Shown in pieces: positions 1 through 32,000 of a DNA stretch of 32,000 bases. The stretch spans positions 180,001-212,000 of the forward strand of contig FP565575.1 of assembly GCA_000091165.1 (NCBI GenBank), read 5' to 3'. Both the position numbers and the translations under genes were made by a program. The notes beneath the pieces were generated by a model, which worked only from the letters and a program-made list of their open reading frames with translations, searched no databases and was not told the origin of the DNA. This stretch comes from Candidatus Methylomirabilis oxygeniifera (GTDB taxonomy: Bacteria > Methylomirabilota > Methylomirabilia > Methylomirabilales > Methylomirabilaceae). The first letter of the stretch is position 1; the number at the start of each line of letters is the position of its first letter.

Positions 1-12
1 ATCGGGGCGTCG

Positions 13-1554
13 ATGATATTGAGCATCGGTAACCTGTTGACCATGGCGCTCGGCTATGTTTTTACATTGGTCATTGTGTGGAACTTCGGGGCTACAGGCT
101 CAAGCGATGCTTACTACCTCTCCATGACTGCGTGCGCCTTTCTGACCGGTATCCTCGAAGGCTGCCTTATGGGGTCCATGGTTCCGGCTTTTGCGACGCA
201 ACAGTTCCAGAGTCTCGTTGCCGCCGAGCGAAACCGGCAATGGAGCTCCCTGCTTAACCTCTTACTGGTGATTACGCTCTTTCTTGCCGCTGTCATGCTG
301 TTATGGGCCGATACGGTTATTGCGTTCCTGGGACCGACACTTGACGTGACCACACGTACGACTACCGCGAGGTTAACCCGGTTGTTGGTACCGACAATCC
401 TACTCCTTCCGATCGCATCCTTCTTTGCGGCGAGCCTAAACTCACTGAATAAATTTGCAAGTCGTGTCATTGCGAATGCAATTAGTGGGTTGTGCAGCAC
501 CGGAATCGCCGTTGGGCTCGTCGGCCATCTTGGGGTATACGCCCTCGGCTGGGCCGTCTCGGTTGGTGCTCTGGTTCGGGTCCTGGTGATGGGTCTCGCA
601 ATTCACTACTCGGGGTTTCGATATTATCCTTCTGCTCGGTTTAGGTTGCGCTCGTCGAATGCGATAGGAGGTCTATTCGTTCCGATCTTACTGTTATCGA
701 TCCTCCTGACGGTACGAGAAACGGCCGTAAAGTCGCTGGCTACCATGGCTGGATCTGGAGCGCTTACAGCGTTCTCACTGGGCATACAATTGGCAGACCT
801 TCCGCTGGGGATCGTCGTGTCAACGTTTGGGTCTGCAGTCCTGCCGACATTGTCGAAGCTGTGGTCTGAGCATGCTAAGCGAGAATTCATGAATGCAGTC
901 ATGGCGGTATTACGGACGGGGCTATTTTTAACTATCCCGGCCGCCATCGGAATCATAATTTTGGGAGGTCCGATTATTCAGGCGGTATTCCAACGAGGCG
1001 CCTTCGACAGCAGAGCCGTCCACCTTACGATGCTTGTTGTCATGTTTTATGCCATAGGTCTGCCGTTTCGCGGCGCCAATGACGCATTGGGGAGTGCCCT
1101 GTATGCAACACGGGACGCTTGGCGGCAGGTACTGTTTTCCGGTTCCGGGGTCGTGATCGCACTCGGTACCGGGATACTACTTCTGCCCTATTTCGCCGGC
1201 CCCGGACTTGCCGCCAGCCTCTCACTAGGGAACGCCGTCAACTGCTTTTTCCATCTGCGGTTCCTCCATCGACGGCTGGACGTCCGTCCGGATATGCAAG
1301 GCGTATGGTTTGTCCTAAAGGCAATAGGAGCGGCCTTAGCTATGGCCGCCATTGTCTTATTAGCGTATAAGCTATTAGTGACCGTTGCTGGTGAAGTGAG
1401 TGGATTGAGAGGCGTGTTGGCTCTTGGGATTTTGGCATGTATGGGTGCTGGAGTATATCTGGCGATGGGGCGCTTGGTAAGTTTGCGAGAATCTGTTGTC
1501 ATTCGGAACGCTGTGCTGGCCCGTTTGGCAAAAAAGGGTGAGCAGGGGGTATGA
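13..1554 (+). CDS. MurJ/MviN-family (MOP superfamily) flippase for a lipid-linked glycan; the 5' end may lie upstream of the window
   Basis: 513-aa, very hydrophobic multi-TM ORF. The N-terminal FGATGSSDAYYLS resembles the MurJ FGAGxxTDAFF signature. The frame stays open back to nt 1. There is a 4-nt ATGA overlap with the next gene at 1551-1554. Confidence 0.75.
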   Translation: MILSIGNLLTMALGYVFTLVIVWNFGATGSSDAYYLSMTACAFLTGILEGCLMGSMVPAFATQQFQSLVAAERNRQWSSLLNLLLVITLFLAAVMLLWADTVIAFLGPTLDVTTRTTTARLTRLLVPTILLLPIASFFAASLNSLNKFASRVIANAISGLCSTGIAVGLVGHLGVYALGWAVSVGALVRVLVMGLAIHYSGFRYYPSARFRLRSSNAIGGLFVPILLLSILLTVRETAVKSLATMAGSGALTAFSLGIQLADLPLGIVVSTFGSAVLPTLSKLWSEHAKREFMNAVMAVLRTGLFLTIPAAIGIIILGGPIIQAVFQRGAFDSRAVHLTMLVVMFYAIGLPFRGANDALGSALYATRDAWRQVLFSGSGVVIALGTGILLLPYFAGPGLAASLSLGNAVNCFFHLRFLHRRLDVRPDMQGVWFVLKAIGAALAMAAIVLLAYKLLVTVAGEVSGLRGVLALGILACMGAGVYLAMGRLVSLRESVVIRNAVLARLAKKGEQGV

Positions 1555-2399
1555 TCTTGGGCAGTAGGCGTGTTCCGATTCTAATGTATCATAACGTGGA
1601 GGATCCGGCGCGGGAACGGTTCCGTGTTCAGATGCGACTGCTCAGTCGATTTGGTTACCGAACGATCGTTTTCGCGGATCTCGTATCGCAGGTCAGGGAG
1701 GGAAGAACCATAGCGGCAAAAACCGTCGTACTGACGTTTGATGACGGCACGGCGGATCATTATCGAAACGTGTTCCCTACCCTGGAAGAGTTTGGTTTGG
1801 TGGGGACCTTCTTCGTGAGTCCTGATCTTATTGGGACAACTAAGTGGATGATCAAGTACGGGGATACCAAATCCCGCGTGTGGTTCGATGAGGTTCCTGG
1901 ACAGTGTTCAAAGCGAGGGGACTCGGCTCCCAGGAAGTTCTGCCATCTAAGTTGGGATGAAGTCGTGAAGATGCATCATGCCGGACAAGAGATCGGCTCG
2001 CACGGGCTCACCCATCCTTTTCTCACGGGAATTCCACTCTCCGAGGCCGAACGAGAGATTTATCGGTCGAGCGAGCAGTTGGCCGCCAGTTTGGGAGGAC
2101 CGATTAGTACGTTTTGCTATCCCTTCGGAGACTGGAGCATGGCTGTCCGGGAGACGGTCCGGGCGGCGGGGTATCGGGGCGCATGTGTCACCGCTCCCAC
2201 ATCGACCTGTGAGGTATCGTTTGACGATCTCTTTACGCTTGGTCGTCTGCCAGCGAATACGGAGATGCCCATGTGGGCCTTCTGGTTGGTGATCTCCGGC
2301 GGCGATTTCTTTCGTCGCCGGATCAATCGACTTCCCGGGATAGAACCGATTTTCCAGTTAAGGCGGGATTTGCGAAGAGCGCTTCGACAGTGGAGGTGA
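1551..2399 (+). CDS. Polysaccharide deacetylase, CE4 / NodB-homology domain
   Basis: VVLTFDDGTADHY (CE4 motif 1, Asp-Asp), GSHGLTHPFL (His-x4-His motif 2) and FCYPFG. Start overlaps the flippase stop (ATGA). Confidence 0.85.
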   Translation: MILGSRRVPILMYHNVEDPARERFRVQMRLLSRFGYRTIVFADLVSQVREGRTIAAKTVVLTFDDGTADHYRNVFPTLEEFGLVGTFFVSPDLIGTTKWMIKYGDTKSRVWFDEVPGQCSKRGDSAPRKFCHLSWDEVVKMHHAGQEIGSHGLTHPFLTGIPLSEAEREIYRSSEQLAASLGGPISTFCYPFGDWSMAVRETVRAAGYRGACVTAPTSTCEVSFDDLFTLGRLPANTEMPMWAFWLVISGGDFFRRRINRLPGIEPIFQLRRDLRRALRQWR

Positions 2400-2458
2400 C
2401 TCCAACGTGACTGCCGCGTCTTCTTCCATTACGACCGCCAATCGGCCCACCTCATACA

Positions 2459-2839
2459 ATGTCCTCTGACCCCATGGCTATTTGTACTAGCGCTGTAGGT
2501 CTCCTGAAAGAGAGAGGGTTGCTCATCATGAAGGTGGCATATTTGCGGGAGCGGAACTATTGGCTTGTGGGCCTGACCTGTTTCGTCAGGAACAGAGGAC
2601 AGTTGCTCCTTTTGCTGCCGAGCCAAATGTTCAGTTTTCCTCCTCGGACGATTGATGTGATGTGCCGGAAATTGGAAATCAGAATTGTGTTGCGTGCGGC
2701 AATTGGCGAAATCCCACATCGGCGAGCGCTTCCTCAGACTCTCTCGGAGTGTGTATGGTTATTGAGGAAGAAGGGAATTGAGGGCCTCAACGGCAAGCCA
2801 ACCTACATCATTTATACCGAGAAGGGTGGTCCGGCATGA
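2459..2839 (+). CDS. Hypothetical small protein (126 aa), doubtful
   Basis: Only sizeable sense ORF in the 436-bp gap 2400-2835. Its stop overlaps the next ATG (ATGA at 2836-2839). No recognisable motif or convincing RBS, and an antisense ORF of similar size covers the same DNA. Confidence 0.2.
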   Translation: MSSDPMAICTSAVGLLKERGLLIMKVAYLRERNYWLVGLTCFVRNRGQLLLLLPSQMFSFPPRTIDVMCRKLEIRIVLRAAIGEIPHRRALPQTLSECVWLLRKKGIEGLNGKPTYIIYTEKGGPA

Positions 2840-4005
2840 CGCGACCCAAGATCCTGTACGTCGTTCCCAGGCTTGGGGAGGGCGGGACTGAGCAGCACTT
2901 GCTGAGGTTACTTTCGCACCTGCCGACGAACGCATTGGAATACTCCTTCGCATGTTTGCGTCGGCAAGGCCCGCTATTGCCGGATTTCAAGAAGCTTGGT
3001 GTATCCATCATCGAGTTTTCGACTCCGCACACCACGTCGGGACGAATTCGGAGAGTGATCGAGTTAGCCCGATTTATGCGGCGAGAGCACGTCACTATCG
3101 TTGAGACCATGATGGGGATGACATCGTTCTATGGCGCGCTGGCGGCCTACGTGGCGCGGGTACCTGTAGTGATCTGCAATCAGCGCGAGATGGGGTATCG
3201 CGTTGACACGGGAGCAAGGCGACTGCTGCTGAAGTTGCAAATGCGATATTTTTCGACGCATGTCATCACAAATGCACGGGCCATTAAGGAATCGTTGGTG
3301 CGGGGGGGGTACTGCCCGGAGCGGAAGATTGCGGTTGTATACTCCGGAATTCCGATGGATGTCGTCGTTACACCTCTATCGGCTAATGCCGAACGACGGC
3401 GTCTCGAATTGTCGCCGGACGATATCGTAGTGGGGTGTGTGGCGAGGCTCGTGGCGGTGAAAGGACTTGACGGTCTGGTGAAGACGATTCCTCGAGTGCT
3501 TCGACACCTTCCGCGTGTTCGATTTGTTATCGTGGGGGAAGGACCGGAGCGTGCAGTGCTTGAGCGCATGAGACAAGAGCTTGGCATCGAGCGCGCCCTT
3601 CGTCTGGCCGGCTACAGCGCGGATCCGAGTGAGATCATTGCCTGTTCCGATATCTGTGTACAGCCGTCGTTGTCCGAAGGACTGCCGACCGCAGTGCTCG
3701 AATATATGCGAGCCGGAAAGCCGGTCGTTGCGACCGCGGTGGGCGGAATACCCGAGGCCATCGTGGACCGTCAGAGCGGCTTGTTGGTTCGACCGGGCGA
3801 CCTGGACGCGCTGTCTGATAGCATCATTCGGCTCGCCTCAGATCCCATGCTCCGGACACAGATGGGGGAACAAGGCCGGGAGATCGTAAGGCGGCGTTTT
3901 GATATTGGACAAGTTGCAAAACACTACGAGTTGCTGTACCACGAATTGATCAGAGGAATCGGGCCTAACTTTTCCGAGTGGGCGACTGAGCGATTCGGCG
4001 GTTAA
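2836..4005 (+). CDS. Glycosyltransferase family 4 (GT-B, retaining type)
   Basis: N-terminal KILYVVPRLGEGGTEQH. C-terminal E-x7-E block EGLPTAVLEYMRAGKPVVATAVGGIPEAIVDRQSGLLVRPGD. Confidence 0.9.
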   Translation: MTRPKILYVVPRLGEGGTEQHLLRLLSHLPTNALEYSFACLRRQGPLLPDFKKLGVSIIEFSTPHTTSGRIRRVIELARFMRREHVTIVETMMGMTSFYGALAAYVARVPVVICNQREMGYRVDTGARRLLLKLQMRYFSTHVITNARAIKESLVRGGYCPERKIAVVYSGIPMDVVVTPLSANAERRRLELSPDDIVVGCVARLVAVKGLDGLVKTIPRVLRHLPRVRFVIVGEGPERAVLERMRQELGIERALRLAGYSADPSEIIACSDICVQPSLSEGLPTAVLEYMRAGKPVVATAVGGIPEAIVDRQSGLLVRPGDLDALSDSIIRLASDPMLRTQMGEQGREIVRRRFDIGQVAKHYELLYHELIRGIGPNFSEWATERFGG

Positions 4006-4022
4006 GGGGAAACGACGCAACT

Positions 4023-5183
4023 GTGGGTACTCCACGGATACGAGTGGCGCTGGTGATCGCTACGTTAAACTATGGCGGGGCCCAGGTCCAGTTGTGCCAT
4101 CTTGCCAAGTTGTTAAGACGGTACAAGTACGAGGTGATGGTGTGTTGTGTCACCAGGGGTGGGCCGCTTGCCGAGGATCTCCGAGAAGCCGAGGTTGAGG
4201 TCCGGGTCATCGGGAAACGACACAAGCTCGACGTCACGGTTCTCTGGAAGTTAATTCGGATCTTTAAATCGTATCGGCCGGACATAGTACATTGTCAGCT
4301 TTTTACCGCCAATATGTGGGGCCGGCTCGCCGCACGGATTTCTGGGATACGGGGTATTATTGCAACGGTCCTTTCCCTCGAAGCCGATCGCGGAATTTCG
4401 TACGTCCTGGTCGACCGATTGCTTGCTCATGTTACCGATCGAATCGTCTGTAATACGTGGGAGATCAAGGGATATCTGGCAGAGGGGGAGAAGATGGACC
4501 CTGGTAAGCTGACCGTAGTCCACAACGGAGTCGATACCGATTGGTCCGGTAGCTGGCTTGCGGCCCATGGCATCCTGCCGCTCGGTTCGTCTAAGTCAGC
4601 CTTGGGGTTGGCGCCCCATCGGCCGGTTGTAGGAATGGTGTGCCGCTTCGATCCGCGAAAGGGGATCGAAATATTTTTGGACGCTTGTGAACTACTTCTA
4701 AGACAACGGGACGATGTGCAGTTCCTATTGGTTGGGGATGCTGATCCCGCTCAACCCGACCAAGTCGCCTGCAAGGCCCAGGTCATGAAGCGACTCGAAC
4801 AGTCACCATTGAGTTCCTCGGTTGTCCTGCCTGGACTGGCTGCAGACGTACGCCCGCTATTGCATTGCATGAATGTGTTCGTCTTGACATCGCATACCGA
4901 GGGACTTCCGAATGCCTTGATGGAGGCTATGGCGATGGAACGGCCTATCGTGGCTACGACGGTAGGCGGCGTACCGGAGTTGGTGAGGCACGAGATTGAC
5001 GGATTGCTGGTTCCACCCGGCGACCCCGAAGCCGTGGCTAATGCCGTACTGCGCCTTCTCCAACAACCGGACGTGGCTTGGGTGATGGCAAGGAAAGCCA
5101 GAGAGCGCATGTGCGAGGACTTCTCGCTTGCGCGTATGGTGTCGGATACAACCAAAATATACCATGAAGTTCTCCGTATGTAA
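4023..5183 (+). CDS. Glycosyltransferase family 4
   Basis: GTG start preceded by AAGGGGAAA. RVALVIATLNYGGAQVQ at the N-terminus. EGLPNALMEAMAMERPIVATTVGGVPELVRHEIDGLLVPPGD near the C-terminus. Confidence 0.9.
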   Translation: MGTPRIRVALVIATLNYGGAQVQLCHLAKLLRRYKYEVMVCCVTRGGPLAEDLREAEVEVRVIGKRHKLDVTVLWKLIRIFKSYRPDIVHCQLFTANMWGRLAARISGIRGIIATVLSLEADRGISYVLVDRLLAHVTDRIVCNTWEIKGYLAEGEKMDPGKLTVVHNGVDTDWSGSWLAAHGILPLGSSKSALGLAPHRPVVGMVCRFDPRKGIEIFLDACELLLRQRDDVQFLLVGDADPAQPDQVACKAQVMKRLEQSPLSSSVVLPGLAADVRPLLHCMNVFVLTSHTEGLPNALMEAMAMERPIVATTVGGVPELVRHEIDGLLVPPGDPEAVANAVLRLLQQPDVAWVMARKARERMCEDFSLARMVSDTTKIYHEVLRM

Positions 5184-5236
5184 GCGACGGTTTTCAGTGA
5201 TCCGGCAGCTCGAATGCCTCATGCGATCTCAAGTGT

Positions 5237-6466
5237 ATGTGGATCCCCAGGTACATCGCCGTATGGGCCTATGCCGTGAAGACGTTAGAAAGAGCAGATA
5301 GCAATCAGATCGCGGCTGATATGAGTGAAGAAATGGTATCGAAAAAGATCCGGCTGCTTTCCTTTCAGAGTGGAGACATGCTTGGCGGGACCGAGCTGAA
5401 TAACTATCGAATTATCTCAGGGATGGATCGCGACCGCTTTGAGGTAGATATCTGCTTCCTCGATAATGAGGGTCCATTGACGCCGCTCTACAGGGATCTT
5501 GGGTTCAGGGTGTTTCACCTGTTTGCAGGCGGTAAGCTCCAGATAAGCTCATGTCTCAGATTAGCTAGGATCTTGCGTTGTAGGCATTATGACATCCTCC
5601 ATATCTTTGGGCTACGCGCAAATCTCATTGGACGGATCGTGGGCCGTATTTGTGGAGTTCGGTACATTGTTACAGGACAGCGGAATATCGACGCGTGGCG
5701 GAAGAGAAGACATACCTTGGCGGATTATGTGACCTCTCCCTTCGTGAGTGTTTATATTTCCAATTCCTACGCCGGCGTCGAGATCCTGCGTGCCAGAGAG
5801 CGGATATCGCCAGAGAAAATCCTCGTCATTCATAATGGTATCGACTGGTCTCAATTCAGTGCGTCCTCTTCGACCGGTTTACTCAGGCGGACGCTTGGGC
5901 TGTCGCCCGATGTGCCTGTAATTGTTTGCGTAGGCGAGCTTCGCGACGCCAAGGGTCACGCATATCTGTTGGAGGCGGTGGCCAGACTCCGGTTTGCCGG
6001 TAAAGAATTTCATGTGTGGCTGGTTGGAGACGGACCTCTTCGGCAAGCCATTCAACATCAAATCAGAGACCTGCGCCTCGACCGGACTGTGACGCTGCTT
6101 GGCATCCGGGAGGATGTTTCAGACATTCTCTCCGAAAGTGATATCTTTTGCTTGGCTTCTCTATGGGAAGGACTCCCCACGTGTGTGATGGAGGCGATGT
6201 CAAGCGCCCTCCCGGTTGTCGCAACCACCGTCGGCGGCGTTCCCGAGCTGGTTTGCGATGGGGAAACAGGATTACTGGTGCCGCCGCGCAACCCAAGCGC
6301 TCTGGCCGAGGCATTAACCAAGTTGCTTGATGCACCGCGTTTGCGAGCAGCCTTCGGTGAGGCCGGGCGATCCGTTGTCAAGCGTCATTTTGGACTTACC
6401 GACAAGATCCGGGATCTCGAGAAGGTGTACGAAGGCCTTCTTTCCACGGAAGCGAGAATCATGTGA
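5237..6466 (+). CDS. Glycosyltransferase family 4 (start uncertain; alternative ATG at 5321)
   Basis: EGLPTCVMEAMSSALPVVATTVGGVPELVCDGETGLLVPPRN. The first 28 codons have no GT-like character, and the GT fold begins after MSEEMVSKKIRLLSF. Confidence 0.85.
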   Translation: MWIPRYIAVWAYAVKTLERADSNQIAADMSEEMVSKKIRLLSFQSGDMLGGTELNNYRIISGMDRDRFEVDICFLDNEGPLTPLYRDLGFRVFHLFAGGKLQISSCLRLARILRCRHYDILHIFGLRANLIGRIVGRICGVRYIVTGQRNIDAWRKRRHTLADYVTSPFVSVYISNSYAGVEILRARERISPEKILVIHNGIDWSQFSASSSTGLLRRTLGLSPDVPVIVCVGELRDAKGHAYLLEAVARLRFAGKEFHVWLVGDGPLRQAIQHQIRDLRLDRTVTLLGIREDVSDILSESDIFCLASLWEGLPTCVMEAMSSALPVVATTVGGVPELVCDGETGLLVPPRNPSALAEALTKLLDAPRLRAAFGEAGRSVVKRHFGLTDKIRDLEKVYEGLLSTEARIM

Positions 6467-8406
6467 TTGAAGAGGTTCGTCCTGCGCTTGTCTTTGCTGC
6501 CGTTGTCGGGATGGCCGTTCTGACGTCGAATGTGCACGCTCACAGTACGCCGAGATATGATCGGCAGGCGTCCGCTGCGCTTAGGGTGTTTCGAGTCCCT
6601 GCCTTTGAGCTTGGTTGGGAACACCTAGCCTTTTCGCTGTCGCCGCCGCCGCCAAATGGACGAGGCGTCATGAGATTAGAGGACCGACTGAGCCCGAATG
6701 ATCGTATTGCCGCTCATCGGGCATTGACGGATCTGAAGACCGCCGCATTCTCAGGGCTCCACCTTCTCAACCTTCGCACTGATCGTGTTGCACTCACGGC
6801 GGCTAAAACACAAACTGAAGCGTTCTCTTTCCTGGTGGAATCCGATGTGAAGATCTCGAACCTCAGGGTGTTGGCAACAGACCTCGCGGGAGGACGCCGT
6901 AAAATCGATGCGCAAAACGTGCAGATCTGGCTTGTGCATCCGTGGCTTCAAGCGGGTCGGTCGGTTTACGTTGACAAGGCGGTCATCGTTCCGGAGTTGT
7001 TGCTGAAGACTGATATCGGATTGGAGTTCTCTGATTCATATGATCGCGCCGGTCGATACCTTCCTCCTCGTATCCGACTGGAAGGCCCCGTCACGACATC
7101 GGTTGAAGCTGGCGCGTTCAAGCGGTTTCTCGTCACGGTTTCCGTTCCGATCAAGGCTCACTCGGGCCGTTATTCTGGTAAGGTGTTGATCATTCGCGAT
7201 GGTGCTGACGCTTCAGCGTTGAGGATCGATCTGCGGGTAGCCGACATCACCCTGGACGTTCCACAGCACACGCTTCTCATTTACTATGATGGGACGCCTG
7301 AATCTTCGACCGGGACTGACGTGGAAATAGATAACCGATTTCTACGTGAGATGCGGTACATTCGGGATCTCGGGTATGCCGGGCTACGACTCGGCAATTA
7401 CCGGGATCGAGCTCATCTGGCTAAGGCGTTAGGAACGATCCGCTCGGTTGGATTTTTAGGTCCCATTGTGCAGGGCGCCTTTATTGAAGATGGTCTCTCT
7501 GTAGCCAAGTCGTTGGGCTACACACCATACTTCTATGGCGTTGACGAGCCGGACACTCACGGTCGACTGGAAGAACACATTCGGGAATCCAGAAAAATCC
7601 ACGCGAAGGGTGGAAAAGTTGCAACGGCGATTACCCGGACAGGCGCCCTTTCGCTCGCCGATCCGGGTGGCTGGAATGAGCCGCTCGACATGATCAACTA
7701 CGATCAGGACAGAGAAGACTTTTGGGAATACGTGCAGGCACTGCACGATGGAAAGACAACACGCCTTTCTACTGCAGAATTGTTCTACTGGCAGGTGTGG
7801 GTAGAGAAGCCCGATATCAACCGGATTTTTCACGGTTTCTATCTTTGGAAAACCGGTCTTGATGGGGTCTTTCCTTGGATCTTTGGAAGAGTCAGTTCTA
7901 CGTCCCCATACAACAGCGGGGATTCCACCGAACCTGATAGGGGCCAGCAGGTGAGTCGCCCCTACAGGCAATTTTTTCTCGTTTATCCGGCAAAGGACGG
8001 GCCGGTCCCAACTTTGAATTCTGAGGCTATCCGTCAAGGAATAACAGATCTGCGACTGCTCACCACGCTTCAGCGCTTGATGCGGCGCTCGTCGGGAATG
8101 AACGGCGCAATTGCGGCGGCACGCAAGGAGGCAGAGGCCGCCGTGGCGCGAATCCTTAGTCATCTGCACTGGGATCTGCGGATGCACGCCTCCGATTCGT
8201 ATCGACCGTACGGGCGGATGTCGTCGGAAGAGATTGACGGGTTCCGTACCACAGTCATGAAGCACGTTCTCGACCTTCACACTGCACTTCAACGGGGTAC
8301 ATCGCGCGAGGATCAAAGGTTAGGTTATCGAGGAAAGTATCCTTCTTCTTCAAGTGTGAGACCGGGAACCCTCAGTGATCATTTGATGTGTTGTGACGGT
8401 CTATGA
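6463..8406 (+). CDS. Secreted hypothetical protein, DUF4091 / GH123-like putative glycan hydrolase (distant paralog of 14100-16130)
   Basis: GTG start overlaps the previous stop (GTGA). Signal-peptide-like ALVFAAVVGMAVLTSNVHA-HS. Beta-sandwich-type segment FLVTVSVPIKAHSGRYSGKVLI...LRVADITLDVP, then YFYGVDEPD and a W/Y-rich distal block. The same order of blocks appears in the CARDB protein. Confidence 0.5.
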   Translation: MIEEVRPALVFAAVVGMAVLTSNVHAHSTPRYDRQASAALRVFRVPAFELGWEHLAFSLSPPPPNGRGVMRLEDRLSPNDRIAAHRALTDLKTAAFSGLHLLNLRTDRVALTAAKTQTEAFSFLVESDVKISNLRVLATDLAGGRRKIDAQNVQIWLVHPWLQAGRSVYVDKAVIVPELLLKTDIGLEFSDSYDRAGRYLPPRIRLEGPVTTSVEAGAFKRFLVTVSVPIKAHSGRYSGKVLIIRDGADASALRIDLRVADITLDVPQHTLLIYYDGTPESSTGTDVEIDNRFLREMRYIRDLGYAGLRLGNYRDRAHLAKALGTIRSVGFLGPIVQGAFIEDGLSVAKSLGYTPYFYGVDEPDTHGRLEEHIRESRKIHAKGGKVATAITRTGALSLADPGGWNEPLDMINYDQDREDFWEYVQALHDGKTTRLSTAELFYWQVWVEKPDINRIFHGFYLWKTGLDGVFPWIFGRVSSTSPYNSGDSTEPDRGQQVSRPYRQFFLVYPAKDGPVPTLNSEAIRQGITDLRLLTTLQRLMRRSSGMNGAIAAARKEAEAAVARILSHLHWDLRMHASDSYRPYGRMSSEEIDGFRTTVMKHVLDLHTALQRGTSREDQRLGYRGKYPSSSSVRPGTLSDHLMCCDGL

Positions 8407-9395
8407 TTCACGAAAGCGGCATACTCGTCATCTCCCTGGATTTTGAACTCCATTGGGGCGTCCGCGATAAGAGGAGGGTCGAGGATTACCGCGGGAACCT
8501 TCTTGGTGCGCGCACAGTGATACCGCGGCTGTTGGAGCTGTTTACCCAGTACGACATCCACGCGACGTGGGCAATCGTAGGATTCCTATTCTTTCGCAAT
8601 CGATGTGAGCTCATGCGGGGGTTACCGACCACGATACCGCAGTACACCGACAGGAGGTTGTCTCCATATGATGACCTTGATGCTATCGGTATCGATGAGC
8701 AGGACGATCCATTCCATTATGCATCCTCACTGATCACGCTGATTGCTTCCCGACCTAATCAGGAGATCGGTAGTCATTCATTTTCACATTATTATTGTCT
8801 CGAATCCGGACAGACCATTGAAATGTTCGAATCCGATCTGCAAGCCGCCATTCAGGCAGCGAAACCTTATGGGCTATCCCTCGACAGCATGGTGTTTCCC
8901 AGGAACCAGGTGAATGATGACTACATACCCGTGTGCAGAGCTAATGGAATCAAGGCGTTCAGGGGAAGACCACGCTCTTGGACCTACGCGGCGAGGAATC
9001 AAGAAGAGGAATCTCGTTGGGCAAGATTACTTCGCTTAATAGACGCGTACATCAATCTCTCCGGGCACACCTGCTATTCATCGGCGGAGATCGCCGCAGG
9101 TTGTCCTTGCAATATCCCGGGCAGTCGGTTTGTTCGACCATACTCGCCAAGGTTCAGGGCGCTAGAACCGCTTCGACTGCACCGCATAAAGTCGGATCTG
9201 AGTTATGCCGCCAAAAATAAACAAGTCTATCACCTGTTTTGGCATCCTCACAATTTTGGAAAAGATATCGATCGGAATCTGGCTTTTTTAAGGAGTGTAC
9301 TCGAACATTTTCAAGTATTGCGCCATGGGTATGGTATGCAAAGCTTAAATATGCGTGACGTTGTCGCCGGGCTGACTCAAGAGATTATTGACTGA
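8403..9395 (+). CDS. Divergent polysaccharide deacetylase-like protein (CE4-like)
   Basis: ATGA overlap with the upstream gene. ILVISLDFELHWGVRD replaces the TFDDG motif. EIGSHSFSHYY matches the H-S-x-x-H metal motif, and MVFPRNQ follows. Confidence 0.6.
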   Translation: MIHESGILVISLDFELHWGVRDKRRVEDYRGNLLGARTVIPRLLELFTQYDIHATWAIVGFLFFRNRCELMRGLPTTIPQYTDRRLSPYDDLDAIGIDEQDDPFHYASSLITLIASRPNQEIGSHSFSHYYCLESGQTIEMFESDLQAAIQAAKPYGLSLDSMVFPRNQVNDDYIPVCRANGIKAFRGRPRSWTYAARNQEEESRWARLLRLIDAYINLSGHTCYSSAEIAAGCPCNIPGSRFVRPYSPRFRALEPLRLHRIKSDLSYAAKNKQVYHLFWHPHNFGKDIDRNLAFLRSVLEHFQVLRHGYGMQSLNMRDVVAGLTQEIID

Positions 9396-9496
9396 AGATG
9401 ATGGATCGGCTGTGAACAGTCAGCTCTACTTTTCCACGCGATGATGCAGTTCATATTCGCTCCCGGCGTCCACTCGAATAGGCATAATCTTCCATT

Positions 9497-10378
9497 TTGG
9501 TTGAGGTGCCGTTGAGCCGGAAGTCCGGAATCCCTTGGCAAGTCAAGGTTGCGGCGAAGCTCGTCCTCTCCGCCATACCGCTGCGCTACGGTATGTGGCG
9601 GCGACTGGGCCTATTTCGCCACGGAAAAATGGACCGCCCGAAATATGGCTATGAAGTCTTCAAATGCCACTTTGAGCGGGCGGGTGTCTCCAGGCGAAAC
9701 ACAGGGTTCACCCAATTGGAGCTGGGGCCTGGAGATTCGCTGTGTTCTGCGATGATCGGATATGCGTTCGGGGCGTCTGCGACCTATCTTGTAGATGTGG
9801 GATCGTATGCGCAAGATGACTTAGGTTTCTACCATTCAATGGCCGGCTTTCTCTCTCAGGAGGGCCTGGAGGCGCCGGATCTATCGCACGCGAGGTGTCT
9901 GAATGATCTACTTGCAGTCTGTGGGGCGCAATACTTGACCCAGGGGCTGGCTTCGTTAAGAACTATTCCCGATCAATCGATTCATTTCATCTGGTCGCAT
10001 GCCGTCCTTCAATCCGTCAGACGGAGCGAGTTCGTGGATACGTTGAAGGAGCTACGCCGAATAATTCGTAGCGACGGCGTGTGTTCCCACCAAATAGATC
10101 TCCGGGACTTCCTGGGCGGCAATCTGAATAGCTTAAGATTCCGAAAGGAGCTGTGGGAGTCCGATTTCATGATTCGGTCGAGGTTTTATACGAATCGGAT
10201 TCGGTATTCGGAAATGTTGCGACTCTTTGAGCAGACCGGCTTTGACGTCCACGTGAGCGACGCGTCTCGGTGGGACACGTTGCCGATATCGAGGGCCAAG
10301 TTGTCGCCAGAGTTCAGGTGTTTGTCGGATGGCGAGCTCTGCGTATCGGGTTTTGGGGTGGTCCTCCGTCCGCGCTAG
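9497..10378 (+). CDS. Class I SAM-dependent methyltransferase (TTG start, uncertain)
   Basis: Motif I LELGPGDSL, followed by YLVDV (post-I acidic residue) and IHFIWSHAVLQSV (motif II-like). No clear RBS, so the start could be internal. Confidence 0.7.
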   Translation: MVEVPLSRKSGIPWQVKVAAKLVLSAIPLRYGMWRRLGLFRHGKMDRPKYGYEVFKCHFERAGVSRRNTGFTQLELGPGDSLCSAMIGYAFGASATYLVDVGSYAQDDLGFYHSMAGFLSQEGLEAPDLSHARCLNDLLAVCGAQYLTQGLASLRTIPDQSIHFIWSHAVLQSVRRSEFVDTLKELRRIIRSDGVCSHQIDLRDFLGGNLNSLRFRKELWESDFMIRSRFYTNRIRYSEMLRLFEQTGFDVHVSDASRWDTLPISRAKLSPEFRCLSDGELCVSGFGVVLRPR

Positions 10379-10505
10379 ACCATCATGGCTACCGCTACAT
10401 TGTTTCGGCCGAGCGACAATTCTGCCGGACCTTGCGTGAAGTAGCGCTTCGTCTTGAGGGACGCGTCGGAGAGGCTGTTTTATAAGGGCTCCTATAGGGT
10501 CTACC

Positions 10506-11717
10506 GTGAGTGGGTCAAACGCTATGTCCACTGATCGTTGCATCAGGGTTATACACCTCATTACTAAGTTGGACGGTGGGGCAGGTGCAAATACCTTGCT
10601 GACCGCGATTGGTCTCAAGCGACTTGGATTCGACGTGACCATGGGCGGTAGTCCTGGGGGGGAGTTGTACGCGGACGCTGAACGTGCTGGTATTCGTACG
10701 ATAGTGCTCCCGCATATGAGACCATCCGTCTCACCCCTTCACGATTGCATCATGCTGATACAACTGTTGAGGCTCTTCAGGCGAGAGCGGTTCACGATCG
10801 TACATACGCATAGTTCGAAAGCCGGCGTGTTAGGGCGCGTTGCGGCTGCCTGCGCGGGAGTTCCGATTATTATCCACAGTGTGCATGGATTTGCATTCCA
10901 TGATCTTACCCAATCAATATCCAAATGGCTCTGGGTTTGGATTGAACGTCTATGCGGCCGTTTGTGCAAGAAGATGCTGTTTGTATCACGGCTACTTGCC
11001 GAAGACGCGGTTGCTCGGCGTATCTGCAACATCGAGGATACGGAGGTAATTTACAGCGCCATCGATCTGGATGCAATCGCGGACGTTTCCTGCGAGGCAG
11101 CGGTCAAGGCGTGGTTCGGTATTCCTGCGGAGGATTCGGTCGTCGCGAGTGTGGGGCGCCTCGATAAAAAAAAGAATATCGTGGATCTGCTCGTTGCGGC
11201 CGAGGTGGTTCTCCGTGAGCACCCGGCCACCACCTTTCTTGTTGTGGGGGAAGGCCCTGAATATGACGCGCTTATCGAGCGAGCGCAAGCGCTTGGGATT
11301 TCGAAAAAGATTATTTTTTCCGGACACCGGACAGATCTGCCTCGGATCCTGGCAGGGATCGATATCTATGCTGTTCCTTCTCTCTACGAAGGGATGGGGC
11401 GGGCAATGACGGAGGCCATGGCTTCGGGGAAGCCGGTAGTAGCAAATGCGGTCGGAGGAATTCCAGAGCTGGTAATCGACGGAGAGACGGGCTTTCTCGT
11501 GGCGGCAAGACGGCCGGAAATGATGGCTGAGAAGATACTCTATCTCTTGTCGCACCCGGGTGAGGCGCGCGTCATGGGCGAGAACGCCAGGAAGATTGTC
11601 GGTCGGGAATTTCATCCTGAAATGATGGTTCGGCGGATTGCGGAGTGTTACGAGACGCTGCTCCGCGAAATTGGGGTCTCCATCACTTCCACTGGTAAAT
11701 GTTTGCGAAAGAGTTGA
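10506..11717 (+). CDS. Glycosyltransferase family 4 (GTG start; alternative ATG at 10524)
   Basis: IRVIHLITKLDGGAGANTL at the N-terminus. EGMGRAMTEAMASGKPVVANAVGGIPELVIDGETGFLV near the C-terminus. Confidence 0.9.
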   Translation: MSGSNAMSTDRCIRVIHLITKLDGGAGANTLLTAIGLKRLGFDVTMGGSPGGELYADAERAGIRTIVLPHMRPSVSPLHDCIMLIQLLRLFRRERFTIVHTHSSKAGVLGRVAAACAGVPIIIHSVHGFAFHDLTQSISKWLWVWIERLCGRLCKKMLFVSRLLAEDAVARRICNIEDTEVIYSAIDLDAIADVSCEAAVKAWFGIPAEDSVVASVGRLDKKKNIVDLLVAAEVVLREHPATTFLVVGEGPEYDALIERAQALGISKKIIFSGHRTDLPRILAGIDIYAVPSLYEGMGRAMTEAMASGKPVVANAVGGIPELVIDGETGFLVAARRPEMMAEKILYLLSHPGEARVMGENARKIVGREFHPEMMVRRIAECYETLLREIGVSITSTGKCLRKS

Positions 11718-11869
11718 CCTACGGACTGCGCGCAATGGGCGCAAGGTGACCCCCCTGTAAAATTGGTCTCTGGCCGGTATGGGGTCCGTCGGAGTGCCGT
11801 ATCGGCCGGCGGTTGACGTCGGATGTGAGAGGTGTGATCGGAGTCGGGGTGGGTGATGCAGGATGAGCA

Positions 11870-12688
11870 ATGAATCGGGAGACGTTGGAATATCAGAGAA
11901 ATGGCGCCGATGAAGATGTGCGCGGCATGGACTCCAGACCCGCCTACCTGCTGAGGAATAAGGAGATTGCGCGGAAGCTGAACGCATATTTCGATGGGAA
12001 GATGTTTGAGTGGGTTGTGGACTTCGGTTCGTACAAGGGAGCGCTGCTTGACGAGTTCCGATTTGCTCGTAAAAAAATTGCGATCGATACCAACGAGCAC
12101 TTCGTGGAGCATGTTCGTGTCCGGTATCCGCATATCAAGGCGATCGCGGGGACGCTTCCGGAAATACCGGCTGAGATCGTGGGATCCCGGTACGACTGCA
12201 TAACGGCCTTCCAGTGCCTGTACTATTTGGAGAAGACGGAGTTGGTTGAAACACTCGCCGGGTTCGACGGGATATTGGGTGAGAACGGCTACTTCTTAAC
12301 CGATACGCCGATCCGCCAGGCGGCCCCGTTCCGTCTGATCGACCGTGTCGAGATCAGACTTAATCGAATCGATACCGATCCCATTTATCAAATCTATGAG
12401 AAAATTGAAACGCTGGATAGGTGTTTTGAACGGGAAGAGGAGCGGGCGCGAGTGCTTGCCAAAAACCGGCGGGCGTACCGATGGATCATGGCGCTGAGTT
12501 GGCGGACAAGACCGCTTTCGCGAATCGCGGTAAAGATATTGAAGCTGATGCTGAGCGCCGTCTACCGCAGTCTGACGATACATGGTCTTCTCGGCTGGTT
12601 GGGGATGCGAAGCGATTGGGTGGACGTGTATCAGAAAGCAGATGTAGCGGCGGTCGGTGAGCGACCCTTCAGACTCTTACAAAACTAA
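11870..12688 (+). CDS. Putative class I methyltransferase-fold protein
   Basis: VVDFGSYKGALL (motif I-like), IAIDTN (post-I), YDCITAFQCLYYL (motif II-like) and GENGYFL (motif III-like). Assignment rests on motif order only. Confidence 0.5.
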   Translation: MNRETLEYQRNGADEDVRGMDSRPAYLLRNKEIARKLNAYFDGKMFEWVVDFGSYKGALLDEFRFARKKIAIDTNEHFVEHVRVRYPHIKAIAGTLPEIPAEIVGSRYDCITAFQCLYYLEKTELVETLAGFDGILGENGYFLTDTPIRQAAPFRLIDRVEIRLNRIDTDPIYQIYEKIETLDRCFEREEERARVLAKNRRAYRWIMALSWRTRPLSRIAVKILKLMLSAVYRSLTIHGLLGWLGMRSDWVDVYQKADVAAVGERPFRLLQN

Positions 12689-12873
12689 GAATGTCGACCG
12701 GGAGCGTTGGATTCTTCTCGTCGAATCCCCATCAAGTGTCGTTTGCAAAAAAGAACGGCAGGAAAGCAGTTGGCGACGCGCGACGCCGGGATGCCATGGT
12801 TTGAAGATTCGCGGCGTCTTACTAAAAGTATCTGGCCAAAAAGCGATGACGCGATCCGCTCTCTATTCACAGT

Positions 12874-13884
12874 TCAACCATCCTTTGTGAAGAGCTTTTT
12901 GCAACGCACAAGAACAGACTTGGCGACGGGGCGGGCGATGCGCAGTAATCGATCGCGGCGATCGATAATATGGAAGACGCTCTGGTCGCGTCGTAGTCGA
13001 TAGATAGGAGCGATATTACTGCTAAAGCCGGATTTGAACTCGTTGGCGCCGCCGAAGCTGAACGCGCGACAGCCTTGGGCGTAACTCCACTGTATTGTCT
13101 CCCACAGAAGCGCCTCGTTGGGGTGATAATGACGCATCCGTTCGAGGGAAACGTTTTCCGAATATTCGGCCAGCCCGCCACGAACGAAACGGATAATTGT
13201 TGCAGCGATCACGCGACCCTCGGCTCTGGCAATAAAGAGCTTTCGGTTGCAGTCGAGTTTGAGAAGTGCCTCCAGCTCAGTTCGTGTTCTCAGTGGAAGT
13301 CGATGTCTGCGGTGAGTTTCATTGAAGACATCGAGTAATTCGTCAATGTCCTGGATGTCGTAACTATCCTTAATGTCCACTCCCTTACGCTTTACTTGGT
13401 GAATGTACGTTCGCTTGCGGGCCGATATTCCCTGAAATAGATTTTCAGCGGATCCAGAGAGGTACAACAAGAACGTTCCTGCTGTTTCAGTCGTTTCAAA
13501 ACCGGCTGCCGAGAAACCCTCAAGCGGTTCCCAGGCGTACACAGTAATGAGCCTGCACGATCTACCTTCCTGAAGCAATCCCTGGATAAGCGCTTTTTCC
13601 GCAGGTAGACGTCCATCGCCTTTGGCGAGGACGAGTTGAGGGCGATGTGGCATCCCGGATATGAGGTTTCTTCCGAGATATCGTCCGGTGAGGATACCCG
13701 TTATCGCTCCGGCCGACTCTGCTACAAGGACAAATGGTCGAGCAGATTGTATTGATGGTTCGAGGAAGTACTCAGGGGTGACATAGTGTGAGGGTAAATC
13801 GATCGCTTCGAGAAATCGCCGCCAGGCACGTTCTATTTCTGGCGGTGGGAACTGGCGAAGGATGCGGTATGAAGCCTGCTGCAT
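12874..13884 (-). CDS. FemAB-family / GNAT (Acetyltransf_6-like) acyl- or aminoacyl-transferase of the kind found in EPS/PEP-CTERM loci
   Basis: AGGAG lies 11 nt upstream of the ATG. The C-terminal block LAEYSENVSLERMRHYHPNEALLWETIQWSYAQGCRAFSFGGAN resembles the FemAB/BcsL-like fold. Confidence 0.7.
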   Translation of the reverse strand: MQQASYRILRQFPPPEIERAWRRFLEAIDLPSHYVTPEYFLEPSIQSARPFVLVAESAGAITGILTGRYLGRNLISGMPHRPQLVLAKGDGRLPAEKALIQGLLQEGRSCRLITVYAWEPLEGFSAAGFETTETAGTFLLYLSGSAENLFQGISARKRTYIHQVKRKGVDIKDSYDIQDIDELLDVFNETHRRHRLPLRTRTELEALLKLDCNRKLFIARAEGRVIAATIIRFVRGGLAEYSENVSLERMRHYHPNEALLWETIQWSYAQGCRAFSFGGANEFKSGFSSNIAPIYRLRRDQSVFHIIDRRDRLLRIARPVAKSVLVRCKKLFTKDG

Positions 13885-14099
13885 CTACGAATGGCTCCTT
13901 CCCTCTCTTCCCTGCAATGGTGAGGAATGTGACGCGAAGTCGCTCGCATGATTCTTTAATGCACCATATGACACGCTCCGCAAGACGTAACATTACCAAA
14001 TTACCCTCGTCCCAACAAGTGACGCCTACCCACCTCTCGACCGATCGTAGTGTATGCCTGGAAAGAGACCAAGGGTCAAGTCAACTGTATCACTCGAAG

Positions 14100-16130
14100 T
14101 TATAGCTCTCCAAGGCGGCGACCAAGTTCCAAGCGTGCTTGAGCAATCGGCGTAGAGTCTTTCGTCCAATCCGTGAACGTAGTACCGACCCTCTGGGCGA
14201 TCGCTTGGGCGGAGGCGGGATCTGTGACTGCGAGTTGGGTCAGGTAGTCGTAGTCGTCTACGGCATCACGGAAGGTTTTCAACCTTAGAGACGCGATGGG
14301 ACCCTCGTATCCGACCTTTGTTCCTGGGTAGAAGAAGGCACCATCTCCGTTGAAGATATCCCCAGAAAGGGTATAGGTCGCCGGGTTCGTCCATGGATCA
14401 GTTACTTGATCCCAGTACACGGTATTCCATTTGAGTAGACCGGTGATCCCGTACTGGAAGCCGATCCAGGCAGGTACCCTGATCTCGTAGATGGGTCGGT
14501 CGAGCAGGTCTCCCGGTGTTCCGTTATCGCCCCAGGCCCCGTACATCCATGACTGTTCGCCAACGGCGCGTCGCTCTGCCCATGTGACCGGATCGAAGCG
14601 GGAAAAATACGGTGTCCAGATGTCTACGCTGCCGTAAAGCGTTCCCCACGTCGGATCCCATGGTCTGGTTTGTTCGGTGATCAGCATTTTTGCTCGCGGA
14701 TCAAGTCCATGCCAGTTGGTTGCCTCGTCACGTACGGCCTGATATCCGGAAGCCTCTTCAGGTTCGTCGATCCCGTCATGGTAGGCTAGGGTAAGCCAGT
14801 CATTGGCACCCAGCCAGTCAAGAATACCCGAAAGGTAACGCTGGGCCTTATCTCGATCTGCCCCGAATGGGTCGGCCCACGGCCAGTCGTCGAACAGAGG
14901 AAGGTCGTAGCTCGTGAGGCCCAAACTGATGAAGTGAGCCATGCGCGCCTGAACGTTCGACGAGTCGATCGTCCCTGTGGCGGCATTATAGGACGGCTCG
15001 GTGCCGCTTGGCCGGGCCGGGGAGAGGCGGTGGCGGAGCAGTTCATGATCGAATTTGTCCATTAGCGTGTTGTGGATATCCGTATATCGGCTCGTTCCGA
15101 ATGCTGCGGCAAACTGCTGCGAGCGGAAATGGCCGAAGTTAGTTCGTAGTGCAGGTGTGGTCGGAAGGCTAAAATTCCAAACTGTCAGCGAGATGGGGAT
15201 CGGTATGGACGCCCCGCCGGATACGCTCACCTGAATGCCGCCGGTGTAGGTCCCCGCCGGCGTGCCGGCCGGTACGTAGACCTCGACATAAATCGGCACA
15301 TTCCGGCCTGCATCTACAGTGAACGGCTGGCCAAGATTCGCTCCCGTTTCCGGATGCTTGAAGGGGATCAGGGGATCAGGCCACCAGCCTGTGGGGTACG
15401 GTGAGGCAGGGCTGGACGTTGTGACCAAAATATATGCCTCGCGGTAGAGGGTGATATTACTCGAAGCGATTACGCCGGTAGGTCCGGTAAGATCAGATGC
15501 GGTGGCCGTGACGTTGCTGAGAGCAGTGTCAGATGGGGCTTTAACGATAACTTGGAAGCCCTCGTACTCATTACGCGCGGCCTTAATGGTGGCCTCGGTG
15601 CTGATTCCGGCGGGGTCGGTGGGTTGGATGCGGGCGAGGGAGTCGGTGACCCACGCTGTTATTTGTGCGGCCGTCGGAGTTGATATTGGCGCCTGAACCG
15701 CTATGCCGCCGGAGGCGCGGGTATTGTTGCTTTCGTTGCTCTCGCTGACGACCTTGGTCGAATCGGCGACCGCCACTACGTAAAATGTGCCGCTTGCGGT
15801 TGAGGCGGGAACAGTAAATGAATTGCTGAGGGCCACGCTGGCTCCGGCGGCGAGACCGGATACGTTCTGGGTGCCGAGGAGAGTCGCGCCGATGGTATTC
15901 GAGGGGTCCGCAGAGAGATACGCCGCAACGTTGAAGGCCTTGGAACTTGCCCTGCCTTGATTCTTAATGGTGCCGGACACGACGATAATGGTGTTGGGAG
16001 AGGTTGAAGATGGGGCGCTGACGGCGGCAACGATCAGATCAGGCCTGGCCTTGGCGGCTTCGGCGTGATTTCCAACGATCCCCGTGAAGCTCAGCGTGAG
16101 AGCCAAGGCGACAGCAACTGTAGTTTTCAT
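14100..16130 (-). CDS. Secreted CARDB-domain + DUF4091 / GH123-like putative glycan hydrolase
   Basis: I moved the start to the internal ATG at 16130 (AGGAG 8 nt upstream), which gives the signal peptide MKTTVAVALALTLSFTGIVGNHAEA-A. CARDB: PDLIVAAVS...TIKNQG...FYVVAVADSTKVVSESNESNN. DUF4091-like: AARNEYEGFQVIV, WWPDPLIP, VYVPAGTPAGTYTGGIQVSV...LTVWNFSLP, HDGIDEPEE. Confidence 0.8.
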   Translation of the reverse strand: MKTTVAVALALTLSFTGIVGNHAEAAKARPDLIVAAVSAPSSTSPNTIIVVSGTIKNQGRASSKAFNVAAYLSADPSNTIGATLLGTQNVSGLAAGASVALSNSFTVPASTASGTFYVVAVADSTKVVSESNESNNTRASGGIAVQAPISTPTAAQITAWVTDSLARIQPTDPAGISTEATIKAARNEYEGFQVIVKAPSDTALSNVTATASDLTGPTGVIASSNITLYREAYILVTTSSPASPYPTGWWPDPLIPFKHPETGANLGQPFTVDAGRNVPIYVEVYVPAGTPAGTYTGGIQVSVSGGASIPIPISLTVWNFSLPTTPALRTNFGHFRSQQFAAAFGTSRYTDIHNTLMDKFDHELLRHRLSPARPSGTEPSYNAATGTIDSSNVQARMAHFISLGLTSYDLPLFDDWPWADPFGADRDKAQRYLSGILDWLGANDWLTLAYHDGIDEPEEASGYQAVRDEATNWHGLDPRAKMLITEQTRPWDPTWGTLYGSVDIWTPYFSRFDPVTWAERRAVGEQSWMYGAWGDNGTPGDLLDRPIYEIRVPAWIGFQYGITGLLKWNTVYWDQVTDPWTNPATYTLSGDIFNGDGAFFYPGTKVGYEGPIASLRLKTFRDAVDDYDYLTQLAVTDPASAQAIAQRVGTTFTDWTKDSTPIAQARLELGRRLGEL

Positions 16131-16566
16131 GAACACCGCTCCTTGTCGGAAGGTCGCTTTCCGAGAGGAGCGGTGGGTGGTGCCGCCCTTCCTTTCTTCG
16201 GTAACCCCGCTGTCAGCCCGTTTGCTGACCGGTGGCTTTGCGTCCCAGCCTCGCGACTGGTTTGCCTTTATCGGAAAGGAACCTTCTACGCCACTAAAAC
16301 AGTGCGAGATTCGTGCCAGCACGTGTCTGAAGATCCATTTAGCGCACTCATTTGTGTGCCCAGCAATTTCAATACGTTAGGAAACAACCGCAGAACGCTG
16401 GAGTCTGACTGGCCGATCTCACGCCTCTTTAAGGACGACGGAGTAGCTTTCCGGTGAAAAAAAGTGTCACCGAGGTGACAAGAGGTGTCGGCGGTGCTGA
16501 GGGGCGCCAGTGGATGACTACGCAAGTGCTGTACCAGGGTTGTTCGAGGGCCGGGCGTCCAACTGG

Positions 16567-16753
16567 GGATGGCGACAGAGGCTTTTGTGTCAATGAGTTG
16601 TGAGATGAAGGCTGGACTGAACAGGACTGAGGGATCGGCTGATGCGCCGACGTACGGGAAGGAACTACATTGCTCGGGCGAACAAATTACTCGTAAAAAC
16701 CCCCGTTCACCGTTGACATGCTCAGAACGAACGGGAAGGGCATTGAAAAGAGT
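16567..16753 (+). repeat. Copy 1 of a ~190-bp direct repeat flanking the TA module
   Basis: Aligns with 17743-17941 at roughly 80% identity by eye. Shared core is GGGATCGGC(T/C)GATGCGCCGACGTACG(G/A)GAAGGAACTACAT, followed by the distal hairpin CCCGTTCAC..GAACGGG and ATTGAAAAGAGT. Confidence 0.8.
16695..16735 (-). terminator. Possible intrinsic terminator of the TA operon, formed by the hairpin in repeat copy 1
   Basis: Read on the minus strand: CCCGTTC...GAACGGG stem (7 bp, large loop) followed by GGTTTTTAC. It lies about 60 nt downstream of the PIN stop codon. Confidence 0.3.
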
Positions 16754-16793
16754 AACGGCAGTGGTTCCGGTGCAGCCTTACTCAGAGATAAGG

Positions 16794-17192
16794 TTAATTC
16801 AGGAGATCCAGGAAGTCGGCAAGCTTGACAATGCGGATGTCCCCATAGCGTGTAAGCGAAAGGAGGCGCCGGTCACCCGAGACAATGATATCGGCCTCGG
16901 CGAGGAGGGCACATTCGAGGATCCGGTTATCCGGCTCATCGTAAAGAATGTGTAGATGAGGCTGAGTCCTCATGACCGCGGCCGCCTTGCTGATAGATTC
17001 AAGGAGACGCTCGACCTTCTCATCCGACCATTCGAATTTGGTTCGGAGGATATTGGCGGTTTCGGTGAGGATGGCGAGGGAAGTGAATAACTCGAATGTT
17101 CTTCGCACGACGTGGAGGTATGCCTCTTCCGCATTGCCCCCAGGAATGACAAAGGCCGAGATGAAGATATTCGTATCGAAGACGACCCGCAC
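16794..17192 (-). CDS. PIN-domain toxin (type II TA, PIN_3 / TIGR00305-like)
   Basis: GTG start. MRVVFDTNIFISAF (first acidic PIN residue), then EPDNRILECALLAEADIIVSGDRRLL. The start lies 2 nt after the antitoxin stop. Confidence 0.9.
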   Translation of the reverse strand: MRVVFDTNIFISAFVIPGGNAEEAYLHVVRRTFELFTSLAILTETANILRTKFEWSDEKVERLLESISKAAAVMRTQPHLHILYDEPDNRILECALLAEADIIVSGDRRLLSLTRYGDIRIVKLADFLDLLN

Positions 17193-17194
17193 GT

Positions 17195-17440
17195 TCAGCG
17201 GTCCTGGAAGACCAGGGCTTCGACGTCGGCTTCAGTGAGGACTCCTTTCTTCCTGGCCTGCCTGGCGCCGTACCGCTGAAGCTCAAAGAACTCTAACTCC
17301 GAACGGCGTTGTTGATAGGCCTGGAACATGTCGCGGAAAAGCTGGCTTTTGTTTTTGGCCTCGGCTTTGGCTAGCCTGTCGAATTTTCGGGCAAGATCAG
17401 GGGGCATGGAAACTGTCAAGGCTACGCGTTTGTGGTCCAT
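17195..17440 (-). CDS. Ribbon-helix-helix (CopG/Arc-like) antitoxin
   Basis: I moved the start to the internal ATG at 17440, preceded by GAGGAGGG. KRVALTVSMPPDLARKFDRLAKAEAKNKSQLFRDMF is a typical RHH beta-strand plus two helices. 81 aa. Confidence 0.85.
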   Translation of the reverse strand: MDHKRVALTVSMPPDLARKFDRLAKAEAKNKSQLFRDMFQAYQQRRSELEFFELQRYGARQARKKGVLTEADVEALVFQDR

Positions 17441-17468
17441 ATCACCGCCCTCCTCTGTGTATAAATAA

Positions 17469-17497
17469 ATCATACAGCACATCGATCTGACTGTCAA
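17469..17497 (-). promoter_or_regulatory. Near-consensus sigma70 promoter for the RHH-PIN operon
   Basis: On the minus strand: TTGACA (17497-17492), a 17-nt spacer, then TATGAT (17474-17469), about 30 nt upstream of the antitoxin ATG. The spacer contains an ATCGAT palindrome that could be the operator. Confidence 0.5.
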
Positions 17498-17742
17498 TGC
17501 CTGCCGGCTTCAGTGTAGGACTCGGGTATTGGGTGTGTAGCCCTGGAGATGCCGAGGCGCGTGGATGCGGGCGTGCTTAGGCCGACCCGCCATGTCAAGC
17601 TTCCGGTTTGTAAGTCGTAGCAGATCCTGGGCCGGCAAGGGTGGCCCAAGTGTCAGCCCCCGGACCGTTCAGCATCGACGACCCTGTCCGCGATCGCGTC
17701 CCACTGGGATCGGAGATATCAGAGGATCAGTCGTCTAGCGAA

Positions 17743-17941
17743 GGATGGTCGCGGAGGCTTTCATATCAGCGAGTTCTGAGAATAAGGCTGAGTTGAACAA
17801 CAGGGAGGGATCGGCCGATGCGCCGACGTACGAGAAGGAACTACATCACCCTGGCGGAAAAACTACCCGTAGAACCTGTCCCGTAAACCCCGTTCACCCT
17901 TCGACATGCTCAGGGCGAACGGGAGGGGTATTGAAAAGAGT
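17743..17941 (+). repeat. Copy 2 of the ~190-bp direct repeat
   Basis: Same orientation as copy 1, with a 12-nt insertion relative to it. Better hairpin: CCCGTTCACCC-13 nt-GGGCGAACGGG. Ends 38 nt before the ATPase ORF. Confidence 0.8.
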
Positions 17942-17978
17942 GTGTAAATCAGACTTATAACTTGCTTTTTGCACAAAC

Positions 17979-19190
17979 GTGGAGCATCATCTCACCATGA
18001 TCGCTCGAGACATCTCAGAAGAACTTGTCCGATCCGCCGCGGAGTATCCTGTAGTAACCATCCTGGGTCCTCGCCAATCAGGCAAGACCACGCTGGCCCG
18101 GATGACGTTTCCGGACACACCGTACTTTTCCCTGGAAGACCCGGATGTCCGGATCGCAGCCGAGGCCGATCCGCGAGGGTTCCTCAGCCAGATGGAGGGC
18201 GGCGGCATCCTGGATGAGGTGCAGCGTGTCCCGGCGCTCCTGTCCTATGTCCAGGGAATAGTCGATAAGACCAAACAGCGTGGCCGGTTTATCCTGACCG
18301 GCAGTCATCAGCCGCAACTGCATGAGGCAATCAGTCAGTCGCTGGCAGGCCGAACTGCCGTGCTAACCCTGTGGCCGTTCTCGCTTCACGAGCTCGGTCG
18401 TTACAAGTCCGCGCGGGACCCCTTCGGCCTGATCGTACGCGGATGCTTTCCGCGGCTTCACGAAGAGGGTCTCGAGCCGCGTAGGTTCTTCAACGGCTAC
18501 CTGCAGACCTACGTCGAGCGCGATGTGCGCGCATTGATTCAGTTGCGCGACCTGTCGCCGTTTCAGCGGTTCCTCACGTTGTTGGCGGGCCGGGTGGGAC
18601 AGGTCGTCAATCTTGCTTCGCTCTCCAACGATGTCGGCGTATCGACCACGACCATCAGGAATTGGCTCTCCGTTCTGAAAGCGTCGTATGTCGTATTCGA
18701 ATTACCACCGTTCTTCGAGAACATCCGAAAGCGTGTGATCAAATCCCCTAAAATATTTTTTACAGATGTGGGTCTCGCAACCTTTCTGCTGGGTATCCAT
18801 ACCGAACAACAGGCATTTCGCGATCCCTTGCGCGGAAGCCTCTATGAGAACCTCATCATTGCGGACATTGTGAAGGGCGCTCTCAACAAAGGGATCAGGC
18901 CGGAGATCTATTTTTTCCGCGACTCTCACGGGAACGAGGTTGACTTGCTCATCCGAGAAAAAGGCGTGATGACGCCGGTCGAGATCAAGTCCGCCGGGAC
19001 GTTTTCCGTGGATTTCGTCAAAGGGGTCGAGCGTTTTCGAGCGCTGGGCATGACGGGTGTGTCCGCAGGCGCGGTCCTCTATAACGGCGAGCAGGAGTTC
19101 AATGTCCGAGGCGTCCGCATTTTCAATCCGCTTCTTGTTGACAATATCTGGGAGACCTTGACCGCGCCTCCGAGACAGGCAGAATCCTGA
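17979..19190 (+). CDS. AAA-family ATPase with C-terminal DUF4143 (COG1373-type ATP-binding protein)
   Basis: Walker A ILGPRQSGKTTLA, Walker B-like GILDEVQ, then the usual DUF4143 layout. The start is either GTG at 17979 or ATG at 17997. Confidence 0.85.
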   Translation: MEHHLTMIARDISEELVRSAAEYPVVTILGPRQSGKTTLARMTFPDTPYFSLEDPDVRIAAEADPRGFLSQMEGGGILDEVQRVPALLSYVQGIVDKTKQRGRFILTGSHQPQLHEAISQSLAGRTAVLTLWPFSLHELGRYKSARDPFGLIVRGCFPRLHEEGLEPRRFFNGYLQTYVERDVRALIQLRDLSPFQRFLTLLAGRVGQVVNLASLSNDVGVSTTTIRNWLSVLKASYVVFELPPFFENIRKRVIKSPKIFFTDVGLATFLLGIHTEQQAFRDPLRGSLYENLIIADIVKGALNKGIRPEIYFFRDSHGNEVDLLIREKGVMTPVEIKSAGTFSVDFVKGVERFRALGMTGVSAGAVLYNGEQEFNVRGVRIFNPLLVDNIWETLTAPPRQAES

Positions 19191-19406
19191 CTCAGAGCGA
19201 ACGGCCGGTGCGGATGCACTCTGACTCGTGCGGTGGAGCGCCAGAGACCACACGCTGGTGTCCGCCAGCGCCTTCATCGGTGCGCGCGCTGCTTTTTGTA
19301 ATCGTATGCGGGATCGTAGTCGATCGTCCCGAATAGCGAGCCGATCTTGTCCTGCTTCAGGGCGGGGTTACGAGGTGGGCAGCGCAACGCCCGCGATAGT
19401 TCCGGC

Positions 19407-20729
19407 TTACGCCTTAATGACCTTGTCTGGGGGGAATCCCTTGAAGGCGTTTCGCGTATCCACAATGAGCCGGGCGTGGCGACCGATCAACTCAAGGTCA
19501 AATGCCGAGTGGTGTGTTGCCAGGATGACCAGATCCTGCGCCTGGAGGGTCTCAGCCGTCAGGGGGATGGCGGTCAGATCGAGATCAGGATAGTGACGAT
19601 GACCGTAGCACCGTGGGACGTGGGGATCTGAGTAATTCACCTGAGCGCCCTGTTGCCGAAGCAACGTCAGGATCTCCAGGGCGGGGCTCTCTCGTTGATC
19701 ATCAATATTCGGCTTGTATGCCACCCCCAGGACCAGAACCTTGGCGCCGTTCAGCGACTTGCCTCTCTTGTTCAGCGCTTCCACAACCTTTCCCACCACC
19801 CAGGTAGGCATAGCGTGATTGATCTCGCCGGCCAGCTCGATAAAGCGGGTGGCCATGCCGTACTCGCGGGCCTTCCAGGTCAGATAGAAGGGATCGATGG
19901 GGATACAGTGCCCGCCAAGGCCCGGTCCGGGATAGAAGGCCTGAAAGCCAAAGGGCTTCGTCGCTGCGGCGGCGATCACTTCCCAGATGTCGATCCCCAT
20001 GCGGTCCGAGAGCATCTTCAGCTCATTCACCAACGCGATGTTGACTGCCCGGTAGATATTCTCCAGAAGCTTGGTCATTTCGGCCGCCTTGGGCGAGGTG
20101 ACCCGGACCACCGTGGGCACAATCGTGGTGTAGAGCGCCTCTCCCAGTTCGCCGCAGGCGTCCGATACCCCGCCGAGAACCTTGGGCATGGTGGCCAACC
20201 CGAACTGCGTATTGCCCGGATCCTCACGCTCCGGTGAGAAGACCAGAAAGAAATCCTCCCCCGCCTTCAGTCCTCTCGCCTCAAAGCGCGGCAGGAGAAG
20301 CTCCTCAGTAGTGCCCGGGTAGGTGGTGCTCTCCAGACAGATGAGCTGACCGACCCGCAGGGTTTGGGCAATGGCGTCCGCCGTCTGCGTGACGTACCGA
20401 AGGTCAGGATTTCGATGACGCGTCAACGGCGTCGGGACACAGATGACCAGCGCGTCGGCCTCCCCAAGGCGGGTGAAGTCAGAGGTGGCTTCAAACCGGC
20501 TCGACCTGGACAGGGAGGCGATCCGATCTGCCGGGAGATGCCGGATATAGCTCTCGCCGGCGGCAAGCCGTTTGACCTTGTGGGGGTCGATGTCGAACCC
20601 CAGCACCCGGAAACCGACCTCCCCAAAGCGCACGACGGCGGGCAGCCCGACATAGCCCAGGCCGATGACGCCCACCGTATAGTTTCGCCGCGCGATGCGA
20701 TCCTTCAGATGCGGGATGCGCGATGTCAT
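19407..20729 (-). CDS. Nucleotide-sugar dehydrogenase (UDP-GlcNAc / UDP-ManNAc 6-dehydrogenase type, UDP-glucose/GDP-mannose dehydrogenase family)
   Basis: Rossmann motif VGVIGLGYVGLP. ESTTYPGTTEE. FSPEREDPGN. Catalytic-Cys region GLGGHCIPIDP. C-terminal VLVLGVAYKPNIDDQRESPA. Confidence 0.9.
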   Translation of the reverse strand: MTSRIPHLKDRIARRNYTVGVIGLGYVGLPAVVRFGEVGFRVLGFDIDPHKVKRLAAGESYIRHLPADRIASLSRSSRFEATSDFTRLGEADALVICVPTPLTRHRNPDLRYVTQTADAIAQTLRVGQLICLESTTYPGTTEELLLPRFEARGLKAGEDFFLVFSPEREDPGNTQFGLATMPKVLGGVSDACGELGEALYTTIVPTVVRVTSPKAAEMTKLLENIYRAVNIALVNELKMLSDRMGIDIWEVIAAAATKPFGFQAFYPGPGLGGHCIPIDPFYLTWKAREYGMATRFIELAGEINHAMPTWVVGKVVEALNKRGKSLNGAKVLVLGVAYKPNIDDQRESPALEILTLLRQQGAQVNYSDPHVPRCYGHRHYPDLDLTAIPLTAETLQAQDLVILATHHSAFDLELIGRHARLIVDTRNAFKGFPPDKVIKA

Positions 20730-21088
20730 CGTGTGTCCTTTCCCCTTACGACACGACGGCGATTGCCGGCGCCGTGAAGGCTGAACGACCGCGTCACACG
20801 TGTCCTGAGTATTCCCGACAGAAAATCATCGCAATCAGAGTAGCACCCCGACAATGAGGTCGGCAATGGCGAAGATGCTGTCGGCGACATCAACGAAGTG
20901 TGCGACATATCGATCGACCGGTTCGGCGAAAAATGCTACCACTGGTGATTGCGATCAGGATATACTCACCAGCGAGCCGCATCTCGCGCAGGCGGAGGCC
21001 TGTCCTTGATGCTTCATTCGTGTATCATGTGGGGAAAACCGGCAATATTGCCAATGGCAGGGGTAACCTGGGGAGAGGAGGAAGGGTG

Positions 21089-21649
21089 ATGACTGTTCGA
21101 CTGAAACTCGATGGCGTCATTGGACTCGTGCTGCTGATCGTGATGACCTCGATGGTTGTGGCCGCCCCGGTGTTCGCGAAAGACATGCCCGCATGGAAGG
21201 GCAGCGGGGGGACGCGACCCGTTGACAAGAACGGGTCACCTCGCAGCCAGTCGAAGACATCAAGCTTCTTTCTTGCCCCTGGTGAGGGGGTCATAGGGGG
21301 ATTTACCGCCATACCCATGGGTGACAGCATTGAGGACGCTATACTGGCCGGACGCAATACCTTCTCGACGGCAGAGACGATCGAGTTCGACGGGATTCTG
21401 TTTGATACAGGGATAGCAGGGACCAGCATTGAGTTCTGGGTGTACCTTTTCGATATAAGGGGCCAATTGTTAACCGTTGGGTATTATTTTGATGAAAGCG
21501 CCCCATCGGACAGGACAGCTTTCTATCTTCAAAAGGATGCCGGAACGACTCCGCCGGGTGTGTACAAGTGGCTGATGGAGTTCCATGACACCTTCGGGAA
21601 CTACTTTATCACACCGATCCAAACCTTCGAGGTCGTGGAGGCTTTGTAA
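21089..21649 (+). CDS. Small secreted hypothetical protein (186 aa)
   Basis: I moved the start to ATG 21089 (GGAGAGGAGGAAGGG just upstream; GTG 21086 is also possible). Signal peptide VIGLVLLIVMTSMVVAAPVFA-KD. No recognisable domain and no C-terminal sorting signal. Confidence 0.55.
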   Translation: MTVRLKLDGVIGLVLLIVMTSMVVAAPVFAKDMPAWKGSGGTRPVDKNGSPRSQSKTSSFFLAPGEGVIGGFTAIPMGDSIEDAILAGRNTFSTAETIEFDGILFDTGIAGTSIEFWVYLFDIRGQLLTVGYYFDESAPSDRTAFYLQKDAGTTPPGVYKWLMEFHDTFGNYFITPIQTFEVVEAL

Positions 21650-21683
21650 TCGCCTTCTCGCCCGTGCCGACTCGCGTGCGTCA

Positions 21684-22829
21684 CTATGAAGTGCGGTCGA
21701 TCGCTGCAGCCTCTAACGTGGCGGCCAGCTCCCCCCAGGAAAAGTGCTGCCGTTGTAGGATGTGTCGGCGAAATGTACTCCCTAAGTCTTCCGTGTAGAA
21801 GCGAATAATCGCCTTCGCCAGCGCGGTTGGGTTGCGCGGCTCGACCAGAAGACCGGTTTCGCCGTCACGGACAGCCTCCGGCAGCCCGCCCACGGCAGTG
21901 GCCAGCACCGGTCGCTCGAAGGCAAAGGCAATCGGGACGATGGCGCTCTGTGTTGCTGATTCGTAGGGGAGGACGACTAAATCGGCTGCGGAGAAGTAGA
22001 GGCTGACCTTGCCGGCAGGGACGAACTGATCTATAATTCTGACCCTGGATTGGAGACCGAGTTCAGAAATGAGCTTGAGGCACTGGTCCTTTCCCTCGTA
22101 AAACTCCCCTACCACCAACAGGGTGCATTCCATCTCCTTCAGAACCAGGGGGAGGGCTTGGATGAGGGACGGAAGCCCTTTGTACTGTCGTATGAGACCG
22201 AAAAAGAGAAGAAGGTTGCCTGAAAAGCCAAGGCTGGATTTGGCCTCCTCCCTGTTGAGCGGAGTTCCATATCCTTGGGCGGGGGGCTGGGGGATCAGAT
22301 AGACCGGTCCGTCAAGGCCGAGTTCCGTCAGGCGCTGCCTGTCAGTTTCAGAATGGACGACCCAAGCCTGTCCTTGACTCAGCGCCAGGCGGGTGAGCGC
22401 CGTTGCCGCCGGGAACGGCTCGTGTGGCAAGACGTTGTGACAGATAAACACGACCCGCGTATTGCGGGATCGCCGCCTGACCATGCGAATTGTCGTCCCG
22501 AGGCAGGGGGCAAAGAAGGGATGCCACCAGTGGACAACCACGAGGTCCGGTGTCTCATGACTGATATATCCGGCAACCTGTAACCAGTTGAAGGGGTTGA
22601 TGGAGTCCAACATAGGGATCGGGAGCCGCCGAACCTCATCCTGGCACAGAGGCGCAGGTGGATCCGGATCAAACTGAGTCCGGCCAGGGAAGATGAAAGA
22701 CGGATACTGGCGACAAAAGGAGAGCGGAGTTATCTGATGAGTCTTGCTCAATTCATGACAAAGCTGGGTATTGTAGTGGGCAATCCCGCCCCTGAGGGGG
22801 GGCGCCGGACCGATCACGAATATTTTCAT
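21684..22829 (-). CDS. Glycosyltransferase family 4
   Basis: I moved the start to ATG 22829 (MKIFVIGPAPPLRGGIAHYN). C-terminal SATQSAIVPIAFAFERPVLATAVGGLPEAVRDGETGLLVEPRN. Confidence 0.85.
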   Translation of the reverse strand: MKIFVIGPAPPLRGGIAHYNTQLCHELSKTHQITPLSFCRQYPSFIFPGRTQFDPDPPAPLCQDEVRRLPIPMLDSINPFNWLQVAGYISHETPDLVVVHWWHPFFAPCLGTTIRMVRRRSRNTRVVFICHNVLPHEPFPAATALTRLALSQGQAWVVHSETDRQRLTELGLDGPVYLIPQPPAQGYGTPLNREEAKSSLGFSGNLLLFFGLIRQYKGLPSLIQALPLVLKEMECTLLVVGEFYEGKDQCLKLISELGLQSRVRIIDQFVPAGKVSLYFSAADLVVLPYESATQSAIVPIAFAFERPVLATAVGGLPEAVRDGETGLLVEPRNPTALAKAIIRFYTEDLGSTFRRHILQRQHFSWGELAATLEAAAIDRTS

Positions 22830-22880
22830 GGTACGGGAAGTATACCGCCTCTGCGCAGATCGGGAAAGTGTAAGCGTTTC

Positions 22881-24662
22881 ATGTCGCATCTATTCCCGAC
22901 TGTCATCTTTGCTGTTCTTGCGCTGGTGTGGCACCCTGCCTTCGCTGACGCCCAGGTGTATGTGGCGAATAGCGGCTCCGGGACGGTCTCGGTCCTGAGC
23001 ACCCCGGATCATGCCCTGATCGCCGAGATCCCTGTTGGGGCCCTGCCTTCGCGGATCGCGGTGACACCGGATGGGGCGTTCGTGTATGTCACGAATGAAA
23101 ATAGCGGGACCATGTCGAAGATCAGCGCGGCGAGCAACAGTGCTGTAGCCACGATCTCGGTCGGCGCCCTGCCGAAGGGAGTGGCGATCAGCGCGGACGG
23201 ATTGTCCGTGTTCGTCATCGCAGACAGTATGTTGAAACAGTTTCACGTTGCCACGGATGCACCCGTCAGGGCGTATTCGCTTCCTATCGGGGTGCCGGTT
23301 GATGTGGCTCTATCGCCGGATGGGACGTTCGCCTATGTCGTTGATAAGAATCAGAATATCTGTTCGGTCTACCCCATCAATCTGACGACTGGGGCGGTTA
23401 TAACCAGTACGGAGTGCGCGAACGGGGTGTCGATCGGGGCGATAGGCGGAAGCTACCCAGTGACTCTCGCCATCCGCCCCGATGGGCAGTTTGTCTACGT
23501 CACAACGCCCCAGGATGGGGCCATGCAGGTTGTTCGGCTCTCCGATAATATTCGCGTTGGCGGAGGGTGTGCCATGGGTCCCGGCCCATTAGGCTGTGCT
23601 CTTGGTGGCCCGAACAGCGTGGCAGTATCCGCGGACGGAGGATTCGCCTTCACGGCCAACTCCAACAACAAGACTGTCAGCATCTTCGCCATTGACCAGG
23701 TCAGCGGCCTTCCGGCGGTTCCTGTCCGTGTGGCGCTGCCAACGAAACCCTCCTATCTCGATGTCACCCCGGACGGCACGCGCCTGTATGTAAGCCACGG
23801 GTCCAATTCGGTCTCCGTCATCGACCTGACGTCCAATCCACCCGCGCTGACCGGCACATTGACCGTCGGTAACGGTCCGCTCGGCGTAGCAGTATCGCCG
23901 CTCGCCTCCGGCGGGGGCGGGGGCGGGGGCGACCCCCAGACCCTCTCGGTAACTCCCGCCAGCCTTACCTTTACCGGAGAGCAGGGCCTCGGCGATCCGG
24001 CCGCGCAAGCGGTCCAGGTGGGCGCCAGTGGAATGACGGCCCTATCATGGAGTCTGGCCGCAACCGGACAGGACCCTGGCGCCGGATCCTGGCTGAAGGC
24101 CGATCTGCTCGCAGGCACAGCCCCTCCGACCGGTTCCGTACAGATCTCGGCGGGTACCTGCGGGCTTGCAGCCGGAACCTATCTTGGAACGATCAGCGTA
24201 GCCTCGGGCCAGGCAAGCAACAGCCCGCAGTCGATCCCGGTCTCGCTGACCGTGGCCGCACCGGCCGGACTGTTGGCTGCGCCCTCGGTGAGGGTCTGCG
24301 CCGATCGCCAGACCTATCAACCCGGGCAGGCGCTGGAAATCAGGGTCTCGCTGCGTCAAGGGGTGTCGTCCAATTCTGGAGATGCCTATCTCTTTGCCGG
24401 TATTCCTGGTGACGTAAACTTTGTGTCGCTGGTGTGGTCTGAGCAGGGGATAGGCGTGAATTACGGCCCGGCGCCGGTTCCGTTCGGAACGAATTTTCAA
24501 GTAGCCGATTTCTCCGGGTTGATCTTTGAGCGGGTATTTGACGCCTCCGATCCGCAGGGGACCTATGACCTCCAGGCGATCCTGGCTGTGGCGGGCAGCG
24601 ATCCGACAATAGAAGCGAATCGACTGGCTGCCTCAACGATCAATTTCAGCGTGACGCCGTAA
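22881..24662 (+). CDS. Secreted YVTN-family beta-propeller protein with poly-Gly linker and C-terminal BACON/Ig-like domains
   Basis: I moved the start to ATG 22881, giving the signal peptide VIFAVLALVWHPAFA-DA. About seven repeats of the form (V/F)YV(A/T)N..S.TVSV(I/L). G7 linker. LSVTPASLTFTGEQG...YLGTISVASG resembles a BACON domain. Confidence 0.8.
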   Translation: MSHLFPTVIFAVLALVWHPAFADAQVYVANSGSGTVSVLSTPDHALIAEIPVGALPSRIAVTPDGAFVYVTNENSGTMSKISAASNSAVATISVGALPKGVAISADGLSVFVIADSMLKQFHVATDAPVRAYSLPIGVPVDVALSPDGTFAYVVDKNQNICSVYPINLTTGAVITSTECANGVSIGAIGGSYPVTLAIRPDGQFVYVTTPQDGAMQVVRLSDNIRVGGGCAMGPGPLGCALGGPNSVAVSADGGFAFTANSNNKTVSIFAIDQVSGLPAVPVRVALPTKPSYLDVTPDGTRLYVSHGSNSVSVIDLTSNPPALTGTLTVGNGPLGVAVSPLASGGGGGGGDPQTLSVTPASLTFTGEQGLGDPAAQAVQVGASGMTALSWSLAATGQDPGAGSWLKADLLAGTAPPTGSVQISAGTCGLAAGTYLGTISVASGQASNSPQSIPVSLTVAAPAGLLAAPSVRVCADRQTYQPGQALEIRVSLRQGVSSNSGDAYLFAGIPGDVNFVSLVWSEQGIGVNYGPAPVPFGTNFQVADFSGLIFERVFDASDPQGTYDLQAILAVAGSDPTIEANRLAASTINFSVTP

Positions 24663-24742
24663 GTGATCTCGTGAATGTGTGCCGTTGGATCATACTTATC
24701 CAACATAAGATTCTTGAAGGACCGGATGTGGACAACATTGTT

Positions 24743-25015
24743 AAAATCTCCCCTCGCCCCTCTTTTCCAAAGAGGGGTATTCACCATATTTCCCCCTTTC
24801 GCAAAGGGGGGGTAAGGGGGGATTTGAACGATCAGAAAAACCCCCTCAATCCCCCTTTGCAAAAGGGGGAGAAGAAGTAGATGTGCAAGCATGTGGTCCC
24901 CCCTTGCCTGCCAAAGGGGGAGAAGAGGTAGCAGGTGGTCCCCCCCTTTGGAAAAGGGGGGCTAGGGGGGTTTTCCCTTTGCTGAAGAGGGAGAAAGGGT
25001 AGGGGGAGGGGATTT
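24743..25015. repeat. Array of at least 6 C5/G5 nested-hairpin (PPFxKGG-type) repeat units, in both orientations
   Basis: Units include TCCCCCTTTCGCAAAGGGGGGGTAAGGGGGGATTT, AAACCCCCTCAATCCCCCTTTGCAAAAGGGGGAGAAGAAGTAGATGTGCAAGC and GGTCCCCCCCTTTGGAAAAGGGGGGCTAGGGGGGTTTT. They fill most of the 512-bp gap between the YVTN and BNR genes. Confidence 0.85.
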
Positions 25016-25174
25016 CCGATTCCTACCTGCTTGTGCGTATCTGTAACGCAGACAGGTTCATTCACGCTAATTCCAGAAGAACCATAATTTATAGCCTTCA
25101 ATATTTAGCCTAAACACCTGAGTCGTGACGAGTCATCGACAATACACAATAACTGAAATGGAGGTAATGCCTAC

Positions 25175-26698
25175 ATGAGGATCCACCGTGGCTGGTGTTG
25201 GCGGCTGATCGCTCTTGCGCTTCTTGGAGGTCTGACCGCTTGCGCCATGATCAGGGAACCATCGCCGGCCCCCTCTGCAGGGACTGTTCGAAGGCCGCGT
25301 CCTGCAACACCCCAGGAGCCGCAGGCGCCGGGTTTCTTTTCGCCGCTGCTGACCTTTGGGGGGGATAATGAACTCTATCTGATGTGGGCGTCGGGCACGC
25401 TGTATAAGAAGCAGAACGATATCCATTTCTCCCGATCCGTAGACGATGGGCTGACATGGGATGCGCACAAATCCCTCAAGGCGGATCCGACGCGTAATAC
25501 AGGGGGAAGACAGATTGTGGCCGATCGGAACGGGAATGTCATGGCCTTCTGGGGGGCCGGGCTGCGGACAGGCAACATCGATGTGGTGGCGGCGCGCTCG
25601 GAAGATCATGGCGCCAATTGGACTCCGCCTCAAGGTCTCTATAAGGGCGAGATCCATGTTCCCAGTCTCATCACCGGACCGAACGGGGAGTATGTCAGCA
25701 TCATTCCGGAGGGCCCGGAATCGAATTGGAGGCTGGTGTTCTTCCGTTCGGTCGATGGCGGAAAGATCTGGGAACAGCTCCCAACACTGAACGGTACACT
25801 CGGGACGGATTCTCAATTCGGGATTCGATCGTCACAGATCGTTGCCGACCGTAATGGCCGGCTCCATGTCGTCTGGCAGGAGCGTGGGCGCGGACAAAGA
25901 GAACGAATCTATTACAACAGGCTCGAGTCGGCGAACGCGCACGGGGCATGGCTGCCTGAGGCCGTTCAATTAAGCGCGGGAGAAGCCGACTCCTCCGGGG
26001 CCTATCGTCCTCAGATCAGTGTCGATGCGGACGGTCATCTCTTCGTGGCGTGGGTGGAGGCATGGGACCCCGGTAACGCCGCTCTTGGTGAGGGACAGCA
26101 CCCGCAGTCGGTCTACTTTACGCGATCGATGGATGGAGGGCGAACCTGGCTCGCACAGCCGATTCGACTGAGTCGAACGGGACCGGAAGCTCTCCGCCAC
26201 GTGGCGACCCACGTTGAGGTAGCCAATGATGGGAAGGGCCGGATCTATGTCGCATGGCGAGAGGAGGTCGGTTTTCCCAGAGTGGAACGGCTGGTCTTCC
26301 AAGGGTCCACGGACTATGGGGCGACGTGGATCTCTGAACCTCGATCCCTGCGTGAGATCAAACCCTTCCCCGCCATCCACGCGCGGTTCCATCTGAAGAG
26401 CGGCGAGAACGGCCGTGTCTACCTTCTCTGGCAGATGGCGGGTTTTGCCTGGGATCTGTTCTTTATGCAATCGACTGATGGGGGGATGACGTGGTCGAAG
26501 GCGCCGATCCGCCTGGCCACCCTGCCGCAGACCGACCCCGGCGCCCATGATGTGGCCTTTGAGACGAGAGGATCACACCTGTATGTGGCCTGGGACATCG
26601 GGCCGAAGCTTCCGAGCGAGATCTTTGTGAATCGTTCAACCGATTTTGGCAGGACATGGCTGACCCGAGAGGTGCAGGTCACCAAGCGAGAACCGTGA
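25175..26698 (+). CDS. BNR/Asp-box repeat beta-propeller lipoprotein (sialidase-fold)
   Basis: GGAGG lies 10 nt upstream. Lipobox LLGGLTA-C. Seven S-x-D-x-G-x-(T/I/N)-W boxes: SVDDGLTW, SEDHGANW, SVDGGKIW, SMDGGRTW, STDYGATW, STDGGMTW, STDFGRTW. Confidence 0.85.
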   Translation: MRIHRGWCWRLIALALLGGLTACAMIREPSPAPSAGTVRRPRPATPQEPQAPGFFSPLLTFGGDNELYLMWASGTLYKKQNDIHFSRSVDDGLTWDAHKSLKADPTRNTGGRQIVADRNGNVMAFWGAGLRTGNIDVVAARSEDHGANWTPPQGLYKGEIHVPSLITGPNGEYVSIIPEGPESNWRLVFFRSVDGGKIWEQLPTLNGTLGTDSQFGIRSSQIVADRNGRLHVVWQERGRGQRERIYYNRLESANAHGAWLPEAVQLSAGEADSSGAYRPQISVDADGHLFVAWVEAWDPGNAALGEGQHPQSVYFTRSMDGGRTWLAQPIRLSRTGPEALRHVATHVEVANDGKGRIYVAWREEVGFPRVERLVFQGSTDYGATWISEPRSLREIKPFPAIHARFHLKSGENGRVYLLWQMAGFAWDLFFMQSTDGGMTWSKAPIRLATLPQTDPGAHDVAFETRGSHLYVAWDIGPKLPSEIFVNRSTDFGRTWLTREVQVTKREP

Positions 26699-27450
26699 AG
26701 GCCGGTCAGACCGATCCGAAAACCCGCCGCCACAAGCCTGCGGCCGCGCTGTCGAACCGAGGATTCCATGATCGCGAGTGGTGGCCGGTTCTTGTCATCG
26801 TCGTAGTGACGGGCATAGTGTATGCCAATGCCTTTCAGAATGAGTTTCTCTTCGATGATCTTCAGACCATTGTGGAACTCCAGCAAGGAGGAGGGAAGGG
26901 GGCCTTCGCCGACGTCGTAGAGCTACTGCGTGGTCGGCCGTCGTATCGACCCGTCAGAACCGCCTCCTATGCGTTCGACTATGCCCTTTCAGGGCTTGAG
27001 CCGTGGGGGTATCATCTGACCAATATCGTCTACCACACGCTGACGGCGGTATTCGTGTACCTGACGGCCAGGTCTGTGTTTGGCCGGGTCCGCCCGGCGC
27101 TCCTGACGGCCCTGCTGTTCGCGATCCACCCCATCCAGACGGATGCTGTAACCTACATGTCCGGCCGCCGCGATGTCCTCTCCGGCCTGTTCGTTCTGGC
27201 CGGTTTCTATCTTTACGTGCGATATCGGACAACAGGCCGTATCTGGTATCTTGCGGCCGTACTTCCGGTATATGTGCTGGGCTTCTTTTCCAAGGAGAGC
27301 GGGATCATCCTGCCGGCCCTCTGCGTGGCGTACGATGTCTTCAGACATCTGACTCGGGAGGAACACCATGAGGCGGAGGCGGCCTACGGCGTACGAAACC
27401 CCCCTAACCCCCCTTTCGCAAAGGGGGGCCACGGGGGGGGATTTGGCTAA
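26695..27450 (+). CDS. N-terminal membrane part of a TMTC-like GT-C glycosyltransferase (fragment; probably one gene with 27501-28631)
   Basis: The likely GTG start at 26695 overlaps the BNR stop (GTGA); the track's ATG at 26656 would overlap by 43 nt. IVYANAFQNEFLFDDLQTIV is the typical TMTC/PMT_2-like opening. The ORF ends inside a repeat, reading ...RNPPNPPFAKGGHGGGFG*. Confidence 0.7.
   Translation: MKAGQTDPKTRRHKPAAALSNRGFHDREWWPVLVIVVVTGIVYANAFQNEFLFDDLQTIVELQQGGGKGAFADVVELLRGRPSYRPVRTASYAFDYALSGLEPWGYHLTNIVYHTLTAVFVYLTARSVFGRVRPALLTALLFAIHPIQTDAVTYMSGRRDVLSGLFVLAGFYLYVRYRTTGRIWYLAAVLPVYVLGFFSKESGIILPALCVAYDVFRHLTREEHHEAEAAYGVRNPPNPPFAKGGHGGGFG
27396..27444. repeat. C5/G5 nested-hairpin repeat inside the GT-C gene, with a G8 homopolymer
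   Basis: AAACCCCCCTAACCCCCCTTTCGCAAAGGGGGGCCACGGGGGGGGATTT: an outer C6/G8 stem and an inner CCCCCCTTT/AAAGGGGGG stem. Confidence 0.85.
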
Positions 27451-27500
27451 TAGACTTTTCTAAGGTATGGACAGGGCAGAAGCCGGCGCCGTTCGGAAAC

Positions 27501-28631
27501 GTGTGGGCGGCGATCAGGGGGGCCGTGTGGGAGTCCAGGTGGCTGTACCTGCCGATGGCTGCCATCGGGGGCGGCCTTGCGGCATACGTCCTGCTGCTGG
27601 TGCGCGGAACCTGGCAACAGGATTATCACGGCGGAAGCCTGTGGTTTACGCTGCTGACGATGGCGAGGGTCTTCTCGTATTATCTCAGGCTTCTCATTCT
27701 TCCCGTAAATCTGAATGCCGACTACTCCTACAATGCCTTTCCTGTCACCACCTCGTGGGCTGACCCGAGCGCAGGACTGGCTGTGCTGTTTCTCGCCGGC
27801 CTGTGGTACGCGATCCTGGTCTGCGCCAGAATCAGGCCGGTAGCCGCGTTTGGGGGCGCCTGGTTTTTTCTAGCGTTGCTGCCGGTGTCGCAGATTATTC
27901 CGCATCACGAGATGGTGGCTGAGCACTACGTGTACGTTCCATCGGTCGGGTTTGCCGTGGCCGTGGCGGGGCTGTTCGATCCCTTGCTGGATGATCCTCT
28001 CCGCCGCCGGGTCCTGTACCCGGCAGGCCTGCTTGTACTCATGCTGCTTTCAGTCAGGACGGTATGGCGGAACTTCGATTGGCGGGACGAGTTGACGCTG
28101 TGGCGGAAGACTGTGCAGACCGCGCCGGATTCGGCGAGGGCGCGGAACAATCTGGGTGGGGCATATCTTCGGTCCGGTCAACCGACATTGGCCGAGACGC
28201 ACCTCGAGGCCGCCCTGCGCATCAGGCCCGACTTCGCCTCGGCCAGGGCCAACATGGGGAAGCTGTATATGGACCGTGGAGATCTTGATATGGCCGAACG
28301 TGAACTGAATACCGCATTGATACTGAAGCAGCGCGACGCGATACCGCGTTTATGGCTGGGCGTCGTCCAGGCCCGTAAGGGTGAGATCGCCGCAGCCGAA
28401 GCCCAGTTTCGAACGACGATGGACACATTCCCGTACGGAGCGTATGCGTACAACAACATGGGAGTGCTGTTTGTCCGGACCGGTCGGCTTGCTGAGGCTG
28501 AGTCGCTTTTCCGTGAGGCGTTGCGGCTGATGCCGGAGCTGACCGAGGCCAGGGATAATCTGGCGCGCTTATCTCGGATCGACGGCTCAGGCATTCCTCC
28601 GGTCGGACCAGGGATGGCGGGCACGCCGTGA
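27501..28631 (+). CDS. C-terminal part of the TMTC-like GT-C protein: TM segments (DUF1736-like) plus TPR repeats
   Basis: This frame is open from 27372. HHEMVAEHYVYVPSVGFAVAVAG resembles the DUF1736 AERxLYxPSxG block. At least five TPR-like repeats follow (ARNNLGGAYLRSGQ..., ARANMGKLYMDRGD..., AYNNMGVLFVRTGR...). Confidence 0.75.
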   Translation: MWAAIRGAVWESRWLYLPMAAIGGGLAAYVLLLVRGTWQQDYHGGSLWFTLLTMARVFSYYLRLLILPVNLNADYSYNAFPVTTSWADPSAGLAVLFLAGLWYAILVCARIRPVAAFGGAWFFLALLPVSQIIPHHEMVAEHYVYVPSVGFAVAVAGLFDPLLDDPLRRRVLYPAGLLVLMLLSVRTVWRNFDWRDELTLWRKTVQTAPDSARARNNLGGAYLRSGQPTLAETHLEAALRIRPDFASARANMGKLYMDRGDLDMAERELNTALILKQRDAIPRLWLGVVQARKGEIAAAEAQFRTTMDTFPYGAYAYNNMGVLFVRTGRLAEAESLFREALRLMPELTEARDNLARLSRIDGSGIPPVGPGMAGTP

Positions 28632-29569
28632 CAGAGCAGGTCAAGCCGCTGATATCCGTAATCGTCCCTCTCTACAACGAAGCGGAAAGCGTGCCGGAAC
28701 TCTATTCCGAGCTGGCCGAGGCGCTGAGGCCGCACTCAGATCGATGTGAAATGATATTCGTCGACGATGGCAGTCGTGATGGGTCGTGTGAAAGACTCCA
28801 GGCGATCCGGGAAACGGATGCGCGGGTCAAGATCGTTCGGTTACGTGTCAACCAGGGCAAGTCGACGGCATTGCAGGCCGGTTTCAGGGAGGCCGAAGGG
28901 CAAATCATTGTCACGCTTGATGCCGATCTGCAGGATGATCCAAAAGAGATTCCAAGGTTTCTTCAGAAGCTTGAAGAAGGGTTCGATCTTGTATCCGGCT
29001 GGAAGGTGAAGCGCTACGATCCGTGGTTCCGCCGGTTTCTTTCCGCTATCTTCAACCGGATAACCTCACGGTTTACCGGTGTCAGGCTGCACGATTTCAA
29101 CTGCGGTTATAAGGCCTACCGGCGAGCAGTCATAGGCGAATTGCGCCTGTACGGGGAGTTGCACCGCTTTATTCCGGTGCTGGCAAGCTGGCGGGGTTTC
29201 AGGATCGGTGAGATCGAGGTCGCCCACCGCGCGCGGCGCTACGGTCTGTCCAGGTATGGGATAGAGCGGATACCCAGAGGGTTCTTCGACCTGCTGACCG
29301 TGCTGATGCTGACGCGGTATACGACACGCCCCCTGCACTTTTTCGGCTTGGTCGGGGTGCTGGTCGGCTTGATCGGGTTTGGGATTATCGGGTATCTCTC
29401 GATCGGATGGCTGTTCGGCCAGTGGATAGGTGGCCGCCCCCTTTTCATTCTGGGAACGCTGATGGTCATTGGCGGCCTGCAGCTTGTGTCGTTTGGGCTG
29501 TTGGCAGAGATGATCGTCTACGGCTCCACGCGGGAAAGCGATCCCCCCATCGATCTGGTCCTCAAATAA
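28628..29569 (+). CDS. GT2 polyprenyl-phosphate sugar synthase (DPM1/ArnC/GtrB-like) with two C-terminal TM helices
   Basis: GTG start overlaps the upstream stop (GTGA). ISVIVPLYNEAESV, MIFVDDGSRDGS, VTLDADLQDDPKEIP (DxD region). C-terminal hydrophobic hairpin FFGLVGVLVGLIGF...ILGTLMVIGGLQLVSFGLLAEM. Confidence 0.9.
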   Translation: MTEQVKPLISVIVPLYNEAESVPELYSELAEALRPHSDRCEMIFVDDGSRDGSCERLQAIRETDARVKIVRLRVNQGKSTALQAGFREAEGQIIVTLDADLQDDPKEIPRFLQKLEEGFDLVSGWKVKRYDPWFRRFLSAIFNRITSRFTGVRLHDFNCGYKAYRRAVIGELRLYGELHRFIPVLASWRGFRIGEIEVAHRARRYGLSRYGIERIPRGFFDLLTVLMLTRYTTRPLHFFGLVGVLVGLIGFGIIGYLSIGWLFGQWIGGRPLFILGTLMVIGGLQLVSFGLLAEMIVYGSTRESDPPIDLVLK

Positions 29570-29618
29570 CGCAGAGTCAAAGAATAACATGTACATATTC
29601 ATGATCCGAAAAATGCGC

Positions 29619-29660
29619 AAACCCCCTCTTCCCCTTTCGAAAGGGGGATGAAGGGGGTTT
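29619..29660. repeat. Complete nested-hairpin repeat; likely a bidirectional intrinsic terminator after the GT2 operon
   Basis: AAACCCCCTCTTCCCCTTTCGAAAGGGGGATGAAGGGGGTTT is an almost perfect 42-bp palindrome. It is followed by GTTGCTTTGG, and on the other strand by TTTGCGCATTTTT. It lies 50 nt after the GT2 stop. Confidence 0.6.
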
Positions 29661-29765
29661 GTTGCTTTGGTAGATGTAAATGTTAATTGTTGACGCCTCC
29701 TAACGCTGGCTCTTCCGAAATGAGCATGGGTAGAGACCGAGTCTTCAGCGCTGGACACGGGGACA

Positions 29766-29848
29766 CCCCCTTTGGTAACGGGGGAGAAAAGAAGGATATG
29801 CAAGCGTCTGGTCCCCCCCCTTTGGAAAAGGGGGGCTAGGGGGGTTTC
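29766..29848. repeat. Composite repeat unit (two hairpins plus a conserved linker) abutting the DUF559 start
   Basis: CCCCCTTTGGTAACGGGGGAGAAAAGAAGGATATGCAAGCGTCTGGTCCCCCCCCTTTGGAAAAGGGGGGCTAGGGGGGTTTC. The linker and second hairpin match 24877-24975. Confidence 0.85.
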
Positions 29849-29851
29849 TCA

Positions 29852-30202
29852 TTGATCCTGCCCTACAATAAGGACCTCAAAGGTTATGCCCGCTCCCTGC
29901 GGAAGAATATGACCGACGCCGAGCGAACACTGTGGTCCCTGATCAGGCGAAAGCAAGCGAAAGGCCGTCTCTTTTCACGTCAAAAGACGATTGACAATTA
30001 CATTGTGGATTTTTACTGCGCCTCAGCCGCACTCGTCATCGAACTTGATGGAGGACAACATTATACGCCGGAGGGTCGTGAGCAGGACCGATGGCGCGAT
30101 GCTGACCTGGCGGCGCGTGGGTTGACAGTGTTGAGGTTTTCCGATCGGGACGTGCTGACAAATCTTGAAGGCGTACTAGAAGAGATCTGGCAACATCTCT
30201 GA
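29852..30202 (+). CDS. DUF559 endonuclease-domain protein (Vsr-like, PD-(D/E)xK superfamily)
   Basis: TTG start. LPYNKDLKGYARSLRKNMTDAERTLWSLIRRKQ...FSRQKTIDNYIVDFYCASAALVIELDGGQH...RDADLAARGLTVLRFSDRDVLTNLEGVLEEI is the typical DUF559 layout with the D...E-x-D core. Confidence 0.85.
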   Translation: MILPYNKDLKGYARSLRKNMTDAERTLWSLIRRKQAKGRLFSRQKTIDNYIVDFYCASAALVIELDGGQHYTPEGREQDRWRDADLAARGLTVLRFSDRDVLTNLEGVLEEIWQHL

Positions 30203-30214
30203 GGGAAAGAAGCG

Positions 30215-30261
30215 AAACCCCCTCAATCCCCCTTTACGAAAGGGGGAGACAGAGTAGATGT
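30215..30261. repeat. Nested-hairpin repeat unit immediately downstream of DUF559, inverted relative to 29821-29848
   Basis: AAACCCCCTCAATCCCCCTTTACGAAAGGGGGAGACAGAGTAGATGT is nearly identical to 24838-24884. Confidence 0.85.
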
Positions 30262-30369
30262 AGAACTCCCGTGTCCAGCAACCCAGGTTATGGGACATGG
30301 TCAGCTCTCGGAGGGAGAGAGAAGGACAAAGCAACCCACACGAGTTCCGGAAGAGTCCCGAAATAACGC

Positions 30370-31017
30370 TCATCGCTTGTGTGTGGCAGCCCCCTTTGCA
30401 CGCTTTCGGCGGCTGGGCTTGACCTCCGCTGTTTGGGCGTGCTGCGGCCACCAGAAGGCTGTCGCCGCAAACCAGAGCAGGATCGGGAAGAGACCGAACC
30501 CGTTGACGGAAAAGAAGGCGTAGCCCCACTCGTACAGCTTGACTGTAAACGAAGAAGCGGCCTCAGGCATCATGCCGTGCGCCTGCAGCCCTGGATAGAC
30601 GGCGGTCCAGCGTAGCTTGATGTACAGGTCGGCAAGATGCAGCATCGACAGCCCCGCCCCACCGGCCAGGCAGATCTTGGCTTTCGTTGCCAGGCCAAGC
30701 AGCGGCGTGGCAATGGTCAGGGAGACGAGCAGGATCATGTTGACGTAGGTGGCGTCGTCGAGCACATTGACGGTGGCCATGCCGGCAGACCCATCCGACT
30801 TGGTCACTGGTCTGACGATCCAGACCCGCCGATCCCTAGCTTCGAGATGACTGTCCGGCGGAAGCATCCCCGTCGCATGCAGAATGGTCTGCCCGACCGT
30901 AGCCATTCCCTGAGCGTACAAAGGGGAGAGGAAACGCCAGACGGCGAGCAGCAGCAACAGCGCAATGGTAAACCATGCGGTGAAACGGCCGATTCTAGCT
31001 CTGAGGGTGGCGAGCAA
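30370..31017 (-). CDS. Exosortase-associated polytopic membrane protein (start uncertain)
   Basis: About four TM segments, with a basic C-terminal tail KPSRRKRAKGAATHKR. The track start (31125) and the ATG at 31080 would overlap real exosortase TM coding by 131 or 86 nt. A TTG at 31017 gives LLATLRARIGRF followed by a TM segment, with only a 23-nt overlap. Confidence 0.5.
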   Translation of the reverse strand: MLATLRARIGRFTAWFTIALLLLLAVWRFLSPLYAQGMATVGQTILHATGMLPPDSHLEARDRRVWIVRPVTKSDGSAGMATVNVLDDATYVNMILLVSLTIATPLLGLATKAKICLAGGAGLSMLHLADLYIKLRWTAVYPGLQAHGMMPEAASSFTVKLYEWGYAFFSVNGFGLFPILLWFAATAFWWPQHAQTAEVKPSRRKRAKGAATHKR

Positions 31018-31513
31018 GGGCCCCTGCCCAGAATAGCCAGAGGCCCAGGGCGAAGACGATGAAGAGCGACTGCCAGACATAGATATGCGCGGTGTCAAAG
31101 TACGGGCGAAAGTGGCTTCCGACATAGATCAGGCTGAGCACCCGCATCAGGTTCAGAATATACAGCGCGCCGCTGCCCAGGAGCACGCCCCAGAGACGTT
31201 GTCGCCAGGTCGCCGGATAAGCGAGTATTGCCGACACGAACAGGGCCGTCTCGTAGATGGCGTTGCAATTGTTCTGAATCGCCACCGAGAAGAGGGGGGT
31301 TGTGACCACCTTGTCATGCACCGTGGCCTCCGTCCCGCCGAGCAGCAGAATGGTTCGCGCGAGTTGAGCGATTCCCCTGGTAAAAGGATCGACAAGCTGT
31401 CGGTCCAGACCGTACAGCAGGCCGAACAGGCCCAGGATATACAGGCCAAACAGCAGTGCGCTGCGTCGGATCTGGGCGCGAGGAGATGGTGATTCAACCT
31501 CTGAGGTTTGCAT
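30995..31513 (-). CDS. Short-form exosortase/archaeosortase-family transpeptidase (XrtH/XrtF size class)
   Basis: 172 aa. Candidate catalytic Cys in FSVAIQNNCNAIYETALFVSAILAYP, Arg in LYILNLMRVLSLIYVG and His in DTAHIYVWQ, in the order expected for the Cys/Arg/His exosortase core. Multi-TM. No clear RBS. Confidence 0.7.
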   Translation of the reverse strand: MQTSEVESPSPRAQIRRSALLFGLYILGLFGLLYGLDRQLVDPFTRGIAQLARTILLLGGTEATVHDKVVTTPLFSVAIQNNCNAIYETALFVSAILAYPATWRQRLWGVLLGSGALYILNLMRVLSLIYVGSHFRPYFDTAHIYVWQSLFIVFALGLWLFWAGALARHPQS

Positions 31514-31617
31514 AGGTGGATTTTACGGTGATCCTGAATTGTCAGTCAAGCAATTTTCATTCTTCAACCTTTAGTCTTTCGCTTAAATACCTGAGCAGCT
31601 CCGCTATGCCGGGCGCC

Positions 31618-31646
31618 TTGACAGCGGCATGGCTTCATGTTACAAA
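31618..31646 (+). promoter_or_regulatory. Possible sigma70 promoter for the downstream Tat-signal gene
   Basis: TTGACA (31618-31623), a 17-nt spacer, then TACAAA (31641-31646). The -10 is weak because it lacks the final T. Confidence 0.3.
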
Positions 31647-31678
31647 CCTACGGGCGCTACTCAGGTGGATAGCAACTG

Positions 31679-31739
31679 AAGGCTGAAGGCTGTGAGGGGT
31701 AAAGCGGTGACGATGCGTGAGAACGTATCGCCTTCAGCC
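31679..31739 (+). promoter_or_regulatory. Long hairpin in the putative 5' leader of the Tat-signal gene
   Basis: An 11-bp perfect stem, AGGCTGAAGGC (31679-31689) pairing with GCCTTCAGCCT (31729-31739), with a 39-nt loop containing a second small stem (GATGCG/CGTATC). The left arm is part of a tandem GAAGGCT GAAGGCT. Confidence 0.35.
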
Positions 31740-31771
31740 TGAACGCCTCAGTAGTGACGGTGGAGGTTGGT

Positions 31772-32000
31772 ATGGGGTGTTGTATCCATTTGACCAGGCG
31801 GCAGTTTCTGAGCGCGGCAATGACGCTGGCCGCTATAGCGCCGTCGTGGCTGCCGAGGCCGGCCGAGGCCGCCCCTACCCCTGTTCCCGTTCCAAAGACG
31901 TTGGGTCGAACAGATGCCCTGCTGAAGGAGATCATTACGACCTATGCGTCCGTAGAAGACGACCCATGGGTCCTGATGCACGGAGTGAGGGCCTTAGGAT
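31772..32000 (+). CDS. Partial ORF (runs off the window) for a protein with a twin-arginine (Tat) signal peptide
   Basis: Absent from the ORF track because no stop falls in the window. GGAGG lies 5 nt upstream of the ATG. MGCCIHLTRRQFLSAAMTLAAIAPSWLPRPAEA-A contains the T-R-R-x-F-L Tat motif. The frame has no stop through nt 32000. Confidence 0.6.
   Translation, partial: MGCCIHLTRRQFLSAAMTLAAIAPSWLPRPAEAAPTPVPVPKTLGRTDALLKEIITTYASVEDDPWVLMHGVRALG

What the first reader, a model, noticed from the sequence alone, without database searches (positions are those of the whole stretch)
27372..27501. TMTC-like GT-C glycosyltransferase is split exactly at a hairpin repeat carrying a G8 tract
ORFs 26695-27450 (frame 1) and 27501-28631 (frame 3, open from 27372) are the N- and C-terminal parts of one TMTC/PMT_2 + DUF1736 + TPR architecture. 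The break falls inside the repeat AAACCCCCCTAACCCCCCTTTCGCAAAGGGGGGCCACGGGGGGGGATTT. The upstream frame reads through it as RNPPNPPFAKGGHGGGFG and then hits TAA. There are two independent ways to restore a single ORF of about 645 aa. The first is removing the 50 nt at 27397-27446, which joins ...AAYGVR to LIDFSKVWTGQKPAPFGNVWAAIRG... in frame. The second is adding one G to the G8 run. The locus is therefore one of four things: a gene recently inactivated by repeat insertion, a homopolymer sequencing or assembly error, a slipped-strand (phase-variable) switch, or a -1 frameshift site. The downstream GT2 start overlaps the stop of the second fragment (GTGA), which argues that the second fragment is still translated.
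Basis: seen in the sequence. Interest (0 to 1): 0.65.

Follow-up and report, generated by a model that had tools for sequence, protein, structure and literature searches.

The report
Split glycosyltransferase: likely one-base sequencing error
The glycosyltransferase gene looks broken in two only because this genome record has eight G's where every other assembly of the same bacterium that reads through the tract has nine; the real gene is most likely intact and simply carries a harmless, translated hairpin-repeat insert in a floppy loop.

Summary
Two ORFs (26656/26695-27450 and 27501-28631) are the halves of one PMT_2 + DUF1736 + TPR protein, and the break lies in a nested-hairpin repeat with a G8 run (27433-27440). 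The split is almost certainly not biological. The window is Ca. Methylomirabilis oxyfera. Other assemblies of the same strain show no substitutions where they overlap the window and differ at two sites. Both sites are bases missing from the window inside copies of this repeat: G8 vs G9 here, and a missing TC at 29631. With G9 the gene is one 658-aa ORF (KAB2958745.1). G9 is read in two MAGs and in a Logan contig seen in 7 read sets; no other assembly reproduces the split. A Logan assembly of an old run (SRR023516) shortens 8-mers elsewhere and fails to assemble this hairpin. The repeat did not inactivate the gene. Orthologues at 95% and 86% nt identity carry the same insert with G6, in frame. 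AlphaFold places it in the only disordered internal loop. The real feature is a 102/105-nt insert, present or absent among close strains, resembling Rickettsia palindromic elements. A genuine slipped-strand variant cannot be excluded without reads.

The parts
26656..27450 (+). N-terminal fragment of the GT-C/TPR gene as it reads in this record (PMT_2 domain). The deposited annotation starts at GTG 26695 (251 aa, P0123).
27501..28631 (+). C-terminal fragment (frame 3, open from 27372): TMTC_DUF1736-like membrane part plus TPR repeats. It is identical to P0008.
27364..27467 (+). Insert block: 104 nt here, 105 nt in G9 assemblies, 102 nt in G6 orthologues. It is absent from the empty alleles L003 and L007. 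In L001 it is flanked by an (A)GGAA direct repeat.
27396..27446 (+). Nested-hairpin repeat core: outer arms AAAC6 and G8ATTT, inner hairpin C6TTT-CGC-AAAG6. It is a member of a dispersed family.
27433..27440 (+). G8 run. It reads G9 in every other same-strain assembly that reads through it and G6 in orthologues L001 and L002. This one-base difference causes the apparent split.
28628..29569 (+). GT2 glycosyltransferase whose start overlaps the GT-C stop (GTGA). The overlap is the same in all intact orthologues.
29619..29660 (+). Intergenic sibling copy of the nested hairpin. The window lacks 'TC' at 29631 relative to all other assemblies, including the one from old run SRR023516.
24745..24973 (.). 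Intergenic cluster of four further copies of the repeat family (24745-24777, 24792-24821, 24841-24869, 24940-24970), in both orientations.
29766..29848 (.). Two further intergenic copies (29766-29784 and 29813-29844).
30214..30247 (+). Further intergenic copy of the repeat family.

Best explanation
The split is most likely an artefact of this genome record: a one-base undercall (true G9, recorded G8) in a long G run inside a G+C-rich nested hairpin. In the organism the gene is a single 658-aa ORF encoding a membrane GT-C-type (PMT_2/TMTC-like) glycosyltransferase with a C-terminal TPR domain. It is translationally coupled to the downstream GT2 gene. The hairpin repeat is a genuine, older in-frame insertion. 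It is translated as ...VR-NPPNPPFAKGGHGGGIW-LIDFSK... and sits in a disordered hydrophilic loop between transmembrane helices, where it is tolerated. Shown: the sequence differences between assemblies, the in-frame orthologues, and the loop prediction. Inferred: that G8 is a base-calling or finishing error rather than a real variant of the 2010 population.
For: (1) The exact '+1 G' protein exists as P0121 = KAB2958745.1, 658 aa. It is encoded in two other assemblies, ENA ERZ24907703 (976-kb contig) and GCA_009026205.1 (42-kb contig). (2) These are the same strain. Window 16656-32000 against L005 and L006 shows no substitutions and only two indel sites. At both sites bases are missing from the window, and both lie inside copies of this hairpin family: G8 vs G9, and CTCTT--CCCC vs CTCTTTCCCCC at 29631. 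Window 1-19395 is 100% identical to L008 and L009, and window 1-10320 to L011. (3) A Logan contig found in 7 read sets (L015) also reads G9. (4) No other assembly reproduces the split. The 376-aa and 251-aa fragments occur only on the 2.75-Mb contig, and the 264-aa version is not in the collection. (5) At 29631 even the assembly of old run SRR023516 agrees with the modern assemblies against the window, so the window has at least one demonstrable outlier in a sibling hairpin 2.2 kb away. (6) The SRR023516 assembly undercalls 8-mers elsewhere, G8 to G7 at 3302 and A8 to A7 at 11166. Its contigs stop inside the C and G runs on either side of this hairpin, which shows the site was hard to read with that data. 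(7) Orthologues L001 (95.5% nt) and L002 (86.4% nt) carry the same insert with G6 and are in frame. G6 and G9 are both in frame, so selection keeps the gene open. (8) In the AlphaFold2 model (pLDDT 86.3, pTM 0.86) the only internal segment below pLDDT 50 is 251-271, inside the insert (block 237-270 in P0001), in a coil between helices 214-243 and 277-292. Hydropathy places it in a 72-residue hydrophilic loop.
Against: No raw reads could be inspected. A real G8 variant in the 2010 enrichment population, later replaced by or coexisting with G9, cannot be excluded. I could not confirm from a held paper that SRR023516 belongs to the original genome project or which platform produced it; that rests on my recollection and on the error pattern. 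The old-run contigs do not read through the tract, so they do not directly show G9 in 2009-era data. A G9 tract is long enough to slip at an appreciable rate in vivo.
Confidence: 0.8

Rival explanations
1. The tract length varies in vivo by slipped-strand mispairing. The G9 run inside the domesticated repeat slips, and the reference captured a real G8 (OFF) variant of a surface-glycosylation enzyme. This would make it a contingency or phase-variable locus, or simply a transient null allele.
For: A run of 8-9 G's in an ORF is in the length range of known contingency loci (established knowledge). The tract has changed length in evolution, from G6 in L001 and L002 to G9 in M. oxyfera. The gene lies in an exopolysaccharide, glycosyltransferase and exosortase cluster, which is the class of gene that is often phase-variable. 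The SRR023516 contig L016 begins exactly at G8. That is compatible with a graph branch between G8 and longer reads.
Against: Every independent assembly that reads through the tract has the in-frame G9: two MAGs and a contig shared by 7 read sets. The only out-of-frame record is also the outlier at a second hairpin site, where its contemporaneous read set disagrees with it. The evolutionary change G6 to G9 preserved the frame. Orthologues with G6 or with no insert show that the tract is not a conserved switch.
Confidence: 0.15
2. Programmed recoding. The genome truly has G8, and the full-length protein is made by ribosomal frameshifting or transcriptional slippage on the G run, with the hairpin as a stimulator.
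For: The homopolymer lies within a stable nested hairpin (-38 kcal/mol). The downstream frame is open from 27372.
Against: Same-strain assemblies encode the protein in one frame. All orthologues are single-frame, with G6, with a diverged hairpin, or with no insert, so no recoding site is conserved. The hairpin contains the run instead of following it at the spacing a frameshift stimulator needs (what the sequence shows).
Confidence: 0.02
3. The gene was recently inactivated by insertion of the repeat and is now a pseudogene, or it has become two independently functioning genes.
For: The break coincides with a member of a dispersed repeat family. Empty alleles exist in close relatives.
Against: The insert predates the divergence of lineages that are 86-95% identical and is in frame in them. 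With G9 it is in frame in the same strain. There are no substitutions or other lesions in either half relative to the intact allele. None of roughly 100 aligned homologues is encoded as two ORFs at this position.
Confidence: 0.03

Closest known systems
Homopolymer undercalls in early 454/hybrid genome assemblies (apparent frameshifted 'pseudogenes')
   Same: There is a one-base deficit in a run of 8 or more identical bases. It creates an apparent split gene that is absent from later assemblies of the same strain. A read-set assembly of the same era shows the same kind of error at other 8-mers.
   Different: The run lies inside a G+C-rich nested hairpin. That probably also defeated the complementary technologies used for correction. 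This is inference, since the platform and finishing history could not be checked in a held paper.
Rickettsia palindromic elements (RPEs; Ogata et al. 2000, cited from memory): palindromic repeats inserted in frame in protein-coding genes
   Same: A short palindromic member of a dispersed repeat family is inserted in an ORF, keeps the reading frame and is translated. It lies in a predicted surface or disordered loop, and its presence varies among orthologues.
   Different: The phylum is different (Methylomirabilota/NC10) and the sequence family is unrelated. The repeated core is much shorter (~34-50 nt within a 102-nt block whose flanks have no other copy in the DNA examined). Only one coding copy was seen here, and no genome-wide survey was possible.
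REP/BIME-type extragenic palindromes and MITE-like hairpin repeats
   Same: The hairpins are G+C-rich and clustered, sit in both orientations in intergenic regions, and vary in copy number between close strains.
   Different: No associated RAYT or transposase was identified. Whether (A)GGAA is a target-site duplication is uncertain. No Rfam family matches.
Poly-G contingency loci in glycosyltransferase genes of Neisseria, Haemophilus and Campylobacter (established knowledge)
   Same: A poly-G tract sits inside a glycosyltransferase ORF, and its length decides whether the ORF is in frame.
   Different: Out-of-frame length variants were not seen in any independent sample. The tract is a by-product of a hairpin repeat arm. 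Close orthologues have G6 or no tract.
TMTC / PMT_2-type GT-C protein O-mannosyltransferases with TPR domains
   Same: PMT_2 is above the Pfam threshold. There is a DUF1736-like segment, a C-terminal TPR superhelix, a multi-helix membrane domain and an invariant DD motif after the first TM helix.
   Different: The DUF1736 score is only at the threshold. The fold search returned only TPR matches. The sugar donor and acceptor are unknown.

Membership tests
Sequencing/assembly homopolymer error | Independent assemblies of the same strain differ from the record only in homopolymer length at the site | tested here: met
   No substitutions where same-strain assemblies overlap the window. The only differences are G8/G9 and a missing TC in a sibling hairpin.
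Sequencing/assembly homopolymer error | The alternative length restores a full-length ORF collinear with orthologues | tested here: met
   G9 gives the 658-aa protein P0121, which is collinear with P0001 and P0003.
Sequencing/assembly homopolymer error | Raw reads of the original project contradict or poorly support the recorded length | not testable with these tools
   Only Logan contigs of SRR023516 were available, and they stop inside the C and G runs flanking the hairpin. No pile-ups could be inspected.
Phase-variable (slipped-strand) contingency locus | A homopolymer of about 7 nt or more inside the ORF, whose length sets the frame | tested here: met
   G8 or G9 at 27433-27440.
Phase-variable (slipped-strand) contingency locus | In-frame and out-of-frame tract lengths recur among independent samples of the same strain | tested here: not met
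   All other assemblies that read through the tract have G9: L005, L006, and L015 in 7 read sets. The split products occur only on the reference contig.
Phase-variable (slipped-strand) contingency locus | Within-sample read heterogeneity beyond platform stutter | not testable with these tools
   No read-level data were available.
Programmed ribosomal frameshift / transcriptional slippage | The two-frame arrangement is conserved in orthologues | tested here: not met
   All orthologues and the same-strain assemblies are single-frame.
In-frame palindromic repeat insertion (RPE-like) | The inserted sequence belongs to a dispersed repeat family of the genome | tested here: met
   14 matches (7 sites, both strands) against 0.01 expected in the window. 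Copies are also present in L001, L002, L004 and the distant Methylomirabilota MAG L027.
In-frame palindromic repeat insertion (RPE-like) | The insert preserves the reading frame and is part of the predicted protein | tested here: met
   102 nt in L001 and L002 and 105 nt in L005 and L006, all in frame. Translation itself was not shown.
In-frame palindromic repeat insertion (RPE-like) | The insert lies in a loop and does not disrupt the fold | tested here: met
   In the AF2 model the only internal segment below pLDDT 50 is 251-271, a coil between two helices. It lies in a hydrophilic 72-aa loop. This is a prediction only.
In-frame palindromic repeat insertion (RPE-like) | Orthologues without the insert exist (empty site) | tested here: met
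   P0004/L003, P0124/L007 and P0005-P0007 lack the block.
GT-C glycosyltransferase, PMT_2/TMTC-like with TPR | PMT_2 domain above the Pfam gathering score | tested here: met
   40.8-43.5 bits against a cut-off of 26.1.
GT-C glycosyltransferase, PMT_2/TMTC-like with TPR | TMTC_DUF1736 domain | tested here: inconclusive
   26.1-27.0 bits against a cut-off of 27.
GT-C glycosyltransferase, PMT_2/TMTC-like with TPR | Acidic (DD/DE) motif in the first loop after TM1 | tested here: met
   F64, D67 and D68 are invariant in 104 homologues.
GT-C glycosyltransferase, PMT_2/TMTC-like with TPR | C-terminal TPR domain | tested here: met
   Pfam TPR families, PDB profile hits to OGT and CTPR proteins, and Foldseek TPR hits.
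GT-C glycosyltransferase, PMT_2/TMTC-like with TPR | GT-C membrane fold similar to solved PMT/ArnT-type structures | tested here: inconclusive
   The whole-protein Foldseek search was dominated by TPR matches. No GT-C chain was in the top 50, and the membrane domain was not searched alone.

The most novel reading that the evidence does not exclude
The G tract created by the outer arm of a domesticated hairpin repeat is a genuine slipped-strand ON/OFF switch for a surface-glycosylation (GT-C/TPR) enzyme in a slow-growing environmental methanotroph, and the reference genome captured the OFF state. More broadly, a Methylomirabilota hairpin-repeat family would be seeding coding regions with translated, length-unstable inserts.
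Probability: 0.1. Interest if true: 0.5.

Novelty: not a real feature. Interest (0 to 1): 0.15.

Why it matters
The main value is curation. The two ORFs in the reference Ca. Methylomirabilis oxyfera record should most likely be annotated as one 658-aa glycosyltransferase. The record also has at least one further small error in a sibling hairpin (29631), so other 'split genes' at G/C-rich hairpin repeats in this genome deserve suspicion. A secondary point is a tidy example outside Rickettsia of a palindromic repeat living in frame inside a protein-coding gene. It sits in a disordered loop, with filled and empty alleles circulating among recombining close strains. This is modestly interesting for how selfish repeats are tolerated in ORFs, but it is not a new kind of system.

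Tried and rejected
Empty alleles lack 102 nt with different boundaries. (2) A scan of JGI metagenome contigs for the gene-specific junction CCCCCCTTTNGCAAAGGGGGGCCACGGGGGG gave 0 hits, so no population survey of tract lengths was possible. (3) search for related loci in species-representative genomes returned only distant relatives at 30-66% identity, which say nothing about the tract. (4) Literature: the 2010 genome paper is not held. There were no hits for SRR023516, WBTX01 or GCA_009026205, and nothing relevant for Methylomirabilis + frameshift + homopolymer. One broad search was wasted. The sequencing-platform statement therefore rests on recollection and on the error pattern of L010. (5) Rfam has no family for the hairpin. 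(6) The PDB sequence and fold searches returned only TPR matches and do not test the GT-C membrane fold. (7) I looked for terminal inverted repeats or other copies of the non-hairpin flanks of the 102-nt block and found none in about 100 kb of related DNA, so a MITE with defined ends is not established. (8) The single-copy RNA fold z-score of -1.4 is not significant on its own.
Full report
OBSERVATION. A frame-1 ORF runs from ATG 26656 to 27450; the deposited annotation starts it at GTG 26695 (P0123, 251 aa). It reads ...EEHHEAEAAYGVRNPPNPPFAKGGHGGGFG and then meets TAA TAG. Frame 3 is open from 27372 and runs to 28631, with its first start at GTG 27501 (P0008, 376 aa). The break lies in AAACCCCCCTAACCCCCCTTTCGCAAAGGGGGGCCACGGGGGGGGATTT (27396-27446), and the G8 run is at 27433-27440. 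Deleting 27397-27446 gives 641 aa, adding one G gives 658 aa, and removing two G's gives 657 aa. Pfam puts PMT_2 in the first half, and a borderline TMTC_DUF1736 plus several TPR families in the second half. The GT2 gene starts at GTG 28628 and overlaps the stop as GTGA.

THE REPEAT. The hairpin is one copy of a dispersed family. Its 19-nt core matches 14 times (7 sites, both strands) in the window at up to 3 mismatches, against 0.01 expected. All other copies are intergenic: 24745-24973, 29619-29660, 29766-29848 and 30214-30247. The unit has an outer arm AAAC5-6, a 3-5 nt spacer and an inner hairpin C5-7TTT-N2-4-AAAG5-8. In two copies (27396 and 29619) a matching outer G arm is also present. 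This one copy's folding energy is not exceptional against dinucleotide shuffles (z = -1.4), and Rfam has no matching family. The core also occurs in related loci, including a distant Methylomirabilota MAG (L027). It is absent from the loci of two close relatives, L003 and L007. Copy number therefore varies between strains.

WHOSE GENOME. The window's C-terminal fragment sits on a 2,752,854-bp contig, and the named homologues are Candidatus Methylomirabilis.

ORTHOLOGUES READ THROUGH THE REPEAT. The closest full-length homologues are 657-661 aa. P0001 (93% aa identity) reads ...HHGIRPLPNPPFAKGGHGGIWQIGSSKEWTGQK..., and P0003 (81%) reads ...TLPNPPLAKGGHGGIWQVGFSKQWTGQ.... At the DNA level, L001 (95.5% nt identity over the gene) and L002 (86.4%) have the same hairpin at the same position with G6, and both are in frame. 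L004 (90%) has a diverged nested hairpin at this site, also in frame. All of these loci are syntenic: a BNR-like gene, then one GT-C/TPR gene, then GT2 with the same start/stop overlap. The repeat insertion is therefore old and tolerated. It did not break the gene, and the GTGA overlap is simply inherited architecture.

THE SAME STRAIN ELSEWHERE HAS G9. An exact-sequence look-up found the '+1 G' protein, identical at all 658 residues, as KAB2958745.1 (P0121) from M. oxyfera MAGs. The 657-aa '-2 G' version and the 264-aa N-fragment are not in the collection. P0121 is encoded in ENA ERZ24907703 (975,900-bp contig, L005) and in GCA_009026205.1 (42,044-bp contig, L006). Window 16656-32000 against either of them shows no substitutions and two indel sites. 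One is G8 vs G9 at 27433-27440. The other is CTCTT--CCCC vs CTCTTTCCCCC at 29631, which lies inside the intergenic sibling hairpin. Window 1-19395 is 100% identical to L008 and L009, and window 1-10320 to L011. So the record differs from other assemblies of the same strain by three missing bases, all in homopolymer runs of this hairpin family. A Logan contig shared by 7 read sets (L015) also reads G9 and CTCTTTCCCCC.

THE OLD READ SET. Logan contigs from SRR023516 match the window exactly apart from homopolymer lengths. I recall, but could not verify, that this run belongs to the original genome project. Its assembly shortens G8 to G7 at window 3302 and A8 to A7 at 11166, splitting two glycosyltransferase genes in that assembly. 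At the present locus its contigs stop inside the runs: L022 ends at ...GAAACCCCC, and L016 begins at GGGGGGGGATTTGG. The hairpin interior could not be assembled from that data. At 29631 the SRR023516 contig agrees with the modern assemblies and disagrees with the window. The record therefore has a demonstrable outlier in a sibling hairpin, and the contemporaneous data show exactly the error class needed for G9 to be recorded as G8.

WHERE THE INSERT SITS. Empty alleles define the inserted block: P0004/L003, P0124/L007 and the more distant P0005-P0007. The block is 102 nt in the G6 orthologues, 105 nt in the G9 strain, and 27364-27467 in the window. Empty sites read ...GGGAGGAA|TGGACAGG.... The filled site in L001 ends ...CTAAGGAA|TGGACAGG, so it is flanked by an (A)GGAA direct repeat. 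Only the ~34-nt hairpin core has other copies; the flanks of the block are unique in the DNA I hold. Presence of the block is patchy on a tree built with the linker masked. The empty P0124 nests with the filled P0001 and P0121, and the empty P0004 groups with the filled P0003. L001 and L007 are 99-100% identical upstream of the junction but only about 95-98% downstream (92% in the window at the junction itself). This indicates recombination mosaics, although precise deletion between the short direct repeats is an alternative. An AlphaFold2 model of P0001 with 104 homologues (pLDDT 86.3, pTM 0.86) has one internal segment below pLDDT 50. That segment is residues 251-271, which falls within the insert block (237-270) and is a coil between helices 214-243 and 277-292. 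Hydropathy places it in a 72-residue hydrophilic loop.

PROTEIN FAMILY. PMT_2 scores 40.8-43.5 bits against a cut-off of 26.1. TMTC_DUF1736 scores 26.1-27.0 against 27. F64, D67 and D68 are invariant in 104 homologues, which fits the GT-C loop-1 acidic motif. The TPR domain is confirmed by the PDB sequence and fold searches. Those searches were dominated by TPR matches and do not test the membrane fold. The neighbourhood contains GT4 and GT2 glycosyltransferases, Wzy_C, MurJ, polysaccharide deacetylases and exosortase EpsH, which points to a surface polysaccharide or glycoconjugate cluster.

VERDICT. The best explanation (about 0.8) is that the split is a one-base homopolymer undercall in this record and the true gene is a single 658-aa ORF. 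The main rival (about 0.15) is a real G8 variant produced by slippage in the 2010 population. It cannot be excluded without reads, but no other assembly shows an out-of-frame length. Programmed recoding and 'inactivation by repeat insertion' are contradicted by the single-frame orthologues and same-strain assemblies. The real feature is an in-frame, translated hairpin-repeat insert in a disordered loop, polymorphic among close strains. It works like a Rickettsia palindromic element, but I do not claim membership of that family.

LIMITS. I had no read-level data and no proteomics. The platform and provenance of SRR023516 and of the two MAGs could not be verified from the literature. The metagenome scan for more alleles found nothing, and the genome collection gave only distant relatives.

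Noticed in passing
window 29619-29660 (site 29631): This is a second discrepancy between this record and all other assemblies of the same strain, including old run SRR023516. The window lacks 'TC' (CTCTTCCCC vs CTCTTTCCCCC) in an intergenic copy of the same hairpin. With the extra bases the inner stem is a perfect C5/G5.
   Followed up: yes
window 16196-16275 (-): Rfam finds a c-di-GMP-I-GGC riboswitch aptamer (72 bits, gathering score 59, E = 2e-15). It lies just upstream of the minus-strand CARDB/GH123-like gene, called as 676 aa and ending near 14100.
   Followed up: no
window 16546-16753 and 17722-17941: Two direct repeats of about 210 nt (75-81% identical) bracket a PIN_3/RHH_1 toxin-antitoxin pair at about 16794-17440. 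The arrangement looks like a small cassette bounded by repeats.
   Followed up: no
window 29852-30202 (+); L004 7075-7452 (-); absent in L001, L003, L007: A DUF559/MTES_1575 endonuclease-like gene sits between clusters of the hairpin repeat. It is on the opposite strand in relative L004 and missing from three other relatives. This suggests an indel or inversion bounded by the hairpin repeats.
   Followed up: partly
L010 (Logan SRR023516), window positions 3302 and 11166: The old-run assembly shortens G8 to G7 and A8 to A7, producing two artefactual split GT4 genes in that assembly. The reference is correct at those sites.
   Followed up: yes
L001 vs L007 (orthologous loci): The two loci are 99-100% identical upstream of the insert site but 92-98% downstream. 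Filled and empty alleles are therefore recombination mosaics among closely related Methylomirabilis populations.
   Followed up: partly
window 24663-25174 vs L001 2291-2520: The intergenic region holding four hairpin copies is 512 nt in the window. It is only about 229 nt, with no core-pattern match, in the 95%-identical relative L001. This indicates recent expansion or loss of the repeat family.
   Followed up: partly
window 1-32000: The whole window is a surface-glycan locus. It contains MurJ, polysaccharide deacetylases, several GT4 genes, FemAB-like and GH123-like genes, UDP-glucose/GDP-mannose dehydrogenase, a beta-propeller protein, a BNR protein, the GT-C/TPR gene, GT2 and exosortase EpsH. 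Wzy_C lies just upstream of the window start in the other assemblies.
   Followed up: partly

Follow-up and report, generated by a model that had tools for sequence, protein, structure and literature searches.

The window, meaning the whole stretch of 32,000 nucleotides (nt) that was analysed, carries a stand-alone DUF559 open reading frame (ORF) in a spacer of about 800 nt, next to genes for a GT2 glycosyltransferase and an exosortase locus. The ORF lies between two inverted repeat units, and additional members of the same repeat family occur elsewhere in the window (Table 1). The initial annotation had described a 116-amino-acid (aa) DUF559 ORF with a TTG start, a repeat ending 3 nt upstream of it at position 29848, and an in-frame TAG at 29837 to 29839, all of which is as claimed; this TAG spans the junction between the linker and the third arm of the upstream unit. 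The flanks of the ORF are reverse complements, as also described, with 82% complementarity over 33 nt (29816 to 29848 versus 30214 to 30246). The downstream repeat, which had been placed 12 nt past the stop codon, starts at 30213 to 30215, or 10 to 12 nt past the stop according to the base counted first, a trivial difference. Only the trinucleotide TCA separates the upstream third arm from the TTG codon, and this G-rich arm is the sole Shine-Dalgarno-like element, in agreement with the earlier reading of a G-run as the only candidate ribosome-binding site.

Table 1. Positions of the DUF559 ORF, the triplex-type repeat units, and the outer inverted repeats in the window
Feature	Position	Strand	Description
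Outer inverted repeat, left copy	29750-29761		GCTGGACACGGG; truncated remnant of a ~70-nt terminal inverted repeat
Outer inverted repeat, right copy	30268-30330		30268-30279 is the perfect complement of 29750-29761
Upstream triplex-type unit	29814-29848	+	Hairpin 29814-29835 (CCCCCCCTTTGGAAAAGGGGGG), linker CTA 29836-29838, G/T third arm GGGGGGTTTC 29839-29848
DUF559 ORF	29852-30202	+	TTG start, 116 aa, stand-alone, YcjD-like, Vsr-fold PD-(D/E)xK
Downstream triplex-type unit, inverted	30215-30247	-	C-rich arm AAACCCCCT 30215-30223, linker CAA 30224-30226, hairpin TCCCCCTTTACGAAAGGGGGA 30227-30247
Double-armed (palindromic, "nested hairpin") copy	29618-29661		C-arm 29618-29627, hairpin 29629-29648, G-arm 29652-29661; 50 nt past the GT2 stop
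Degenerate family hairpin	29766-29787		CCCCCTTTGGTAACGGGGGAGA; array spacer motif GATATGCAAGCGTCTGG next to it
Intergenic cluster	24745-24974		Five family hairpins (next five rows)
Cluster hairpin	24757-24777		C-arm 24745-24753
Cluster hairpin	24791-24811		G-arm 24816-24824
Cluster hairpin	24850-24870		C-arm 24838-24846
Cluster hairpin	24897-24921		Armless
Cluster hairpin	24940-24961		G-arm 24965-24974
Double-armed copy within coding region	27396-27443		Part of a ~107-nt insertion

The product of the ORF matches the Pfam profile PF04480 (DUF559) at E = 5.2e-35, with residues 8 to 116 aligned to model positions 2 to 108 of 109, and its AF2 model has a pLDDT of 89.3. The best structural matches returned by Foldseek are 3HRL, 3R3P (the catalytic domain of I-Bth0305I), AbaSI/PvuRts1I (4OQ2/4PAR), and Vsr (1CW0/1VSR). 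Five residues (D53, E64, D66, Q69, and H70) are invariant across 40 homologues, including YcjD of Escherichia coli, and comparisons with the closest homologues (84 to 92% at the aa level) yield dS values of 0.15 to 0.27 and dN/dS ratios of 0.24 to 0.37. The catalytic motif is intact, and the gene is under purifying selection.

An exact look-up of the protein sequence found no identical entry, the protein gave no match to the Pfam profiles of Vsr (PF03852) or Y1_Tnp, and no published assay of any stand-alone DUF559 protein was found in the literature. Between 29.5 and 30.45 kb there is no promoter-like site, including no sigma-70-type promoter between the repeat and the ORF; the single terminator-like site in this interval is located within the ORF, antisense to it, and shuffled sequence yields at least as many. 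An Rfam scan of 24.5 to 30.6 kb (E up to 1) returned only chance miRNA-like hairpins, all far under their gathering scores, so no known RNA family is present there. Three other roles for the nuclease were considered. That of partner in a Vsr/Dcm repair pair was rejected because neither flanking gene is a methyltransferase and the Vsr profile is not matched, and that of a phage-borne homing element was rejected because the viral collection, with its 2.9 million contigs, contains just 24 relatives, many of these near contig ends. Membership in a defence system found only weak partial PADLOC matches, to the nuclease domains of DpdF and of a type II methyl-directed restriction enzyme.

The general repeat unit is a pyrimidine/purine hairpin accompanied by one third arm in mirror symmetry to the purine arm, the geometry of a triplex. 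This mirror agreement extends to 9 of 10 positions in the upstream unit and to 9 of 9 in the downstream unit, which has its purine motif on the minus strand; 8 of 9 window hairpins possess a third arm that departs from the mirror by no more than one mismatch. Searches of the window yielded seven matches to AAACCCCC-N2-6-CCCCTTT and six to CCCCCTTT-N2-6-AAAGGGGG, versus 0.00 expected for each. The initial annotation had listed the family at four other places in the window, one of them inside a gene; the copy inside a gene stands, but the number is too low, since at least eight more copies were found, with hairpins starting at 24757, 24791, 24850, 24897, 24940, 27408, and 29629 and a degenerate one at 29766. 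Its description of the repeat as a nested hairpin, in which the outer arms pair with one another, applies to only two copies in the window, those at 27396 to 27443 and 29618 to 29661, which alone possess both outer arms. As a general rule this structure was rejected, because most units are one-armed and the arm covaries as the mirror of the purine arm; similarly, the outer arm constitutes a mirror-repeat third strand more than a Watson-Crick partner for the arm across the ORF.

Several of these copies bear on how the units are arranged. The segment from 24791 to 24870 is an ORF-less pair whose arms point inward and are about 13 nt apart, thereby presenting the scaffold of the DUF559 cassette without the 354-nt ORF. 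The downstream unit is nearly identical to 24838 to 24870 and to the downstream units of sampled loci L001, L002, L191, and L192, and the upstream unit is found at the equivalent place in L001, L002, L003, and L190 to L192. The spacer motif GATATGCAAGCGTCTGG recurs at 24876 to 24896 and in the arrays of L003 and L190. The insertion that holds the copy at 27396 to 27443 introduces stop codons and a frame shift, splitting a gene that is a single 713-aa ORF in the syntenic relative L086.

Judged by their sequence layout, the window repeats belong to the BoxC/PIT/TM class of potential intrastrand-triplex repeats and do not constitute the separate nested-hairpin family first proposed, as the class has already been described (PMC4666352). 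They display the class II purine-motif features, namely, a pyrimidine arm, a purine arm, and an antiparallel-mirroring third arm (G·G, A/T·A); the stems measure 8 to 10 nt and the loops 1 to 6 nt. BoxC/PIT/TM_ECO repeats have the same three blocks (pyrimidine, purine, and G-rich mirror arm) with loops of 2 to 6 nt, and they too are intergenic and multicopy, frequently come in inverted pairs whose arms point inward, and are kept across distant bacteria. The DUF559 loci of Pseudomonas and Bradyrhizobium closely resemble the TM_ECO pattern, and TM_ECO-type flanks (CCCTCTCCC / GGGAGAGGG / GGGTGAGGG arms) are present at the distant DUF559 loci L063, L074, and L076. The window units themselves are of the form CCCCCTTT / AAAGGGGG / GGGGGTTT and differ from the TM_ECO consensus of CCCTCNCCC-N3-6-GGGNGAGGG-N3-GGGNGAGGG. 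One survey recorded 3610 BoxC/PIT/TM copies in 262 proteobacterial genomes, and E. coli K-12 has 23. Folding in vitro is on record for TM_ECO only, and a stable triplex was undetected in vivo or in duplex DNA; in vitro, the repeats are a block to DNA polymerase, and instability of the surrounding genome has been linked to them (PMC4666352). In contrast to the present case, in which the repeats bracket a nuclease gene, published work on the class (Bachellier 1990s; Hoyne & Maher 2000, 2002; Holder et al. 2015, PMC4666352) describes no associated gene and states that their vicinity has never revealed a mobility function.

The bracketing of the gene by repeats extends well beyond the window. In a sample of 79 DUF559 ORFs drawn from at least 12 phyla, mostly on MAG/metagenome contigs picked by similarity to the window protein, our own heuristic motif detectors located a pyrimidine/purine hairpin at ≤80 nt for 71, as opposed to 32 of 381 control ORFs, these being the other ORFs within the sampled loci (Fisher odds ratio of 97, P = 1e-48). 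Hairpins were present on both sides of 38 of the 79 DUF559 ORFs and of none of the 381 controls; 8 DUF559 ORFs lacked a detectable repeat, and 41 had one on one side only or on neither. Hairpin density near DUF559 was 36 times higher. Even at more than 500 nt from a DUF559 ORF, the motif density was 0.075 per kb, as opposed to a single motif in 513 kb, or 0.002 per kb, for a comparison set of 80 loci selected by an unrelated GT2 gene. The suppositions of the initial annotation that other DUF559 ORFs would be flanked by the repeat, that the repeat would be enriched there over other genes, and that its abundance would track the presence of DUF559 are thus borne out as far as these analyses reach, the last also by strain counts in E. 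coli (see below). It had named no described link between DUF559 and a hairpin repeat, and we likewise found no paper in the literature linking DUF559 to a repeat family.

Orientation and spacing of the units follow strict rules. In the nearest armed unit, the third arm faces the ORF in 40 of 43 cases upstream and 44 of 50 downstream, the median distance from its end to the start codon being 8 nt; past the stop, the C-arm starts after a median of 7 nt. Third arm and mirrored purine arm agree at 98.5% of positions, compared with 72.5% (standard deviation, 1.5%) when pairs are shuffled between loci. Copies at a distance match as well: 55% contain the purine-arm 7-mer of the local cassette versus 20% after shuffling, a value reached in 0 of 500 shuffles. 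Gene and flanks diverge in step (Spearman rho of 0.665, reached in 0 of 500 permutations), and the closest homologues lie in at least three different gene contexts with their flanks unchanged. Among the 21 ORF-less pairs with arms inward, 7 have a spacer of 13 to 17 nt, approximately the sum of the two linkers of the cassette, and the spacer of the pair in L025 retains start-like and stop-like cassette ends. The hairpin/arm layout has a far wider range than the lineages with outer terminal inverted repeats (TIRs) and is kept in E. coli, Pseudomonas, Bradyrhizobium, Bacteroidota, and Bacillota.

Comparison of the GT2/exosortase spacer, as suggested in the initial annotation, revealed that the syntenic relative (L086/L089) has a repeat-free spacer of 53 nt where the window has 800 nt; the window segment is inserted relative to this relative. 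The whole window unit is bracketed by a perfect 12-nt inverted repeat, GCTGGACACGGG, at 29750 to 29761 and 30268 to 30279. The corresponding TIR of about 70 nt is intact in L003 and L190 and at the left side of L002, and the resemblance of the right window copy to the right terminal repeat of L003/L190 runs to about 30330 (alignment score of 84, L003 versus window). No target-site duplication (TSD) is definable in the window because the left outer repeat is truncated. A 15-nt direct repeat (13 of 15 matching) occurs at both ends of the spacer between GT2 and p251, but by our estimate about 0.4 such repeats are expected by chance in the region, and it was set aside as a target duplication.

In copy 1 of L165, the cassette sits between the two ends of a 24-nt TIR, GGCTCATCGTGTAAGAGTGTGGGT at one and the reverse complement at the other, and the 8-bp sequence ATAATTTT is directly repeated without mismatch at the junctions as TSD. 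L041 has a related 27-nt TIR, and left ends of that type occur in L026, L029, L032, L038, and L042 (pattern, GGsTCwT...GTGGGTAAA). The GG ends and 8-bp duplication may point to ISL3. Residence of the L165 cassette inside an element with TIRs and a TSD implies a transposase acting in trans, and movement of the cassette, at least in L165/L041 and the window clade, can be explained by a trans-acting DDE transposase. Two cassette copies that are about 96% identical also lie 6 kb apart on one contig. Exact inverted repeats of at least 11 nt that the filter did not class as repeat-like surround the ORF at 10 of 72 loci (62 have none), and 5 of these 10 are still hairpin-loop sequence of the triplex-type repeat. 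A universal outer TIR was rejected on this count and because ends of the GTGGGTAAA type accompany only 6 of 85 ORFs plus L165.

The association reaches E. coli, whose YcjD (b1289) is 44% identical to the window protein, although the latter scores 79.5 bits on the YcjD equivalog model, below its cutoff of 218. A TM_ECO copy, catalogued as TM_ECO #9, lies 167 nt downstream of ycjD with a ghost fragment of the ycjD 3' end in between; the locus is without an upstream unit and looks partly decayed. The gene is found in 3378 of 5426 E. coli genomes and is not visibly mobile, being single-copy at one fixed locus, and K-12 has one ycjD gene versus 23 TM_ECO repeats. Phylogroups A, B1, and C carry ycjD, which is reportedly absent from B2, D, E, and F (PMC12817139); among the D and E lineages, ST69 and ST182 are ycjD-positive. 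In published counts, on which any correlation between gene and repeats is confounded by phylogeny, A, B1, and C have 18 to 30 TM_ECO repeats (13 in one strain), and the 15 B2 strains with a count have 1 or 2, with none entered for strain 536 (PMC4666352, Table S7). Phylogroups D, E, and F have 6 to 13 repeats despite the reported absence of ycjD (PMC4666352).

The reading that we favor, and to which we assign about an even chance, is that the DUF559 gene and the two inverted, potentially triplex-forming repeats of about 35 nt around it form a cassette whose parts are coinherited and functionally coupled, in a partnership analogous to that of RAYT and REPIN. The architecture and its conservation, the orientation and spacing rules, the mirror covariation, and the dispersed, matching ORF-less copies are all observed; that the DUF559 protein binds and cleaves the repeat, and that copying proceeds by repair, is inferred. 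On this reading, transcription of the gene would run across the upstream hairpin, and the G-rich arm would act as ribosome-binding site for translation. The nuclease would then recognise the repeat, either as an arms-inward duplex pair or as the hairpin/triplex fold that may arise when the DNA is single-stranded during replication or transcription, and would nick or cut beside it. Recombinational repair between copies could maintain, duplicate, and rearrange the repeats and occasionally copy or delete the ORF, and the ORF-less pairs with arms inward might represent an empty cassette or one from which the ORF has been deleted. Since a PD-(D/E)xK hydrolase is incapable of strand transfer, any copying would have to rely on host recombination, which is a speculative step. 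With an enzyme that has no strand-transfer chemistry, the autonomous ORF-plus-TIR unit envisaged at the outset is unsupported; ycjD is single-copy and fixed in E. coli, and the L165 cassette is enclosed in a TIR and TSD element.

The parallel with RAYT/REPIN lies in short, structured, dispersed repeats, a usually single-copy nuclease-type gene between two inverted copies, ORF-less inverted doublets as the common dispersed form, and a repeat type that tracks the gene lineage. The enzymes differ: RAYT is an HUH Y1 (IS200/IS605-like) transposase, whereas the present protein has a hydrolytic Vsr-fold PD-(D/E)xK domain, so that covalent cut-and-rejoin chemistry is unavailable to it. The repeats differ as well, REP being a simple hairpin with a GTAG tag and the window repeat having triplex-type mirror symmetry. 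EDxHD homing endonucleases (I-Bth0305I, 3R3P; PMC3239194) share the catalytic fold and motif (D, E-x-D, Q-H; Foldseek E = 5e-4, TM of 0.65/0.77) and a logic in which the ORF splits a symmetric DNA site that exists without the ORF elsewhere. Unlike these enzymes, the window ORF is not hosted by an intron or intein and sits in a gap separating bacterial operons, its product consists of the catalytic domain only and, at 116 aa, has no room for an N-terminal NUMOD/HTH DNA-binding domain, and the "site" is a dispersed repeat pair and not a conserved gene, with a low copy number of the gene. Size, fold, and invariant residues are shared with YcjD, which also has a TM_ECO repeat downstream of its gene, and with NGO0050 of Neisseria gonorrhoeae (3HRL, E = 5e-16). 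Vsr has the same PD-(D/E)xK fold and metal-binding residues, but the window protein is shorter and its neighbors are not cytosine methyltransferases.

Other explanations would assign the repeats a different part. The cassette might be a passenger of ordinary MITEs, moved in trans by DDE transposases, with the hairpins as subterminal structural or packing sequences and DUF559 acting elsewhere or on nothing in the host. Such an origin would accommodate L165 copy 1 with its TIR and perfect direct repeat, L041 and the five loci with the same type of left end, the outer inverted repeat of another kind that is common to the window, L002, L003, and L190, and the near-identical cassette pair on one contig. 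MITEs, however, are normally free of ORFs, and most cassette loci are without an outer TIR. We consider this explanation unlikely, because exact outer inverted repeats are confined to 10 of 72 loci, half of them hairpin-loop sequence, while the hairpin/arm layout persists far outside the lineages with outer TIRs; the trend so far is that outer TIR families vary freely and the inner layout is constant. It also leaves unexplained the constancy of the DUF559 cargo, the strict arms-inward orientation, and the mirror-arm constraint. This last constraint equally weighs against the repeats being expression parts only, with the G-arm as ribosome-binding site, the 5' and 3' hairpins stabilising or insulating the transcript, pairing between the 5' and 3' arms throttling a toxic nuclease, and the dispersed copies being decayed cassettes or an independent host repeat on which the protein does not act. 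A terminator or stabiliser needs no mirror third arm downstream, yet the arm is conserved and oriented there, and purine-motif triplexes do not form in RNA, according to work cited in PMC4666352, so the mirror constraint points to DNA. Earlier work, as cited in PMC4666352, detected neither promoter nor terminator activity of PIT elements when E. coli was the host, and decay alone cannot give a roughly 40-fold motif density over control, with copies also inside genes. The position of the G-rich arm as sole Shine-Dalgarno-like element, the lack of a sigma-70-type promoter between repeat and ORF, the ghost ORF fragments beside repeats in E. coli, the start- and stop-like ends retained in L025, and the persistence of repeats in E. 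coli groups without ycjD are what a role in expression would lead one to expect, but it too seems improbable as the whole account.

A nuclease acting as host caretaker is, in our estimation, no more credible than these two. The repeats, as hazardous non-B DNA, would spread by other means (slippage, recombination, or an unknown enzyme), and DUF559, as a structure-specific nuclease, would resolve forks that have stalled or repeats that have folded and would stay adjacent to a repeat pair through cotransfer or autoregulation. The Vsr-like nicking fold, which recognises distorted DNA, the polymerase block in vitro and the local instability at repeats (PMC4666352), and the stable single-copy locus in E. 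coli are all compatible with such a function. A caretaker, though, has no need to be encoded precisely inside a repeat pair at single-digit nt distances across a dozen phyla or to diverge with its flanks as one unit, and the near-zero repeat load of B2 E. coli, which lack the gene, fits a producer or partner of the repeats equally well. Finally, the GT2/exosortase spacer might merely be a dumping ground for unrelated repeats and a stray ORF, given the further repeat modules and the truncated outer inverted repeat that are present in it. This is refuted already, and we attach next to no probability to it, since 71 of 79 loci repeat the layout, in a fixed orientation and at a fixed spacing (P = 1e-48).

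The systematic physical link between DUF559 and the repeats supplies both the repeat class and the nuclease family with a testable hypothesis in a model organism. To our knowledge, BoxC/PIT/TM repeats, catalogued since the 1990s, have no known function, source, or associated gene. With confidence somewhat short of even, we propose that stand-alone DUF559/YcjD nucleases may be the missing cognate enzymes of these repeats, recognising them in folded or paired form and driving their spread and local instability through cleavage and host repair. If so, the system would be mechanistically independent of RAYT/REPIN, combining a hydrolytic Vsr fold with triplex-type DNA in at least 12 phyla, E. coli K-12 included. 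Should the nuclease act on the repeat, this would be a second self-maintaining partnership of repeat and nuclease in bacterial genomes and would provide a small protein recognising a defined non-B DNA motif; strain differences in repeat load, as well as local instability, would be explained. The YcjD/DUF559 family is very large: 7937 of the 8000 candidates scored in one search were relatives below E = 1e-10, and the best DUF559 match to the window protein among GTDB representatives stood at 67%.

The 800-nt spacer that separates a GT2 glycosyltransferase gene from a convergent pair of exosortase-locus genes holds a single credible gene, an ORF that matches Pfam DUF559 from end to end (E = 5e-35) and lies between two inverted repeat units (see the table). 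These units are 82% complementary across 33 nt, motif searches of the window for the repeat family returned 7 and 6 matches against 0.00 expected, and a pyrimidine/purine hairpin detector located nine hairpins (starting at 24757, 24791, 24850, 24897, 24940, 27408, 29629, 29814, and 30227). Together, these results confirm the claim of the initial annotation that inverted repeat copies hug the DUF559 ORF, with differences in minor counting details. A 50-aa ORF at 29687-29839, which overlaps the repeat region 5' of DUF559 and has no Pfam match, is mostly repeat sequence and therefore probably not a gene.

Coordinates of the DUF559 ORF, its flanking repeat units, and the neighboring genes in the window
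Feature	Position	Strand	Remarks
GT2 glycosyltransferase gene	28628-29569	+	
Exosortase-locus genes, convergent pair	30370-31125 and 30995-31513	-	
DUF559 ORF	29852-30202	+	TTG start, 116 aa
Upstream repeat unit	29814-29848		CCCCCCCTTTGGAAAAGGGGGG-CTA-GGGGGGTTTC; ends 3 nt 5' of the DUF559 start
Downstream repeat unit	30215-30247		AAACCCCCT-CAA-TCCCCCTTTACGAAAGGGGGA; begins 12 nt 3' of the DUF559 stop

In all copies, the conserved repeat unit is asymmetric: a hairpin with an all-pyrimidine 5' arm and an all-purine 3' arm, plus one extra arm 1 to 6 nt away. This third arm is a mirror of its purine counterpart, placing G opposite each G and either A or T opposite each A (as in AAAGGGGGG with GGGGGGTTT, AAAGAGGGG with GGGGAGATT, and AAAGGGAGG with GGAGGGATT), and is not primarily a Watson-Crick partner of another arm. 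Eight of the nine window hairpins carry a mirror arm with at most one mismatch, and only two window copies have arms on both sides. The mirror match is 98.5% in 88 units adjoining DUF559 genes, as opposed to 72.5% (sd 1.5%) after random exchange of arms between loci. By definition, such a unit is a potential intrastrand triplex of class II (purine motif). Repeats of this kind have been described under the names BoxC, PIT elements, and TM_ECO (Holder et al. 2015, PMC4666352), with 3610 copies in 262 proteobacterial genomes, 23 copies in E. coli K-12, and a published TM_ECO pattern of CCCTCNCCC-N3-6-GGGNGAGGG-N3-GGGNGAGGG; the window family belongs to the same class but is a sequence variant that differs from the TM_ECO consensus. 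As an isolated single strand, the published repeat forms a triplex in vitro, with none detected in vivo; neither promoter nor terminator activity was found, and the repeats have been linked with local genomic variability (PMC4666352).

Relatives of the DUF559 gene comprised 80 loci at 48-67% identity (one genome per GTDB species) and the loci of the closest homologues in metagenomes (84-92%); these comparison loci, mostly MAG or metagenome contigs picked by similarity to the query, were scanned with motif detectors that we wrote ourselves. In their printed flanks, the layout is nearly universal: a hairpin, linker, and G-rich arm, a few nucleotides, the gene from start to stop, a few nucleotides, and a C-rich arm, linker, and hairpin. 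It is present in Nitrospirota, Thermodesulfobacteriota, Planctomycetota, Omnitrophota, Elusimicrobiota, Chloroflexota, WOR-3, Bacteroidota/Ignavibacteria, Nitrospinota, Bacillota, Spirochaetota, and Pseudomonadota (Pasteurellaceae, Pseudomonas, Azomonas, and Bradyrhizobium). Hairpin density is 9.68 per kb within 80 nt of DUF559 ORFs and 0.268 per kb elsewhere in the same loci. A hairpin lies near an end of 71 of 79 DUF559 ORFs and at both ends of 38 of 79, compared with 32 and 0, respectively, of 381 control ORFs of at least 100 aa (odds ratio 97, P = 1e-48). The arm of the nearest armed unit is on the ORF side in 40 of 43 upstream and 44 of 50 downstream cases, with medians of 8 nt from the end of the G-arm to the start codon and 7 nt from the stop codon to the start of the C-arm.

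More distant DUF559 relatives keep this architecture with differing sequences (e.g., CCCTCTCCC...GGGAGAGGG-nnn-GGGGTGAGGG), and Bacillota and some other loci have an additional small hairpin within the linker. Protein identity correlates with the identity of the flanking purine arms (rho = 0.665, reached by 0 of 500 permutations), indicating that gene and flanks diverge as one unit. In three Pasteurellaceae loci (L053, L054, and L057), MITE-like units of the form [C-arm-hairpin], about 85 nt, [hairpin-G-arm] are repeated 3' of DUF559 (about 5374-5805 in L054). The Pasteurellaceae repeat AAATCTCCCC..CCCCTCTTTGCTAAAGAGGGG is nearly identical to cassette repeats of the very different hosts Nitrospirota and Thermodesulfobacteriota, a likeness in sequence which suggests that the cassette, i.e., the gene with its two flanking units, moved horizontally together with its repeats.

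Copies of the repeat also occur without the ORF. Motif density falls from 6.26 per kb within 150 nt of DUF559 to 0.83 per kb at 150-500 nt and about 0.075 per kb beyond 500 nt; the control, 80 metagenomic loci selected for a reason unconnected with DUF559, namely relatives of the GT2 gene, has 1 motif in 513 kb (0.002 per kb). The purine-arm 7-mer of the local cassette recurs in 55% of distant copies, versus 20% with shuffled loci (reached by 0 of 500 shuffles). Neighboring ORF-less pairs are found in both geometries. Of those with arms inward, 7 of 21 have spacers of 13-17 nt, roughly what both linkers of an ORF-containing cassette add up to; the 16-nt spacer published for an E. coli O157 pair is similar. 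The window itself contains an arms-inward ORF-less pair (24791-24870), whose right unit is nearly identical to that of the cassette; aligned with four cassettes, this pair differs by a clean presence or absence of the ORF.

E. coli K-12 provides a further case. Its ycjD (b1289) ends in CCCTCTCCC-TGA, after which come a ghost of the gene's 3' end and, 167 nt downstream, a TM_ECO repeat; the ghost, a degraded second copy (TGGAGACGGTGCTGGAGAATATTCGGCAAGGTCTGAACCG...), lies in the region between fabI and ycjD (NC_000913.3, 1351039-1351407). The ghost and the repeat look like what is left of a second, or an earlier, cassette. This TM_ECO copy is number 9 of Holder's 23, entered without comment between fabI and ycjD (Table S2, PMC4666352). 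Among complete genomes, 3378 of 5426 have ycjD, as a single copy at the fabI-ycjD locus. The strains with published TM_ECO counts are assigned here to the phylogroups that we take to be theirs. Counts are 18-30 in A, B1, and C (13 in one strain), 10-11 in E, 13 in D, 6-7 in F, and 1-2 in the 15 B2 strains with a count, strain 536 being without an entry (Table S7, PMC4666352). The gene is characteristic of phylogroups A, B1, and C, as well as of ST69 and ST182, and the eefRABCD operon occupies its site in the other phylogroups (PMC12817139). The trend agrees with a connection between the gene and the repeat load, in a contrast that is phylogenetically confounded and in which groups lacking ycjD retain some copies.

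The AF2 model of the 116-aa protein is confident (pLDDT 89.3) and most closely resembles the DUF559 protein 3HRL from Neisseria (also the best sequence match among solved structures, E = 5e-16), the homing endonuclease I-Bth0305I in its catalytic domain (3R3P), AbaSI/PvuRts1I in their nuclease domains, and Vsr. Residues D53, E64, D66, Q69, and H70 are invariant in 40 homologues, including E. coli YcjD. The protein has no match to the Vsr profile, no extra DNA-binding domain was found in its 116 aa, and neither of the genes flanking the ORF encodes a methyltransferase. Vsr and the EDxHD homing endonucleases are its closest enzyme relatives. A full-text search, which covered few subscription journals, so that an earlier description is possible, returned 25 papers naming DUF559, none of them on repeats, and no mention of DUF559, ycjD, or any nuclease in papers on intrastrand-triplex repeats. 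"DUF559 domain-containing protein" does appear, undiscussed, among annotations enriched in predicted inversion targets, i.e., genes flanked by inverted repeats (PMC9881135).

The cassette consists of a Vsr-fold nuclease gene set between two triplex-type repeats whose arms point inward, and it travels through bacterial genomes together with ORF-less copies of its repeat. The most likely explanation, to which we give about an even chance, is functional coupling, in which the nuclease would act on the repeat and repair would then spread or reshape the copies; the repair-based copying step specifically is less certain. In its logic, RAYT/REPIN is the closest analogy to such a gene with dispersed repeats. 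Alternatively, the cassette could be a passenger in ordinary MITEs, the flanking repeats could be purely expression parts, or DUF559 could be a host caretaker nuclease for hazardous non-B DNA. Each of these accounts less well than coupling for the bracketing of DUF559 genes only, the inward arms at fixed distances, and the mirror constraint on both sides.

In a syntenic relative (L086/L089) with matching gene order on both sides and a GT2 at 78% amino acid identity, the corresponding spacer is 53 nt and lacks both the repeat and DUF559, versus 800 nt in the window. The closest DUF559 homologues show little divergence at synonymous sites (dS 0.15-0.27) and are under purifying selection (dN/dS 0.24-0.37), yet their neighbors vary, being fn3/lyase in L001, an integrase in L003 (at a locus shared with L190), and unknown genes in L002. 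The repeat at 27396-27443 is associated with a gene disruption: window ORFs 26656-27450 and 27501-28631 correspond to one 713-aa membrane/TPR protein in L086 (ORF 1842-3983), and about 107 additional nucleotides with a double-armed repeat copy add two stop codons and a frame shift, indicating that the gene was split or inactivated by repeat insertion.

A 24-kb contig (L165) carries two cassettes in different contexts, separated by 6 kb and sharing about 96% identity (4010-4532 and 9950-10415). The first is bounded by a 24-nt terminal inverted repeat (TIR) and by an 8-bp direct repeat without mismatches, ATAATTTT; GG ends combined with an 8-bp duplication may point to a transposase of the ISL3 type. 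A related TIR (GGsTCwT...GTGGGTAAA) spans 27 nt in L041, with the left end alone in L026, L029, L032, L038, and L042. The window clade has a different outer inverted repeat, with perfect GCTGGACACGGG copies at 29750-29761 and 30268-30279; in L003/L190 this repeat runs to about 70 nt, and the window has a truncated left copy. Outer TIRs are the exception (10 of 72 loci) and are treated as lineage-specific carriers outside the core system.

Tandem-like hairpin arrays of about 55-60-nt units (a hairpin plus the spacer GAGA..GTAGATG.GCAAGC.TG.GGT) occur 5' of the cassette in L003 (210-560) and L190 (600-890), as well as at 24870-24940 and 29787-29813 in the window. L003 and L190, which represent one locus in related strains, contain different numbers of units, indicating that the arrays expand and contract. 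Besides the triplex-type repeat, there is a second conserved module in intergenic DNA, GGGGATTTCCGATTCCT...GTGCGTATCTGTACGCAGACAGGTTCA or, written differently, GGGGATTTCCGATTCCTACCTGC-TGTGCGTATCTGTAACGCAGACAGGTTCA-CACGCTAATTCC-GAAGAACC, with a small hairpin of its own (TGCGTA...TACGCA). It lies 3' of the cassette in L001 (545-610) and L191 (about 560-660), and in the window it lies 3' of the ORF-less cluster (24980-25090, about 25.0 kb). Finally, a 15-nt direct repeat (13 of 15 identical) is at both ends of the GT2/p251 spacer: GTCCTCAAATAACGC (29558-29572) spans the GT2 stop codon, and GTCCCGAAATAACGC (30355-30369) stops one base short of the stop codon of the other gene. Insertion of the 780-nt block could have produced this duplication, but chance alone would give about 0.4 matches of such quality in the region.
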